Assembly (NCBI GenBank): GCA_021813145.1 | Contig: JAKALS010000004.1 | Coordinates: 72,594-136,593, forward strand | Length of the DNA stretch: 64,000 bases | From: a bacterium | GTDB lineage: Bacteria > Patescibacteriota > Microgenomatia > Levybacterales > UBA12049 | Direction: 5' to 3' | Shown: piece by piece, positions 1-64,000 of the stretch | Layout of the letters: the number at the start of each line of letters is the position of its first letter | Position numbering within the stretch: the first letter of the stretch is position 1 | Made by a program: the position numbers and the translations under genes | Notes under the pieces: model-generated | Seen by the model: only the letters and a program-made list of their open reading frames with translations | The model's database searches: none | Told to the model about the DNA's origin: nothing

Positions 1-15
1 TCGCCCCGTCTATTT

Positions 16-1212
16 CTAGGAATGTGTATTTTTTCTTGTTCTTTCATAGTAAAAAGTTGGGAGTGTCAGTTTAACCATGGTCCCTCTGTCTAATTCAGAA
101 GATATTTTAATTTTTCCGTTGTGCCTGTCGATTATCTGTTTACTTAGATAAAGACCGAGTCCCATTCCCTCTATTGTATGGTTTTCGCCTTTATAGAAAC
201 TATTAAATATTTTAGGTAAGTCTTTTTTAGGTATTCCTTTTCCCTTGTCTTCCACAGAGACGGTTGTATATTTTTTATCAGGCGATTCGATTTTTACAAT
301 TATCGAATTTTCCTCCGCGGAATATTTTGCCGCGTTATCTAAAAGGTTAATTACAACTTCTATCATCTTGTTAAAATCCGCAATAACGGTATCATTGGTT
401 ACTCCTACCCCGTCTTTAAATACTACTTTTCTTTGCTGATGATTCGCCTTAAAGCTCATTATTGCGTGTTTAACGATTTCTTTAAGACTTGAGGGTTCAA
501 ATTCATACTCGAGCCTTCCAGATTTTATCCTGTCAAGTTCCAGTAATTCGTCAATTAACTTTGTCAGCCTTGCCATTTCATCAAGGATATGCTCTACCCA
601 GTCTGTATTTAATTTTTCACCTTTTGCTAACCTTCTTTGCATTAATTGAACAAAAGTAGAAACAGTTGTTATAGGAGTTTTTAGCTCATGAGAGGCAAGA
701 GAAATAAATAAATCTCTTGTTTCTATTTCTTTTTCCAAATCCGCATATAATTGAGCTTTTCTTATGGATAACATAGAAAGCGATGCCAGGAGTTGTAGAT
801 TGGCCATATCTTCCCTTGTAAATTCTTTTGTTTCAGAGGTTACGGCAAGCGCCCCCATAGACTTTCCCCTGTTTTCCAAGGGGACTACCAAATCGGATTT
901 TATTTTTGTGCCTGTGAATTCGGAGTGGGCCCTTCGGAGATCCTCACCTTTTAATATTTTGGGTTTTCCGGTTTTGTATACCTTATAAATATATCCTTCC
1001 TTTCGCGGCTTTATTTTCCCAAGGAGCGGGTTTGTAGTATAGACAATTATAAACCTGGATTTTTCCCTTAAGAGGATAGAGGCATAGTTGGCTCCGGAAA
1101 TTCTTACCGCCTCTTTAGCTATAATAGCGTAAGTATCCGCAATTGTTACGGGCTGCAAAAACTTCACTGCACTTTCATATAATCCGTAAATGTTATTTAG
1201 TCTCTTACTCAT
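16..1212 (-). CDS. Sensor histidine kinase (GAF-like sensor + HisKA + HATPase_c)
   Basis: 398-aa ORF with H-box 'SHELKTPITTV' and G-box 'GMGLGLYLSKQIIDRHNGKI'; adjacent to an OmpR-type regulator on the same strand. Confidence 0.85.
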   Translation of the reverse strand: MSKRLNNIYGLYESAVKFLQPVTIADTYAIIAKEAVRISGANYASILLREKSRFIIVYTTNPLLGKIKPRKEGYIYKVYKTGKPKILKGEDLRRAHSEFTGTKIKSDLVVPLENRGKSMGALAVTSETKEFTREDMANLQLLASLSMLSIRKAQLYADLEKEIETRDLFISLASHELKTPITTVSTFVQLMQRRLAKGEKLNTDWVEHILDEMARLTKLIDELLELDRIKSGRLEYEFEPSSLKEIVKHAIMSFKANHQQRKVVFKDGVGVTNDTVIADFNKMIEVVINLLDNAAKYSAEENSIIVKIESPDKKYTTVSVEDKGKGIPKKDLPKIFNSFYKGENHTIEGMGLGLYLSKQIIDRHNGKIKISSELDRGTMVKLTLPTFYYERTRKNTHS

Positions 1213-1350
1213 AGAAGAATTCTAATGGGGAATTGTATTATATCACTCTTTGTCCAATTCGTTCTTACATTTTTCTTACTTCTTTTTTGTTGTGTTCACA
1301 TGCATTAAGAATAGTATTATAAATCCAAAAGATGAAAAAGGGAGTTAATT

Positions 1351-1518
1351 ATGAAACAAGATTTACAAAAAGTATTATTCTATCCGTTGAAGAAAATAAA
1401 TTCTGTAGTTATGGCTTTCGCTATAGTTGTTTCGTCGCCCTTAGACGATGAATCGGCAGAACACGTAAGTTCAATCGTCTTCGAAGGGAATAAGAAAACT
1501 ATTTTAAATCCCGTTTAA
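1351..1518 (+). CDS. Small hypothetical protein (55 aa) in the 300-nt gap between kinase and regulator genes
   Basis: ATG preceded by AAAGGGAG about 7 nt upstream; hydrophobic core; too short for the ORF track; no homology recognised. Confidence 0.3.
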   Translation: MKQDLQKVLFYPLKKINSVVMAFAIVVSSPLDDESAEHVSSIVFEGNKKTILNPV

Positions 1519-1520
1519 TT

Positions 1521-2192
1521 TTATTCTTTAATTATATATCCGAATCCTCTTACCGAGTGGATCAGTTTTTGGGGGAAACCGGAATCCACCTTTTTTCTTA
1601 AGTATCCGATGTATACATCTACGGATCTTGTTTCGATATCCGGAGAGGTATACCAAATGTTGTTGAGTATCATTTCTCGTGTTACAACCTTCCCCTTATG
1701 AGTTATAAGGTATTCAAGGAGCTTGTACTCTCTTGGAGTAAGCTGGATGAGTTTTCCGTCTCTCCTTACCTCGTATGTTTCCTGATCGAGCTCCAGATTG
1801 GCGACCCTTTTCTTCACTTCTGCGCTGGGGTGATTTCGAAGTCTTGCATTTATTCTTGCCAAAAGTTCCTCGAGCTCGAAAGGTTTTGTCACGTAGTCGT
1901 CTGCTCCGAGGTTTAAGCCCTTTACGATATCAAGGGTATCATTTCGTGCGCTAAGTATTACAACACGTAAATCCGGATAATTTGCTTTAATTTCTTTACA
2001 AACACTTTCTCCTCCCATATTGGGCAAGCCCAAATCCAAAAGGACAAGATCAACTTTTGTCTTTTTAAGCGCATTAAGAGCCTGTATACCGTCGTAAGCA
2101 CTGTGGACCAGAAACTGGTTTTCGGAAAGAAACTGCTTCAAGTATTCGTGTAGGTCTTTTTCGTCTTCGACTATCAATATGTTCCTAACCAT
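1521..2192 (-). CDS. OmpR-family response regulator (REC + winged-helix DNA-binding domain)
   Basis: N-terminal 'ILIVEDEKDL...VLLDLGLPNMGG' receiver motifs, C-terminal winged-helix 'YIGYLRKKV'; 223 aa. Confidence 0.9.
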   Translation of the reverse strand: MVRNILIVEDEKDLHEYLKQFLSENQFLVHSAYDGIQALNALKKTKVDLVLLDLGLPNMGGESVCKEIKANYPDLRVVILSARNDTLDIVKGLNLGADDYVTKPFELEELLARINARLRNHPSAEVKKRVANLELDQETYEVRRDGKLIQLTPREYKLLEYLITHKGKVVTREMILNNIWYTSPDIETRSVDVYIGYLRKKVDSGFPQKLIHSVRGFGYIIKE

Positions 2193-2201
2193 AGGGGTAC
2201 T

Positions 2202-2210
2202 ATTATATCA
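2202..2210 (-). promoter_or_regulatory. Extended -10 box (TGATATAAT) 9 nt upstream of the regulator ATG; probable leaderless transcript
   Basis: Minus-strand TGATATAAT-AGTACCCCT-ATG; no Shine-Dalgarno between box and start. Confidence 0.4.
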
Positions 2211-2315
2211 AATATATTCAAGTTTGTGCCCCTTTTACCCTTCTCTTACATTTTTATGCTTTAAACTTAAACTAAAATTGTTAACCTTTTAAAACTCTAA
2301 AAGGAGGTGAAAAAA

Positions 2316-2567
2316 ATGGGAGTAATTTCGTGGATTGTATTCGGGTTGATAGTAGGTGTGATAGCCAACTATATTGACCCTCAGGCGGCAAGAGGAGGAT
2401 TGGTAGGAGCCATAATATTGGGGATAGTAGGCGGATTGGTAGGAGGCTTTCTCTCCTCAATGGTTTTTGGAGTGGGAGTAACAGGATTTAACATAACTTC
2501 TCTTGTAATCGCTGTAGTAGGAGCTTTGGTGCTTCTTCTAATAGGAAGAGCTTTAAACAGAGCTTAA
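2316..2567 (+). CDS. GlsB/YeaQ/YmgE-family transglycosylase-associated small membrane protein
   Basis: Gly-rich twin TM pattern 'WIVFGLIVGVIANYI...GGLVGAIILGIVGGLVGGFL'; AAGGAGG SD 8 nt before the ATG at 2316 (the ORF-track start at 2307 is a GTG inside the SD). Confidence 0.75.
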   Translation: MGVISWIVFGLIVGVIANYIDPQAARGGLVGAIILGIVGGLVGGFLSSMVFGVGVTGFNITSLVIAVVGALVLLLIGRALNRA

Positions 2568-2615
2568 ATTAAAGTAAATGCGCGGATCTTCCTTTTTTCC
2601 GTGCATTTGCTGTGG

Positions 2616-2999
2616 CTATTTGCGGTTTTCTTCCTCTATTCTTTTTTCCAGAGTTTTAAGCTTATCGTTTATGGCCCTTTCTATGTCCACACCCGCAGCT
2701 TCTGCAAGCATCATTGTAGTTAAAATTACATCGGCAAACTCCTGGTAAATGTTTCTTTTGTCGAATTTTTCTAACTTAGCCCTTCTTTGCAGTTTTAAAA
2801 TTCCCAAAATATCGTTGCAAAGCTCTCCTACTTCTTCATTGAGTTTTACGGTTTTTGTGAGGATCTCTTTTTCTTTTTGAGAGTAGAGCTTATAATGGGG
2901 CCTTGATTTGGCATTAAGAACCGAAACTTTCTCTGCAAGATTTTTTAAATTCATGTTATACTGAGTATAACATGAATGAATTAATGATTTTATCTGCAA
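2616..2999 (-). CDS. MazG-like nucleotide pyrophosphohydrolase domain protein
   Basis: 127-aa all-alpha protein with 'EEVGELCNDI...EFADVILTTMMLAEAAGVDIE' resembling the MazG/NTP-PPase EExxE/D core. Confidence 0.5.
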   Translation of the reverse strand: MQIKSLIHSCYTQYNMNLKNLAEKVSVLNAKSRPHYKLYSQKEKEILTKTVKLNEEVGELCNDILGILKLQRRAKLEKFDKRNIYQEFADVILTTMMLAEAAGVDIERAINDKLKTLEKRIEEENRK

Positions 3000-3478
3000 A
3001 ATATCTTTTTATAGTCCCAGTGCTGTTAACGGTTATTTATATACTCCTTGAGTTTATAAAAAATAAAAAGGAAATTATTTTTTTTGCAGTTTTTAATCTC
3101 CCCTTATCTTTAATAATCGCCAAAATAGCAGGACATTTTTTTTATGACACTAGACCCTTTGTCAGAGGGCATTTTGTTCCGCTTATAAGTCATGCTCCCG
3201 ACAACGGTTTTCCCTCGGATCATGCTCTTTTGAGCTTTGCCTTAGCCTCGTTGGTTTTTGCCTATAGTAAGCCTTTGGGTTTAATCCTTTTTGCGATAGG
3301 TCTAATAGTCGGATTTTCAAGGGTTTATGTAGGCGTTCATTCTCCCCTAGATATAGCCGGGAGTTTTGTTATAAGCGTCCTTATTGCCTGTCTCGTTTAT
3401 CTGTTCTTAAAGACGAAGAGGGGGCAGGCATTTTTTGTTAAATTTAATTCCCTGAGTTTGCAAAAGAAAACCTCATAA
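2972..3478 (+). CDS. PAP2-family phosphatase (undecaprenyl-diphosphatase-like membrane protein)
   Basis: PAP2 motifs 'PSDHA' and 'SRVYVGVHSPLD' within a multi-TM protein. Confidence 0.75.
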   Translation: MNELMILSAKYLFIVPVLLTVIYILLEFIKNKKEIIFFAVFNLPLSLIIAKIAGHFFYDTRPFVRGHFVPLISHAPDNGFPSDHALLSFALASLVFAYSKPLGLILFAIGLIVGFSRVYVGVHSPLDIAGSFVISVLIACLVYLFLKTKRGQAFFVKFNSLSLQKKTS

Positions 3479-3492
3479 CCTACAATAAGCTC

Positions 3493-3873
3493 ATGAAAGA
3501 ACTGGAAGTTGTCGGTGAAGAAACCTGGAATAAGAAAAGAGTGGCTCTTGGAATTTTTGTCCTTATATTGATTTTGGCAGGACTGTTTGGGTTTAAGACT
3601 TATGTGCTGGATAAAAATTCTCCTTCACAATCCGTAGAGGGGGCATCGGTTTTTGCGACACCCGCAGATACCTCAAGTCCTCTGCCCGACTTAAAGTCGA
3701 ATGTTTCGGATCAGATAAATACCCTCCAACAGGAGGCATCAAACTTAAATATAACCGATATTGCAACTTCATCGCCTCAAGTACAAAAGGTGATCAATGA
3801 TTTAAAATCTCTTCAGGATTTGCCAAAAAGCCAGGCAAAGGATTTTTGCCAGCAGGTATGTAACAGCTTATAA
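3493..3873 (+). CDS. Hypothetical membrane-anchored protein
   Basis: N-terminal TM helix, Ser/Pro-rich linker; no recognisable domain. Confidence 0.5.
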
Positions 3874-3875
3874 AT

Positions 3876-4880
3876 ATGGAAGAAATAAGAGAAAGAGTAA
3901 ACAATCTTATAAATAAGCTCGACATAGAGGAAAAACAGATAAGAATAAAAAGTATAGAAGCTGAGAGTACTGACCCGGCTTTCTGGCAGGACCACGTAAA
4001 TGCAGCCTCAAAAATGAAAGAGCTTTCAATGTTGCAGGAAGAAGTGGCAAAAGTGGACCTTTTAAAAAATTTTCTTTCGGAAGGTAAGGGCCAAGAGGCT
4101 GAAAAGCTTCTTGATGAGCTCGAGGAGCTTTTATATTTTTCAAGCCCTTATGACAAAGGCAATGCGATTGTGTCTCTGCATTCGGGACAAGGAGGGGTAG
4201 AGGCTATGGACTGGACGCATATGCTTTACAGGATGTATACAAGGTATTTCGAGCGAAAAGGATGGAAGTTTGAAGCGTTTGAAGAAACCCCCGGGGAAGA
4301 GACTGGGCTTAAAAGTGTCACAATTTCCGTAGAAGGTCCTTATGCATACGGACTTTTAAAGGGAGAAGCGGGAGTGCACAGGCTTGTACGTCAGTCTCCT
4401 TTTAACGCCGATAATTTAAGACAGACATCTTTTGCCCTTGTGGAGGTATTACCCGATGTAGGAGAAGAAAACGACATAGAAATAAAAGACGATGATTTGG
4501 AATGGGATTTTTTCAGAAGCGGAGGTCACGGAGGCCAGAATGTCAATAAGGTTTCAACAGCGGTAAGATTAAAACATAGGCCTACGGGAATAATAGTAAC
4601 TGCCCAAAGTCAGCGTTATCAGGGGCAAAACAGAGAATACGCACTTAAAGTTCTTAAAGCAAAGCTTTGGGTACTCAGAGAAGAGGAGCGCAAAAAACAG
4701 GAACAGGAGCTTAAAGGTGGATACAAAACTCCCGGATGGGGTAATCAGATAAGATCATATGTTCTTCATCCTTACAAAATGGTCAAAGATTTGCGGACAG
4801 GATTTGAAACCGGCAACACAGAGGCTGTTTTAGATGGAGATATCGACGAATTTATAGACGAGGAGCTTAGAAAACTCTAA
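3876..4880 (+). CDS. prfB: Peptide chain release factor 2
   Basis: GGQ motif '[12 protein letters not shown]' and SPF tripeptide '[16 protein letters not shown]'; reading frame is continuous (no +1 frameshift site). Confidence 0.9.
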
Positions 4881-4953
4881 AATTGAGTATAAAAGGGTTG
4901 ATAAAAATCCCAAAATATGTTTTACTTAGTGGAGGAGGTGAGAACTTTATTAA

Positions 4954-5412
4954 ATGGAAGAAAAACAAAACGATTTAGTCCACGATTTTAATCCTTCAGG
5001 AAAAAGCTTTAAGTTTACACCTAAAGTCGCACTTATTTTTTTAGTTATCATTTTGCTTGGACTCGGAAGCGGATATGCCCTTTCTAAAAAATCTTCACCG
5101 GTAGCAAAATTATCGGGAAGTAATGTAACTGCAAGTAATGGCTCTACGCTTCAAAAAGGAACTATTTACGGTTCGAACGATACTTCAACCTTTAAGGATA
5201 CTGCGGAAGGGGTATTGAATGTAGGCGGAATAGACGGAGAAGGAGCCTATCATTTAGTAAGACCGGGAGGCCCAAGTCAGGATGTTTATCTTACCTCTTC
5301 ATCGTTAGATTTATCCAAATTTGTTAATCAAAAGGTAAAAGTTTGGGGACAAACTCAGAAAGCTCAGCACGCCGGCTGGCTAATGGATGTCGGCAGGGTT
5401 GAAGTAGAATAA
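4954..5412 (+). CDS. Hypothetical membrane-anchored secreted protein
   Basis: Single N-terminal TM helix, Ser/Thr-rich; GGAGGAGGTG SD upstream. Confidence 0.5.
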   Translation: MEEKQNDLVHDFNPSGKSFKFTPKVALIFLVIILLGLGSGYALSKKSSPVAKLSGSNVTASNGSTLQKGTIYGSNDTSTFKDTAEGVLNVGGIDGEGAYHLVRPGGPSQDVYLTSSSLDLSKFVNQKVKVWGQTQKAQHAGWLMDVGRVEVE

Positions 5413-6185
5413 TGATAAAACTGGATAAAGTCTCAAAAAAATTCGGAACGGGAGTTTTTGGTCTCTCGGATATAAGTTTTGATATAGAAAAAGGAGAATT
5501 TGTTTTTCTTGTGGGTCCAACAGGATCCGGTAAGACTACAATTTTTAGGCTTCTTATAAGAGAAACATTACCAAGCGAAGGTTCTATTTTTGTTAACGGT
5601 TGGGATATAGTTACGTTACCAAAACAAAAGATACCTCATTTAAGAAAAAAAGTTGGAGTCGTTTTTCAGGATCTTAAGCTTCTTTCCGACAGGACAATAC
5701 TTGAGAATATCCTTTTGCCTTTGGATGTAGCGGGAGTGAGTCTAAATGAAGCTAAGGTAAAAGCCGAGGAAGTCCTAACTCAAGTAGGTCTTATTTCCCA
5801 CAAAGATAAATTTCCGATTCAGCTTTCGGGCGGAGAACTTCAAAGAGTCGCAATAGCAAGGGCCCTTATACTTTCTCCGGATATTATTCTGGCAGACGAG
5901 CCCACAGGAAATCTTGATCCTGCAACTTCCTGGGAAATAGTAAAACTTCTTTCTGATATAAATGAAAAAGGAACAACAATTCTTATGGCTACGCATAACC
6001 TCGATATTGTCAAAAGCCTTGCGAAAAGAATAATCGAACTTGAAAAAGGGCATTTGGTAAACGACAATAAAAACAATAAAGAAGAAAAAGAAAAAAAGTC
6101 TCATCCAAAAAAAGAGGAAGAAAAAGAAATTAAAGAAAAAGAAACAGGAGAGGAAAAAAAGGAGGAAAAACATGAAACACTTTAA
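5412..6185 (+). CDS. ftsE: Cell-division ABC ATPase FtsE with a C-terminal Lys/Glu-rich tail
   Basis: Walker A 'GPTGSGKTT', ABC signature 'LSGGELQRVAIARAL', Walker B 'ILADEPTGNLD'; followed by FtsX; about 40-aa KE-rich extension. Confidence 0.85.
   Translation: MIKLDKVSKKFGTGVFGLSDISFDIEKGEFVFLVGPTGSGKTTIFRLLIRETLPSEGSIFVNGWDIVTLPKQKIPHLRKKVGVVFQDLKLLSDRTILENILLPLDVAGVSLNEAKVKAEEVLTQVGLISHKDKFPIQLSGGELQRVAIARALILSPDIILADEPTGNLDPATSWEIVKLLSDINEKGTTILMATHNLDIVKSLAKRIIELEKGHLVNDNKNNKEEKEKKSHPKKEEEKEIKEKETGEEKKEEKHETL
6060..6180 (+). repeat. Purine-rich (A/G) low-complexity tract encoding the FtsE KE tail and containing the ftsX RBS
   Basis: About 120 nt almost devoid of pyrimidine runs: aaagaagaaaaagaaaaaaag...ggaggaaaaacatg. 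Confidence 0.6.
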
Positions 6186-7038
6186 AACTACATGGAGAAA
6201 TATGAGAAGATCCCCGTACCAGGCCTTTGCAGCGATTCTTATAATGATGTTGACTTTTCTTACGGTTTCCTTCTTTGTATTTCTAATAGGAGGTTCTTCG
6301 GAGGTTATTAATTATTTCGAATCCAAGCCCCAGGTTACAGCTTTCTTCAAAAATGACGCAAAACAAAGCGATATAAATACTCTAGAAAATAATTTACAGT
6401 CAACTGGTAAAATAGCTTCGATAAAATTCGTTTCTAAAGATGAAGCTTTAAAAATTTACAGAGAACAGAATAAAAATGATCCGCTTCTTTTAGACCTTGT
6501 TACGGCAGACATACTCCCCGCATCTTTGGAGATTTCAACTACTCAGATAGAAGACTTGGCTCCCATTTCGAATACTTTAAAAAATTCGCCTATTGTACAG
6601 GAAGTAGTTTATCAGCAGGATGTGGTTTCTGCTTTAACGTCCTGGACATCTGCCATTAGGAAAATAGGACTGGCTTTAATAGTTGTTCTTTCTCTCGTTT
6701 CGGTTTTTATAATGGTGACTATAATAGGAATAAAAATATCCCAGAAAAAAGAAGACATAGAGATAATGAGGCTCATAGGAGCATCCAATTGGTATATCAG
6801 ATGGCCCTTTATATTTGAAGGCATGTTTTATGGAGTAATAGGAGCTTTATTCGGTTGGGCGATAGCTTCCGGAGTTCTTTGGTACAGCACACCTTTTTTG
6901 GAATCCTTTTTAAGAGGCATTCCGGTCCTTCCCGTTTCTCCGCTTATTTTTGTCGAGCTTTTGGGAACAGAGCTTGTTTTGGCGGCCCTTTTAGGTGCCT
7001 TTTCGAGCTATCTGGCAGTTTTAAGATATCTTAAATAG
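6172..7038 (+). CDS. ftsX: Cell-division permease FtsX
   Basis: N-terminal 'RRSPYQAFAAIL' TM, large periplasmic loop, three C-terminal TMs; overlaps the ftsE stop. Confidence 0.8.
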   Translation: MKHFKTTWRNMRRSPYQAFAAILIMMLTFLTVSFFVFLIGGSSEVINYFESKPQVTAFFKNDAKQSDINTLENNLQSTGKIASIKFVSKDEALKIYREQNKNDPLLLDLVTADILPASLEISTTQIEDLAPISNTLKNSPIVQEVVYQQDVVSALTSWTSAIRKIGLALIVVLSLVSVFIMVTIIGIKISQKKEDIEIMRLIGASNWYIRWPFIFEGMFYGVIGALFGWAIASGVLWYSTPFLESFLRGIPVLPVSPLIFVELLGTELVLAALLGAFSSYLAVLRYLK

Positions 7039-7069
7039 AAACCGGCATAAAAATAATGTTATATGAGAT

Positions 7070-8347
7070 ATGAAATTAAAAATGAAAAAAATTCTTTTTC
7101 CGGCTCTTTTGATTTTGGTTTTTCTTTTTAACGTATCTTCGGGAGTTTTGGCTCAAAGTGCTTCTCCCACCCCCACTCCTTCTTCCTCTCCGTCCGACGC
7201 CTCGACAGCTACCAGTAGTGTTCCCGATTGCGCAAACAACAATATAAGCGTTGCGGATTGTCCTTCTTATTTACAAAATAAAATAAGCGGTTTGCAGGGA
7301 CAGGAAAAAACTTTGTCTACTCAGATTGCAGTGATGAATAGCCAGATAAATCTTACCGAGGCAAGGATTGAAGCAACTCAGGAGCAGATTACCAATTTGT
7401 CTTTGGACATCGATACGGCAGGTAAAAAAATATCGGGGCTTGAAAGCTCACTAAATTCCCTGGTAACAGTCTTGGCAAACAGGATAGTAGCAACTTATGA
7501 AGTAGGAACTATCCAGCCTCTTCAGATACTCTTAACTTCCTCTACGGCTTCCGACTTTTTCTCAAGGCTTAACTATTTAAAAATTGCTCAGGCTCATGAT
7601 AAGGAGCTTATATATGACACCCAGCAGGCAAAGGTCGATTACACAAATCAAAAGACGATTCTTGAGGCTGAAAAGAAGAAAGTTGTTGATCTTCAAGCAC
7701 AGCTCCAGTCTTATACTGACCAATTAAATCAGGAGAAATCGTCAAAACAGGATTTACTTACGCAGACTCAGGGAAATGAAGCTACTTATCAATCTTTGCT
7801 CCAGCAAGCTCAAGCTCAACTTTCAGGTTTTCAGAGATTTGTAGCAAATCAGGGTGGAGCTTCCATATTAAGCGGTCAGACTTATTGTGACGGTTGGGGA
7901 TGTTATTATAATCAAAGAGACTCGCAGTGGGGAAATACTCTAATAAATAACCAGTCCGGGTATACAATGGCGGGGTACGGGTGTCTGATTACCTCAATTG
8001 CAATGATAGCAAGCCACATGGGACATAAAGAAATTCTTCCGGGAGATATAGCAACAAGCGGAGACAGTAATTTTGCCGTAGGTACGGCAATGCTTAAATA
8101 CTCTATTTCGGTAAAAGGAGTTAATATTTCAAGAAGCGGAGTCTCTCCTCTCGACTCGGCTTTATCGAGCGGGCCTGTGATAGTAGGAATATATGCTTAC
8201 GGGGGAACCCATTTTGTTGTCCTTAAAAGCGGATCGAACGGAAATTATACAATGGATGACCCTTTTATAGCGGGTGGACATGACATATCTTTTACCGACC
8301 ATTATTCCTTAAATAGTATATTTGAAATAGACAGAGTCTCTATGTAG
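7070..8347 (+). CDS. PcsB/EnvC-like secreted coiled-coil protein with C-terminal papain-like (C39/CHAP-like) peptidoglycan hydrolase domain
   Basis: Signal peptide, about 200-aa heptad-rich coiled coil, C-terminal Cys-containing 'GYGCLITSIAMIASHMGH' block; directly downstream of ftsEX. Confidence 0.6.
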   Translation: MKLKMKKILFPALLILVFLFNVSSGVLAQSASPTPTPSSSPSDASTATSSVPDCANNNISVADCPSYLQNKISGLQGQEKTLSTQIAVMNSQINLTEARIEATQEQITNLSLDIDTAGKKISGLESSLNSLVTVLANRIVATYEVGTIQPLQILLTSSTASDFFSRLNYLKIAQAHDKELIYDTQQAKVDYTNQKTILEAEKKKVVDLQAQLQSYTDQLNQEKSSKQDLLTQTQGNEATYQSLLQQAQAQLSGFQRFVANQGGASILSGQTYCDGWGCYYNQRDSQWGNTLINNQSGYTMAGYGCLITSIAMIASHMGHKEILPGDIATSGDSNFAVGTAMLKYSISVKGVNISRSGVSPLDSALSSGPVIVGIYAYGGTHFVVLKSGSNGNYTMDDPFIAGGHDISFTDHYSLNSIFEIDRVSM

Positions 8348-8501
8348 ACTTTTATGTTCGATAGAAATAAAGAGTTGTTCATTTTGTTTTCTATATACTT
8401 ATCTTTATTAAACTTTGTTTTTGTATTTAAGGCTTATTCTGTTTCCTCACCGTTGATAAATATCCCCTATCTTGTTTTTAGCAATTCATTATAAGAAAAT
8501 A

Positions 8502-8954
8502 AAAAACAGGATGAATAAAGAGGAAGTTTATATAACAAAAAGTTTTGAAGAAACGAAATTACTCGGCGAAAAATGCGCAAAAAATCTTAAGGCCGGAGGA
8601 ATTATAGCTCTTTACGGTGAATTGGGAGGCGGAAAAACGACTTTCGTTCAAGGTATTGCTCTAGGACTTGGTATAGAAAGAAGGATAATTTCGCCTACTT
8701 TTATAATAGTAAGGACATACGAATTAAATATAGAAAACGCCAAAAATTTTTACCATATCGATTTATATAGAACACAAAATCAAGATGATATAAAAGGTTT
8801 AGGATTAGAAGAAATTATAAGTGATGGAAAAAATATTGTTGCGATAGAATGGGCAGAAAAGATGGGAGAATTTCTTCCTGAAAAAAGAACAGATATATTT
8901 TTTAAATATATAGAAGGTGATAAAAGAGAGATAAAAATAATAAAACATGAATGA
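8502..8954 (+). CDS. tsaE: tRNA t6A37 biosynthesis ATPase TsaE (YjeE)
   Basis: P-loop 'GELGGGKTTFVQGIA' and 'ISPTFII' motif; start placed at ATG 8502 (MNKEEVY). Confidence 0.8.
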   Translation, partial: KNRMNKEEVYITKSFEETKLLGEKCAKNLKAGGIIALYGELGGGKTTFVQGIALGLGIERRIISPTFIIVRTYELNIENAKNFYHIDLYRTQNQDDIKGLGLEEIISDGKNIVAIEWAEKMGEFLPEKRTDIFFKYIEGDKREIKIIKHE

Positions 8955-9525
8955 TATAGAAAAAGCGGTAAAAATTTTAAACCAAGGAGGAATCATAATT
9001 TTTCCTACGGATACGGCTTTTGGAATAGGCTGCCGTGTGGACAGGGAAGATGCCATAAAAAAATTGTTTGCAATCAGAAAGAGGCCAAGAGATCAGGCAG
9101 TGCCCGTATTATTTGATAATAAAGAAACAATAAAAAAATTTGTTACCGAAATACCTTCAGACGTAGAGGAAAAGTTAATGGACAGATATTGGCCCGGTGC
9201 TTTGACAATAGTAATGTCTTGCTTAACAGATAGAGTTCCCGTTCTTGTGCGGGGAGGAGGAAAAAATATAGGAGTAAGAATTCCCGATAATGAAACGATA
9301 CTTTCGATCATAAAAAAAACAGGAACGGGAATTTTGGGACCTTCTGCAAATTTTCACGGAGAGGCCACTCCCTACGCATTTGAAGACCTAAATCCTGAGC
9401 TAGTAGGATTGGTAGACTATGTAGTTCCCGGGGAATGTAAACTTAAAAATGCGTCTACTGTTATTGACTGTTCGGGAAATGAGTGGCAAATTATAAGAGA
9501 AGGGGCAATTAAGCTTAATTTATGA
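8947..9525 (+). CDS. tsaC: L-threonylcarbamoyladenylate synthase TsaC/YrdC
   Basis: YrdC fold motifs 'IIIFPTDTAFGIGC', 'RPRDQAVPVL', 'SANFHGE'. Confidence 0.85.
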   Translation: MNDIEKAVKILNQGGIIIFPTDTAFGIGCRVDREDAIKKLFAIRKRPRDQAVPVLFDNKETIKKFVTEIPSDVEEKLMDRYWPGALTIVMSCLTDRVPVLVRGGGKNIGVRIPDNETILSIIKKTGTGILGPSANFHGEATPYAFEDLNPELVGLVDYVVPGECKLKNASTVIDCSGNEWQIIREGAIKLNL

Positions 9526-9845
9526 TGGGAAGAATTCTGTTTATAGATACAAGCAGCAGTAAGGAAGCATCGGTAACTTTAAGGGAAGACAGAGGGGCCT
9601 TTTGTGTAACTTCTGACGCAACAAAACTCAAATCACAGGTTCTTTTACTTTTAATAGATAAAGTTTTAGAAGATAACGAAATTTCCCTTAGAGACTTGAC
9701 TGGAATCGAAGTTAATTTGGGCCCGGGTTCTTTTACGGGTTTGAGAGTGGGTGTTTCAGTGGGTAATACCCTTGCTTTTGCATTAAAAATTCCTATTAAC
9801 GGCAATAAAGTTGGCGTTTTAGTTGAGCCGTTATATAATAATTAA
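9522..9845 (+). CDS. tsaB: Short-form TsaB-like protein (N-terminal ASKHA half of YeaZ/TsaB)
   Basis: 'ILFIDTSS...' start and 'GPGSFTGLRVGVSVGNTLAFAL' motif typical of TsaB/TsaD; only 107 aa. Confidence 0.55.
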   Translation: MMGRILFIDTSSSKEASVTLREDRGAFCVTSDATKLKSQVLLLLIDKVLEDNEISLRDLTGIEVNLGPGSFTGLRVGVSVGNTLAFALKIPINGNKVGVLVEPLYNN

Positions 9846-9847
9846 GT

Positions 9848-10768
9848 ATGAAGGATTTTATGCGCCATTTATTTTTTCCTCATGTTTCAAATAATTACCG
9901 TCCGAAGCTTCTTCATCATAAAACTTTACTCATTGTTACCCTAATAATATTTTTTGCCGGATTCTCCCTTTCGGCTATAAGGAACACTTTCCCTTCAGTT
10001 CTGGGCACATTCAGTAATATCAGCAATCAACAGCTACTTCTTTTAACAAATGAAAAAAGACAGGAAAACGGTCTTCCGCCTCTTACTTTAAACTCGGAGC
10101 TTGACAGCGCTGCCTTGGCTAAGGCCAACAATATGTTCACAGAGGATTACTGGGCCCATGATTCTCCGGATGGAAAAACGCCTTGGTATTTTATAAAGCA
10201 GGCAGGATATAACTATGTTTATGCGGGAGAAAATCTCGCAAGAGGTTTTACTACCCCTTCCGACGTAGTAAACGCCTGGATGGCAAGCCCTGAGCACAGA
10301 CAGAACATGCTTTCTCCAAATTATACAAATGTGGGTTTCGCGGTAGAAACAGGGAAATTAACGGGAGAAGATACGGTTCTGGTTGTTGAGATGTTTGGAA
10401 GTACTACGCTCGCGGGTTCTACTCAAAATGAATTGGGTAGTCAAAACAATAATACGAAAGAGGTATCTTCCGCAAGCTCGCCCACTCCTCCTGTTGTTAC
10501 AGAAAACAGCGTTCCTAAAAGCGGTACGGTTCTTGATGCGAGCAAAACGCCTATTCCCAGCGTGAAACCCCTGATAGACAGCGCTTCTTTTTCTTCCGAT
10601 ATAGCTCTTTTTATAGTTTCGATTTTTATACTCACTCTTATTCTTGATATGATCGTAATAGAGAGAAAAAAAGTCGTTCGTATTGTCGGACACAACATAG
10701 ACCATATAATGTTTTTGTCTTTGCTTTTGATTCTTATCCTGTTTATGATTAGGGGAGTAATAATATGA
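9848..10768 (+). CDS. CAP/SCP/PR1-like (YkwD-type) secreted domain protein with C-terminal membrane anchor
   Basis: CAP motifs 'TEDYWAHDSPDG', 'GENLARGF', 'VNAWMASPEHRQNML', 'NYTNVGFAV'; N- and C-terminal TM helices. Confidence 0.75.
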   Translation: MKDFMRHLFFPHVSNNYRPKLLHHKTLLIVTLIIFFAGFSLSAIRNTFPSVLGTFSNISNQQLLLLTNEKRQENGLPPLTLNSELDSAALAKANNMFTEDYWAHDSPDGKTPWYFIKQAGYNYVYAGENLARGFTTPSDVVNAWMASPEHRQNMLSPNYTNVGFAVETGKLTGEDTVLVVEMFGSTTLAGSTQNELGSQNNNTKEVSSASSPTPPVVTENSVPKSGTVLDASKTPIPSVKPLIDSASFSSDIALFIVSIFILTLILDMIVIERKKVVRIVGHNIDHIMFLSLLLILILFMIRGVII

Positions 10769-11040
10769 TTAAGAAAAAAATTAACGAACACTTACTGTAT
10801 TACATTTCGCTTTTTATCATTCTTTTTTTAGGTTTTATTTTAATTATTTCTTTATCAGTGAATAAATCTTTACAGCTTGCAGTATTTATAGTACTGGCCC
10901 TTTTCTATGTAATTTGGGGCCTATTACATCATTATATGAATCATGAATTAATGACTAAGGTTGTGGTAGAATATATCCTTATTGCATCACTTGGAGTAGC
11001 AATAATGCTATTTTTGCTAAAAGGAGGTTACGGAATATGA
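10765..11040 (+). CDS. Small integral membrane protein
   Basis: 91 aa, three predicted TM helices; stop/start overlap with the upstream gene. Confidence 0.5.
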   Translation: MIKKKINEHLLYYISLFIILFLGFILIISLSVNKSLQLAVFIVLALFYVIWGLLHHYMNHELMTKVVVEYILIASLGVAIMLFLLKGGYGI

Positions 11041-11079
11041 CCGGTTCGATTTTGAACGGCCGTATTTGAAGATAGAAAT

Positions 11080-11805
11080 ATGAAAGGAGTAATTCTTGCA
11101 GGAGGACTTGGAACAAGACTTTATCCTCTCACACATGTTACCAATAAGCATCTTTTGCCTATTTACGACAAGCCAATGATTTTTTATCCGATAGAAACCC
11201 TTGTGAAAGCCGGAATAACCGAGGTTCTTTTGGTAACAAGCGGTCCACATGTCGGTCATTTTTTGGGTGTTTTAAAAAACGGAAAAGAATTAGGTCTAAA
11301 GCACCTCGAATATGCCTATCAGGAAAAACCGGACGGCGGTATAGCCGACGCGCTTTCTTTAGCCGAAAGTTTTGCAGACGGCCAGAGCCTTGCGGTTATC
11401 CTAGGCGATAATACTACAGACTCCGATATTTCCGAGGATGTCAAAAATTTTAAAGAGGGAGCTCTTATTTTTCTAAAGAAAGTAGAAGATCCCAAACGTT
11501 TCGGGGTCGCTGTTTTTGATGAGAAAGACAAAAGTAAGGTTATAGCCATAGAGGAAAAACCTCAAAATCCGAAAAGCGATATGGCCGTTACAGGACTTTA
11601 TTTATACGATTCAAAGGTTTTCGACATTATTCATAGTATCAGGCCTTCAGATAGAGGTGAGCTTGAAATAACAGACGTTAACAATACCTATATCAATGAA
11701 GGACAATTAAGATGGGCAGAGCTTAAAGGCTTTTGGAGCGATGCGGGTACTTTCGACAGTTTGGCTGCGGCCAATTATTATTGGGCAAAAAAGGGTGGTA
11801 AATAA
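11080..11805 (+). CDS. rmlA: Glucose-1-phosphate thymidylyltransferase, short form (sugar nucleotidyltransferase)
   Basis: 'MKGVILAGGLGTRLYPLT...KHLLPIYDKPMIFYPIE' signature of RmlA-type NTP-transferases; 241 aa. Confidence 0.8.
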   Translation: MKGVILAGGLGTRLYPLTHVTNKHLLPIYDKPMIFYPIETLVKAGITEVLLVTSGPHVGHFLGVLKNGKELGLKHLEYAYQEKPDGGIADALSLAESFADGQSLAVILGDNTTDSDISEDVKNFKEGALIFLKKVEDPKRFGVAVFDEKDKSKVIAIEEKPQNPKSDMAVTGLYLYDSKVFDIIHSIRPSDRGELEITDVNNTYINEGQLRWAELKGFWSDAGTFDSLAAANYYWAKKGGK

Positions 11806-12818
11806 TGAAAATTTTGGTCACCGGCGGGGCGGGATTTATAGGTTCTAATTTTATCCTCTATTGGCTTAAGAATCATCCCCAAGATTTAGTCATAAACTTG
11901 GATAAGCTTACTTATGCAGGCAATCTCGAAAATCTCAAAGACATAAAAGATAATAAGAATTATTCTTTTATGCACGGGGATATATGTGATAGGGAAATTG
12001 TGGATAAGGCGATGGAGGGAGTAGGTCTTGTAGTCCATTTTGCTGCCGAAAGTCATGTCGACAGGTCGATAATGAACCCTTCCGAATTTGTAAAAACAAA
12101 CGTTTTAGGCACACAAGTCCTTTTAGACAGTGCTTTAAAGAATAAAATAAAGAGATTTCATCATATTTCAACGGATGAGGTTTTCGGAAGCCTTAAACTT
12201 AATGATTTGAGTATTTTTAATGAACGAACAAATTATAACCCCAGAAGCCCTTATGCAGCAAGTAAAGCTGGGTCAGATCATTTAGTAAAAGCCTATCATG
12301 TAACCTATGGTCTTCCTGTTACAATTTCCAATTGTTCAAATAATTTCGGACCATATCAATTTCCGGAAAAATTTATTCCTCTGGCTATTACAAACCTTTT
12401 GGAAGGTAAAAAAGTTCCCGTTTATGGCGACGGTCTTTATGTAAGAGATTGGTTATATGTAGAAGACCATTGCCGGGCAATAGACCTGATCTTGGAAAAA
12501 GGGACAGTCGGCGAAACATACTGTATAGGAGGGCTTACGCAAGACATCAATAATCTTGAAGTGGTAAAAAAGATTCTGAAAATATTAGGAGAAGGAGAAG
12601 AAAAGATAGAATACGTAAAAGACAGACCCGGACACGACAGAAGATATGCGTTGGATTGGTCAAAAATTAAAGATGAACTCGGGTGGGAACCTTTATACGG
12701 TTTTGACGAATGGCTTAAAAAAACCGTTGAATGGTACAAAAAAAACAGGCAGTGGTGGACAAATGTAAAAAACGGCGAATACAAAACATACTATAAAAAA
12801 CTGTATGGGAGGCCTTAA
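11805..12818 (+). CDS. rmlB: dTDP-glucose 4,6-dehydratase
   Basis: 'MKILVTGGAGFIGSNF', catalytic 'SPYAASKAGSDHL' (YxxxK), 337 aa SDR. Confidence 0.9.
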   Translation: MKILVTGGAGFIGSNFILYWLKNHPQDLVINLDKLTYAGNLENLKDIKDNKNYSFMHGDICDREIVDKAMEGVGLVVHFAAESHVDRSIMNPSEFVKTNVLGTQVLLDSALKNKIKRFHHISTDEVFGSLKLNDLSIFNERTNYNPRSPYAASKAGSDHLVKAYHVTYGLPVTISNCSNNFGPYQFPEKFIPLAITNLLEGKKVPVYGDGLYVRDWLYVEDHCRAIDLILEKGTVGETYCIGGLTQDINNLEVVKKILKILGEGEEKIEYVKDRPGHDRRYALDWSKIKDELGWEPLYGFDEWLKKTVEWYKKNRQWWTNVKNGEYKTYYKKLYGRP

Positions 12819-12820
12819 TA

Positions 12821-13735
12821 ATGAAAGTGTTAATGACCGGTTCCTCGGGCCTTGTCGGAACGAGAATAAAAGATCTTTTAGACTACGAATTTGAGGATAT
12901 AAACAGAAGGCACGGAGTGGATATTGCAGATAAAAATTCTCTCTTTAAAAAAGTAGCTTCTTCAAATGCCCGAATTCTTCTTCATCTTGCGGCAAAAACG
13001 GACGTAGATACTTGTGAAAAAGATAGGGAAATTGATGAAAAATTCCTGCAACAAAATAATCCGGACAGAGATTTATGGCTAAAATCACAGACAGCATGGG
13101 GAATAAATGTTTTGGGAACAAAAAATGTTGTGGATGCATGCAGAAAATACAATAAAAAACTTATATATATATCAACGGACTTTGTTTTCGACGGAACAAA
13201 AGAAGATGGATACACGGAAGAAGATAAGGAAAATCCTCTAAACTGGTATGGGAAAACAAAATTCGAGGCTGAAAAAACGGTAAGGGAATCCGGAATAAAT
13301 TGGGCAATAGCAAGAATTGCATATCCTTACAGAGCGGAGTTTGTCGAAAAAAAAGATTTCGTCAGAACAATTCTTGAAAGACTACAAGCCGGAAAAGCTG
13401 TTTATATGATTACGGATCACATTATGACACCTACTTTTGTTGATGATTTTGTTTTAGCGGTTGATACACTTATAAAAAATAATTCGGAAGGCACTTTCCA
13501 TACGGTTGGAGAAAGTTTTATTTCTCCTTATGATGCGGCAAATCTAATTGCGGAAAGGTTTGATCTTAACAAAGGCCTAATTTTTAAAACAACAAGAGAT
13601 ATTTATTTTAAGGGAAAAGCCGAAAGGCCCTTTTTTCTAGGCCTTAAAAATGATAAAATCACAAAGTTAGGGCAAAAAATGAGAGCGTTTGAGGAAGGAT
13701 TGGATGTAATCCAGAAACAGCTCCGGGATAAATAA
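12821..13735 (+). CDS. dTDP-4-dehydro-6-deoxyhexose reductase (RmlD-like)
   Basis: 'MKVLMTGSSGLVGTRI' Rossmann start, RmlD-like length; no rmlC epimerase in the window. Confidence 0.6.
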   Translation: MKVLMTGSSGLVGTRIKDLLDYEFEDINRRHGVDIADKNSLFKKVASSNARILLHLAAKTDVDTCEKDREIDEKFLQQNNPDRDLWLKSQTAWGINVLGTKNVVDACRKYNKKLIYISTDFVFDGTKEDGYTEEDKENPLNWYGKTKFEAEKTVRESGINWAIARIAYPYRAEFVEKKDFVRTILERLQAGKAVYMITDHIMTPTFVDDFVLAVDTLIKNNSEGTFHTVGESFISPYDAANLIAERFDLNKGLIFKTTRDIYFKGKAERPFFLGLKNDKITKLGQKMRAFEEGLDVIQKQLRDK

Positions 13736-13737
13736 AT

Positions 13738-15027
13738 ATGACTGTAACATTTATAGGACACGGCTATGTTGGACTTGTGACAGCTGCCGTATTTGCGGAT
13801 TTTGGCAATACGGTTTATGTGATAGGTCATACAAAAGAAAAAATCGAGAACCTCAAAAAAGGAATAATACCGATTTATGAGCCCGGACTTGAAGAATTGG
13901 TCAAAAAAAATGTAGACTCGGGAAGATTAATTTTTACCCTTGATTATAAACCCGCAATATCAGAATCAGATATCGTTTTTATTGCTGTAGGTACGCCTAC
14001 AACAAAGACAGGCGATGCCGATCTTTCTGCGGTTTTGGCGGTGGCAGAAGAAATAGGAAGAAATTTGGAAGGTTATACGGTTGTGGCTACAAAAAGTACC
14101 GTTCCGGCGGGAACAAACAAAAAAGTAAAAAGAATACTTGAAGAAACAAAGCCGGAGGGAACAGAAATTGACTATGCTTCGGTTCCGGAATTTTTAAGGG
14201 AGGGAAGTGCAATTTCAGATACAACAAACCCGGACAGGGTAGTGATAGGCGCAGAAAGTCAGAGAGCAAGGGATTTACTGGTAAAACTCCATGAACCGAT
14301 TAAAGCTCCGGTAATACTTACAAATTTCGAAACGGCAGAGCTTATAAAATATGCAGCAAATGCTTTTTTGGCTCTTAAAATCTCCTATGCAAACTCTATT
14401 GCCAAGCTTTCCGAGGCTTTGGGGGCAGATGCACTAAAGGTTTTAGAGGGAATAGGAATGGATAGAAGAATCGGAAACATGTTTCTTTCTCCGGGTCCCG
14501 GATACGGAGGGAGCTGTTTTCCGAAAGACGTTAAAGCTCTTATTTCTATAGCTAAAGATAATGATTATCCTTTTTCTCTTTTGGAAGAAGTTGAAAATAT
14601 TAATGGCCAATCACGAAGAGATATTGTAAGAAAAGCAAGAAAAACTTTAAGCGATTTAAGAGGTAAGAAAATAGGAATACTGGGCCTTGCCTTTAAAGCT
14701 AATACCGATGACATGAGGGATGCTCCGGCTATAGACATCATCAATTTATTGCAGAACGACGGGGCAAAAATTTCTGCTTTCGATCCTAAGGCAATGGAGA
14801 TTGCTGCGGGTGTTTTAAAGAATGTAGATTATAAAAAAGATGCCTACCAAGCATGCGATGGCGCAGATTTAGTCATTGTTCTTACCGAATGGAATGAATT
14901 CAGAGAGTTGGACTTCGAAAAGATAAAATCTGAAATGAAAACGCCGAACATTATTGACGGAAGAAATCTTTATGACCCGGAAGAAATGAAAGCAAGAGGA
15001 TTTACATATATAGGTGTAGGAAGATAA
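13738..15027 (+). CDS. ugd: UDP-glucose 6-dehydrogenase
   Basis: 'MTVTFIGHGYVGLVTAAVFA', catalytic Cys block 'GYGGSCFPKDV'. Confidence 0.9.
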   Translation: MTVTFIGHGYVGLVTAAVFADFGNTVYVIGHTKEKIENLKKGIIPIYEPGLEELVKKNVDSGRLIFTLDYKPAISESDIVFIAVGTPTTKTGDADLSAVLAVAEEIGRNLEGYTVVATKSTVPAGTNKKVKRILEETKPEGTEIDYASVPEFLREGSAISDTTNPDRVVIGAESQRARDLLVKLHEPIKAPVILTNFETAELIKYAANAFLALKISYANSIAKLSEALGADALKVLEGIGMDRRIGNMFLSPGPGYGGSCFPKDVKALISIAKDNDYPFSLLEEVENINGQSRRDIVRKARKTLSDLRGKKIGILGLAFKANTDDMRDAPAIDIINLLQNDGAKISAFDPKAMEIAAGVLKNVDYKKDAYQACDGADLVIVLTEWNEFRELDFEKIKSEMKTPNIIDGRNLYDPEEMKARGFTYIGVGR

Positions 15028-15031
15028 TTTT

Positions 15032-15994
15032 ATGTCCAAAAAAATTCTTATCACCGGAATCTCCGGCTTCGTAGGAAGCCACCTTGCCGAACTTCTCCTT
15101 TCAAAAAACTTTGCCCAAATTTATGGAACTTATCTATCGGACTCCGGTTTTACCAATCTTGAAGGCTTTAAAGAAAAAGTAGAACTGATACATGTCGATC
15201 TTTCTGACGAGGAAAAAGTTGATGCTCTCATAAAAGATATAAAACCTGATATTATTTATCATCTTGCTGCTGCGGCTTCGGTTGCTCAAAGTTTTTCTTC
15301 TCCGGCAAAACCCGTTTTAAACAATATTTCTTCGCAGATAAATATTCTAGAAGCCTTAAAAAAGTACGAGCTTTTTGATACTAAAATTCTTGTCGTATCA
15401 TCCGCCGAGGTTTACGGAGACGTCTCATCGGAATTTTTACCTATCGATGAAAGTACCCCGTTTAAGCCTACAAATCCTTACGCGGTTTCAAAACTTACAC
15501 AGGATTTTTTGGGACTCCAGTATTTTCTTTCTTACGGAATAAAAGCCGTAAGAGTAAGACCATTTAACCATATAGGTCCAAGACAAAGCCCGAATTTTGT
15601 AGTAGCGGCATTTGCAAAAAAAATTGTAGAAATAGAAAAAGGTAAAAGGGAAAATATTCTGACGGTAGGAAATCTCGATGCTAAAAGGGATTTTACCGAC
15701 GTGAGAGACATGGTAAAAGCTTATGCCCTGGCGATGGAAAAAGGCAAAGACGGAGATGTCTATAATCTCGGTTCGGGAGTGTCGTATAAAATAAAAGATG
15801 TCCTTGATAAAATGCTTTCTTTGTCTAGTGTCGATATTAAGGTAGAAACGGACAGATCATTATTGCGTCCCATCGATAACCCCGATCTTGTCTGTAACCC
15901 TAATAAATTTAAAAAGCTTACAGGGTGGAAAACGGAAATATCTCTTGAAAAAACAGTCAAAGACACTCTGGACTATTGGAGAGAGATAATCTAA
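15032..15994 (+). CDS. GDP-4-dehydro-6-deoxy-D-mannose reductase-like NAD-dependent epimerase/dehydratase (Rmd-like)
   Basis: SDR with 'ILITGISGFVGSHLAELL' and 'NPYAVSKLTQDFL'; immediately upstream of gmd. Confidence 0.55.
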   Translation: MSKKILITGISGFVGSHLAELLLSKNFAQIYGTYLSDSGFTNLEGFKEKVELIHVDLSDEEKVDALIKDIKPDIIYHLAAAASVAQSFSSPAKPVLNNISSQINILEALKKYELFDTKILVVSSAEVYGDVSSEFLPIDESTPFKPTNPYAVSKLTQDFLGLQYFLSYGIKAVRVRPFNHIGPRQSPNFVVAAFAKKIVEIEKGKRENILTVGNLDAKRDFTDVRDMVKAYALAMEKGKDGDVYNLGSGVSYKIKDVLDKMLSLSSVDIKVETDRSLLRPIDNPDLVCNPNKFKKLTGWKTEISLEKTVKDTLDYWREII

Positions 15995-15999
15995 AATAA

Positions 16000-16980
<981 letters not shown>

Positions 16981-16981
16981 T

Positions 16982-17932
16982 ATGCAGACAGTTCTGGTTG
17001 CAGGAGGTGGAGGATTCATCGGTTCCCATCTTTGCAAAAGTTTACTCTCCGATAACTTCAAAGTAATTTGCGTAGATAATTTTGTTACAAGTAATAAAAG
17101 AAATGTTGAGGAACTGTTGCCGGATAAAAATTTCAGGCTTATAGAGCAGGATATAACAAAATCTTTTGAACCGGGGGAAAAAATAGACTTTATTTTTCAT
17201 CTTGCTTCTCCGGCTTCCCCCAATGCCAAAAGTCCGAGAAGCTATATTAACTTTCCTGTAGAAACACTTCTTGCCAATTCCCAGGGCACACATATGCTCT
17301 TGGATTTGGCGAGAGAAAACAAGAGTAAATTTTTATATGTTTCGTCTTCCGAGATTTACGGTGATCCCGAAGTTTCGCCCCAGAAAGAGGATTATTTCGG
17401 GAATGTCAATCCGAATGGACCAAGATCCGTATATGACGAATCAAAAAGGTTTGGGGAAGCCATAACAATGGCGTATTTCAGAAAATTCGGACTGAATATA
17501 AGAATAATCAGGATTTTCAATACGTACGGGCCAAAAATGCAAAAAGACGACGGAAGGGTTGTTTCAAATTTTATAAATCAAGCCCTTTGGGAAAAAGATT
17601 TTACTATTTACGGCGACGGAAGCCAGACAAGAAGCTTTTGTTATGTAGATGATATGGTTTCGGGACTTAAGCTTGCAATGTTTAAAGACGGAACGCAGGG
17701 AAAAGTATACAATCTTGGAAATCCCGATGAACGATCTGTAAAAGAACTTGCAGATATAATAAAAAAACTTACGGGGTCTGAATCTAAAATAATTTTTGAG
17801 GAACTTCCATTTGACGATCCTAAAACCAGAAGGCCCGATATCGAAAGAGCAAAAGAAGAACTCGGATGGGAACCTATGGTCCGTCTTGAAGAAGGCCTTC
17901 AAAGGACAATAGAATATTTTAGAAGTTTGTGA
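16982..17932 (+). CDS. uxs: UDP-glucuronate decarboxylase (UDP-xylose synthase)
   Basis: 'MQTVLVAGGGGFIGSHLC', 'YDESKRFGEAI'; start at ATG 16982 directly after the gmd stop. Confidence 0.85.
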   Translation: MQTVLVAGGGGFIGSHLCKSLLSDNFKVICVDNFVTSNKRNVEELLPDKNFRLIEQDITKSFEPGEKIDFIFHLASPASPNAKSPRSYINFPVETLLANSQGTHMLLDLARENKSKFLYVSSSEIYGDPEVSPQKEDYFGNVNPNGPRSVYDESKRFGEAITMAYFRKFGLNIRIIRIFNTYGPKMQKDDGRVVSNFINQALWEKDFTIYGDGSQTRSFCYVDDMVSGLKLAMFKDGTQGKVYNLGNPDERSVKELADIIKKLTGSESKIIFEELPFDDPKTRRPDIERAKEELGWEPMVRLEEGLQRTIEYFRSL

Positions 17933-17948
17933 TTTAATATAAGTAGCA

Positions 17949-19082
17949 ATGAAAGTAGTAATAATAATTCCTACATATAACGAGAAGGGCAACATAGAGA
18001 GATTAATTAAAATTTTAGAAGAAGAAATTTTTCCTCAAATAAAAAACCACGATATGAACATTCTTATTGCAGATGACAGTTCCCCGGACGGAACGGAGCA
18101 GGTGGTCAGAGAACTCATGAAAAAATGGGAGAATATTGACATAAATATAGGGGAAAAACATGGTCTGGGAGCGGCTTATGTAAGAGCTATGACTTATGCG
18201 ATAGATAAGATGGATGCAGATGTTATGTTTGAAATGGATGCCGACCTTTCCCACGATCCTCAAAAAATCCCGGCTTTCTTGGAAAAAATTGATCAGGGGT
18301 ATGATTTTGTAATAGGCACACGTTACAGTCAGGGTGGCTCTATCCCGGCAAATTGGGGTATAAGCAGAAAAATGTTTTCCGTATTCGGCAATCTTCTTGT
18401 TAGAACAATATTGTTGAAGTTTTCTATACATGATTGGACAGGCGGATACAGGGCGATTAAAAAAGAAGTGTTTTTAAAAGAAAAAAGTGAGCTCACCGCG
18501 TTTAGAGGATACACTTTTCAAGTATCTTTTCTTAATAAGGCCGTGAGGGACGGATTTAAGGTGGCCGAAGTGCCTATTGCGTTTACAGACAGGACTTTGG
18601 GTAAATCAAAAATTGCCGCAAAAGAATACATAATTGATCTATTGAAATACGTAATTACAGCAAGTATAAAAGAAAAACTTTTCGGTCCTTTCGGTAAATT
18701 CCTGGTTGTAGGAGGAATAGGGTTTATAATCCAGACCGTTCTTTATTATCTTTTAGTGCATAATACCAACCTTTTATTGGGAATCGCTAATTTTATAGCT
18801 GCCCAGTTTGCCATTTTTTCCAATTATAATTTAAATAATTTATGGACTTTTGGCGAGAGGAAGTCAAAGGGGATTAAAGAATATTTTGCAAAAATGATAG
18901 GTTTTTTTGCCACATCGGAATTAGGAGTTTTTATAATACAGTCGGGAATAATTCAATTATGCCAGATTTTATTCGGAAGAAAATATGCTTTCGAGTATTA
19001 TATATTTGCAACTATAATACTTCTGTTTTATAATTTTGGAGCGTATAATTTAATCATTTGGCGAAAAAAACCTCATAAATGA
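17949..19082 (+). CDS. Polyprenyl-phosphate glycosyltransferase (GT2, Dpm1/ArnC-like) fused to a C-terminal GtrA-like membrane domain
   Basis: 'VIIIPTYNEKGNIERLI', 'ADDSSPDGT', 'DADLSH' GT2 motifs plus four C-terminal TM helices. Confidence 0.8.
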   Translation: MKVVIIIPTYNEKGNIERLIKILEEEIFPQIKNHDMNILIADDSSPDGTEQVVRELMKKWENIDINIGEKHGLGAAYVRAMTYAIDKMDADVMFEMDADLSHDPQKIPAFLEKIDQGYDFVIGTRYSQGGSIPANWGISRKMFSVFGNLLVRTILLKFSIHDWTGGYRAIKKEVFLKEKSELTAFRGYTFQVSFLNKAVRDGFKVAEVPIAFTDRTLGKSKIAAKEYIIDLLKYVITASIKEKLFGPFGKFLVVGGIGFIIQTVLYYLLVHNTNLLLGIANFIAAQFAIFSNYNLNNLWTFGERKSKGIKEYFAKMIGFFATSELGVFIIQSGIIQLCQILFGRKYAFEYYIFATIILLFYNFGAYNLIIWRKKPHK

Positions 19083-20662
19083 AGTTCATAAATTGGTTTA
19101 AGAAAAATCCCGAAAAGTTGCTGCTTGTTGTCATTTTGTTGACTGCGGCTTTTTTAAGGCTCTACAGAATTCAGGATTACATGACCTTTTTGGGAGACGA
19201 GGGAAGGGATGTCCTTGTAGTTTACGGAATTTTGCACGGGCACCTTACTCTCTTGGGTCCCACCGCATCCGTCGGGGGTTTTTTCCTTGGACCCATTTAT
19301 TACTATTTTATGGCTCCATTCCTCTGGTTATTTAATTATAATCCTGTGGGTCCCGCCGTAATGGTAGCTTTATTCGGAATCGCGACAGTTTGGCTCGTTT
19401 ACAAATTCTCTGAAGAATTTTTCGGTAAAGAGGTTGGAATAATAAGCTCTTTATTATATGCAATATCTCCCCTGGTAATCGAATATTCTCGGTCTTCGTG
19501 GAATCCCAATCCTCTCCCTTTTTTCTCGCTGCTTGGTCTTTATGTCCTTTACAGAGGTGTGGTAAGTGGTAAGCTGAGAAATTTCTTTATTGCAGGTATT
19601 CTTCTTGGTATTTCTATGCAGCTTCATTATCTGGCCACTTTTCTGGCTCTAATAATGATTTTATATGTTTTGTTCTCCGAAATCTTTAGGATAAAAAATG
19701 ATTGGATAAATTTAATTAAATCTTTGCTTATAAAATATCTTTATTCGTTTGCAGGTTTTCTTATCGGTTGGTCGCTTTTTCTTGCTTTTGAAATAAGGCA
19801 CGGTTTTCCGGACTTTAAAAGCATTATCAACTTTATTTTTCACTCGGGAAATACGGGGCCAAGTACAGGATTTTTACCTATTGTATCGAATGTTTTTTTC
19901 AGATTATTCGGAAGGCTGATAGCTTATTTTCCTTCTCCCGATCAATATTTTCATTACAATCCTTTTGCCCTGAATTTATGGATCTTATTTACTTTGATGC
20001 TTGCTTTATTCAGCACTTTTCTTTTAGTGGTTAAACTGTTCAAGAGCTTCAGGGAGAAGAGCGAAAACTTCAATAAATACCTTCTTCTTTTTATGTGGAT
20101 TTTTGCAGGAGTGGTTCTTTTCGGATTTTATAAAAAAGATATTTATGATTATTATTTCGCCTTTATGTTTCCCCTGCCGTTTATTCTGACAGGTTTGTTT
20201 ATTTGGAATATTTTCAGTTTTAATAAATTCAAAATTCTTGCAAAAGGTCTCGCCGTGGGTCTATTTTTAGTTTTGTTTTTGTTGAACATTTCGGGGATTC
20301 CATTCAGATATCAACCTAATAGACAATTAAATCAGATGGAAACGATATCAAGATTTGTAATGGACAAGACAGGAGGAAAGCCTTTTAATTTTGCCCTGAT
20401 AACGGGTAGCAACTCCGATTTTGCTTACCGTTATTTCTTTACGCTTTGGGGAAATCCTCCTGTTACTATACAAAATTCAGTAATTGATCCTAAAAGAACA
20501 ACGGTAACTAGCCAACTTATGGTTGTTTGCGAAAGCCTTCCCTGTCAGCCTTTGGGAAATTCATTGTGGGAAATCGCAGGTTTTGGCAGGGCAAATATAG
20601 CAGGTCATTGGAATGTTTCGGTTGTAGAGGTGTATAGGTTGGTGCATTATAAGGGTAAGTAG
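19079..20662 (+). CDS. GT-C fold membrane glycosyltransferase (ArnT/PMT-like, family 39/83-like)
   Basis: 527-aa polytopic membrane protein, first-loop acidic motif 'FLGDEGRD'; overlaps the upstream GT2 stop. Confidence 0.6.
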   Translation: MKFINWFKKNPEKLLLVVILLTAAFLRLYRIQDYMTFLGDEGRDVLVVYGILHGHLTLLGPTASVGGFFLGPIYYYFMAPFLWLFNYNPVGPAVMVALFGIATVWLVYKFSEEFFGKEVGIISSLLYAISPLVIEYSRSSWNPNPLPFFSLLGLYVLYRGVVSGKLRNFFIAGILLGISMQLHYLATFLALIMILYVLFSEIFRIKNDWINLIKSLLIKYLYSFAGFLIGWSLFLAFEIRHGFPDFKSIINFIFHSGNTGPSTGFLPIVSNVFFRLFGRLIAYFPSPDQYFHYNPFALNLWILFTLMLALFSTFLLVVKLFKSFREKSENFNKYLLLFMWIFAGVVLFGFYKKDIYDYYFAFMFPLPFILTGLFIWNIFSFNKFKILAKGLAVGLFLVLFLLNISGIPFRYQPNRQLNQMETISRFVMDKTGGKPFNFALITGSNSDFAYRYFFTLWGNPPVTIQNSVIDPKRTTVTSQLMVVCESLPCQPLGNSLWEIAGFGRANIAGHWNVSVVEVYRLVHYKGK

Positions 20663-20664
20663 CC

Positions 20665-20814
20665 GTGGAAAAACCTTCAAGCGAAAAGGAAAAATTCAGA
20701 AAAGGCTTAAGACTTCAGCCTTGCCGTAATTGCGGATTTTTAATGGGAGATATGCCGGGTTCAAGAGACGCTTACTGTAAAAACTGCGGATATAAAGACC
20801 CCTGCTGCGAATAA
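20665..20814 (+). CDS. Zinc-ribbon microprotein (49 aa, GTG start)
   Basis: CxxC-x17-CxxC 'CRNCGF...CKNCGY'; ends at an intrinsic terminator; not in the ORF track. Confidence 0.4.
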   Translation: MEKPSSEKEKFRKGLRLQPCRNCGFLMGDMPGSRDAYCKNCGYKDPCCE

Positions 20815-20862
20815 AAAAAACCCCGGATTATTAGTAGAACTAGATAACGCGGGGTTTTTCTA
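20813..20862. terminator. Bidirectional intrinsic terminator between convergent microprotein genes
   Basis: A-run, 7-bp stem AACCCCG/CGGGGTT, then TTTTT. Confidence 0.6.
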
Positions 20863-20872
20863 TTCAAAGAAA

Positions 20873-21016
20873 TTAAGCAGCTCCGATTTTGTACATTCCT
20901 GTACCGCAAACTGGGCATTTGCCCTTGAGAGCCGGTTTACCATTTTTCATGGTAACTTTCTGTGCGTTCGGATCTTCTCTCTTTGCTCTGCATTTAACAC
21001 AATACATTGATGCCAT
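20873..21016 (-). CDS. Zinc-ribbon microprotein (47 aa)
   Basis: 'MASMYCVKCRAKRE...GKCPVCGTGMYKIGAA' with two CxxC pairs; strong SD AAGGGGGGTG upstream. Confidence 0.6.
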   Translation of the reverse strand: MASMYCVKCRAKREDPNAQKVTMKNGKPALKGKCPVCGTGMYKIGAA

Positions 21017-21037
21017 ATAATTTTTCACCCCCCTTCA

Positions 21038-21340
21038 TCAATAAATTAGGCCGTCTATAGAAAATATATGAGCTTTCAAAATAAATAAAAGCAAAAACTG
21101 TAAAACGATAATCACCGCGCTAAGAATTGCAGTTTTTCTTAAGTCTTTTACAAGATATGGATAAGTGTTTGTAAAAATCTCCTGTCTTTTTATTGGTGCT
21201 TTAAAAGTGGTTTGTATAACCGGAGTTTCTTTTTTTTCTTCGTTACTTACCGAAAAAGTCACATGGTTCGTCGAGGCATTTAATTGTCGTCTAAGATCGG
21301 CTATTATTTTCTGTTGACGAGTTTTTTTCTTTTTAGCCAT
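21038..21340 (-). CDS. Hypothetical membrane-anchored protein with basic N-terminus
   Basis: 100 aa, 'MAKKKKTRQQKIIADLRRQ' then a C-terminal TM helix. Confidence 0.5.
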   Translation of the reverse strand: MAKKKKTRQQKIIADLRRQLNASTNHVTFSVSNEEKKETPVIQTTFKAPIKRQEIFTNTYPYLVKDLRKTAILSAVIIVLQFLLLFILKAHIFSIDGLIY

Positions 21341-21362
21341 GCTAGAAGCCTAGATTACACTA

Positions 21363-21391
21363 TTGACACGAGCCTGTCAAGAGGCTAAGAT
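21363..21391 (+). promoter_or_regulatory. Putative sigma70-type promoter with palindromic -35 operator (TTGACAcgagccTGTCAA) and TAAGAT -10
   Basis: TTGACA-N17-TAAGAT, about 13 nt before the ATG of the DUF4446 gene. Confidence 0.35.
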
Positions 21392-21403
21392 AATTAAATA
21401 TCT

Positions 21404-21871
21404 ATGGCTGTCGATTTAGTGCTGGTTGCCTTGGGAATTGTTTCTATTTGGCTTTTAGTACTAACGATTTTTTTTTGGAAAACCCTTTCGCACTACAACA
21501 AGCTAACAAAGGGAGTAAGTGAAAAAAGTTTAAAAACTGTACTGGAGAGGCTTTTAAAAGACGACGAATTAAACAGGAAAGAGATTGATTTTTTAAAGGA
21601 ATATTGTGCTAGAATTGAAAAGGAAGGCCTTTTACATATCCAGAAAGTAGGCCTTATAAGATTTAACCCTTTTAAGGATACGGGAGGAGACCAGAGTTTT
21701 ATCCTGTCTCTTACCGACGGTAATGATACGGGAGTCATAATTTCGGGATTATATTCCAGGTCGGGGACAAGGTGGTACGCAAAAAGAGTTCTCGACGGAA
21801 AGGGCGCAGAATACGAACTTACAGACGAAGAAAAGAAAGTTTTAAAAGAAGCGTCCGGTACAAATAAGTAA
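21404..21871 (+). CDS. DUF4446-family protein
   Basis: N-terminal TM helix then 'LIRFNPFKDTGGDQSFILSLTDGNDTGVIISGLYSRSGTRWYAKRV'. Confidence 0.65.
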   Translation: MAVDLVLVALGIVSIWLLVLTIFFWKTLSHYNKLTKGVSEKSLKTVLERLLKDDELNRKEIDFLKEYCARIEKEGLLHIQKVGLIRFNPFKDTGGDQSFILSLTDGNDTGVIISGLYSRSGTRWYAKRVLDGKGAEYELTDEEKKVLKEASGTNK

Positions 21872-21874
21872 TTT

Positions 21875-23047
21875 ATGAATAAACAAAAGTTATTTACGGT
21901 TCTTGCGGCGGTTTTAGTATATTTATTGTCTACAGGCGCTTCTTATTTCTTGTTCACAAGGGCCGTATCCTCTCAGGCTATAACATCACCTCTTCCTACC
22001 CCGGCTGTAGGCGCAAACGGGCAACTTGCATTCGACAACTCGCTCCCAAAAACAGAGGCTTGTCCTTTAAATGGGGTCTTATATTCTAAACAACAGGAGC
22101 AGTGGTGGCAAAAACACAGGCCTTTGGGGGTAATGATAGAGAATCAGGTGGAGGCAAGGCCGCAGTCAGGACTTTCGGGAGCAGACGTAGTCTATGAGGC
22201 TGTCGCGGAAGGCGGAATCACAAGGTTCTTGGCGGTTTTCTACTGTCAGGACGCGGGAGAAATAGGTCCCATAAGGTCGGCAAGAACATATTTTATTGAC
22301 TTTATATCCGAATATGGAAACAGCCCGTTATACGCCCACGTTGGAGGAGCAAACCAGCCGGGTCCGGCGGATGCTCTGGGGCAACTGGATACTTACGGAT
22401 GGACAGGATATAACGATATGAACCAGTTTTCCATAGGCTTTCCCACCTATTGGAGAGATTACAACAGGGCGGGTCATACCGTTGCGACTGAACATACGAT
22501 GTATTCTACCGTACAGAAACTTTGGGACTATGCAGCGACTAATAGGGGTTTGACGAATGTGGATAAAAACGGGGTATCCTGGGATACAACCTTTATTCCT
22601 TATAAATTCGTAGACGACGCTCCTCTTTCGACAAGGCCGGCTTCCCAGACGATACATCTGGAATTTTGGACCGGGGACCCGAATTACTATGTAGACTGGA
22701 ATTACAACCCCAAAACAAATCTTTACGCAAGAGTCAACGGCGGACAACCTTTCATAGACAGGGATACGAATAAACAGGTAATGGCTAAAGATATAGTTGT
22801 TCTTGAAATGGTCCAGACTCACGCAAATGACGGATACGAAGATAATGTCCACCTCTTATTCCAGGATAAGGGAACGGGTAGGGCGGTAGTATTTAAGGAC
22901 GGAAAAAGGATAAATGCCACATGGGAGAAAGACAGCAGGACCGGAAGAACAATAATAAGGGATACAAGCGGAAATCAGATTGCCTTTGACAGAGGACTTA
23001 TCTGGTTCGAAATACTACCCACGGATGGTGTCCTCACCGTTAAGTAA
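21875..23047 (+). CDS. DUF3048 (YerB-like) secreted lipoprotein-type protein
   Basis: Signal anchor plus 'RPLGVMIENQVEARPQSGLSGADVVYEAVAEGGITRFLAVFY'. Confidence 0.65.
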   Translation: MNKQKLFTVLAAVLVYLLSTGASYFLFTRAVSSQAITSPLPTPAVGANGQLAFDNSLPKTEACPLNGVLYSKQQEQWWQKHRPLGVMIENQVEARPQSGLSGADVVYEAVAEGGITRFLAVFYCQDAGEIGPIRSARTYFIDFISEYGNSPLYAHVGGANQPGPADALGQLDTYGWTGYNDMNQFSIGFPTYWRDYNRAGHTVATEHTMYSTVQKLWDYAATNRGLTNVDKNGVSWDTTFIPYKFVDDAPLSTRPASQTIHLEFWTGDPNYYVDWNYNPKTNLYARVNGGQPFIDRDTNKQVMAKDIVVLEMVQTHANDGYEDNVHLLFQDKGTGRAVVFKDGKRINATWEKDSRTGRTIIRDTSGNQIAFDRGLIWFEILPTDGVLTVK

Positions 23048-23087
23048 AAATAATACTTGAAAATTATTTTTACAATGTTGTATATTA

Positions 23088-23684
23088 GTGTTCAGAAAAG
23101 AACAAAATATGTTTTCAGATCTTATTACATCTAAATCGCGAATAAGAATTTTAAACGTTTTTTTAACGTCACCTTCCTCCATGTATCACGTAAGAGAGCT
23201 AGTCAGAAAAACGGGAGATGAAATTAACGCGGTAAGAAGAGAACTCGCTTATCTTGAAAAAAAAGGAATTTTAGTAAAAGAACCGAGGGCAAACAGAGTT
23301 TACTATTCGCTTAGCAGAAATTACCCGTTTTATTATGACCTTTTAAGGCTCGGTTCTAAAAGTTTTGGTTTGGGGGCAGAAATAATCAAAAACAGGGTAA
23401 AGCTTGGAAAAATAAAATACGCAATGTTTTCAGGTAAATTTGCCAGGAGAATAAAAGACAAACCCGATGAGGTAGATTTCTTGATAGTAGGGACAATTGT
23501 TCTTCCCGAACTTGCTCTTTTAATAAGGGAGGAAGAGAGAAAGCTTGAAACAGAGATAAACTATACCGTAATGACCGAAGAGGAGTTTGATTTCCGAAAG
23601 AAAAAAAGTGATCCTTTTATCTTATCGATACTATCAGGCTCCAGGGTAATGCTTATAGGTGACGAGGAGAGTATGCTTTCATGA
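23088..23684 (+). CDS. Winged-helix (ArsR-like) transcriptional regulator, hypothetical
   Basis: 'SRIRILNVFLTSPSSMYHVRELVRKTGDEINAVRRELAYLEKKGIL' HTH; C-terminal domain unassigned. Confidence 0.5.
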   Translation: MFRKEQNMFSDLITSKSRIRILNVFLTSPSSMYHVRELVRKTGDEINAVRRELAYLEKKGILVKEPRANRVYYSLSRNYPFYYDLLRLGSKSFGLGAEIIKNRVKLGKIKYAMFSGKFARRIKDKPDEVDFLIVGTIVLPELALLIREEERKLETEINYTVMTEEEFDFRKKKSDPFILSILSGSRVMLIGDEESMLS

Positions 23685-25036
23685 GAAAAAATCCCCGAAT
23701 TCTTTTCTGGTTTATAATAGCTCTGACTATTTTTGCAATAATAGTTGATTTACCTGCCATCAATAATTTATCCTTAGGTCCTTTTAAACAGAAAATAAAC
23801 TTCGATTTAAATAGCGTATTAAAAAGTGTGGGTATAAACGGTCAGATTGCATTTAGGCGGGGATTAGATATAGAAGGCGGGACAAGCATGACTTTTCAAG
23901 CCGATATGGCCGGAATTCCACAAGCACAAAGAGCAGCAGCGCTAAGCTCGGAAAAAGATACAATAGAAAGAAGAATAAATCTTTTTGGAGTATCGGAGCC
24001 GGTAGTTCAAACTTCTACTCTTTCGACCGGTCAATCGAGAATTATAGTAGAGCTCCCGGGAATTTCCGACCTTAACCAGGCAAGAAGCATCGTTGGCACA
24101 ACCGCTAAATTGTCTTTCTGGGAAGAGGGGGCTTCGGGAAGTGCTAAAATAGCTTCATCTTCCGCCTTGCCTTTAGGCATCACTTCGGTTCTTCAAAACC
24201 CTGTCAAGACAAACTTAAGCGGCAACGATATACAATCTACAAGTGTTACTTTTGACCAGAATACCGGAAAACCACAAGTCCAGCTTAACTTTACGTCTGA
24301 AGGCACACAAAAATTTGCGGACATAACAAAAAGAAATGTGGGGAAAGTTGTTGCCATTGTTCTTGATAATGTTGTCATAGAGGCCCCGACGGTTCAGCAG
24401 CCGATACTTACGGGGAATGCCGTAATAACAGGGGCTTTTACAACAGACCAGGCAAATCAATTGAGTACGGAGCTTAATGCGGGTGCTTTGCCGGTCTCGT
24501 TAACTCTTTTACAAAGTCAGGTTGTAGGCCCTACATTAGGTCTTACATCCCTTGAAAAAAGTCTTGTCGCCGGAATATTGGGTTTTATCATTATTATAGT
24601 TTTTATGACGATTTTATACGGCAGATTGGGCGCCATCGCAAGCGTGGCACTTACTCTATATACTTTATTTGTTTTAGGTATTTTTAAATTAAGTTCCCTG
24701 ACTCCCTACGGTGTCACCCTGACGCTTTCAGGAATCGCAGGATTTATCCTTTCGATAGGAATGGCTGTAGATGCTAATATTTTAATTTTTGAAAGGATGA
24801 AAGAAGAAAGGCGCCTCGGAAAACCGACTGAAGCCGCTATAGAAATTGGTTTTTCAAGAGCCTGGACGTCGATAAGAGATTCAAATGTTTCTACCCTTAT
24901 AACAAGCGCTGTGCTCTATGACTTAGGAACAGGGGAAGTAAAAGGTTTTGCCCTTGTACTCGCAATAGGAGTTTTGGTTTCTATGTTTTCGGCAATAGTA
25001 GTGACCAGAACATTTTTAAGAGTTGTATATAAGTAA
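23681..25036 (+). CDS. secD: Protein translocase subunit SecD
   Basis: 'GLDIEGGTSMTF', 'RINLFGVSEPVVQ' and six C-terminal TM helices. Confidence 0.9.
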   Translation: MRKNPRILFWFIIALTIFAIIVDLPAINNLSLGPFKQKINFDLNSVLKSVGINGQIAFRRGLDIEGGTSMTFQADMAGIPQAQRAAALSSEKDTIERRINLFGVSEPVVQTSTLSTGQSRIIVELPGISDLNQARSIVGTTAKLSFWEEGASGSAKIASSSALPLGITSVLQNPVKTNLSGNDIQSTSVTFDQNTGKPQVQLNFTSEGTQKFADITKRNVGKVVAIVLDNVVIEAPTVQQPILTGNAVITGAFTTDQANQLSTELNAGALPVSLTLLQSQVVGPTLGLTSLEKSLVAGILGFIIIIVFMTILYGRLGAIASVALTLYTLFVLGIFKLSSLTPYGVTLTLSGIAGFILSIGMAVDANILIFERMKEERRLGKPTEAAIEIGFSRAWTSIRDSNVSTLITSAVLYDLGTGEVKGFALVLAIGVLVSMFSAIVVTRTFLRVVYK

Positions 25037-25946
25037 TATGAATATAATCGGTAAAAAATATCTTTATTTTTTAATTTCTCTCATAGTAATCATACCCGGG
25101 GTTGTGTCGCTTATTCTTTTCGGGCTAAATCTGTCGATAGATTTTACGGGGGGCTCTCTTATTACTGTTTCTTTTCCTAAGTCAATAACGCAAAGCGATG
25201 TGAATTCAGTTTCTTCTATTCTCAAAAAGGAAGGATTGACGGTATCTAGTACCCAGGCTTCGGGTAATCTGCTTAACGTAAGAACCCAGACAATGGACCA
25301 GAAACAGGATGAAAGGTTTATCTCTGACCTTTCATCTCTCAAAGGCACAAAACAGGAAGAATTTCAGTCAATAGGCCCTACCATAGGAGCCGAGACTACT
25401 ACCAACGCTGCGACAGCTGTCGCACTGGCTTCACTTTTTATCGTTTTGTATATAACCTGGTCTTTCAGAAAAGTTCCCAAGCCCGCAAGCAGCCTAAGAT
25501 TCGGAATCTGCGCTGTTATAGCTCTTATTCATGATGTTTTAGTTGTTGTCGGGCTTTTTGCCATATTCGGACATTTTTTCGGGGTAGAAGTCGACAGTCT
25601 TTTTGTAACTGCACTTCTTACGATTATCGGCTTTTCGGTGCACGACACGATTGTGGTTTTTGATAGGATAAGGGAGAATTTAAGGAGAGTAAGCGGCCTT
25701 TCCTTCGAGCAGGTCGTAAACGAGTCTATACTTCAGACTTTAGACAGGTCTCTGAATACCTCTTTAACCGTCGTTCTTGTCCTTGTCGCGCTCCTTTTAT
25801 TCGGAGGCGAGAGCATAAAATGGTTTGTTGTGGCGCTTTTGATAGGCGTAATAAGCGGAACATATTCTTCTATATTTAATGCTTCTCCCCTTCTTGTTCT
25901 CTGGCAGGAACTGAGCGAGAAATTTGGAAAGAACAAGAATAAATGA
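25023..25946 (+). CDS. secF: Protein translocase subunit SecF
   Basis: '[17 protein letters not shown]', '[13 protein letters not shown]'. Confidence 0.9.
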
Positions 25947-27133
25947 GAAAATTTTTTACCTCGGAATCGGTTACCGAAGGACATCCCGATAAAATTTGCG
26001 ACCAGATTGCAGATGCTGTTTTGGACGAGCTTTTGACAAAAGATCCCAAGTCAAGGGTAGCGATAGAAGCCCTTATTACAAACGGAGTAGTATTTATAGC
26101 AGGTGAGGTTACCTCTGACGCTTATGTAGAAATTCCGGAAATCGCAAGAAACGTAATAAAAGATATAGGTTATACAAATGCGGAGTACGGATTTCATTGG
26201 GAAACAAGCGGAGTTGCAACGGCTATTCACTCCCAGTCTTCCGATATAGCAAAAGGCGTGGACAGTTTTAAAGAAGGAAAAGGAGGGAAAATCTTAAAAG
26301 AAGACCTTGAAAATTTGGGAGCGGGAGACCAGGGGTTAATGTTTGGTTATGCCTGTAGCGAGACAAAGGAGCTCATGCCCTTACCAATAACTCTTGCCCA
26401 CAATCTGTGCAAAAAACTGACGCTGGTGCGTAAAAAGGGAATAATAAAAGGCTTAAGACCGGACGGTAAATCCCAAGTTACCGTAGAATACGAAAACGGG
26501 ATTCCCATAAGAGTCGACGGTGTTCTTATAGCAGCCCAGCATGACGAAAACATTAACCCGGAAAAGCTTAAAAAGGAAATTACGGAAAAAGTGATTAAGT
26601 CTGTAATACCCGCAAAATTAATAGACAAAAAAACAAAATTCTGGGTTAACACAACGGGAAGATTTGTAATCGGAGGACCCCAGGGAGACACCGGTCTTAC
26701 AGGAAGAAAAATCATAGTAGATACCTACGGAGGCTATGCAAAACACGGCGGGGGAGCGTTTTCGGGCAAAGACCCCACAAAAGTCGATAGGAGCGCCCAA
26801 TATATGGCAAGATATGTAGCAAAGAACATAGTGGCGGCAGGTCTTGCCGACAGATGTGAGGTACAGATTTCTTATGCCATAGGAAGGTCCGAGCCAATGT
26901 CGGTTTTGGTTGATACCTTTCAAACGGGAAAAATAGACGATGCGAGGTTAAGCGGAATAGTTACAGAAATTTTCGATTTAAGGCCCGGAATGATAATCAA
27001 GAATTTAAATTTAAGAAGGCCTATCTACAGACAAGTGTCGGCATACGGCCACTTCGGCAGACCCGAACTTGACTTGCCTTGGGAGAAAACTGATAAAATA
27101 AATGTATTGAGGAGGCTCTCAAAATATGAATAA
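25943..27133 (+). CDS. metK: S-adenosylmethionine synthetase
   Basis: '[24 protein letters not shown]', '[16 protein letters not shown]'. Confidence 0.92.
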
Positions 27134-27578
27134 GCAAAAATTACAGGAAGAATTAAAACAGTCTATGCTTGCAAAAGACGAACTTAAAACTTCTGTTTTA
27201 AGAATGCTTCTTTCAGCATTAAACTATTACGAAATTCAAAAAGGCGGGGCCGGTTATGAGGCAACAGAAGAAGATGTTTTAACAGTAATCCAAAAAGAAG
27301 TGAAACAAAGAAATGATTCCATAGAACAATTTAAAAATGCGGGAAGAAATGAGCTGGCGGAGAAAGAAGAAAAAGAGCTCGAAATTCTAAAGAAATATTT
27401 ACCCGAACAATTAAGCGAAGAAGATGTAAAATCTTTGGTAGACGAAGCCATAAAACAAACAGGCGCATCAACCATGCAGGATATGGGAAAAGTAATGGGT
27501 TATTTATCTGCGAAAATAAAAGGGAAAGCCGACGGGGGATTTGTAAGTAGATTGGTAAAAGAAAAACTTTCCTCTTAA
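27126..27578 (+). CDS. yqeY: GatB/YqeY domain protein
   Basis: 150-aa all-helical protein with the conserved '[13 protein letters not shown]...EVKQR' YqeY pattern. Confidence 0.8.
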
Positions 27579-28945
27579 CTTAAACCTTCGTATATTTCCC
27601 TTGCTCTTTGCAATAAATATTTCTTGGAGTTTTTGGATAAGTCTTCGTCCGTTTCTTCGAAAAGTTTTTCAAGTATTATTCCTACATTTGGCCCGGGTTT
27701 TATATTAAGCTCTTTCATGATATCGTTTCCGTCAATCGCAAGGTCGTTTATAGAAAAGGGCGCAGGTTTTAATTGCTCTTCAATTTTATCCTTGAATAAC
27801 TTAAGTCTCCAGCTTTCTGCCGTTTGGGTTCCTCCTCCCAGTCTGTCTCCAACTCTTAAATCCATCATATCTTTTACGTTTTCGACTCCGACTTTTCTTA
27901 TAAATCTTCTAACAGCCGCATCTGTCTGATTTTCGTTAACAGAAAACATATGCCAGCGTATAAGATTTACTATTTTGTCGCAGTCTTTTTTTGAAAATCT
28001 TAATCTTTTGCATATTTCTCCGGCCATTTTTGCTCCTACAACCTCATGGTTATGGAAAATTACAAGACCTTCTTTATCTTCTCCTTTTACCCTCGGTTTT
28101 CCTATATCATGTATCAAGGCCGAAAATCTTACGACAGGATCATTAGACGGGCAGAATTTTAAAGACAAAACATTATGGGTAAAAACATCTTCTTTATGGT
28201 GTCTCCCCGGTCTTGCTTGCGATACTCCCACTCCTTCCAAAAGTTCGGGTAATATATATACCAGAAGTCCGCTTTCTTTAAGCATCATAATACCCTCGTA
28301 TGGATTTTGGCTTTTTAATATTTTCAGAAGTTCGTCGTGGATTCTTTCGTTGGACACATTTTTTATAAGAGCCGAATCTTCTTTTATTTTATTCCAGGTA
28401 TTTTCTTCGATTTGAAAATCTAATTCGGTTGCAATTCTTACTGCTCTTATAAGCCTTAACGCATCTTCTTTAAACCGTATATTTGCATCTCCCACAGCCT
28501 TTATAACTTTATCTTTTATATCTTTTTGCCCGTTAAAAGGATCAATTAGTTCGAATGACAATGGCTCGGATGAAGCAAGATGAAGGGCTATGGCATTGAT
28601 GGTAAAATCTCTTCTTGAAAGATCCTCTTCTATTGTTTTTCCCCAGGAAACGCTTTCGGGGTGTCTTTTGTCTTTATACTCTCCTTCTGTCCTGTATGTT
28701 GTTATCTCTACGACTGCATTTTCTTTTAAGGGGATGCCCACCGTTCCGAAATTATTATCGTAAAAAGCACTAGGAAAAATTTTTAACAGTTCTTTTGGCG
28801 TTGCATTGGTAGTCAAATCCCAGTCTTTAACGCCCTTTTTAAGAAGGAGATTTCTTACGCATCCCCCTACAAAATAAATTTCAAATCCGGCTTTTTCTAC
28901 CTTTTTATAAACTTCGAGTATATTTGCGGGAATCATGTTTTGCAT
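27575..28945 (-). CDS. cca: CCA-adding tRNA nucleotidyltransferase with HD domain
   Basis: 'YFVGGCVRNLLL..DWDLTTNATP' Pol-beta head, 'RRDFTINAIA', HD motif 'HDIGK'. Confidence 0.9.
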   Translation of the reverse strand: MQNMIPANILEVYKKVEKAGFEIYFVGGCVRNLLLKKGVKDWDLTTNATPKELLKIFPSAFYDNNFGTVGIPLKENAVVEITTYRTEGEYKDKRHPESVSWGKTIEEDLSRRDFTINAIALHLASSEPLSFELIDPFNGQKDIKDKVIKAVGDANIRFKEDALRLIRAVRIATELDFQIEENTWNKIKEDSALIKNVSNERIHDELLKILKSQNPYEGIMMLKESGLLVYILPELLEGVGVSQARPGRHHKEDVFTHNVLSLKFCPSNDPVVRFSALIHDIGKPRVKGEDKEGLVIFHNHEVVGAKMAGEICKRLRFSKKDCDKIVNLIRWHMFSVNENQTDAAVRRFIRKVGVENVKDMMDLRVGDRLGGGTQTAESWRLKLFKDKIEEQLKPAPFSINDLAIDGNDIMKELNIKPGPNVGIILEKLFEETDEDLSKNSKKYLLQRAREIYEGLS

Positions 28946-28994
28946 AGCTTGCCGCGGTTCGTTAATCTTGCTATAGTATAGCAGAACTTTTTGT

Positions 28995-30695
28995 ATGAAA
29001 AAATGGGAGCTGATAAGTAAGTTTGGAATTCAGAATTCAAAATTGGGAATAGAAGATATAGTAAAAATACTTCTTGCAAATAGGAATATTAATACAAAAA
29101 GAGAAACAGAAGAATTTTTAAACCCCAAACTTTCGCAAGTAACACCAAAAAACGTAAAAATAAACAAACTCCATCTTGAAAAAGCGGTAAAAAGAATAAA
29201 GAAGGCTATAAAAAATAAAGAACAAATTATAGTATTCGGGGATTATGATGTGGACGGAATTTGCGGGAGCGCAATTCTTTGGGAGACCTTAAATTATTTG
29301 GGTGCAAAAGTGCTTCCGTATATACCAAACAGGATAGATGAAGGTTACGGACTTTCAAAAAAAGGAATTTCAAATCTCAAACTAAAAATACCTGATATAG
29401 AATTAATAATAACGGTAGATAACGGAATTGTCGCCAACGAAGCAGTTGAGTTTGCAAAAAAAGAGGGAATAGAGATAATTATTACCGATCATCATGTTCC
29501 TTCGAAAAATCTGCCGAAGGCATACGCAATTGTTCATACGACTCTTCTTTGCGGAACAGGAGTGGCATATCTTTTTGCGAAGGAAATTTCAAATTCCAAA
29601 TTTCAAATTCCAAATAAATCAATAATCAGTAATCAAAAATCTTTAATCGATAGTCATTTGGAATTGGTTGCTTTGGCAACGGTTGCCGATTTGGTTCCTT
29701 TAACGGGAGCAAGCAGGGTTCTTCTAAAGGATGGTCTTTTAAAATTGCACGAAACAAAAAGGCCCGGACTTTTGGCATTATTTCAGGAAGCGGGAATAGA
29801 CAAAAACTCGATAGGAGTCTATGAGATAGGGCACATAATTGCCCCGAGGCTTAACGCAATGGGAAGATTAGAGAGCGCAATGGATTCCCTGCGTTTGGTA
29901 TGTACGACAAATAAACAGAGGGCAAGGGAACTCGCTTTTAAGCTTTCAAGCACGAATAAAGAAAGACAAATTCTAACCGAGGAAACGGTTAACCATGCCA
30001 GATCTTTGGCAAAAGAAAAAGGAATAGAAGAGCTTTTATTTATTTCCAACGAAACATACGAACAGGGAGTAATAGGACTTGTAGCAGGGAGGTTGGTAGA
30101 AGAGTTTTACAGGCCTTCCATTGTCGTATCAAAAGGAGAAATTTTCAGCAAGGCTTCTGCCCGTTCGGTTTCGGGGTTTAATATCATTGATTTTATAAGA
30201 GAAGACTTGGGACTTTTGGTAGATGTAGGAGGACATCCTATGGCAGCAGGCTTTACGGTAGAAACGCAAAAATTGCTGCTTTTGGAAGAAAGCCTTAAAA
30301 AAAGAGCTAAAAAATTGCTGACTCCTGAAATTTTGGAAAGAACATTAAGAATAGATATGGAATTGCCGGAAGGTCTTATAACACAGAAGTTGTACGACTC
30401 ATTGAAAAAACTTGAGCCTTTTGGAATGAAAAATCCTGAACCCACCTTTTTAACGAAAGGACTTGTTATTGAGAATATAAGATTAGTGGGAAATGGAAAT
30501 AAACACCTAAAGATAGATTTCAAAACTCAAATTTCAAATTCCAAATTTCAAAGCATTTACTTTAAAGGAGGCGAAAATAATTCGCTTTCAATAGGGGAAA
30601 ATGTTGATGTGGTCTACGTAATTGATGAAAATGAATGGAACGGTAGAAAAAGTTTGCAGCTGAAAATAAAAGATATCAGGCCGACGGAAAACTAA
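28995..30695 (+). CDS. recJ: Single-stranded-DNA-specific exonuclease RecJ
   Basis: DHH motifs 'VFGDYDVDGICG', 'ITDHH', DHHA1 'GGHPMAAG'; two in-frame copies of an identical 24-nt repeat inside the ORF. Confidence 0.9.
   Translation: MKKWELISKFGIQNSKLGIEDIVKILLANRNINTKRETEEFLNPKLSQVTPKNVKINKLHLEKAVKRIKKAIKNKEQIIVFGDYDVDGICGSAILWETLNYLGAKVLPYIPNRIDEGYGLSKKGISNLKLKIPDIELIITVDNGIVANEAVEFAKKEGIEIIITDHHVPSKNLPKAYAIVHTTLLCGTGVAYLFAKEISNSKFQIPNKSIISNQKSLIDSHLELVALATVADLVPLTGASRVLLKDGLLKLHETKRPGLLALFQEAGIDKNSIGVYEIGHIIAPRLNAMGRLESAMDSLRLVCTTNKQRARELAFKLSSTNKERQILTEETVNHARSLAKEKGIEELLFISNETYEQGVIGLVAGRLVEEFYRPSIVVSKGEIFSKASARSVSGFNIIDFIREDLGLLVDVGGHPMAAGFTVETQKLLLLEESLKKRAKKLLTPEILERTLRIDMELPEGLITQKLYDSLKKLEPFGMKNPEPTFLTKGLVIENIRLVGNGNKHLKIDFKTQISNSKFQSIYFKGGENNSLSIGENVDVVYVIDENEWNGRKSLQLKIKDIRPTEN
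29584..29607 (+). repeat. 24-nt exact repeat copy 1 (aaatttcaaattccaaatttcaaa) inside recJ, encoding ISNSKFQ
   Basis: Identical to 30529-30552, same reading frame; region contains nested aattccaaatttcaa tandem units. Confidence 0.9.
30529..30552 (+). repeat. 24-nt exact repeat copy 2 inside recJ
   Basis: Identical to 29584-29607. Confidence 0.9.
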
Positions 30696-31563
30696 CCGTT
30701 CTGGCGTTTAAAGCTCTATATGTCAATTTTTCCAATTCTTGTACCACTCTTTCTCTCTTTTTCATAGATGCTCCCGTGTATGATTCGACAAAGCTTTGCG
30801 GAGAAGGGAAGTCTGAACCATTTAATCCTTTTTCACGAATCTGGTGAGTATAGAGTTCGAAGAAATCGTTAAATTTGCTGTCATATGCCGTAGCAAGTTT
30901 TTCCCTTAAGCCTTTTGCTATCCCCACCTGTCCCCTGGGAGAAGCACTCAAAAATCTATCTTCGAGTTTTTCTATCTCTGCTGCTACTTGGTCCTCATCT
31001 TTACCCATATTGGTTAAAGCTGTTCTCCAGGCGTCGGTATAGACGTCAAATCTTCTAAGAAGAAAATCTTCTGCCTCGGTTTTCATTTTTAAAGCCAATT
31101 CAACTTTTCTTGGTAGATTTGCGGAATCGAAAGCTGCTTTTCTGACATTAAATATTTCTGCTATTTCATCGTTAGATTTCCCGTTTGCTTCTATGAGAAG
31201 TTCATCGTAAAAACAAAGACTTTCCATAAAAACCGAATTAACCGAGCTTGTAACTCTTGTCCTTTCTTCCTCTAAAAAATCTTTTTGGTCACTTAATGAC
31301 AATTTATTGAATGCATACTCTCTCTCCGAGAGACTCATTTCTACTTCTTCAGGGATTCTACCCCTTCCTACTTGAAATGCTCTGTCAGCATTTTGGATGG
31401 CATTAAATCTTTCGACAGCATGCATATACCTGATTCTTTTAGATACTTCCACGCGAGGGAAAGCCGGAGCTTTATCGGGGGAAAAAGCTTTACCCGCTGT
31501 AATTAATGCTTCGCTAGGTGTATATGTAAAAGTCTCTATCGCCATAAAAAAACCTTTAAACAC
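30676..31563 (-). CDS. Hypothetical protein (295 aa, helical, acidic)
   Basis: No recognisable motif; 3' end overlaps recJ by 20 nt. Confidence 0.5.
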   Translation of the reverse strand: MFKGFFMAIETFTYTPSEALITAGKAFSPDKAPAFPRVEVSKRIRYMHAVERFNAIQNADRAFQVGRGRIPEEVEMSLSEREYAFNKLSLSDQKDFLEEERTRVTSSVNSVFMESLCFYDELLIEANGKSNDEIAEIFNVRKAAFDSANLPRKVELALKMKTEAEDFLLRRFDVYTDAWRTALTNMGKDEDQVAAEIEKLEDRFLSASPRGQVGIAKGLREKLATAYDSKFNDFFELYTHQIREKGLNGSDFPSPQSFVESYTGASMKKRERVVQELEKLTYRALNARTVSFPSA

Positions 31564-31690
31564 AACTTCAGTTGTGATTAAAGGATACTACTTAGTAATA
31601 AGCCTTAAACTATAAGTCATTACTATAAGATAATTTAATACTAACACTATTGAGGCTTCTTGTCAAGATTACTATTTTCAGGTATTATGT

Positions 31691-33052
31691 ATGGGCATGA
31701 CAGGTACAAAAAGGGTTTTATCTTCAGAGGCTACGCAGTTTATTGGAAAAGAAATAAGTATTTCGGGTTGGGTACGTATAAGACGTGATCACGGAAAACT
31801 TATTTTTTTGGATATAAGAGACAGAGAAGGAATAATTCAGGTTGTAGTAAATCCTAAGGTTTCGGAAGAGGCTTACAGGGAGGCGTTGGAATTAAAGCCC
31901 GAGTATGTAGTAACTATTGTAGGAAAAGTAAATAAAAGGCCTGAGACTGCAATAAATAAAGACATTATAAGCGGGACCGTAGAGCTAGAAGCTTTAAAAA
32001 TAAAAATAATTACAAAAGCCAAAATACTCCCCTTTGATATGGGCGGAAATGAGCTAAATCTTGAGCTTCCTACACTTTTAGACCACCGGGCTCTTACTTT
32101 AAGACATCCAAAAATTCAGGCAATCTTTAAGATTCAGGCAGTAATAATAGACAGTTTTAGGGAATACTTAAAAAAAGAGGGATTTTTTGAATTTCAAGCT
32201 CCTTCCATAGCGCCAGCTGTCGCCGAAGGGGGAGCAGAAGTTTTTCAAATAGATTATTTCGGCAATAAAGCTTATCTTTCACAAAGTCCTCAGCTATACA
32301 AACAGATTGTAATGTCGGCATTCGAAAGAGTCTTTTCGGTGAATAAAATTTTCAGGGCAGAGCCGAGCGTTACGACAAGACATTTGGCCGAAGTAATTTC
32401 CCTTGATGCGGAAATGGCATTTATAGATTCATGGACGGATGTTAAAGACATGGCGGAATCGGTAGTACGCTATATCCTTGAAAGAGTAGGGAAAGAATGC
32501 GGATCAGAGCTTAAACTTTATAACGCTGCTCTTCCGAAAATGATAGATAAAACTCCCGTTCTAAGCTTAAGAGAGGCACAAGAAAAAATATTTAAACATT
32601 CCAAAAGAGACGTGAGAAAAGATAAAGATTTAAATCCCGAAGATGAAAAAGAGATATGTGCGATTATAAAAGAAGAAACAGGTTCGGATTTTGTATTTAT
32701 CTACGGTTACCCTACAAAAAATAAACCTTTTTATGTTTATCCAAACCCTAAGGATCCCCAGTATAACGAAGGTATGGATTTATTATGCAGGGGTGTGGAG
32801 TGGTTATCGGGTGGAAGAAGAGTAAACGATTACGATCAATTAATGAATCATGTCAAAGAATGGAATATGGATCCTAAAAAAATCGCAATGTTTCTCGAGG
32901 CCTTTTCTTACGGGGTGCCTCCCGAGGGAGGATTTGCTTTCGGCGCGGAAAGAATGACTATGCAAATTTTAGAGCTCCAAAATGTCCGGGAGGCCAGTAT
33001 GTTCCCGAGAGATATGGAGAGAATCGATGAAAGGCTTTCCAAAGTTAAGTAG
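31691..33052 (+). CDS. aspS: Aspartate--tRNA ligase, archaeal/eukaryotic-type short form (possibly non-discriminating; AsnRS not excluded)
   Basis: Class II motif 2 'FRAEPSVTTRHLAEVISLDAEMAF', motif 3 'GFAFGAERMTM', OB-fold N-terminus. Confidence 0.65.
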   Translation: MGMTGTKRVLSSEATQFIGKEISISGWVRIRRDHGKLIFLDIRDREGIIQVVVNPKVSEEAYREALELKPEYVVTIVGKVNKRPETAINKDIISGTVELEALKIKIITKAKILPFDMGGNELNLELPTLLDHRALTLRHPKIQAIFKIQAVIIDSFREYLKKEGFFEFQAPSIAPAVAEGGAEVFQIDYFGNKAYLSQSPQLYKQIVMSAFERVFSVNKIFRAEPSVTTRHLAEVISLDAEMAFIDSWTDVKDMAESVVRYILERVGKECGSELKLYNAALPKMIDKTPVLSLREAQEKIFKHSKRDVRKDKDLNPEDEKEICAIIKEETGSDFVFIYGYPTKNKPFYVYPNPKDPQYNEGMDLLCRGVEWLSGGRRVNDYDQLMNHVKEWNMDPKKIAMFLEAFSYGVPPEGGFAFGAERMTMQILELQNVREASMFPRDMERIDERLSKVK

Positions 33053-33962
33053 TCTTAAAAAGAATTACTTACTTCTATCATTTTCATTTCTTGTAATACT
33101 ACTTCTGATTCTGCTTTTTTTAAGCGTTTATCTTAGGGTAAGAATAATAGAAGATACGGTTTTTCCCTCTTCTTTTGCAGTTTCTTCCGGGTTTAAGTTT
33201 CCTATCTTAAAAACCGAATTTATACCCGATATTTCCGCCCAGGGAGCAGTAATTATGGACGCCGATTCAAAAACTGTTTTATATTCCAAGAATCCCGAGT
33301 TGCGGTTTTCTCCCGCATCTACCACAAAAATAATGACTGCCTTAACTGCTCTTGAGTATTTTAAGACTACGGATATCTTAACGGTTAAAACAGCAACAGA
33401 TGACGGTTCTATTTTGGGGCTTAAAAAGGGTGAAAAAATGACCTTTCAGAATATGCTCTATGCAATGCTTTTGCCATCCGCAAACGATGCTGCTTTAGCA
33501 ATATCTCAAAATTATCCGGGTGGGGAAAAGGCTTTTGTTGCAAAAATGAACGATAACGCAAAAAAATTCAACCTTTATAATACCCACTATGAGGATCCGG
33601 CCGGACTTATGGACGACGGAGATTATACTACACCCGTAGACCTTGCGCGCCTTGCGTCGATAGCCATTAAAAACCCGGAATTTGCAAAAGTAGTTTCTAC
33701 GAAAGAAAAAGTTATAAGTGATATATCCGGAGCAAATGTCTATGACATTCAAAATCTTAACGAACTTTTAGGAGTTGACGGAATAGACGGTGTAAAAACC
33801 GGCTATACGGAAGAGGCCGGACAGGTCTTAGTTACGTCAAAGCTGGAAAACGGACACACTATAATAATGGTTGTGATGTTGAGTCAGGACAGATTTGCGG
33901 ATACCGAAAAACTTCTTAACCTTGTTTCGGGGAATATTACTTATTTACCCATACATCCGTAA
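33027..33962 (+). CDS. D-alanyl-D-alanine carboxypeptidase (S11, PBP5/DacA-like)
   Basis: SxxK 'SPASTTKIMTA', SxN 'LPSANDAA', KTG 'KTGYT'; start placed at ATG 33027 (ORF-track start lies inside aspS). Confidence 0.8.
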   Translation: MKGFPKLSSLKKNYLLLSFSFLVILLLILLFLSVYLRVRIIEDTVFPSSFAVSSGFKFPILKTEFIPDISAQGAVIMDADSKTVLYSKNPELRFSPASTTKIMTALTALEYFKTTDILTVKTATDDGSILGLKKGEKMTFQNMLYAMLLPSANDAALAISQNYPGGEKAFVAKMNDNAKKFNLYNTHYEDPAGLMDDGDYTTPVDLARLASIAIKNPEFAKVVSTKEKVISDISGANVYDIQNLNELLGVDGIDGVKTGYTEEAGQVLVTSKLENGHTIIMVVMLSQDRFADTEKLLNLVSGNITYLPIHP

Positions 33963-35019
33963 CAAGAGGAACATAGGCATAAAAACCGTTGTCTCCAGAA
34001 AAAACAGCAATAGGCATAAGATAGTCCTGTTTTTTATCCCCTATGTAATATCCGAGAGCAACATTTCTTATCGAAATGTAATCGCTGTTTCCAAAGTAAG
34101 AAGCTATATATCCTTTACCTTGTTTTAATTCATCAAATGCCTGTTGTGCTGTTTTTATAGGATAGGTAGCATAAGTTGAAGAGATGGTTTGATGATAAAA
34201 ATTTACCTGTGCCACTTGAGGTTGGTCTTGTCCTGCAACTACAAGAACATTCATTGTAGAATTTATTGCCTTCGGATAATAAATCGGAAGCTTATCTACA
34301 TCTTTTTGGAAGAAATCAACTTCAATAACCTGCGTATTTGAAATGCTGGATGCAGTTGTAAGGGTATTATTATTTATGGAATAAATGAAAGTTTGCGTTT
34401 TTGATGTATCTATATCGGATGGAAAAGAATCCATACCTGAAAGGAAACTCTCTGCCACACTGATAGCTCCATTTTGATCGGGAAGGTTTCCGGCCGCCTG
34501 AACAGTAGGATCGGTCATAAAAGAAGAAGAAAGGTTAAAGTTTAGAGAAAAAATGTTCATTGTTATGGTGCGGTTGAGTGGTCCGTTATCTTCCCACTGG
34601 TACACCTGGTTGGAAACAGGCACCTCTGCGGAATTAAATCCTACTGCTGCAACGCTGCTTCTTGCTTTATTAAGAGCCAAGAGATCCGGAGCTTTGGAAA
34701 CCATTTTGTAAACTTTTAACCTGTCGGGAAAAACCGGCAAGATTCCCGTAACGGTGTCGAGGGAATACGTAAAGCTTTTACCACTGGCATTGGCCGGAAA
34801 GGATATTGTAGGCAGTTTATTAAAGGAAACTGTCGGAGGGGGCGGAGGTGTAGGAAAAAACGTGTTTTTAAAGTAAGAAATAAGTCTTACCGAGATTACG
34901 GCTAAAAAAAGTAAGACTATTATTATTGCACCCCATTTAATAAATGTTCTTGTTTCGGCAGTAGCCTGACTTAATGTCAGCATATATTGAGTATAGGAAA
35001 ATTTTAAGCTACAATGCAA
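33937..35019 (-). CDS. Hypothetical secreted protein with N-terminal TM anchor and poly-Pro linker
   Basis: 360 aa; 'PTPPPPPTVSF' after the TM helix; no recognised domain. Confidence 0.5.
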   Translation of the reverse strand: MHCSLKFSYTQYMLTLSQATAETRTFIKWGAIIIVLLFLAVISVRLISYFKNTFFPTPPPPPTVSFNKLPTISFPANASGKSFTYSLDTVTGILPVFPDRLKVYKMVSKAPDLLALNKARSSVAAVGFNSAEVPVSNQVYQWEDNGPLNRTITMNIFSLNFNLSSSFMTDPTVQAAGNLPDQNGAISVAESFLSGMDSFPSDIDTSKTQTFIYSINNNTLTTASSISNTQVIEVDFFQKDVDKLPIYYPKAINSTMNVLVVAGQDQPQVAQVNFYHQTISSTYATYPIKTAQQAFDELKQGKGYIASYFGNSDYISIRNVALGYYIGDKKQDYLMPIAVFSGDNGFYAYVPLVTDVWVNK

Positions 35020-36285
35020 GAGACGTCAGCTATGAAAGAAAACTCAAAAGTGAAAGTAAGATTTGCCCCGAGTCCCACGGGAATACCGCATATAGGAAAT
35101 ACAAGGACGGCTCTTTTTAATTTTTTGTTTGCAAAGCACAACGGAGGCGAATTCATATTAAGGATTGAGGATACCGATCAAAAACGAATTGTAAATGGTG
35201 CTAAGGAGGCTATATTTGAGATTCTTCAATGGTTGGGAATAAAACACGACGGAGAGGTTGTTTACCAGTCTCAAAGACTCGATTTGTATAGAAAATATGT
35301 TCAAGAGCTTTTGGACAAAAAAATTGCGCATGAAAAGGAAGGAGCTATTTGGATAAAGGTTCCCGAAGAAGAAAAATTCGAATGGGAAGATAAGGTAGGA
35401 AATAAAAAAATTTCCTTTGTTGGAAAAGATGTTGATGAATTTGTAATCTTGAAATCCGACGGTTATCCAACGTATCATCTTGCAAATGTTATTGATGATC
35501 ACTTGATGGAAATTACTCATGTAATAAGGGGTGAAGAATGGATTTCTTCGACTCCGAAACACATATATCTATATCGGGTATTCGGCTGGGACAGACCTCA
35601 TTTTGCACATCTTCCGGTTATTCTTGGTCCCGATAAGACAAAACTTTCAAAAAGACACGGCGCAAAATCCGCGCTTGATTACAAAGCAGAAGGTTATCTT
35701 CCGGAGGCGTTGATTAATTTTATGGCGCTTTTAGGTTGGAATCCGGGAGGGGATCAAGAACAATTTTCCTTTGAGGAGATGATTAAATTGTTTAAACTGG
35801 AAGACATAAATACCGCTAATCCTGTTTTTGATATCAAAAAACTCGATTGGTTAAATGGCTTATGGATTAGGACTCTGGACGAGAAGGGAAAGCTGAAAGA
35901 AGAACTCGAAGAGTTCTATGCAGGGAATAAAAGGATGGAAAGGGAACTAAAAGGAGAAAAATCAAAAATAATGATTAAGGCATCTGCTTCACGAATGAAG
36001 ACTCTTTCGGATTTTCAATCTTTAATAAATTTAAAAAGACAAAGATATTTAACGGAAAAAGAAAAAGAAACGGCATTAAAACTTTTAGATTTTCTGAAGA
36101 AAAAATTAGGTGATAAATGGGAAAATGAAAAACTGCTTCTGGCAATGAAGGACTTTAGTAAAAGCGAAGGAATTCCTTTTAAAACTATTTATTTTCTTAT
36201 GTCGGGGAAAGAACAGGGAATAGGATTATTGGAATTAAACGAAATATACGGAAAAGAATTTTTTATTAAAAATCTTAAAGGATGA
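35014..36285 (+). CDS. gltX: Glutamate--tRNA ligase (short C-terminus)
   Basis: HIGH 'PSPTGIPHIGN', 'KLSKRHG' KMSKS variant. Confidence 0.85.
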   Translation: MQETSAMKENSKVKVRFAPSPTGIPHIGNTRTALFNFLFAKHNGGEFILRIEDTDQKRIVNGAKEAIFEILQWLGIKHDGEVVYQSQRLDLYRKYVQELLDKKIAHEKEGAIWIKVPEEEKFEWEDKVGNKKISFVGKDVDEFVILKSDGYPTYHLANVIDDHLMEITHVIRGEEWISSTPKHIYLYRVFGWDRPHFAHLPVILGPDKTKLSKRHGAKSALDYKAEGYLPEALINFMALLGWNPGGDQEQFSFEEMIKLFKLEDINTANPVFDIKKLDWLNGLWIRTLDEKGKLKEELEEFYAGNKRMERELKGEKSKIMIKASASRMKTLSDFQSLINLKRQRYLTEKEKETALKLLDFLKKKLGDKWENEKLLLAMKDFSKSEGIPFKTIYFLMSGKEQGIGLLELNEIYGKEFFIKNLKG

Positions 36286-36872
36286 GTAAATTTATAGCAG
36301 AGTTTATTTCAGTTATTCTCAATCCACTTGTTCTTCTTGTGCCTTTGCCGTTTTTTCTTGTTTATGAAACAGGAGGAAGTTTGGCAAGCTCCATTCTTTG
36401 GACGATTATAACATTTCTCTTTATTTTTTTATTTTTTGTTTTTATACTTTTCGGTATCTGGAGAGGATTTTTTTCTGATCTTGACGTTTCCAGAAGAAAA
36501 CAAAGACCTCTTTTATTCCTGGTTGCAATACTTTTAACTTTAGTTTATATATCAATCCTTTTTATTTTTCATGCTCCCGTAATCCTTTATATTGCCGCTG
36601 TTTCTGTTATGGCGGGGCTTGGAGCGGTGGATATGGTGAATTCTGTTATAAAAGCAAGCGTGCACCTTGCTACGCTTTCTGCTGTTTCCACTTTTTTAGT
36701 AATAGTAGAAGGTTGGCCTTTTCTTTTCGCATATTTACTTATTCCGGTTCTTGCTTGGTCTAGGATTAAGACTAAAAATCATACCCCGAAAGAAACAGCC
36801 CTGGGAACAAGTCTTGGAATTCTGTTTACTTTAACGGTTTATGTTATATTTAAATATATAATTCATGTTTAA
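36282..36872 (+). CDS. Hypothetical integral membrane protein
   Basis: 196 aa, five or six TM helices. Confidence 0.5.
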   Translation: MSKFIAEFISVILNPLVLLVPLPFFLVYETGGSLASSILWTIITFLFIFLFFVFILFGIWRGFFSDLDVSRRKQRPLLFLVAILLTLVYISILFIFHAPVILYIAAVSVMAGLGAVDMVNSVIKASVHLATLSAVSTFLVIVEGWPFLFAYLLIPVLAWSRIKTKNHTPKETALGTSLGILFTLTVYVIFKYIIHV

Positions 36873-37227
36873 CAATTTAATAAAATCTTTTGGTTACGCA
36901 TTCCAGGGAATATATTTCGCCTTTAAATACAACAGAAATATCAGGATTCATTTTGCTGCCGCAATTCTGGTTATTATTGCCAGCATTATTTTAAAAGTTA
37001 ATGCTTTTGAGATGGGAATTTTGGGAATAATGATACTTTTGGTTATTTGTACGGAGATGATAAATACGGCAATAGAAGAAGTTGTAAATCTTTTAGTAAA
37101 TGAGCATAGAAAAGAGGCAAAAATAGCAAAAGATGTTTCTGCGGGAATGGTTTTACTTACCGCAATGGGTTCTGTTATAGTAGGAATCCTTATATTCGTT
37201 CCTCATATTTTAAAATTTTTCAGATAA
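36865..37227 (+). CDS. dgkA: Diacylglycerol/undecaprenol kinase DgkA family
   Basis: 'FGYAFQGI', 'RIHFAAA', 'EMINTAIEEVVNL'. Confidence 0.8.
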   Translation: MFNNLIKSFGYAFQGIYFAFKYNRNIRIHFAAAILVIIASIILKVNAFEMGILGIMILLVICTEMINTAIEEVVNLLVNEHRKEAKIAKDVSAGMVLLTAMGSVIVGILIFVPHILKFFR

Positions 37228-37229
37228 AC

Positions 37230-38207
37230 TTATGTCTTTTTTAGCTCGCCATGAGTATAGAGCCATGCAAGTTGGCTTTTTACCTGTTGTAGTGTGACTT
37301 CCTGTCCTAATTCTTCGCTTAACAATCTCGCAATTTCTGTTCTTTCCGGTCGTTTATTCTTGGGAAGACGCATGTATCTTTTAACTCCTTCGCGAATCTT
37401 CGCAAATCCTTTCCCAGTGTAGTAAGGGGTCCTTTCGAACACCATTCTACGGTCAACCACCCTTATTCTTCTGGCTCCGGTCATTCTGCCAACAACACTT
37501 CTTACCTGCTCTTTTGTAAATACCGTACTTTCCGCAATCTCGTTTACATTCATATTTTCTCTCAACTCTATTATCTGTTTTGCTTTTTCTTCAAATCGTT
37601 GGCTTTGTACCTTTCCCCTCGGATCCGGCTCAATAAGTTTTAACGCGATAAGCTTGCTTCTTATTCTACCTATTTTCCCCTGGTCAATACCTATTTCTTT
37701 TTCCATATATGAATAACTTTTTCCGAGTTTGCTTAGTCTGAATACATCTAAAACATTTGGTTGGCTTAATAAATCTCGTATTCTGTCATCCCGGTCAATT
37801 TTCTCAACCGACTCCATGGACATGTCAAATTCTTCCGCTGTTTTCCAAACCGTGTGCCCCCTTTTTAAAAGTTTTTGCACTCTTAGCCTGAATAAAGGGT
37901 GAAGCTCTTGATAACGGTTATAAAAATCGCTGTATCTTTGTGTTTGTTTGTTATCCTGCAAAACATTATCGACAATAGCATCAGGGTTATCTCTTATTTC
38001 TCCGAATTCTTTTAAGGGTCCAAAAGATCCGGTTTCATGCCAGACAAAAAAATAAAAGAGTGCCTGCCTGTCTTTATGAGAAAAATTAAATCTGTCGAGG
38101 ATATTTACTGCAAGAGCTTGATCCTCACTAAGTTTAAATCCGGCTAGGCTCTTTTTAAGAGACGGAGAAAACTGTTCCGGATTAAGGGTTTCGCTTTTTT
38201 GAGGCAT
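37230..38207 (-). CDS. Hypothetical DNA-binding protein with sigma-70 region-4-like HTH motifs
   Basis: 'SYMEKEIGIDQGKIGRIRSKLIALKL' and 'NEIAESTVFTKEQVRSVVGRM' HTH-like segments; 325 aa. Confidence 0.45.
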   Translation of the reverse strand: MPQKSETLNPEQFSPSLKKSLAGFKLSEDQALAVNILDRFNFSHKDRQALFYFFVWHETGSFGPLKEFGEIRDNPDAIVDNVLQDNKQTQRYSDFYNRYQELHPLFRLRVQKLLKRGHTVWKTAEEFDMSMESVEKIDRDDRIRDLLSQPNVLDVFRLSKLGKSYSYMEKEIGIDQGKIGRIRSKLIALKLIEPDPRGKVQSQRFEEKAKQIIELRENMNVNEIAESTVFTKEQVRSVVGRMTGARRIRVVDRRMVFERTPYYTGKGFAKIREGVKRYMRLPKNKRPERTEIARLLSEELGQEVTLQQVKSQLAWLYTHGELKKT

Positions 38208-38217
38208 AAGAATTGAG

Positions 38218-38226
38218 ATTATACCA
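38218..38226 (-). promoter_or_regulatory. Extended -10 box (TGGTATAAT) 10 nt upstream of the ATG at 38207; probable leaderless transcript
   Basis: Minus-strand TGGTATAAT-CTCAATTCTT-ATG, no SD. Confidence 0.4.
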
Positions 38227-38305
38227 TAGCTGTGAAAGAATGAAGTAGGTGTGTTTCCCTCGATTTCTCACTACAGCCGTAAGTGAGCGTAGCGAGTTGA
38301 ATCGG

Positions 38306-38376
38306 CTACGGGACTTGGATTCGAACCAAAATGAATGGATTCAAAATCCACGATCCTACCATTAGATGATCCTGCA
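38306..38376 (-). tRNA. tRNA-Gln (anticodon UUG)
   Basis: Hand-folded cloverleaf: acceptor TGCAGGA/TCCCGTA (one A-C mismatch), U8, D-stem ATCT/GGAT with AATGGTA loop, anticodon stem GTGGA/TCCAT with loop TTTTGAA, T-arm TTTGG-TTCGAAT-CCAAG, U1-A72 and discriminator G73 typical of tRNA-Gln; CCA not encoded. Confidence 0.7.
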
Positions 38377-38449
38377 ATACGCCCAAATTATATCAAAAGA
38401 CGAATAAGTTTGCCCATTTACATTAGCTAAGCCTTGCCTTAACTGTTGG

Positions 38450-38458
38450 TGCTATAAT
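38450..38458 (+). promoter_or_regulatory. Extended -10 box (TGCTATAAT) 8 nt upstream of the methyltransferase ATG; probable leaderless transcript
   Basis: TGCTATAAT-TTTAGAAT-ATG on the plus strand. Confidence 0.4.
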
Positions 38459-38466
38459 TTTAGAAT

Positions 38467-39072
38467 ATGTTTGGCCTTGGAGATATTATTTTAATAAGTT
38501 GGGCGGTTTATCTTTTTTATTGGATTATTAATTGGAAAAAAGTAAAGCCCTCTAAGGAGAAGAAATTCGATCTGGCCCGTTATCGTGCTTTAGGAATTAT
38601 ATTCGTAATTGTTATTATCGTAGTTTCCAAAAAATTTAACCTTTTGGCTTCGTGCAGGGCAAGTTCTTCGGGATGTATATATAGCAATATTTTCTCGCCT
38701 CAACATGCTTTATTTGCATTGCAACTTATCGGCGTTTTATTAACGGTTACCGGAGTAGTGATTGCCGTATTGGCAAGAAGAACTTTGGCCGATAACTGGA
38801 GTAATACAGTTGAGCTGAAAAAAGGACACGAGCTTGTGACAAAAGGTGTTTACGGTTATGTCAGGCACCCCATATATTTAGGAATCTGGCTTATGGCTTT
38901 AGGTACAGTCATGTATGTTCAGTCCGTAATCGTTTTTCTTATTTTCCTTTTTTTATTCGGAGTCTTTGCATTGAGAATAGGGGAGGAGGAAAAATTAATG
39001 ACGCAGACTTTCCCCAAAGAATACCCAGAATACAAGAAGCGAGTTAAGACCATTATTCCTTTTATCTGGTAA
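38467..39072 (+). CDS. Isoprenylcysteine carboxyl methyltransferase (ICMT/PEMT) family membrane methyltransferase
   Basis: 'ELVTKGVYGYVRHPIYLGIWLMALG' ICMT signature; multiple TM helices. Confidence 0.75.
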   Translation: MFGLGDIILISWAVYLFYWIINWKKVKPSKEKKFDLARYRALGIIFVIVIIVVSKKFNLLASCRASSSGCIYSNIFSPQHALFALQLIGVLLTVTGVVIAVLARRTLADNWSNTVELKKGHELVTKGVYGYVRHPIYLGIWLMALGTVMYVQSVIVFLIFLFLFGVFALRIGEEEKLMTQTFPKEYPEYKKRVKTIIPFIW

Positions 39073-39121
39073 AATAATACAGCCCAAAAACTACTGGGGT
39101 TCTTGGTTTTAGTTTTGTTAC

Positions 39122-39337
39122 TTGCATTCGGAGACTAATATAACTTTTGGAAATGTTGTGAGCGAAAACTCAGATTCTTATTCCCAAATGTTTTATTATT
39201 CGGTGCCCAAAAAGCCGGGAGGGGTCAAAGGAGCTTTGCTGGAGCTAGTTGAAGATTTCCGAACCGCAAACTGGTTAGAAATCGTCAAGTATCCAGAGTT
39301 AGTTTATCAACAAACTAACAAATATCTTTATTCTTAG
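39122..39337 (+). CDS. Small hypothetical protein (71 aa)
   Basis: ORF only; no SD recognised. Confidence 0.3.
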   Translation: MHSETNITFGNVVSENSDSYSQMFYYSVPKKPGGVKGALLELVEDFRTANWLEIVKYPELVYQQTNKYLYS

Positions 39338-39870
39338 GCTAACTTAAATGTCGATACCAAATCCCATTTGTGATTGTCTTTAGATGAGAATAAAGAAAAA
39401 GAATCAATTTTAATTTTATACTTAGGGTTATAATTTGATAGTTCTTGTTTACATTTTTCAAGTTCCGCCTTAGGAATGCTCTCTCCAATTGTAGCGTGAG
39501 GTATATAATTGTCTAATTCAAATTTGGGTTCTTCAACATCTTTAATAAAATCTTTTAATTTTAGAGCAATTAGTTTATGCAAATTTTTAATTTTATCAAT
39601 GTTTTTGATGGCAATAAAAATAACACCATTTGCTGAATTTTCAAAGTAACCCAAACCATTAGTTTCAATTTCAAAAGTATTAGTGCTTAATGCTATTTCA
39701 TTAAGAATTTCTGTAATCCTTTTTATAGAGACTAATAACATAAAAGGCATTTTCAGTGTAATATGAGGAACAATATCATAGATTGATTTGTTATATTTAT
39801 TTCTTAATACTGACAACTCGTTGGAAATAACATCTGGGAAAGTTAAAACTATTGCAAATTGCTCGTCCAT
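39334..39870 (-). CDS. 2H phosphoesterase (LigT-like 2'-5' RNA ligase/cyclic phosphodiesterase family)
   Basis: Two H-x-T/S-x motifs: 'VPHITLKMPF' and 'IPHATIGES'; 178 aa. Confidence 0.7.
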   Translation of the reverse strand: MDEQFAIVLTFPDVISNELSVLRNKYNKSIYDIVPHITLKMPFMLLVSIKRITEILNEIALSTNTFEIETNGLGYFENSANGVIFIAIKNIDKIKNLHKLIALKLKDFIKDVEEPKFELDNYIPHATIGESIPKAELEKCKQELSNYNPKYKIKIDSFSLFSSKDNHKWDLVSTFKLA

Positions 39871-39962
39871 AAAATGATTATATCAAATGAGGTTAAAGTT
39901 CGAATCAAGTCAGCGGTTGCACAGTTTGATGTAGTTTTTAGAGGGGTGATATAATCTCAGAC

Positions 39963-40538
39963 ATGGACGTATATTACAAAAAGGAAATAACATATCCCTT
40001 CGCTGGGCAAAAATTTGTATTTGATATTGGAGAAACTTTATTTTCCACATTTGCAGTTGATCATGGTACTGACATACTTATTCGTGCCCTTGTTACTAGT
40101 AGTCCTAAGAGCATCCTTGATTTAGGTTGTGGTTATGGACCACTTGGAATAATCCTTGCAAAAAATAATCCAAAAGCTGAAGTCACGATGGTTGATCGTG
40201 ATTTACTTGCTGTTAGATATACCAAATTCAATATTGAAAAAAATAATGTCTCTAATGCAATCGCAATGGGAAGCCTTGGGGTGGAAGAAGTAAAAGACAA
40301 AAAATTTGATCTGATAGTGTCAAATATCCCAGCAAAAATTGGCGATGATGCAATTGCGCAAGAATTTATTCTGCAACCCTATGAACAACTCAATCCAGGT
40401 GGTGAATATTGGTTTGTAGTTGTAAGTGCATTAAACCGTCTAATTCCTAAATTAAACCCGAAGTACAAACTGAATATTGAGTATATTAGAAAAAGAAGTG
40501 GTCACACCGTATACAAAATCAGGAAGCCTGAAAATTAA
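39963..40538 (+). CDS. Class I SAM-dependent methyltransferase (MTS/RsmC-like small domain)
   Basis: 'ILDLGCGYGPLGIILA' motif I, 'FDLIVSNIP' motif IV-like. Confidence 0.7.
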   Translation: MDVYYKKEITYPFAGQKFVFDIGETLFSTFAVDHGTDILIRALVTSSPKSILDLGCGYGPLGIILAKNNPKAEVTMVDRDLLAVRYTKFNIEKNNVSNAIAMGSLGVEEVKDKKFDLIVSNIPAKIGDDAIAQEFILQPYEQLNPGGEYWFVVVSALNRLIPKLNPKYKLNIEYIRKRSGHTVYKIRKPEN

Positions 40539-41066
40539 AATTAGAATAATAAGTTTCCACTTCGGACAACAGAGCCAGCAAGTTTTTTAACCTCGAAAAA
40601 GTAGATACCGCAAATATACCAAGAATGATCTTTCCGCCTTTAAATTCTATAATAACTTGGGTACGAGACATTTCTATTTCGTCAATATTACTTACCGATT
40701 TTGCTCCGAAAAATCTTCATATAGAAAGCAAAATCATAGTGAAACAAGCAAAAAGGAAGAGATTAACCGAAAGAAGATAAAATTAGAAGACAATAACAAT
40801 AAAATAGGGATGTTTTTTATGTGTTATTTATTATTCTAGATATAACACATCAAACGATATCATTATTGAGATACTCCTTTTATAGAGTCTCGTTTATCTA
40901 ACTTAGTCAACAAAAACAAATTGTTTCCGTAAATTATAAAATTTACCCCTGTTCCTAAACCTCTTCTTATCTATGATTTCCAGAATCCCAAAAATACGAA
41001 ATTTCCGAAACAAAGAGCTATTGAAAAGATTATAAGACTGAAATGGTTCTAGGCCGAGATGGCCAG

Positions 41067-42365
41067 CTAAGGTCGCAAGTTAAACTCTTCTTGTAGTTGA
41101 TTTATAGAAATTGTATTAGGTCTTTCGGGGTGAGGAGGTCCTAAGTCACTTCCTGTATCTACAAAATATATTTCTTTCCCGTCGAATAATAAGTTTGTCC
41201 AGAATTTTCCTACTGGTTGAAAACCTTGACTGTCAAGAATATTGGCAATATCTGTCAAACGTTGCATGAGATATGACCTTACACTACCTGGGGTAGAGTT
41301 GGAATTAATTATTGTGACTAATTCCTCATAACTTTTTGCATTGGCAATATACTCCTCAAATATATCCGCTCCTTTTATTCCATAAATTTTTGGAGTTATT
41401 ATGCCCAAACCTTGTAATAATTTAAGCCTATTCCACATTTGCCTCGCATGTAGTTCGCTATTTCCCATAGACACCACCGCTTTTTGGGCCACGTGTTGTA
41501 TCTTTACATTCCCTGATTCATCTTGAGTTACAACTGAATACGCAGTTAAGAATGTCTCAGCGCCTAATTGTGTAAACTCCATAATTCTTTTTAAGGCGAG
41601 CAGCATTTCTTCCTGTCTCAAAACGTTGACTTCTCTGAGCGTGGCTTCACTTACAGGCATTACCAAGTTTAAATTTCTAGATCTTAAAGCCTCAAGCCTT
41701 TTTTTTAGCCATTCGGTTTCTAGTTTTACATTATTAATTTTTTCTACTTTTGTATCCCCAGAACTTCCATGCACTAAGTTTTTCCTTACAGATAAAGCAA
41801 ATCTCCCCCTAATGCTGTCCGGAGATGCTTTCTCAGGATTAGTTGCGCCTATTTGCTGTCTCCATTCTGCTACTGCATTTCCATCAGGCGCATAAAGCAA
41901 GAAATATGTTATTGGGCCGCTAAGCATATGAGTTTTAAACAATTGCCATTCGTTTGTATCATCGGTTTTAATAGAAGAAAGCCTTTGCCTTACTTCTTCA
42001 GGATAGAATTCCTCAATGTCATCAGGCGAGGGAGATAGGCTAATTGTAAACACTACTTCCAGAGGGGATTTAATCATTCCAAGAAGTATTCTTTCGCCCA
42101 CCTCATCGCTATCAACGGATAATTTACTATCTTCGGTTCTTGGTTTGATTGCGCCTAATGTTACTTTCCCTTCTTCGATTAGTTGATTTAGCGCGGGATG
42201 GTCTAAAACGTCAATCATTTTATCGAGCTTATATCTTTCTAATTCTCCCAAGACGAGTCCTTCTGAATATCTAGTTTGAGAGTTTTCGGTAAAATAGGTT
42301 TCGGAAAGTACTTTTCTGCTTAACACTCGAGATTGTTCAATGGTAGCAAAACTTTCTCTAGTCAT
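41067..42365 (-). CDS. Nucleoside-diphosphate-kinase-domain protein with insertion, fused to an uncharacterised C-terminal domain
   Basis: N-terminal half aligns by eye to the NDK fold: 'KVTLGAIKP...', 'MLSGPITYFLLYAPDGNAVAEWRQQIGATNPEKASPDSIRGRFA', active-site-like 'NLVHGSSG'; about 210-aa C-terminal extension ending 'LLFDGKEIYFVDTGSDLGPP'. Confidence 0.55.
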   Translation of the reverse strand: MTRESFATIEQSRVLSRKVLSETYFTENSQTRYSEGLVLGELERYKLDKMIDVLDHPALNQLIEEGKVTLGAIKPRTEDSKLSVDSDEVGERILLGMIKSPLEVVFTISLSPSPDDIEEFYPEEVRQRLSSIKTDDTNEWQLFKTHMLSGPITYFLLYAPDGNAVAEWRQQIGATNPEKASPDSIRGRFALSVRKNLVHGSSGDTKVEKINNVKLETEWLKKRLEALRSRNLNLVMPVSEATLREVNVLRQEEMLLALKRIMEFTQLGAETFLTAYSVVTQDESGNVKIQHVAQKAVVSMGNSELHARQMWNRLKLLQGLGIITPKIYGIKGADIFEEYIANAKSYEELVTIINSNSTPGSVRSYLMQRLTDIANILDSQGFQPVGKFWTNLLFDGKEIYFVDTGSDLGPPHPERPNTISINQLQEEFNLRP

Positions 42366-42555
42366 ATTATTTTTTTATCCTTTCCAACAATCTCAAAAAG
42401 TCATCTATTTTTTTTATTTCCCTCTTGAGCTTTCCTATTTTTTTTGATTTAGTATCCATTTGGGCGCATTTTACTACTAGGAAGTTATGTTTGTCAAAAA
42501 ACTACGAGACTTGTAAATTATTCTATTTTGAGTATAATACTATCGGACAATTTAT

Positions 42556-44001
42556 ATGAGCCTAGAAAGAGAAGGGGGGAGGACGCTATTAATTAATCCT
42601 CCCTATACGGATTATTTTGATTCCGATCATTTTAAGCTTTCAAGACCTGATAGAAATTTATCTGGAGTTAATCTTCCTTTGGGAATAGGTTATATTGCTT
42701 CTTTCCTTCAAGAACGCGGAATTGAAGTTGACGGGCTAGATATGGAAGTGACTCAATCGTCACTTTCTGAAATAGCAGATAGAGTAAATAGAGAGGGAAT
42801 AAGATTTGTCGGTATTACTTCCGTAAGCAGTATTATAGATAAAGCTATCAGAATAGGAACTTATCTAAAAAAAAATACGGATGCCTATGTAGTCTTAGGT
42901 GGGGTTCATGCGACTGCAGAGCCTCAGGAAACAGCGTCTTTGGAAAGTTTTGATGCTGTAGCTGTCGGAGAAGGTGAGTTAACAATGCTTGATTTGGTGA
43001 CGGGATTACCTCCCGAGCAGGTAAGAGGGCTCTTATATAGAAAAAGTGGAGATGTAAAAATAAATCCGCCTCAACCAATTATTGAAGACTTAGATTCGCT
43101 GCCTCCTCCGGCGATAAACTTATTCCCTTTTGATCAATATAGGCCAAGCTTACATAGAGATTTGGATCCATCAATAGATCAGCCTTATTATACAGTAATT
43201 TCGTCTAGGGGATGTCCATACAGTTGTAGGTTTTGCTACTCCAAGGGAGTTTTTTCGTATAGAGTAAGAGATAGAAGTATAGGTAATGTAGTGGATGAAA
43301 TCGAGTCTTTCGCAAGAGAAAGAGGAAGAACTAAGGTAATGTTCTATGATGATACGTTTTCCTATGATAGGGCAAGAACTTTAGAGTTTTGCAATGAGGT
43401 AGGCCAAAGAAATCTAGATATTGTTTGGGGATGTAACACGAGGGTGGATAGAGTAACGCCGGAGATTTTAGCGGAAATGAGGAAAAGAGGATTAAAAAGA
43501 GTTTATGTTGGCGTAGAATCAGGCAATGATGCAATTTTAAAGCAGATGATGAAGGGGCTCACGAAAGATAAGGTTAGAAAGGGATTAGCAATTATGGCGG
43601 ATTCGGGTGTTGAAGTATCTGCTAGTTATATCATTGGAGTTCCGGGAGAAACAAGGAAGACTATTGAAGAAACGATAGCCTTTGCTATTGAAAATAATAC
43701 TGACTATGCTCATTTTTATACATTTACGCCTGACCCCGGATCTCCATATTACGTAGATTTGAAGTCGAGAGGAATCATAAAACCTTATGACTGGCTTAGC
43801 TACGGTCAAATGATTAGAAAAGGCACAGAGGCATTAGGCGAGAGAATTGATTGGGCAGAGCTACTCGAGTATACTAGAGAGGCGTATAGGAGATATTACT
43901 CTAGACCTGAATATCGTAGAATGAGAGAAAGGAAATTAAAAACTCCCTTGGAGCATTATCAAATGGAACTTTTAATAAATGAATATTCTGGAAATTTATA
44001 A
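42556..44001 (+). CDS. B12-binding radical SAM (class B) enzyme
   Basis: N-terminal cobalamin-binding Rossmann domain ('VNLPLGIGYIASFL'), CxxxCxxC 'CPYSCRFC', 481 aa. Confidence 0.85.
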   Translation: MSLEREGGRTLLINPPYTDYFDSDHFKLSRPDRNLSGVNLPLGIGYIASFLQERGIEVDGLDMEVTQSSLSEIADRVNREGIRFVGITSVSSIIDKAIRIGTYLKKNTDAYVVLGGVHATAEPQETASLESFDAVAVGEGELTMLDLVTGLPPEQVRGLLYRKSGDVKINPPQPIIEDLDSLPPPAINLFPFDQYRPSLHRDLDPSIDQPYYTVISSRGCPYSCRFCYSKGVFSYRVRDRSIGNVVDEIESFARERGRTKVMFYDDTFSYDRARTLEFCNEVGQRNLDIVWGCNTRVDRVTPEILAEMRKRGLKRVYVGVESGNDAILKQMMKGLTKDKVRKGLAIMADSGVEVSASYIIGVPGETRKTIEETIAFAIENNTDYAHFYTFTPDPGSPYYVDLKSRGIIKPYDWLSYGQMIRKGTEALGERIDWAELLEYTREAYRRYYSRPEYRRMRERKLKTPLEHYQMELLINEYSGNL

Positions 44002-44008
44002 TTAGAGT

Positions 44009-44452
44009 ATGGCTGAGCGAGAACCCGTAGAAAAACAGATTACTGTATTTGTAGGGTGCGTAGTGAAAAATGGATACGTATTGTTGGTTCAAAGAGCCGA
44101 GGAGGAATGTCCTGAAGCTCACATGAAATGGGAATTGCCTGGAGGTAAAGTGGATTTCAACGAGACACCGCAGGAATCGGTAGAGAGAGAATTTTTTGAG
44201 GAGACAGGGGTTAGGATAAAAGCTAGGAGTTTACTTCCCCGCGTTCAAGTTAGCTATTGGCAATATCCCTGGGGTAGGCAGCAGACGCTCGTTTTTTGTT
44301 TTACGTGTGATTTTGTTAATAGTAGTCCTTTCTTAGGTGATCATCACGTAGAGAAAATAGCATGGACACCAGTCAATGAAGTTAATAGATTACAAACAAT
44401 TCCGGGAACTAAGGAGTTTATTGAATTATCCCTACAACATTTAAGTTTATAA
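44009..44452 (+). CDS. NUDIX hydrolase
   Basis: Nudix box 'GGKVDFNETPQESVEREFFEETGV'. Confidence 0.85.
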   Translation: MAEREPVEKQITVFVGCVVKNGYVLLVQRAEEECPEAHMKWELPGGKVDFNETPQESVEREFFEETGVRIKARSLLPRVQVSYWQYPWGRQQTLVFCFTCDFVNSSPFLGDHHVEKIAWTPVNEVNRLQTIPGTKEFIELSLQHLSL

Positions 44453-45031
44453 TTTTTCTCTGTGCGTATAGTTGCCTTCTAACATTGTCGTAAATAATAT
44501 TTTGTCTAGTTTTGGAGTTAGGGAAGTAAGTCCATCATTTTCAATGACTGCATCTGCTAATTCTAAGCACCTTTCTGCCTGAACCCTGCTTCCATCTGTC
44601 TCCTCAAGGTTAATTAAATTTGTAAACTCTTGCCAAGTCGTCGGATCTCCTGGTCTTCCTCTTTCTTTTAACATCCTGAATCTAATCTCCGGAGGCATGC
44701 TTAATCCTAATATAAACGCACCCAACTCAGTTTTTAAAAATCTAACTTCTCCTGGGCTCCTAACACTATCTATTACCACTTTTTGAGTTCCTGAAGACTC
44801 AATCCAAATTTTTGCTCTTCTAGCCAAAATATCATCACCAAATTTTTCCCTGAGCGCACTACTTATTCCAAAAAGTGTTTTTCTATTATCGTCTAGCGCC
44901 AGGATGGTCGCAACGTCTCTCAAAGTTTGCGATAATGAATAATAGACAAAGCCTCTTCTTTGTAGATCTGAAGCGATAGTACTTTTGCCAGAAGCCGGGC
45001 TCCCGACAAGGCCGATAGCAAGAGTTTTCAT
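44447..45031 (-). CDS. P-loop nucleotide/nucleoside kinase-like protein
   Basis: 'IGLVGSPASGKSTIASDL' Walker A; start placed at ATG 45031 (MKTLAIGL), whose upstream has an extended -10. Confidence 0.55.
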   Translation of the reverse strand: MKTLAIGLVGSPASGKSTIASDLQRRGFVYYSLSQTLRDVATILALDDNRKTLFGISSALREKFGDDILARRAKIWIESSGTQKVVIDSVRSPGEVRFLKTELGAFILGLSMPPEIRFRMLKERGRPGDPTTWQEFTNLINLEETDGSRVQAERCLELADAVIENDGLTSLTPKLDKILFTTMLEGNYTHREKL

Positions 45032-45040
45032 TTGTACGAG

Positions 45041-45049
45041 ATTATAGCA
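45041..45049 (-). promoter_or_regulatory. Extended -10 box (TGCTATAAT) 9 nt upstream of the kinase ATG; probable leaderless transcript
   Basis: Minus-strand TGCTATAAT-CTCGTACAA-ATG. Confidence 0.4.
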
Positions 45050-45565
45050 GAAGAACCCTCTCCTTACAAATAATATAGGATAAATATTTTGGGATATCTC
45101 AAAGAACCCGGTAACTATCTGGTTATTGTTATATTTCGGGGATTTATTTCGGATAATGTTTATCAACCCAGGGTGGATACCCAGCCCATGGCTTCGGTTC
45201 TTGTAAAAAACGGATATATAACTCTTGCACCCGATTTTTGGACTACGGGCAGTCTTCCAAAGACCATATAAGCCAAGCCCGCTGCCTCCTCAGTTCGATA
45301 TTTGCTTCCGGGTTCAGTTGGGGTATCCGGGCTGTTCGAACTATACGATTAGCCCGTTATATCAAAAAATTCGTAATGCTGACAAGCAGGATGTTGATGA
45401 CAGCTGAGCATCTCGGTCTAGACCCGTTTAGTCGTTATAACTGATTGTATCACTTCGAGGCTAAATGAGACAAATGAGACAGTATAAAAAGGGATGTCTC
45501 AATGATGATATAGTTTGATATATTCATTCTTTGGGTCTGCTTTGTCTTGATGATATAATGCTTTT

Positions 45566-46054
45566 GTGGAAGTCAATGCTACGACAGAGAAAATAATTAA
45601 ATTATTAAAAGATAATAAGATTTGGTTCGAAATGCATGAGCATGCCCCAGTCAGAACCTCTGAAGAGGCAGCCAAATTAAGAATCGGATATACTCTACAT
45701 CAGGGCGCAAAAGCTTTAATTCTTCACATCGATGATGGTCAAAAAAAGCGGTTTTTAATGTGCGTTTTGCCTGCCGATAAAAAGATCGACAACAATAGAT
45801 TAAGGCAGATTTTACAAACTAAAGACATTCGTTTCGCAACCATCGATGAAGTAGAAATAGTCACAAATGGAGTAAAAATCGGAGGCGTTCCTCCATTTGG
45901 GAATTTATTTACTGTAGAAACTATTGTAGATAACGAACTGCTTACTAACGAGACCATAGTTTTCAATGCAGGAGATAGAAGAATCACTATTGCGATGAAA
46001 GCTAAGGACTACATTTTTCTTACAAAACCTAGGCTGGAGTCTTTCTGCAAATAG
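45566..46054 (+). CDS. YbaK/ProX-type aminoacyl-tRNA deacylase (trans-editing domain)
   Basis: 'GAKALILH', 'GGVPPFGNLF' motifs of the YbaK/ProRS-editing family. Confidence 0.8.
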   Translation: MEVNATTEKIIKLLKDNKIWFEMHEHAPVRTSEEAAKLRIGYTLHQGAKALILHIDDGQKKRFLMCVLPADKKIDNNRLRQILQTKDIRFATIDEVEIVTNGVKIGGVPPFGNLFTVETIVDNELLTNETIVFNAGDRRITIAMKAKDYIFLTKPRLESFCK

Positions 46055-46069
46055 TTTTGGTTTTGAAGA

Positions 46070-46771
46070 TTAGGTTTTTCTGCTGTAGTATCTTTCTAGT
46101 AATGCTAAGGATAAGATCTCAACAGAATTATAGACTGGAAGCGAATATTCAATTGGAAATACTAAAGGTAATTCTGTGCAAGCAAGCACTATAGCCTCCG
46201 CGCCCTCTGACTTTAATATATCAGCTATTCTTTTTAGGTTATTCATATCTTCACCGGTTGAGGACTCAGAAATAACATTTCTTATTGCCTGTTCTATTAT
46301 TGGAAACTCTTTTTCATCAGGTACTATTACATTTACTTCTTTTTTCTCAAGAGCCTTTTGATAAATAGATGAATTAAGAGTTGATGGGGTGCCTAGTAAC
46401 CCAACTTTCTTAATATTATCTTTTTCAATTTGAGTTACAACCTCATCAACGATAGAAACGAATGGAAAATTAGATATAGATTGTAAATCCTGAAGCATTA
46501 TGTGAGCAGTATTGCAAGCAATTGCGCCACATAGAACATTCAGCTTATTCAGTTCTAAAACTTTTTGTTTCAATATCTCAAGCGCTTCTTTTTCTTTCGT
46601 AGAAGAAGATATGAAATCAGGAACAGGAACAGAATACAAGACAATTTGCGGAAAGTCCTCATTATTTACCGCATGGAATTGTTTGACTGCATTATTAATC
46701 AGCGCCGAGTATAAATACGCAGACGCTTCTGGTCCCATTCCTCCTATAATTGCTATTGGTTTATTTTTCAT
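46070..46771 (-). CDS. Aspartate/glutamate racemase family protein
   Basis: 'KPIAIIGGMGPEAS', 'LCGAIACNTAH', 'IVLACTELP'; start placed at ATG 46771 (the ORF-track extension upstream is probably non-coding). Confidence 0.8.
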   Translation of the reverse strand: MKNKPIAIIGGMGPEASAYLYSALINNAVKQFHAVNNEDFPQIVLYSVPVPDFISSSTKEKEALEILKQKVLELNKLNVLCGAIACNTAHIMLQDLQSISNFPFVSIVDEVVTQIEKDNIKKVGLLGTPSTLNSSIYQKALEKKEVNVIVPDEKEFPIIEQAIRNVISESSTGEDMNNLKRIADILKSEGAEAIVLACTELPLVFPIEYSLPVYNSVEILSLALLERYYSRKT

Positions 46772-46780
46772 ATTAGTCAA

Positions 46781-46831
46781 CAAAAAACCCTTGCAAATTC
46801 TCAAGATGAAATTCTCAAAAACTTGCAAGGG
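46781..46831 (-). terminator. Hairpin (CCCTTGCAA...TTGCAAGGG) followed by a U-run just upstream of the racemase ATG; terminator of the upstream gene or attenuator
   Basis: Minus-strand CCCTTGCAAG-N26-TTGCAAGGG-TTTTTTG. Confidence 0.4.
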
Positions 46832-47014
46832 TCCTGCAAAAGGACTGTGCCACCTTGCTTTGGTCTTATTCATGACGCGCTCCGTTACCGACACACGTTG
46901 CTGACTTTTACGGTTTCGCCTCCGTGACTGATTAAGTCCTGCTCCCCGATCCCAACCATATCGGATCAACGCATTTACTTTCTAAGCGTAGGATACCACA
47001 AAACAGAAATTACG

Positions 47015-47506
47015 TCAAGCAGCTTGGGATGATTCAGGCACAGTCCATTCCTTTAGATCAGTCTCAAATTCTCTTACCAGATTAACTCCTTTTTTGACTG
47101 CATTTGTGCTGTTTGGTAAAGAACTTTCTCCCTGTCCAGTGTATTCAATTAATGCATCTGGGTATCCATGCGTAATTATAGTTGTATCCACATGTACCTT
47201 TCGACCATCTCCCATTAACTCCAACTGTTGCCCTTCCCATATTGGCATAAAATTAATTTCATATAAATGACCGTTGCCGGCGATTATTGGAAAGCTGCTC
47301 CTATTTCCTAAAACAAGCAAGCTTCCATATGTGTCGCTTTGAAGAAATCCGGGAGTTCTAATTAAAGCAGCAATTACAGTATCGATTATGCGACAAGCAT
47401 TATCTAATCTTTCTGATTGAATTAGTTGTCTATTTTCTGTCCCTAGCCATGCATCAAATGCTATAGCGCTTATTTGCTGCTGTACTGCTTCTCTATTTAA
47501 ACTCAT
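47015..47506 (-). CDS. Hypothetical protein (163 aa)
   Basis: Translationally coupled downstream of trpS (4-nt gap); no recognised motif. Confidence 0.5.
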   Translation of the reverse strand: MSLNREAVQQQISAIAFDAWLGTENRQLIQSERLDNACRIIDTVIAALIRTPGFLQSDTYGSLLVLGNRSSFPIIAGNGHLYEINFMPIWEGQQLELMGDGRKVHVDTTIITHGYPDALIEYTGQGESSLPNSTNAVKKGVNLVREFETDLKEWTVPESSQAA

Positions 47507-47510
47507 ACGC

Positions 47511-48680
47511 CTATTTTACCTTAAGAGGTGATCGGATTGGAGTATCAAATATAAATTCCGGTGTTCTTGCTTTTGCCTCTGGCAATTTACCTTGATGATC
47601 AGCGAGATACACCAAGACTTCATCGACTGCTTGAGCCTTACATTCTCCGCACAAAATCTCACCACTACTACATTGCTCAGCAAGCCTGCTATTATCAAAG
47701 TGGTATGTTCTTAATTGATATATAGGACAGATTTCGGGAACTCCTCCATGCTCCCTTTGGAAACTGCCCAAAACACTGCCCCCTGTGTAAGCTGACATAA
47801 TTTTCTTTTTTGCAGTTTTGGGATCATCTGTTAAGAATACCGCGCCTTCTGGTCTGGATGCGGACATTTTTCCTTTTCCATCCAAACCTGCTCCAAATTT
47901 TGTGAATGTTGCTGCAGGCGGAGTAAATCCCTTTTTGCGGGCTGCATCCCTTGCCAATAATATGTACGGATACTGATCAACTCCTACCGGAATTACCGTT
48001 GGTTTTGGCCCCCCAAGTTCTTCATATTGAGGTAAGAGAATTTGTGCTAGTTGAACTGCTCCTCGATAGAAAACCGTACCAGAGTTTTCACCTTCCTCAT
48101 CTTTACCGAATCCAAAAACTCCGAAAATTTTATTTAGGCTTGTGTGTTTTGCGATATCCATAGCGGCATTGTAAAGGTCCGGATAGTCAGAATCTACGAA
48201 TATGTGTGTTTTATCTGGAGAAAAACCCATAGCTATAATGCTTGGAATTACAGATTCGTAAGCAGTTCTTCTAGCCTCACCTAGACTACTAGCTTTACCA
48301 ACAAGATAACTCTCGTCGTTTGTTATGGGAATATATACATCCGCTCCTTGTCTTTGCATCCATAATAATTCGTCGAAGACTTGTTTGTGCCCAAAATGTA
48401 ATGGGCCTGAAGGGTTAAGCCCTGAAACCACAGCCCATGGCTCTCCATTGGCCATTGCGCCAACTACGCTTTCTAAATCTCTATGAGCGAAGGTAACTCC
48501 TAATTCCATTAGTCGACTTGGATCAGGATGATATAACCTAAATCTATCAATAGGTTTTAAATCTAGCTCAGCCATTTTTTGAGGATAATAAGCTAACTCC
48601 TCATCTCGCTTTGCTAATTTAGCTTGATGATCTTGTCTTGAAATTTCTTCTAGTTGTGTTTGTCGTTCAGGTCCTAGCAT
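47511..48680 (-). CDS. trpS: Tryptophan--tRNA ligase, archaeal/eukaryotic type
   Basis: HIGH-type 'GPLHFGH', 'GVDQYPYILLARD', KMSAS variant 'KMSASRPEG'. Confidence 0.75.
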   Translation of the reverse strand: MLGPERQTQLEEISRQDHQAKLAKRDEELAYYPQKMAELDLKPIDRFRLYHPDPSRLMELGVTFAHRDLESVVGAMANGEPWAVVSGLNPSGPLHFGHKQVFDELLWMQRQGADVYIPITNDESYLVGKASSLGEARRTAYESVIPSIIAMGFSPDKTHIFVDSDYPDLYNAAMDIAKHTSLNKIFGVFGFGKDEEGENSGTVFYRGAVQLAQILLPQYEELGGPKPTVIPVGVDQYPYILLARDAARKKGFTPPAATFTKFGAGLDGKGKMSASRPEGAVFLTDDPKTAKKKIMSAYTGGSVLGSFQREHGGVPEICPIYQLRTYHFDNSRLAEQCSSGEILCGECKAQAVDEVLVYLADHQGKLPEAKARTPEFIFDTPIRSPLKVK

Positions 48681-48681
48681 A

Positions 48682-49461
48682 TTATTTAACGGGATATGAA
48701 TTAACTAATGTTCTTAAAAACATTACGGTTTCGTCTATCGCCCTTGGATTGACATTAGTAATGTCATCATCTTTAGTTTGCATTCTGTGCCAAGCTCCTT
48801 CGTGGTAACGCGCTATTACTGCTGCTGCTAAACCCTCTTCTAGAAAGGCTAGATTGTCAGCATTTGGACTATGGTCCCTAAGCTCAACAGGTACTCCTAC
48901 TTTCTTCCCGTGCTCAATGAGAAGCTTATTTAGTTCAGCTGTGTTATCAAGTCTTCTTCCAGTTGTTTGGAAAACCGACATATTTCCTTTTCCAACTGCT
49001 TGAATTGTAATCGCCCCATCGTAAGTATCGATAAATTCCGTTTCATCTGTTATTAAATGTTGTACAAATAGTTTTGACCCTGGAACAAAATCAGGATTTC
49101 TTCGTTGTCTAGTAGCTAAATCCGGATCTAATCCAGCATCAAAATACACCAACCTGATATTAACCGGCAATTTTGCCTTCTGTAAGTGTTCGCTCAACTT
49201 TAATAGCGTGACTACGCTGCTTCCATTGTTGTTGGCGCTTGGTAATGTACCAAAAGTATCGTAATTCGCAGTTACCCAAAGATCATGCGGTTTGTCGTAA
49301 TCAAAAGCAACTACAAGATGTCTGTCAACCCCGCGGGGAGATGTAATTTCGTAAACACGAGGAATTATGCCAAGCTTTCTAGTCTCTTCATCCAAATAAT
49401 TTGCCCGGCCTTCGGTGCCTTGCCCCATTAAACTTTTTAAACTCTTATAGGTTTCTATCAT
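48682..49461 (-). CDS. Hypothetical protein with weak M28-peptidase-like core but substituted metal ligands
   Basis: 'WVTANYDTFGTLPSANNNGSSVVTLLKLSEHL' parallels the M28 'AHYDS...GA.DNASG' block with His->Asn and Asp->Asn. Confidence 0.35.
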   Translation of the reverse strand: MIETYKSLKSLMGQGTEGRANYLDEETRKLGIIPRVYEITSPRGVDRHLVVAFDYDKPHDLWVTANYDTFGTLPSANNNGSSVVTLLKLSEHLQKAKLPVNIRLVYFDAGLDPDLATRQRRNPDFVPGSKLFVQHLITDETEFIDTYDGAITIQAVGKGNMSVFQTTGRRLDNTAELNKLLIEHGKKVGVPVELRDHSPNADNLAFLEEGLAAAVIARYHEGAWHRMQTKDDDITNVNPRAIDETVMFLRTLVNSYPVK

Positions 49462-49463
49462 AT

Positions 49464-50474
49464 TTAAAATCTTGACAGTACGTAAGTTTCCACATCTCTT
49501 CCAACTCTTTCTTTTAAGACATTTGGCGAAATTTGTCCATCATAAAACTCATCAGCTAGTGTTATTGGAGAATCAACGCCTTCCAATCTTCTTTTTGCCA
49601 TTTCGCAAATAATTCCGATATCTAAGGTTGGATTGGGAACCGCGGGGTTAGTAGAAATGAATGAAGCACTTATTAATTCTCTAACATAATCAGGGTCTGA
49701 TCTTTCGATTACTATTCTATTTCTTTGCAAACGTTTGCTTCCTGTTTTATATGCAGTAATCCCATGATCTTCAATGCCCTCATTGGCAAAGAAATATGAC
49801 CAATTCATTCCTAGCGGAAAAGTTGGGGTTAGAAAAAGAGACATTAAGCCTTTTTGCCCACTTCTTTCAGCAACTCTTCTGGCGACATCGTCATACAGAT
49901 CTTCTCTTGGTGGCCCAACTTTTATGTCAAGCCCCAAGATTGTGGCGATTTCGTCAAAAGAATACATGAATCCTTTTACTCTTTCAATTTCTACTTTCGA
50001 TTCAGGAACTGTTTTCTCTACTGCCGCCATAAGTTCTGGATCTGCATTGCAGGTTTGCATAACCCTGTCTCTTTCGGCAACAAATTCTGGTGAATCTATA
50101 TATTCACTCATTCTTACAACTCTCAGTCCCGTATTGTATACGTCATTAACTTTACTTACGAATTTTGCTCTTTGATCGCCAAGAAGCATATAATAATCCT
50201 GATGTTCCTGTCCAACATTTCTACAAGCTGCGGTGTCTGCAACTAAAATTGAAGGATCAACGTTAGAACCCTCCTGTTTTAAGGCTTCTGCAAGATACGA
50301 AACGAACAAGTAATATTTAAGACTATCGATCGGATGACCTTTATCATCATATGTCTCTCCGTAGAAAAGTCTCATAGGCTCAGGAGCAATGCTGCCCGCT
50401 CTACTCCTTATGTCTTCTGCTGAAGGAGCTTGCGAAACTAAACCACGTGTCGATAGTAATCTTTCAATATTCAT
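49464..50474 (-). CDS. Class I aminoacyl-tRNA-synthetase-like paralog (TrpRS/TyrRS-like Rossmann core, degenerate motifs)
   Basis: 336 aa; 'KTGSKRL' in the KMSKS position, 'ILVADTAA' block; adjacent to trpS. Confidence 0.35.
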   Translation of the reverse strand: MNIERLLSTRGLVSQAPSAEDIRSRAGSIAPEPMRLFYGETYDDKGHPIDSLKYYLFVSYLAEALKQEGSNVDPSILVADTAACRNVGQEHQDYYMLLGDQRAKFVSKVNDVYNTGLRVVRMSEYIDSPEFVAERDRVMQTCNADPELMAAVEKTVPESKVEIERVKGFMYSFDEIATILGLDIKVGPPREDLYDDVARRVAERSGQKGLMSLFLTPTFPLGMNWSYFFANEGIEDHGITAYKTGSKRLQRNRIVIERSDPDYVRELISASFISTNPAVPNPTLDIGIICEMAKRRLEGVDSPITLADEFYDGQISPNVLKERVGRDVETYVLSRF

Positions 50475-50569
50475 ATCCTTTACTATAGGGACGTAATTAT
50501 ACTCCCAACTCTAGTTAATTTCAACCCATCTAGATTGAAAATAAAGATATTAAGCAGTATAATTCTGCC

Positions 50570-51613
50570 ATGGTTAATGAACAATATAGGCCAGAAGTCA
50601 TAAATGCCGAACAAAGACTAGGAATTCACTTTGTCAAACCCGATAGCTATTTGGCTGACAGATTAAATTCTCAAATTGCAATAATTGCTGAAACTTTGAA
50701 TGTTCCCGCTAGTATGCCCGTTATACCAGCAAGGGGATTTATTGATAGGCCTTTATTAACCGGGCAGAGACGTGAGATAGATCAACTTATAGAGCTAGAA
50801 TATGCTAATGATGCTGTAGACTTGCAAGATGGATTAACGGCAATTCCTGTAAGAGAAAATGGCGAACGAATGGTACATTTACCTACGCTATTTGAAAGAG
50901 ACAGAATTCCTCTAAGTTTATCATCGCTTCCGTTTCATGAGGCTTGTGGAGAATGGGCGGGAAAAGAAAGGGTATTCTGGGCAAGACAGCAAGTTGCAGA
51001 ACATTTATTAAGAGCAGGAATAGCATTAGATAAGTTAGATATCGTTTTGCATATTGAAGATGCTTTTCGTCCCGTTGGGGTTCAAGAAGGACTTTTTCTT
51101 AGAAGAGCGAAAATGATACTTCAGGAACATCCTGAATGGATAGTTAACTGGGATAAAGTTTGGGCAGAAGCAAGAAGCAAAACAGCCATAACTCCCTTAA
51201 TGGCAGGTCATAAGTCAGGCGCTGCGTTAGACATAACGTTACGAAAGAAATCTAATGGGGAACCTCTATCTATAGGGAACAAATATCCCGAAGGTGGAGC
51301 TAAGGTTGCATTACGTTATCCATATGTTACTCAAGAAGAATGGGCTGCGCGTCAGTTATTCGTCCGCACCATGGAAATGGCAGGTTTACGAAGATATCCA
51401 TATGAAACTTGGCATATCTCATACGGTGACTTGTCTGCGGGTATTTCAGCTGATTCTGATACGGAAATAACGTCGGGTTACGAAGCAATGTACGGTCCTA
51501 TTGAGGGCTTCAACTCTAATGGTGAAGTAATTCCTTACTCTACAGATACGTACAATCAACCATTCTATTCGCAGTTAGAATTACTGGATATAATAAAGAG
51601 GGAAGGTAGATAG
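50570..51613 (+). CDS. M15-family D-Ala-D-Ala dipeptidase-like (VanX-like) zinc peptidase
   Basis: 'HKSGAALDI' (SxHxxGxAxD-type) and 'ETWHISYGD' (ExxH) metal motifs in the C-terminal half. Confidence 0.6.
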   Translation: MVNEQYRPEVINAEQRLGIHFVKPDSYLADRLNSQIAIIAETLNVPASMPVIPARGFIDRPLLTGQRREIDQLIELEYANDAVDLQDGLTAIPVRENGERMVHLPTLFERDRIPLSLSSLPFHEACGEWAGKERVFWARQQVAEHLLRAGIALDKLDIVLHIEDAFRPVGVQEGLFLRRAKMILQEHPEWIVNWDKVWAEARSKTAITPLMAGHKSGAALDITLRKKSNGEPLSIGNKYPEGGAKVALRYPYVTQEEWAARQLFVRTMEMAGLRRYPYETWHISYGDLSAGISADSDTEITSGYEAMYGPIEGFNSNGEVIPYSTDTYNQPFYSQLELLDIIKREGR

Positions 51614-51617
51614 CTTC

Positions 51618-52775
51618 TTATTTTACTTCAAAAACAACAGTATCTTTTGTAATACGGTCCATTTTTTCTAGATCAACATCCCACCCTCTACCAGGTGTAG
51701 TTGGCACTTTAATATATGCTCCATCAGGTTCTCTTTCCATTGGAGCAACACATGGATCGTCACCTTCTTTAAAATATGCGGAAGTGCCTGAGATATCAGA
51801 TGGTAACGTAACTCCTGGATGCGCAGCCATCGCTAAAGAATGAGCCTTCCCAGGAGAAGTTAGCTCAACCATTCCGCCAACCCATGTGTCAACTCCTCTT
51901 TCTTGACAGTAATCAATCATTTTTCGAGCAATGTCTAATCCTCCAACTCTAGTCACCTTAATGTTAATTATGGGGATTCCTCCTTCTACTGCTTGTTCCA
52001 AATCGCTCATTGTATGAATACTCTCATCTAAGCAAATTCTTCCTGGAACACTATTTACATTAAATTCTTGTTGTAATTGTGTATGAGCAACGATATCGTT
52101 ATATGCCAATGGCTGTTCCATCATTAGCAAATCAAGATTTCCATATCCAATAAGTAATCTTTTGTGCTCTGGATTATGTAAATCAAAAGATGAGTTAGCG
52201 TCAATCATGAGTAGTACATCTGGATATGCTGTTCGAATACGTGCAATCTTATCCAAATCTCCTTGACTTGGCCCAACTTTTATTTTTATACGACGGTATT
52301 TATCTTTTGAAATTCTTTCTGCAATTTGTTCTAACGAATCGTTTTTTGAAATGCTTACTCCTACCTCGACTTGAGGCTTTTCTCCTCCCAATAATGTGAA
52401 CAAAGGAACATCCTTATCGATTGCTTCAGCATCCAAGTATAGATTAGCGAATGCCGCTTGGAAAATTGGATGATCCATAAGAAATCCTAGAGATCGAACA
52501 GCTTCGCGTGGATCATCGAAATCTTTGCCTACAAATTTACTTCCAATTTCATTTAGTAATGCCCATGCCTCTATGGTTGATTCAGACCCATAAACAGGGA
52601 ATTTAGTAGTATCTATTGAACTCCAAGCTTCAACTCCATTTGAAGTTTGCCCACGCAGAGCAATCATATCTCTTTTGGGACCAATATCTCGAGGTAAACC
52701 ATCAACGTCACCAAGAGAAAAGACATGTCTCATCTCCGGCGTGATGTATCGTGCTTCTAAACGTTCGAATTTCAT
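51618..52775 (-). CDS. Enolase-superfamily MR/MLE enzyme (dipeptide epimerase / o-succinylbenzoate synthase-like)
   Basis: 'IKIKVG', 'LMIDANSSF', 'MMEQPL', 'LDESI' metal/base motifs. Confidence 0.8.
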   Translation of the reverse strand: MKFERLEARYITPEMRHVFSLGDVDGLPRDIGPKRDMIALRGQTSNGVEAWSSIDTTKFPVYGSESTIEAWALLNEIGSKFVGKDFDDPREAVRSLGFLMDHPIFQAAFANLYLDAEAIDKDVPLFTLLGGEKPQVEVGVSISKNDSLEQIAERISKDKYRRIKIKVGPSQGDLDKIARIRTAYPDVLLMIDANSSFDLHNPEHKRLLIGYGNLDLLMMEQPLAYNDIVAHTQLQQEFNVNSVPGRICLDESIHTMSDLEQAVEGGIPIINIKVTRVGGLDIARKMIDYCQERGVDTWVGGMVELTSPGKAHSLAMAAHPGVTLPSDISGTSAYFKEGDDPCVAPMEREPDGAYIKVPTTPGRGWDVDLEKMDRITKDTVVFEVK

Positions 52776-52781
52776 AATAAT

Positions 52782-53408
52782 TTAGTAATCTAAGTTAAAT
52801 ACTAGAGCATATGCATCTCCAACATTGTAATTTAGTTCACTGTATGAAATCCTATCGTTTTGGGGAATATCCGCATACATAGGCCGTCCGTATAACCCTG
52901 GAAGCAAGACTCTCTCATCCATAGAATAACCTCTGATTTCCCCTGATTGCTTCATTGCTTCGAGTGTATTTTTAATACCGGCTTCAATATTTGGATTTTG
53001 CGTCTCGGTAAACACAATGTGATAACCTCTTTCAATTCCCCTTCTTACTCTTTCCTGAGACATTTTTCTATAAAGACCTGTTTTTTGCGCTTCACCTTCA
53101 ATTAAAACGCCTGCAAGGTAAACGCCCATTCCTTCTGGAAATGGAAAGTTAACCCCTGGAATTCCGTCAAAGGCATCTTTTGGAGATTTAAATTCTATTG
53201 AATCGAAACCAACAGCTCTTCCAGAGCCTTCTGCGACATAAATACTTAAAACATCTCCTTTTAAATGCCTTCGAACATCATCATCTGTGGGGACAAAACC
53301 GCTGGTATTTCGGCAGGCAAGAATTTGTTGAATTGTATCTTCGCCAATTCTCGGATCTTCACAACCAGCGACACTTTCTAAACGTCTAGCAATTATATTT
53401 TCTATCAT
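52782..53408 (-). CDS. Hypothetical protein (208 aa), possibly GNAT-like fold
   Basis: Strong SD AAAGGGAGGTGA; only a weak 'EGEAQKTGLYRKM' resemblance to GNAT motif A. Confidence 0.4.
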   Translation of the reverse strand: MIENIIARRLESVAGCEDPRIGEDTIQQILACRNTSGFVPTDDDVRRHLKGDVLSIYVAEGSGRAVGFDSIEFKSPKDAFDGIPGVNFPFPEGMGVYLAGVLIEGEAQKTGLYRKMSQERVRRGIERGYHIVFTETQNPNIEAGIKNTLEAMKQSGEIRGYSMDERVLLPGLYGRPMYADIPQNDRISYSELNYNVGDAYALVFNLDY

Positions 53409-53510
53409 TTAGTCTCACCTCCCTTTTTTTCAATCTCATAGTTAATTAATGGAGTTATACACCTAAGTCTTGTAAAATGCAAGAGTTATAGGCTTTAAGG
53501 AATATTTTAC

Positions 53511-53852
53511 TTAACCTTTTCTCTCACCACCTCTGTAGACATAGGTATCAATTTCATTACAAAGCCTTGGCCAAAGAACATCGATAATTCGTTCATGTAC
53601 CATGCCAACGTTTATATCAAGTTCTTGCATTGTCTGTTGCCCTTGTTCAGTAGTCATCTTATACAAAGGACTATCTCCCTTAATCCTGCTTCCACTAAAA
53701 GTCCATTCTATTTCAGTTCTTTGTTGATCACTTAGTCTAAATAAGTCAATCCCAGCTAATTCTAATGTAACCGGTTTATCTACGGGAATCTCTGTTGCAG
53801 CTAATATTGCTTTCACTTTCTCTGTGGGAGTTAACTCTGCAAAAGCTTTCAT
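53511..53852 (-). CDS. Hypothetical protein (113 aa)
   Basis: ORF only. Confidence 0.45.
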   Translation of the reverse strand: MKAFAELTPTEKVKAILAATEIPVDKPVTLELAGIDLFRLSDQQRTEIEWTFSGSRIKGDSPLYKMTTEQGQQTMQELDINVGMVHERIIDVLWPRLCNEIDTYVYRGGERKG

Positions 53853-53920
53853 TAGTCAATATTATACATCTGATATTCAAGAGTGGGGACTGCGCACATC
53901 TTGAGTTGTGCGACCCTAAA

Positions 53921-54415
53921 CTATTTCTTAAACTTATACCTTTTTGTAAATACCACCAAGAGGACGACAAAAATTAAGGAAGCACCTAGTGGTGGGAGAA
54001 TATATAATATTAAGCCCAAAATATTATAAGCAAATGAAATAATACCATTCATCAAATCAACGATCTTCGAAAAGATGCCATACATCCCAAGGATTAATAG
54101 CAACCATATAAATTTTTTAGTTTCTTTATACAACTTTCGATCCCTAAGTTTTCTTACAGCTAAGATATATAAACCTAGCCAAAGCTTAAGCCGATACAAT
54201 ACAGCTCCTACTGTTACATAAACCAATGCGCTGTAAAATGCACGATCTAATAAATTAGGGGCTGAAATTGGTTCTATCTTTTTCCACACAAAACTTTTTC
54301 CTAGAGTGAAAGACCACAATAATAATGCTAAAACAAAAAGAACAGTAAATAATGCAGACGCAATAATTCCCCTTTCACGTTTTATAAGAATTTTTTTATA
54401 CCATAACATAATCAC
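53921..54415 (-). CDS. Hypothetical integral membrane protein
   Basis: 164 aa, four or five TM helices. Confidence 0.5.
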   Translation of the reverse strand: MIMLWYKKILIKRERGIIASALFTVLFVLALLLWSFTLGKSFVWKKIEPISAPNLLDRAFYSALVYVTVGAVLYRLKLWLGLYILAVRKLRDRKLYKETKKFIWLLLILGMYGIFSKIVDLMNGIISFAYNILGLILYILPPLGASLIFVVLLVVFTKRYKFKK

Positions 54416-54441
54416 AAGAGGCAGGTTTAAAAATGTAAACT

Positions 54442-55182
54442 TTACTTTAAATATTCGTTTATATCCATAGCGGGGACAGTTCCTAATTTTTGAAGCTCAA
54501 TAATTAAATTCATAAAAAAATTTACCAAGCTATTTTCATCCTTTTGCAAAGCCAATTGATAAGGTTTTTTATTCTCATCCCAAGGATGATAACTTGAAAG
54601 TTTAAAATATGTTTTTCCTATCAATGAACAACCAAAATTTATTACTTTATTTTCATCGGAATTAACTACTATTCCTTGCATCTCCTTTGACAATGAGCCG
54701 TCAAAAGCTAAAATACCTGCAAGTACTCTAGCGTGTTTCTTAGGAGGATATACCCCTCCCGCATGAGGAATTTCAATACTCGTTCTTTTAAGTTTTCTTA
54801 CGGACTCTGCTTTATTTTGAGCGTAGGTTATATTCTCTTTACTTAAATCCTGTTTTACCTCAATAACTGCATACACACATTCAGCAGGAACATATGTAAC
54901 ACCATTTTGTCTCAATATAAATGGTGAATATTGCCTATCAAAGATGACAATGTCAATCTGGTCACTTATTTCTCCGTCGGAGTCAATAACGAAAGCTTTA
55001 TCCGCACAGTACCTTTTAGGAAGATAGGTTGAAAGCATTTCTATCCACTCTAATTCTGTGAAATCACCTTTCGCCGTAGAATGTCCAACAACAGATCTGT
55101 TAAAAGTTAGCTTAGCTTCCATTTGCGTTTGTAAACCTTTAAATATTTCTTTTGTATTGATTTTGTTTTTTGCTTTTACCAT
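54442..55182 (-). CDS. PD-(D/E)xK nuclease-fold protein (candidate effector)
   Basis: 'QIDIVIFD...ECVYAVIEVKQ' gives D...E-x-K spacing of restriction-endonuclease-like nucleases; start overlaps the nucleotidyltransferase stop by 7 nt. Confidence 0.5.
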   Translation of the reverse strand: MVKAKNKINTKEIFKGLQTQMEAKLTFNRSVVGHSTAKGDFTELEWIEMLSTYLPKRYCADKAFVIDSDGEISDQIDIVIFDRQYSPFILRQNGVTYVPAECVYAVIEVKQDLSKENITYAQNKAESVRKLKRTSIEIPHAGGVYPPKKHARVLAGILAFDGSLSKEMQGIVVNSDENKVINFGCSLIGKTYFKLSSYHPWDENKKPYQLALQKDENSLVNFFMNLIIELQKLGTVPAMDINEYLK

Positions 55183-55967
55183 ATAACAGGCGACAAATTT
55201 CCCGTAAGATAAATCGATGTTAAACTACTCGCCGCTTCATTTTTTATTTTAGCTTTTTCTACTTGCGTTAATTCTTCAGATACTTCGTTTCCTAGATTTG
55301 AGGGATCGAGAATAACTTTATCTTCAAAATCATTTGCAAGATAAGTCATTATATCAATAAAATTTTGTGAGGGGCTTCTCGAATAGGATTTTCCGCTTAA
55401 AGCTTCAATAACAGACAACTCTAAATAAAAGGATGGAAAATCTAAGCTCCATAATTTTCTCCAAATTTTCAAAGCTTTGATGTCGGAAATCCTACCTGAA
55501 TTTGCAACGTAACTTATATGTTCATCTATATTTGTTTTCGTCCATGTACCTGGTTTTCTTTTCCAAATAGAGTGATCAGCACTATTAAGAGACTGCTCAA
55601 CCCCTGCTACTAAATCAATTTTGTATCCTGAATGATTTATGCCGATGGAAACATTTTGTTCTCTTACGGAATATCCGGCACCATTAAATCTATTTTTTAA
55701 AGTTGTATATACCTGTTGTAATGTATTACAGGTACTAACAGACGGATTTAGCGAAATGAAATAATCTATGTCAGTTGTACCCGTTATACCAGTCCCTTTT
55801 GCTAAAGATCCCGATAGTTTTAATTCATACTCGTGTCCATTTGCCCAAGAAAGTATATGTATATTCAATTCATTTCCTATTTGAATAACATCATAAGTGA
55901 CATTTGGCGAATGACTTAAAACAACGCTGTTTATGTAATTATCGCTTGCAGATATGTCTAAATTCAT
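55176..55967 (-). CDS. Minimal Pol-beta-superfamily nucleotidyltransferase (SMODS/CD-NTase-like)
   Basis: 'LSGSLAKGTGITGTTDIDYFISL' (GS...DxD) plus third acidic 'YKIDLVAG'; helical C-terminus 'ISDIKALKIWRKLWSLDFPSFYLELSVIEAL'. Confidence 0.6.
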   Translation of the reverse strand: MNLDISASDNYINSVVLSHSPNVTYDVIQIGNELNIHILSWANGHEYELKLSGSLAKGTGITGTTDIDYFISLNPSVSTCNTLQQVYTTLKNRFNGAGYSVREQNVSIGINHSGYKIDLVAGVEQSLNSADHSIWKRKPGTWTKTNIDEHISYVANSGRISDIKALKIWRKLWSLDFPSFYLELSVIEALSGKSYSRSPSQNFIDIMTYLANDFEDKVILDPSNLGNEVSEELTQVEKAKIKNEAASSLTSIYLTGNLSPVIW

Positions 55968-56013
55968 AAATTCTATTGTAATTTTGATAACAACAAAGAC
56001 TTGATGTCTGGGA

Positions 56014-56205
56014 TTATCTTCCGTGACCAGCTTTATTGTGAGCTCGTCTGGAAATTACATATTCTTCTCCACTTTTTGGAGTAGGGGGAAATCTTTCTCC
56101 TCGATCAACGGTAACTTCATGTTCCGTTTTTCCACCGCGGGGACCGATTACTCTTGCTTCTCCTGAAAACGGAGATATTTCTCCTGGCTTAAATGTTTTA
56201 GGCAC
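56014..56205 (-). CDS. YjzC-like microprotein (63 aa from GTG; 74 aa if the upstream ATG is used)
   Basis: 'FKPGEISPFSGEARVIGPRGG...DRGERFPPTPKSGEEY' resembles the B. subtilis YjzC family; AAGGCGGG SD; overlaps the last lexA codons. Confidence 0.45.
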   Translation of the reverse strand: MPKTFKPGEISPFSGEARVIGPRGGKTEHEVTVDRGERFPPTPKSGEEYVISRRAHNKAGHGR

Positions 56206-56833
56206 TTTTATCACCCGCCTTAACAACATCAACAACAATTCCTTGTATTAAAAGGTCTTCGAAAACATAGATCGGTTTATTTGCGGGGTTTGACGAAATT
56301 GGCTCAAGGATAATATGTCCATCTCCATTTTTAAGCTTTTTAATTGTCGCATCGTCTCCGATTAAAGCTACAATTATTTGTCCAGGGTTTGCTGTATTTT
56401 GTTTCCTGATTAACACGTAGTCACCGTTATCGATTGTTCTGCCGTTAATATCCGCCTCGTTCATACTATCTCCAACCGCTTTTAAGAAGAAGTAATCATT
56501 TAGCGTAACTTTTATTTTTTTAGATTCGTAGGGAATGTAGGCTTCGATATTTTGAGTAGCAAGAATTGGAGTACCAGCCGCAACGTTTCCCACAAGGGGA
56601 ATGTTTATTTTTTCTCCAGAATAAGAAGGCTGTAAAGATCGGGATTGATTAGGAGTGTGGGAAAGATAATCCTTCTCCTTTAGAGCCTCCACGTGTCTTT
56701 GAACGGCGCTAATATAGTTATGTCCAGAAGCTTTTCTAATCTCTTCAAGAGTTGGAGGTTTACCAAGTTTAATAGTTAAATCTTTTATGATTGTTAAGAT
56801 ATTTCCCTGTTGGGCTGTTAGACTTTTTCTCAT
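56198..56833 (-). CDS. lexA: LexA repressor (wHTH + S24 autopeptidase)
   Basis: N-terminal LexA DNA-binding domain 'LTAQQGNILTIIKDL...PPTLEEIRKASG', cleavage site 'VAAG', Ser/Lys dyad 'GDSM' and 'TIKKL'. Confidence 0.85.
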   Translation of the reverse strand: MRKSLTAQQGNILTIIKDLTIKLGKPPTLEEIRKASGHNYISAVQRHVEALKEKDYLSHTPNQSRSLQPSYSGEKINIPLVGNVAAGTPILATQNIEAYIPYESKKIKVTLNDYFFLKAVGDSMNEADINGRTIDNGDYVLIRKQNTANPGQIIVALIGDDATIKKLKNGDGHIILEPISSNPANKPIYVFEDLLIQGIVVDVVKAGDKSA

Positions 56834-56836
56834 GGT

Positions 56837-56851
56837 TGGTATATAATACCA
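56837..56851. promoter_or_regulatory. Palindromic operator candidate TGGTAT-ATA-ATACCA overlapping divergent -10 elements in the 32-nt lexA / phage-region intergenic gap
   Basis: Perfect 6-bp arms around a 3-nt spacer; minus-strand TGGTATTAT lies 9 nt before the lexA ATG, plus-strand TATAAT 18 nt before ATG 56866. Confidence 0.4.
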
Positions 56852-56865
56852 CTAATAGTGTAAAT

Positions 56866-57582
56866 ATGCAAGCAGCAGATTCAAACAAAGGTATTAAGTC
56901 AAACCAGTATTGGGAAGATATGGCTTCTATCCTCTCTAATATGAAAAGGTTTAAAAAAGCTGTTATTGATGCTAGGATAAAATGGAAAATCCCAATAACA
57001 GGCTTGCCATGGGATAAAAGGGGTAATTGGTATTCTTCATTATTCGTAAATCCAGACAACACAGATAAAAACTATTATACTTCTGGACAAGATCAACTTA
57101 TTCCGCCAAGTGAAGTTATTCGTTCGACTTTAAAAGAAATATCCGAACAGTTTAACTTAGATAACAGATGGCATTCCTCGCTTCTTCTGCATATTGCTTC
57201 TGATGACGTTCCTTTAACTGCCCCTTTCGGATCACCCTCCCTTGAAATACGCATAAACGATTCAAGACTACCGGAGAAGGAGTGGATTATAAAAAGAATG
57301 TGGATTGAGATTTATCCCGACACCAGTTTAAAAGATATTCAAACACTCTGGAAACGTATCGAGACTTACCAATCAATGATGTCTACGCAATATCCTAAAA
57401 AGAGACGTCCTTTGGAAAACGTTAAAAAGTATATTAAAGTTAGGGAACTTGAAGATAACAATACTACACATAAAAAGATAGCAAATGATTATCCTGAACT
57501 TGGATTTGGCACTTACAAAGACGTCGCAGACTTTAAAAATCGGATTGAAGAAAGATTTTCCCCAAAAAGAGTTAGAAAATAA
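56866..57582 (+). CDS. Hypothetical protein (phage-region ORF, divergent from lexA)
   Basis: Start placed at ATG 56866 (MQAADSNK); the ORF-track start at 56791 lies inside lexA. Confidence 0.5.
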   Translation: MQAADSNKGIKSNQYWEDMASILSNMKRFKKAVIDARIKWKIPITGLPWDKRGNWYSSLFVNPDNTDKNYYTSGQDQLIPPSEVIRSTLKEISEQFNLDNRWHSSLLLHIASDDVPLTAPFGSPSLEIRINDSRLPEKEWIIKRMWIEIYPDTSLKDIQTLWKRIETYQSMMSTQYPKKRRPLENVKKYIKVRELEDNNTTHKKIANDYPELGFGTYKDVADFKNRIEERFSPKRVRK

Positions 57583-57645
57583 CGGTCTTTATTAAAGCAA
57601 TATAAATCGGTATTCATAGTGCTCTTGATGCCCTAGTATAAGGGT

Positions 57646-58962
57646 ATGCAAAACTTAAACATTGTCTATTCGGACATTTCCCAGCTTAAACCCGCTACAT
57701 ATAATCCGAGGGCTTGGAATGATGAGGCAATAAAGCAACTTACGGAAAGTATTAAACGTTTCGGATTAGTAGACCCTATTATCGTAAACGGTTCTAAAGA
57801 AAGATTTAATATTGTAATTGGTGGACATTTTAGACTTAAGGTTGCCAAGGATCTAGGATATGCTGAAATCCCCTGTGTCTATGTAAATATCCCTGACATT
57901 GAGAAAGAAAAGGAATTAAATCTTCGATTAAACCGTAATGTCGGTGAATGGGACTGGGATTTACTTTCCGAATTTGGAGAAAACTTGCTTTCAGACGTTG
58001 GCTTCTCTAGTGAAGAACTGGATGATATTTTTCAAATTGAAGAAACACCCGAGCAATTTGACCTTTGGAAAGAACTACAAAAATTAAATATCACTAAAAT
58101 TGCGACTCAAAAGGGGGACGTATATAAGCTAGGTGAAAATAGATTAATGTGTGGAGATAGCACCATAGAAAGTGATGTGCTGAAACTAATGAACGGTGAA
58201 CAAGCGGATATGTGCTTCACGGATCCTCCGTATCTTTTAGATTATCTCCACGGAAAGAAAAAGAAGGGTAAAGTAACCGAGGGTTTTGGAGCAAAAAGAG
58301 ATAGAAAATATCTTGAAACAGACGTACTTCCTCCTGATTTTACAGAAAAGTGGATGACAAACATCGCCAAAATCCAAAAGCTAGATTTCTCAATCATAAT
58401 TTTTGAAAATCCCAAGAACTTAAGGACAATTTGGTGTGAACTTGAGAAACATTGGAGATACAGAAATACAATTGTTTGGCATCTTCCAAATAGAATGCAA
58501 GGATTTGCCGCAAAATATAAGTTCTTCAATAAACATGACATTGCTCTAGTTGGGACAAGTGGCGATATTGGTTTAAACCTTGCTAGCGAAGACGAACTGT
58601 TTCAGAATGAATATGAAAATGCTCTATACGCAACTTCCGGAAAACCACACTGGGAAGGATATGAAAAAGGAAAGAAAATCCAACCAAGTGATTTTATTGA
58701 ATTTGTTGCTTCAGACGAAAAACACTCAGGACAAGGAATAATTTTCGGCACCAAACCTATCGAGGTTCTTATTCCTTATCTTAAGGTTTTAACAAAACGC
58801 GGAGATTTGGTAATTGAACCATTTGGTGGTAGCGGTAGTACGCTTATCGCCAGCGAAAAACTTAGAAGACGCTGCTTCATTATGGAGAAATCACCTGTCT
58901 ATGCGGAAGTAATCATAAAACGCTGGGAAAAGTTAACTGGACAAAAAGCAATAAAAATGTGA
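57646..58962 (+). CDS. ParB-like nuclease domain fused to N6-adenine/N4-cytosine DNA methyltransferase (phage-type orphan MTase)
   Basis: ParB N-terminus 'VDPIIVNGSKERFNIVIGGHFRLKVAK'; 'DPPY' (MCFTDPPY) and 'FGGSGST' MTase motifs. Confidence 0.8.
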   Translation: MQNLNIVYSDISQLKPATYNPRAWNDEAIKQLTESIKRFGLVDPIIVNGSKERFNIVIGGHFRLKVAKDLGYAEIPCVYVNIPDIEKEKELNLRLNRNVGEWDWDLLSEFGENLLSDVGFSSEELDDIFQIEETPEQFDLWKELQKLNITKIATQKGDVYKLGENRLMCGDSTIESDVLKLMNGEQADMCFTDPPYLLDYLHGKKKKGKVTEGFGAKRDRKYLETDVLPPDFTEKWMTNIAKIQKLDFSIIIFENPKNLRTIWCELEKHWRYRNTIVWHLPNRMQGFAAKYKFFNKHDIALVGTSGDIGLNLASEDELFQNEYENALYATSGKPHWEGYEKGKKIQPSDFIEFVASDEKHSGQGIIFGTKPIEVLIPYLKVLTKRGDLVIEPFGGSGSTLIASEKLRRRCFIMEKSPVYAEVIIKRWEKLTGQKAIKM

Positions 58963-59369
58963 AAACAGATAAAAACAAACAAATATTAATTGATCAACTA
59001 AGAAAAACGCCGATTATTCAAATCGCTTGCGAAAAATCAGGAATTGGACGAGCAACATATTATCGTTGGAAAAAAGACGATGCAAAATTTTGCGAAAACG
59101 CAGACGAAGCTTTGCAAGAAGGAAGCTTGTTGGTTAATGATATTGCGGAATCTCAGTTAATGAGTGCAATTAAGGATAAAAATATAACTGCAATAATCTT
59201 TTGGCTTAAACACCATCACCCAAATTACGCGACCAAAGTAGAAGTTACTGCAAGACTTAAGGCAGACAATGAAACTTTAAGCCCAGAGCAAGAAGCTTTA
59301 GTAACTAAGGCTTTACAAATTGCGGCTCTAATTCCAAAAGTAAAGGAGGAAGAAAAGCATGATACCTAA
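58959..59369 (+). CDS. Phage terminase small subunit-like HTH protein
   Basis: 136 aa, 'IACEKSGIGRATYYRWKKDD' HTH; immediately upstream of and overlapping the large terminase. Confidence 0.45.
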   Translation: MKTDKNKQILIDQLRKTPIIQIACEKSGIGRATYYRWKKDDAKFCENADEALQEGSLLVNDIAESQLMSAIKDKNITAIIFWLKHHHPNYATKVEVTARLKADNETLSPEQEALVTKALQIAALIPKVKEEEKHDT

Positions 59370-60867
59370 TTTAACTGAAAATGAATTACTCGAGATAAAA
59401 AATAAAAGAGTTGTCAGAAGAAACCTTGCAAAAAATAGTCATTTTTGGTTTTTCTCCATTTATCTTAGTCACTATATTAAATTCCCCTTTGCCGCTTTTC
59501 ATCATGAAATGTTTCGTATTACCGAAGATTTACTTCTTCGTTTTGTTGTGCTAGTTGCTTTTAGAGGCTCTGGCAAATCAACCATTATGACTTTGTCTTA
59601 CGTAATTTGGTCAATAGTCGGATTACAAAAGAGAAAATTTGTTCTCATCTTAAGCCAGACACAAAATCAAGCCAAAACACACATGGCAAATATCAAAAGA
59701 GAGTTGGAATCTAATGAATTGTTAAAAGCGGACATCGGGCCATTTGAAGAGATAAGCGATGAATGGGGTTCAAATTCAATTGTTCTTTCAAACTTTGGCG
59801 CAAGGATTACTATTGCCTCAACAGAACAAAGTATTAGAGGGTTAAGACATGGTGAACACAGACCGGATTTAGTTATTTGTGACGATGTAGAAGACTTAAA
59901 TAGCGTTAAAACTAGAGAAGGACGGGATAAAACATTTCAGTGGTTAACAGGAGAAGTTTTACCAATCGGAGACCAGAATACCAAGATTTTAATTATTGGT
60001 AATCTTTTACACGAAGACAGCCTTTTAATGAGACTCAGGCAGGCAATTGAAAATGAAAGAATTAATGGAAGATTTTACTCTTATCCTTTACTCGATGACG
60101 ACGATCAAATTTCTTGGCCCGGGAAATATAAAACATTAAAAGATATCGAAGATTTAAAAAAGTCTATTGCTTCAGATTCGGCTTTCTCAAGAGAATATCT
60201 ATTAAAAATTATTTCTGAGGATGATAGGCTGGTTAGGCCGGAGTGGGTTCAGTATTACGATGTTCTTCCTAACCAAGAAGGAAATAACTTTCGAGAAACA
60301 GCAACTGGAATTGATTTAGCAATCTCTGAAAAAGAGTCAGCGGACTGTACAGCAATGGTTTCAGCAAAAGTTTTTGGTTACGGAGACGATTTAAAAGTGT
60401 ACATACTTCCAGATCCTATAAACGCAAGAATGGATTTCCCCACAACCTTAGAATCGGCCATAACTCTATCAAAAGGGTTAGGAACTTATTATCCGACAAA
60501 ACTATACATAGAAGAAGTTGGTTATCAGTCCTCTTTAATACAAAGCTTAGTCAGTAAAAACATTCCGGCCGAGGGAGTAAAGGTAGCAGGTCAAGATAAA
60601 AGGGCAAGACTGGCATTGGTTACGCACATGATTCAACAAGGTAAGGTTTTATTTCCAAGAACCGGTGCTGAACAATTAATTGAACAGCTAACAGGTTTTG
60701 GAATTGAAAAACACGATGATTTAGCAGATGCCTTTGCAATACTTATGTTAAAAATTCTTGAAATGGAAAGCCAAGCGGAACCAAGAATCACTATTTTAGA
60801 AGTTGGAAGTATGTTTGGAGATTCTCCGTTTGATTACAAACCTATCACTATAGATACAATTTTCTAG
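59359..60867 (+). CDS. Phage terminase large subunit
   Basis: Walker A 'AFRGSGKST', Walker B 'LVICDDVED', C-terminal RNaseH-like nuclease acidic residues 'GIDLAIS...ADCTAMV'. Confidence 0.8.
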   Translation: MIPNLTENELLEIKNKRVVRRNLAKNSHFWFFSIYLSHYIKFPFAAFHHEMFRITEDLLLRFVVLVAFRGSGKSTIMTLSYVIWSIVGLQKRKFVLILSQTQNQAKTHMANIKRELESNELLKADIGPFEEISDEWGSNSIVLSNFGARITIASTEQSIRGLRHGEHRPDLVICDDVEDLNSVKTREGRDKTFQWLTGEVLPIGDQNTKILIIGNLLHEDSLLMRLRQAIENERINGRFYSYPLLDDDDQISWPGKYKTLKDIEDLKKSIASDSAFSREYLLKIISEDDRLVRPEWVQYYDVLPNQEGNNFRETATGIDLAISEKESADCTAMVSAKVFGYGDDLKVYILPDPINARMDFPTTLESAITLSKGLGTYYPTKLYIEEVGYQSSLIQSLVSKNIPAEGVKVAGQDKRARLALVTHMIQQGKVLFPRTGAEQLIEQLTGFGIEKHDDLADAFAILMLKILEMESQAEPRITILEVGSMFGDSPFDYKPITIDTIF

Positions 60868-61073
60868 AATAGGTCAGATAAGGAGACTTTAAGAGCTTTT
60901 GCTATTTTATCAATCGTTTGAACAGGTGGGTTACTAAGACCCCTTTCAATCCTACTAACAGTTGTGTAGTGTAGTCCGACTTTATCAGCCAAATCTTCTT
61001 GGGTCATCTTTTTATCTTTCCTTGCCCTTTTAATCCTTTTTCCTAATTTCTCATTGACTCTATATTTTCTCAT
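60864..61073 (-). CDS. XRE-family (Cro/CI-type) HTH transcriptional regulator
   Basis: 'MTQEDLADKVGLHYTTVSRIERG' canonical HTH_3. Confidence 0.8.
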   Translation of the reverse strand: MRKYRVNEKLGKRIKRARKDKKMTQEDLADKVGLHYTTVSRIERGLSNPPVQTIDKIAKALKVSLSDLF

Positions 61074-61184
61074 AGTAATAAAGTAATGAATCTAAGAATA
61101 AAAATGTATAGCGTCAGACGCTTTATTTAGCCTTGACTTTATGCTTAAATATAAGTAATATGTCATCAATAGGCACGAAAGGAG

Positions 61185-61697
61185 GTGATAAGAATGGAAG
61201 AAAAGAAAAAGAATTGGTTTATGCGACATAAAATTATCACTGGGATTTTAGTTTTTATTGTATTAGTTGGCGTATTGGGCGCAGCAGGTAGTAAGTCGGG
61301 AAACTCCGGAAGCAACAATCAATCTAGTTCAGCAAGTAATAGCGCTCCAACGCAAGCAGTCCAACAGCCACCTACGGTTGTTGTTGCAACAGCTCTTGTC
61401 GGAGATTATGATAAAAACAAACTCTCGGCACAAGATAAATATACGGGCAAAACCGTTCAGACAACTGCATACATAGATAATATCAGCGATGATATTACTG
61501 GAAATTACTATTTATCTTTGCATCCAACAAATGACCAGTATTACGCAGGAACAAGTATTTCCTGCTACTTTGCAGATAAATCTGCGAAATCTGAATTAAC
61601 GTCTTTGCAAAACGGTCAATCAGTGACGGTGCAAGGAACAATGGCAGATATGTCGTTAGGGATTGTAGTAATGAACGATTGTAAAGTCGTGAAATAG
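61185..61697 (+). CDS. Hypothetical membrane-anchored secreted protein
   Basis: N-terminal TM helix, Ser/Asn-rich linker; followed by a terminator. Confidence 0.5.
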   Translation: MIRMEEKKKNWFMRHKIITGILVFIVLVGVLGAAGSKSGNSGSNNQSSSASNSAPTQAVQQPPTVVVATALVGDYDKNKLSAQDKYTGKTVQTTAYIDNISDDITGNYYLSLHPTNDQYYAGTSISCYFADKSAKSELTSLQNGQSVTVQGTMADMSLGIVVMNDCKVVK

Positions 61698-61719
61698 GTA
61701 ATAGAATTATTCTATTAAG

Positions 61720-61745
61720 AAAACCTCTGGGCAAGGGGTTTTCTT
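61720..61745 (+). terminator. Intrinsic terminator after the 61185-61697 gene
   Basis: AAAACCTCT-GGGCA-AGGGGTTTT stem-loop followed by a TTC-interrupted T-run. Confidence 0.5.
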
Positions 61746-61800
61746 ATGTCTTCTACTGGACTTCCTCTCTTTTCTGCGGTACTGTTGACCTATAAATAGG

Positions 61801-63087
61801 ATGAGTATAAATAGTATCCAAAACAATGAGAATATCCTGTATTGTCTGTATGCTCGAAAATCTACAGAAGATGACGAAAGACAAGCTATGTCGATAGACT
61901 CCCAGATCAAAGAAATGACAGAAATGGCATTAAAAGAAGGAATAATTATTAAAGAAATTCGTCAGGAAAAACACTCTGCAAAGCTTTCAGGACAAAGACC
62001 AATATTTAACTCCCTTCTCCAAGACATACGAAACGGAGTATTTACTGGAATCCTTACTTGGGCACCAGACAGATTAAGTAGAAATGCCGGGGATTTAGGA
62101 ATGTTGGTAGATTTAATGGATCAAGAGAAATTACAAAAGATTAAAACGTATTCTCAAACATTTTCCAATAATCCTAATGAAAAATTCTTATTGATGATTT
62201 TATGTTCTCAGGCAAAACTTGAAAACGACCAGAAAGGAATAAATGTTAAAAGAGGCATTAGAGCAAAGTGCTCAATGGGATGGCGCCCGGGAATTGCGCC
62301 ACTCGGATACATGAATAGAGCTTTTGGAGGTGTAAAGGATATAATCGTTGATCCAAAGCGAGGACCAGTTGTAAAAGAAATGTTCGAGAGGGTTGCGTAT
62401 AGACAACAAAGTGGAAGAAGAATAAAAGAATGGATGGATAAAATTGGTTTTACCACCAGAAACGAAAAGAAAATACAAATTAGCTTAATCTATCTTATGC
62501 TTCGTAATCCATTTTATTACGGATATTTCGAATACTCAGGGGACTGGCATAAGGGAGCACATGAACCGTTAATTACAAAAGAAGTATTTGATGAGGCACA
62601 AAAAGAGCTAGATGAAAGATGCATTCCAAAAGTCAGAGGCAAAACAGAATTCCCATACAAAGGATTATTTAATTGTTATACTTGCGGAACGTCTGTCTGT
62701 GGGGAGGAAAAATATAGGAAAAAGAAAAATGGATCAACCAATTATCATGTTTATTATCACTGCACAAGATCTAGGAATCCTAACTGTAAGGAACCATATG
62801 TAACTGAAATAGATTTAATAAAGTTAATTAAGCAAAATATCCTTAACCTATCAGAGGAGACATTAAAAGAGAATTTAACATCTAATATTATTGATGAACT
62901 CTATAAATATCAGCCTATTGTTGAGGAAATAGAGTTTTACAAAAGAGATGACATTGAATACGACGGGAAGGTGGATCTGAAAGACATTATTGTTTACGCT
63001 TGCAGCAAATCCCCGATTAAATTTAGAAGAGAATTAATTCAGAGTCTTCCGATTCCTAAAAACCTACACAATCTTCTGCTTATTTAA
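61801..63087 (+). CDS. Large serine recombinase (resolvase/invertase catalytic domain + recombinase domain + zinc ribbon)
   Basis: 'LYCLYARKSTEDDERQAMSIDSQ' catalytic Ser block; 'CYTCGTSVCGEE...YHCTRSRNPNC' Zn-ribbon; 428 aa. Confidence 0.85.
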   Translation: MSINSIQNNENILYCLYARKSTEDDERQAMSIDSQIKEMTEMALKEGIIIKEIRQEKHSAKLSGQRPIFNSLLQDIRNGVFTGILTWAPDRLSRNAGDLGMLVDLMDQEKLQKIKTYSQTFSNNPNEKFLLMILCSQAKLENDQKGINVKRGIRAKCSMGWRPGIAPLGYMNRAFGGVKDIIVDPKRGPVVKEMFERVAYRQQSGRRIKEWMDKIGFTTRNEKKIQISLIYLMLRNPFYYGYFEYSGDWHKGAHEPLITKEVFDEAQKELDERCIPKVRGKTEFPYKGLFNCYTCGTSVCGEEKYRKKKNGSTNYHVYYHCTRSRNPNCKEPYVTEIDLIKLIKQNILNLSEETLKENLTSNIIDELYKYQPIVEEIEFYKRDDIEYDGKVDLKDIIVYACSKSPIKFRRELIQSLPIPKNLHNLLLI

Positions 63088-63398
63088 GAATGCAATATGC
63101 TATATGGCCTAAATGGTTCGAATCCGAGAAGTCTGATTAAGTAAATTTTAGCTTCAAAATAGCATTTTGGGGGAGTTAGAACCAAAAAATCTACAGCATG
63201 AGTTATACAAGATTAGCTTACTATCATAATCTAATCTTAAGTGGTGCTTTCGTTCGAGCACAGTTCTGCTGGCGAACTTGCCCGTAGGTGGAACCAGATT
63301 TTACCTAGCTTTTTAGCTACCTTTGAGAAACTCAAGAATCTTGGCTTCACCTACTACAATGGCAACGTCTCTGTTATTTTACCAGAAAAGGAGGAAAA

Positions 63399-63848
63399 AT
63401 GAATTCCCTTCTCTCTTCCGGACTTTTTGACGAAAAGACCTTTTATCAAGTCTTTATTCAAGACTTAGAAAACAGTAAAGAGGAAGTGTTTATTGAAAGC
63501 CCGTTTATAACAACAGAACGGACAAAACCCCTTATTCCCCTATTCAATAAATTGCTTGAAAAAGGAGTGAGAATATACGTAATGACAAGAGATCCAAAAG
63601 AACACGAGGAAAAAATGGAATATCAATCAGAAGAAATAATATCCTGTTTTGAAAGACTTGGAATACAGGTTTTACTCTGTATCGGAAATCATCATAGAAA
63701 ACTGGCAATAATTGACAGAAATATTTTATGGGAAGGAAGTCTTAATATTCTTTCCCAAAACAATAGCCGGGAGATAATGAGAAGAATAGAAGGTGAAGAG
63801 TTGTCTTTGGAAATGTTTAATTTCCTTAAGCTTTACAAATTTATTTAA
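63399..63848 (+). CDS. Single-HKD phospholipase-D-family nuclease (Nuc/BfiI-like)
   Basis: 'HHRKLAIIDRNILWEGSLN' = HxK(x4)D(x6)GS motif; 149 aa. Confidence 0.7.
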   Translation: MNSLLSSGLFDEKTFYQVFIQDLENSKEEVFIESPFITTERTKPLIPLFNKLLEKGVRIYVMTRDPKEHEEKMEYQSEEIISCFERLGIQVLLCIGNHHRKLAIIDRNILWEGSLNILSQNNSREIMRRIEGEELSLEMFNFLKLYKFI

Positions 63849-64000
63849 CGAATATATACTACGGCTATGAGTTACGAAATAAACGAAAAAGATATTCAAA
63901 GCATTATTAATTTCTTAAAGAAAACCGATCCGGAAAATGCCACTCCTGAAATGGCAATAGCTATTTTGGAACATCTTCAAAAAACTTTTCATTCTTTAAG

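Follow-up and report, generated by a model that had tools for sequence, protein, structure and literature searches.

Small integrative islands without structural genes, equipped with an integrase and a repressor, are known as PICIs (SaPIs) and as the minimal PICMIs. They have a small terminase subunit (TerS) of their own, which redirects the packaging of the helper, and often carry defence cargo. PICIs have a tyrosine integrase, a primase/Rep module, and an AlpA/Stl-type regulator, and use the large terminase subunit (TerL) of the helper. The cf-PICIs encode both TerS and TerL, together with capsid, portal, protease, and head-tail connector genes. Among elements with a large serine recombinase (LSR), SPbeta (integrase SprA), TP901-1, and A118 are complete phages of 40–135 kb, in which the three-domain integrase is coded at one end of the element and tRNA flanks are not targeted. 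Tailed phages with a ParB-nuclease or methyltransferase (MTase) gene upstream of terS-terL are represented by the IMG/VR contigs L129 and L125, and TerL is followed in this type by portal, protease, and MCP genes. The PLE of Vibrio cholerae is a phage satellite integrated by an LSR (PMC6002521) and has no capsid genes of its own. It is about 18 kb long, with its own replication module and no terminase genes, and is tied to one species and one helper. VEIMEs of marine bacteria are small integrative elements thought to hijack phage capsids (PMC9618062).

The locus described here lies at about 56.9–63.4 kb of the window, which is the whole stretch of 64,000 nucleotides analysed. Its small size, integrative nature, integrase, repressor, own TerS, defence cargo, and lack of structural genes resemble PICIs and PICMIs. 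It differs from PICIs in its serine integrase, in the TerS plus TerL pair, and in the ParB-MTase; the tyrosine integrase, primase, Rep, and AlpA traits of PICIs/SaPIs were absent from the cassette by profile search, and no replication module was detected among its genes. The complete terminase is shared with cf-PICIs, but no capsid, portal, protease, or connector gene was found in the cassette or in about 110 related loci. LSR integration and the absence of capsid genes are shared with PLE, and the three-domain integrase at one end with SPbeta, TP901-1, and A118, although the cassette family appears to target tRNA flanks. The order of ParB-like gene, TerS, and TerL is that of L129 and L125, but cargo and an LSR follow TerL instead of a virion module. 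VEIMEs are likewise sequence-discovered, diverse, and environmentally widespread, and their hosts differ. The family has several traits of satellites in general, namely units of about 6.4–12 kb with sharp ends, an LSR, an XRE repressor, its own TerS, and no virion module. To our knowledge, a core of ParB-MTase, TerS, TerL, and LSR has not been reported.

The locus is best read, with a probability of roughly 55%, as an intact, compact, capsid-less integrative element built of a ParB-MTase/TerS/TerL module and an LSR; the proposed satellite-like element would come with a full terminase of its own and without a capsid. The features are as follows.

56198–56833, minus strand: LexA (LexA_DNA_bind and Peptidase_S24), divergent neighbour outside the unit
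56866–57582, plus strand: orf238, 238 aa, left end of the cassette, with a second in-frame ATG at 56920
56893–63384, plus strand: putative mobile unit of 6.49 kb, orf238 through LSR and about 300 bp more, delimited by assembly-graph branch points
57646–58962, plus strand: ParB_N–N6/N4 DNA methyltransferase fusion (ParB-MTase), 438 aa (ParB_N 1.5e-11, N6_N4_MTase 3.8e-19, phrog_498 8e-83)
58959–59369, plus strand: TerS with HTH, 136 aa (phrog_309 1e-9, also phrog_4102 and phrog_4044)
59359–60867, plus strand: TerL, 502 aa (phrog_38 2e-79, Terminase_6C above cutoff)
60864–61073, minus strand: XRE/Cro-CI-type repressor, 69 aa (HTH_3 1e-19), convergent with TerL
61185–61697, plus strand: membrane-anchored OB-fold 'tRNA_anti-like'/Sie-like protein (PF12869 1.4e-19, phrog_8545 5e-16)
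61716–61746, plus strand: intrinsic terminator-like hairpin, stem of 13 pairs and then a T-rich tail, 3' of the OB-fold gene
61801–63087, plus strand: LSR (integrase), 428 aa (phrog_95 7.6e-62)
63115–63125, plus strand: tRNA T-arm-like motif GGTTCGAATCC, lying 28 nt downstream of the LSR stop codon
63399–63848, plus strand: single-HKD PLD-family nuclease, 149 aa (PLDc_2 1.3e-11), right neighbour outside the unit

The ParB-MTase, TerS, TerL, XRE, LSR, and PLD genes of the initial annotation were all recovered, at the positions given there, by ORF and domain searches, and its terminator hairpin is real; the OB-fold gene was unnamed there and the 238-aa ORF unannotated. The core ORFs are all of full length, and the motifs of the MTase and LSR are present. 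The DPPY and FGGSGST motifs are seen in the translation of the MTase, which is of the beta, CcrM-like class. The terS gene shares 4 nt with the end of the MTase gene and 11 nt with the start of the TerL gene, and is translationally coupled to both neighbours. TerL combines an ATPase (Walker A FRGSGKST, Walker B LVICDD-E) with an RNaseH-like nuclease, and also partially matches NF033889 and TIGR01630. The LSR has Resolvase (PF00239, 3.7e-20), Recombinase (PF07508, 5.8e-16), and Zn_ribbon_recom (PF13408, 1e-4) domains; its catalytic YARKST serine is included only with the 428-aa start, and SPbeta SprA (YokA) and TP901-1 Int are its nearest solved relatives. The xre gene is the first of a variable cargo/immunity slot and has the same position in 18–19 of 80 related loci. 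The OB-fold protein is of a superinfection-exclusion-like type present in 13–15 related loci. The orf238 product matched no Pfam, PHROG, NCBIfam, or PADLOC family; its three homologues (60–63% identity) are all coded upstream of a ParB-MTase, and other ORFs of 210–280 aa (f8, f15, f25, f34) fill this position in other type A loci. It is a fast-evolving accessory ORF.

The cassette is widespread in Patescibacteria (CPR) and apparently restricted to them. The TerL search gave 3264 homologues at E<=1e-10, and the best 119 non-self matches were 61–74% identical. At least 565 loci from the species representatives of GTDB fall into the clade, with 49–74% identity; they come from Microgenomates, Saccharimonadia, Paceibacteria/Parcubacteria, Dojka-, Doudna-, and Peribacteria, and WWE3, which are essentially all Patescibacteria classes. 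Median TerL identity is 52% across this phylum-level radiation, and the catalytic motifs show about 100% conservation among 74 relatives. Among the best 80 loci taken per collection, with genes called by a simple in-house ORF caller, TerS was present in 78, ParB-MTase in 76, and LSR in up to 60; gene clustering revealed no further family in more than 18 of these loci, and portal or capsid families did not appear. The same arrangement, again without structural genes, is that of about 30 IMG/VR contigs, many of them just 4–8 kb long. The ParB-MTase and TerS genes lie upstream of TerL and the LSR usually downstream in both sets, and since this order recurs in 80 genomic and about 30 viral-collection loci, the arrangement ParB-MTase, TerS, TerL, (xre, Sie-like), LSR is canonical for the family and not scrambled, contrary to what had been supposed at first. 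The ParB-MTase and terminase genes were indeed found conserved in the lineage, but as a mobile cassette and not as core chromosomal genes.

In an NJ tree computed without support values, 105 of 105 cassette-linked TerLs fell into one clade, which included none of 46 other TerLs. Its sister is the TerL of phage L125, behind which lie portal, protease, and MCP genes. Phage TerLs with portal and capsid genes downstream of them are outside the clade with at most 39% identity, and those from phage databases are at most 28% identical to the cassette TerL.

The ends of the unit were seen in assembly data. Logan contig L003 covers exactly 56893–63384 and occurs in two samples, and the end of L002 is also at 63384. 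In the sample of L003, contig L093 stops at 56922, which is a 30-nt overlap with the start of L003, equal to k-1 at an assembly k-mer size that we take to be 31; the same data allow alternative limits of 56923–63354. Such breaks could also stem from strain replacement and not from excision. The size and gene content of the unit match those of a 6.39-kb unit common to L067 and L068, which are 91% identical over this length and have unrelated flanks. The shared unit extends from about 120 nt upstream of ParB-MTase to the 3' ends of two different tRNA-Ser genes. A unit of about 12 kb is common to L039 and L049 (83–86% identity), likewise between unrelated flanks, two cassette copies are present in each of three genomes, and modules are shuffled among elements (Spearman correlations 0.08–0.45). 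No circular form was found among 58 short contigs. The initial annotation left the choice between a decayed prophage and a satellite or phage-inducible island, and the latter fits best. A remnant of a tailed temperate phage that lost its structural, replication, and lysis modules would account for the phage-derived genes, the real phage as sister lineage, and neighbours resembling an accessory island. However, decay at random would not spare the same four genes, intact and in one order, at no fewer than 565 loci, no intermediates with partial structural modules were seen in about 110 loci, the unit moved recently between genomes, and its catalytic residues are invariant. Such an origin by decay is very improbable.

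A 122-kb contig 100% identical to the window reaches 7 kb past the window end. Portal, capsid, tail, and lysis genes were found neither in the window from about 9 kb onward nor in 6.9 kb beyond it. The remainder of the island expected there by the initial annotation did not appear; beyond 64 kb are a PLD and an XRE gene, genes for metal resistance (ChrA/ArsP/ArsR), and the type IV secretion (T4SS) genes VirB4/TraC/PrgI, and a search of these 7 kb showed no relaxase. These T4SS genes lie 5–7 kb downstream of the LSR in L001, and LSRs are common ICE integrases in Firmicutes; the LSR and cassette could then be the integration end of a larger ICE including all these genes. Across 80 loci, though, no T4SS family is met repeatedly around the cassette, T4SS-like genes are widespread in the chromosomes of CPR bacteria, and at this locus DNA homology to relatives ends inside the LSR at about 62.8 kb, while the branch point at 63384 precedes the PLD gene. 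It is therefore highly unlikely that the cassette belongs to an ICE.

On the other side of the unit, a LexA gene as seen here is found 2–4.5 kb upstream of TerL in 18–19 of 80 loci (about 23%), and comparison of the LexA-side intergenic regions across loci revealed no shared operator; any link to SOS would be a putative one. The frequency of LexA was weighed in favour of a packaging platform in situ, similar to lateral transduction or a GTA, in which an integrated pac and the terminase would headful-package the adjacent chromosome, with the cargo and islands downstream, into capsids whose genes lie at another place in the genome or in a resident prophage, and the LSR would serve for insertion only. 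The missing replication module, the GC content of the cassette, which is the same as that of the host, and the defence, metal-resistance, and efflux genes accumulated downstream of TerL/LSR agree with it. But there are no structural genes in 71 kb at this locus, nor within ±10 kb at about 110 others, the LexA side has no common operator, and discrete units of 6.4–12 kb with sharp homology ends indicate that the element itself moves. A platform of this kind is thus rather improbable.

In the relatives, the cargo between or around TerL and LSR includes restriction-modification systems (types I, III, and IIG), a P-type ATPase, efflux and metal-resistance genes, and Sie-like proteins, as assigned by reading of representative sequences and not by profile search. 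A second stand-alone MTase is present in many related loci. In the window, a CBASS cyclase and NucC are coded upstream of the cassette and the PLD nuclease downstream; the latter has one HxKx4D motif (HRKLAIID) and weak matches to MkoC/DrmC PLD domains, and was not found beside other cassettes in 80 related loci. This neighbourhood, with restriction-modification systems beside many loci, brings in a host-beneficial, domesticated defence system, the genes of which would be carried on, or adjoin, an LSR element within defence islands. The MTase would mark self DNA, and TerS/TerL would act as a sequence-guided ATP-dependent nuclease or as a decoy that disturbs the packaging of invading phages. 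The type A ParB-MTases are 64–77% identical even where TerLs are about 50–55% identical; this very strong conservation of the MTase, the general level of conservation, which is unusually high for a phage-derived gene, the second MTase, and the existence of the core without LSR speak for such a system. With a median TerL identity of 52%, the conservation is also unusually high for a parasite of diverse phages, which counts against a satellite and fits host benefit as well. Since defence islands are also occupied and carried by satellites and other mobile elements, this setting does not tell the readings apart. Against a defence function, TerS, TerL, LSR, and orf238 have no PADLOC match and the MTase domain matches only generic Type II MTase models; the TerS/TerL pair, its portal-docking-type architecture intact and its sister lineage a phage, is most simply a packaging enzyme, and the unit demonstrably moves as a block with the LSR. 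Domesticated defence is accordingly regarded as unlikely, and the satellite-like element is preferred.

An LSR is present in 57–60 of 80 related loci, and in 26 of them no more than 250 bp separate it from the TerL stop; about 25% of loci have none within 10 kb, and L180 none within 6 kb. In 26 of 26 loci, the 3' end of the nearest tRNA beyond the LSR faces the element; 15 are tRNA-Ser and 7 tRNA-Gln, and 22 of the 26 lie within 2.6 kb. L029, L038, and L085 have direct repeats (13–24 nt) overlapping the 3' end of tRNA-Ser. At the locus studied, the T-arm fragment GGTTCGAATCC reported at first is present, and no tRNA was found at its site by ARAGORN or Rfam. Its only other copy in the window (0.06 expected by chance) is in the T-arm of tRNA-Gln(ttg) at 38304–38376, and L030, L034, and L037 have similar plus-strand T-arm-like motifs 8–83 nt downstream of the LSR gene. 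GGTTCGAATCC is a candidate att-related site. Its earlier interpretation as a tRNA integration scar is indirectly supported by these motifs and by the family, in which the LSR end abuts 3' ends of tRNA-Ser or tRNA-Gln; at this locus, however, no tRNA occurs within 7.5 kb. Long direct repeats were not found here, and the junction bases at the assembly breaks have no crossover dinucleotide in common. The copy without a flanking tRNA and the loci without LSR were counted against a satellite, as was the missing replication module, which most known satellites have.

The capsid-less, LSR-integrating, terminase-bearing element is probably dependent on a helper phage, and L125/L129-like phages are a candidate helper lineage. 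In the proposed course, the packaging module of ParB-MTase, TerS, and TerL would have been captured once from a tailed-phage lineage and joined to an LSR, which may integrate and excise the element beside tRNA 3' ends or at secondary sites. The variable slot between TerL and LSR holds immunity and cargo genes, here the XRE repressor and the Sie-like membrane protein. Upon infection by, or induction of, a helper tailed phage, the coupled MTase, TerS, and TerL would be expressed, and TerS would recognise the element's own pac site. In phage P1, adenine methylation can reportedly gate pac cleavage (Sternberg & Coulby 1990), and by analogy with this methylation-controlled cleavage the ParB-MTase may mark or license the element DNA. 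TerL would then cleave the DNA and pump the element into procapsids supplied by the helper.

Tentatively, these elements may represent a new, phylum-wide class of minimal satellites of CPR/Patescibacteria, with a complete terminase and ParB-MTase but without capsid or replication module, with an LSR beside tRNA-Ser/tRNA-Gln, and shuttling defence, efflux, and metal-resistance cargo. Patescibacteria are a group with phages and mobile elements almost unknown. If the reading is true, the elements could serve as a major path for horizontal gene transfer among CPR/Patescibacteria.

All features named in the initial annotation, namely a DNA methyltransferase (MTase) fused to ParB, an HTH protein resembling a small terminase (TerS), a large terminase (TerL), an XRE repressor, a large serine recombinase (LSR) and an HKD nuclease, were found in the window, together with a Sie-like gene not named there. 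The genes of the cassette and its surroundings are the following.

54442-55967, minus strand: two-gene CBASS (CD-NTase and NucC), directly left of LexA
54442-55182, minus strand: NucC endonuclease effector of the CBASS (2e-88)
55176-55967, minus strand: CD-NTase cyclase of the CBASS (PADLOC PDLC00803, 2e-75)
56198-56833, minus strand: LexA, directly left of the cassette
56866-57582: ORF of 238 aa (orf238), left end of the cassette
57646-58962: ParB_N–N6/N4-MTase fusion, 438 aa (Pfam 1.5e-11 and 3.8e-19; phrog_498, 8e-83)
58959-59369: HTH protein, 136 aa, matching small-terminase PHROGs (TerS)
59359-60867: TerL, 502 aa (phrog_38, 2e-79; Terminase_6C)
60864-61073, minus strand: XRE repressor
61185-61697: membrane-anchored OB-fold, Sie-like protein
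61801-63087: LSR, 428 aa, with Resolvase, Recombinase and Zn ribbon domains
63399-63848, plus strand: single-HKD PLD protein, 149 aa

Because their ORFs overlap by 4 nt (MTase/TerS) and 11 nt (TerS/TerL), the MTase, TerS and TerL genes are probably translationally coupled. The terminator hairpin noted earlier before the LSR passes a terminator scan at 61716-61746. Among proteins of solved structure, the nearest are T7-type TerL (weak), SPbeta SprA and TP901-1 integrases, ParB/Spo0J and CcrM; PADLOC has no model for the cassette core. Only three homologues of orf238 were found, every one upstream of a ParB-MTase, and this small number rules it out as a conserved core component. The OB-fold/Sie-like gene is interrupted by the ends of three independent assemblies (at 61287, 61378 and 61392), which could reflect low coverage or strain-level hypervariability there.

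At E<=1e-10, 3264 homologues of TerL were found. Of the non-self matches, the best 119 are 61-74% identical, and many of them lie on contigs of 0.2-0.9 Mb titled Roizmanbacteria, Microgenomates or Patescibacteria. With one genome per GTDB species, at least 565 TerL loci were counted, which is a lower bound of prevalence in Patescibacteria (CPR). The best 80 loci per collection were inspected, with genes called by a simple longest-ORF procedure and taxon labels taken from record titles. In the best 80 of the at least 565 loci, TerL is 49-74% identical, and the labels are Levyi-, Shapiro-, Woese-, Kuenen-, Falkow-, Moranii-, Pacei-, Peri-, Dojka- and Doudnabacteria, Saccharimonadia and WWE3. Some records have non-CPR names, and most of these seem to be co-assembly MAG titles or very short contigs.

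When proteins of the window were compared by BLAST with the ORFs of these 80 loci, TerS was found in 78, ParB-MTase in 76 and LSR in 60, and the LSR starts less than 250 bp past the TerL stop in 26. Unsupervised clustering of 1489 neighbour genes gave the same core, as only the TerL, TerS, ParB-MTase and LSR families reached more than 18 loci. The next families were xre (18 loci), LexA (18), OB/Sie-like (13) and a DUF4352-like membrane protein (12); no portal- or capsid-like family was present among the clustered genes. The type A architecture, that of the window, consists of an ORF of about 240 aa, ParB-MTase fusion, TerS, TerL, cargo slot and LSR; type B adds a second, stand-alone DPPY MTase. 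Two full-length TerL paralogues in tandem, each about 50-60% identical to the TerL of the window, were seen in loci L030, L036, L051 and L081 (also L106, L108, L109 and L123) in an otherwise normal cassette, an arrangement unusual for a terminase. Four further loci (L050, L066, L070 and L090) have a TerL of 629-710 aa, with 160-230 extra residues C-terminal to a complete TerL; inteins were excluded, as the added residues are C-terminal extensions.

In IMG/VR, every contig with TerL of at least 46% identity shows the cassette, and many are just 4-8 kb long. Many of these 4-8 kb 'viral genomes' (UViGs; L098-L124) are the chromosomal cassette alone. Gene arrays of true phage type are confined to 33-39% TerL identity (contigs L125, L129, L130, L133 and L134). 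The tailed-phage contigs L125 and L129 have portal (1e-96 to 1e-99), protease and major head protein genes right after TerL, and L129 also has a ParB nuclease upstream of it (all by PHROGs). TerLs of GenBank phages are at most 28% identical to that of the window. GenBank 'Bacteriophage sp.' records of about 5 kb that match TerL have no other gene in common with the cassette and are probably phage fragments. In a neighbour-joining TerL tree, computed without support values, the 105 cassette-linked sequences all group in a single clade that contains none of the 46 others and has L125 as its sister.

No capsid, tail, lysis or replication genes were detected in the cassette, and the initial annotation had considered a decayed prophage. 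This rival reading is not borne out: in 74 TerLs, conservation is about 100% for Walker A, for Walker B and its catalytic Glu, for the GNLLHED motif and for the aspartates of the nuclease, so the cassette is not decaying.

Several observations point to mobility of the cassette. The flanks vary between loci, and DNA similarity of relatives to the window is confined to coding regions at 57.7-62.8 kb. The loci L067 and L068, from two species, are 91% identical across a block of 6394 bp that begins about 120 nt before ParB-MTase and reaches the 3' end of a tRNA-Ser, whose anticodon is cga in one of the genomes and tga in the second. At the block end the acceptor-stem bases differ, each set matching its own tRNA, which puts the end of the element at the tRNA or just outside it. 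L039 and L049 have a common version of about 12 kb, with a type IIG-like restriction system and a helicase between TerL and LSR, and their homology stops about 55 nt past the LSR stop.

A downstream tRNA is present in 26 of the 52 loci with LSR downstream of TerL. The nearest one lies on the opposite strand with its 3' end towards the LSR in all 26 (p about 1.5e-8 under random orientation); 15 are Ser, 7 Gln, 2 Glu and 2 Asp, and 22 are within 2.6 kb. Several contigs terminate inside the LSR-facing tRNA. In L029, L038 and L085, repeats of 13-24 nt that overlap the 3' end of tRNA-Ser are found again 4-7.5 kb upstream of TerL, enclosing 9.6-15.8 kb. Three genomes have two cassette copies each. 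No circular (terminal-repeat) contig was found among 58 short related contigs. In L040, tRNA-Arg(tct) occurs twice on the same strand (3774-3848 and 5231-5305), 1.4 kb apart, with an LSR upstream of the pair and a ParB-MTase/TerL cassette downstream of it, and may represent tandem or nested insertion at one tRNA site. In L085, one cassette is bordered by LSR on both sides.

Correlations between the pairwise divergences of the four core genes are moderate to weak (Spearman 0.08-0.45), which indicates module exchange between elements. Inside or beside the TerL-LSR slot are type I, III and IIG restriction-modification systems, P-type ATPases, CsoR, MacAB-like efflux pumps and Sie-like proteins, families assigned by reading representative sequences.

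At the window locus, the motif GGTTCGAATCC is located at 63115-63125, 28 nt past the LSR stop. Its only second copy in the window is in the T-arm of tRNA-Gln(ttg), and 0.06 copies are expected by chance. The earlier description of a T-arm fragment that is not part of a full tRNA thus holds, as no tRNA or tRNA-like RNA was detectable at 63.1 kb (no ARAGORN call, and no Rfam hit even at E<=10). The match to the tRNA-Gln T-arm is limited to 15 nt, and no tRNA occurs within 7.5 kb downstream of the window copy. T-arm-like motifs are likewise located 8-83 nt past the LSR stop in L030, L034 and L037, and the motif at the window locus may be att-related. No direct repeat shared by 53.4-57.7 kb and 63-64 kb exceeded a 14-mer, which lies in coding sequence and was judged to be chance. 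A search for an empty site or attP junction via identical LexA or LSR proteins elsewhere recovered the same locus alone, and contig breaks in one MEGAHIT sample seem due to low coverage.

A Logan contig of 6492 bp, present in two samples, covers exactly 56893-63384, and a second Logan contig also terminates at 63384. In the sample of the former, the LexA-side contig stops at 56922, an overlap of 30 nt, which equals k-1 if k=31, the value we take Logan assemblies to use. Because of these contig ends and this overlap, branch points of the assembly graph are placed at both ends of a unit of orf238, ParB-MTase, TerS, TerL, xre, OB gene, LSR and about 300 bp. It agrees with the unit of L067 and L068 in size and gene content. 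Excision, an empty site and strain replacement are equally compatible with the graph topology. No crossover dinucleotide common to the junction bases at these assembly breaks was found.

Genes further upstream in the window code for aminoacyl-tRNA synthetases, SecDF, MetK, RecJ, sugar-nucleotide enzymes and CPR-typical DUFs, and the GC content of the cassette is only slightly below the remainder. A metagenome contig of 122 kb obtained by exact-protein look-ups (L001) is 100% identical to 49359-64000 and continues 6.9 kb further. Downstream of the PLD gene it codes for a 67-aa ORF, XRE, chromate transporter, ArsP, thioredoxin, ArsR and M23 peptidase, and then for VirB4-, TraC- and PrgI-like type IV secretion proteins; portal, capsid and tail genes are absent from these 6.9 kb. 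Part of an integrative conjugative element (ICE) is one rival reading of the cassette. The secretion genes, VirB4/TraG-like among them, lie with the ChrA/ArsP/thioredoxin/ArsR and peptidase genes at 15145-21509 of L001, all on the minus strand, and may belong to a separate island or ICE or to a chromosomal CPR type IV secretion system.

LexA and the cassette are divergent, with start codons merely 32 bp apart. The gap contains a palindrome, TGGTAT-ATA-ATACCA (56837-56851), which overlaps a TATAAT box; the best promoter-like site is at 56819-56847. A loose match to the palindrome was found in L042 only. In 18-19 of the 80 related loci (about 23%), LexA is encoded 2-4.5 kb upstream of TerL, far above chance for a single-copy gene, and this adjacency hints at SOS coupling of the cassette. 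Neither a perfect-palindrome screen of about 75 loci nor inspection of 15 LexA-adjacent intergenic regions revealed a shared operator or LexA box.

The cassette may alternatively be read as a host-beneficial defence or DNA-processing system. Defence systems are reportedly rare in CPR. The CBASS pair occupies the lowest-GC stretch of the window (0.325-0.35). The PLD nuclease has weak similarity to PLD domains of the defence proteins MkoC and DrmC, and in L001 the 67-aa ORF and then a second XRE gene follow it. Its gene is not conserved beside other cassettes, and the region may be a small defence or toxin-antitoxin-like module.

The cassette combines integration by LSR, an immunity/cargo slot with xre and Sie-like genes, and a complete packaging enzyme set. 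On sequence grounds, the simplest working model would be an element that is satellite-like and depends on a helper: its own TerS and TerL would package its DNA into procapsids of a CPR phage, with relatives of L125 and L129 as candidate helpers. In phage P1, pac cleavage is gated by adenine methylation, and by analogy the tightly coupled ParB-MTase would mark or license DNA. An in-situ lateral-transduction platform is a rival reading of the same modules. The cassette would work most like a phage satellite, yet by membership tests it appears to stand outside every described satellite family. PICI/SaPI elements use a tyrosine integrase, carry a replication module and lack TerL, whereas the cassette has an LSR and its own TerL, and replication genes were undetected; cf-PICIs have capsid genes, the cassette none; PLE has an LSR, as does the cassette, but no terminase. 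No description of the cassette was found in the literature searched, of incomplete coverage, and an earlier one may exist elsewhere.

CPR/Patescibacteria make up a large share of bacterial diversity, and to our knowledge only a handful of their phages, and hardly any of their mobile elements, have been characterised. As a gene conserved at 50-74% identity across hundreds of species, always in a capsid-less context, TerL is a clear marker for this class of elements and easy to search for. Counts of 'CPR viruses' are inflated, as virus-detection pipelines appear to list chromosomal cassettes as IMG/VR UViGs of 4-8 kb. The compact LSRs with apparent tRNA-flank specificity and the highly conserved ParB-MTase are candidate tools. 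If the element is helper-dependent, hidden and widespread compatible CPR phages would be implied, co-occurrence and portal-TerL matching would be a direct route to them, and the spread of restriction-modification, CBASS-type and metal-resistance genes among these reduced genomes would be explained.
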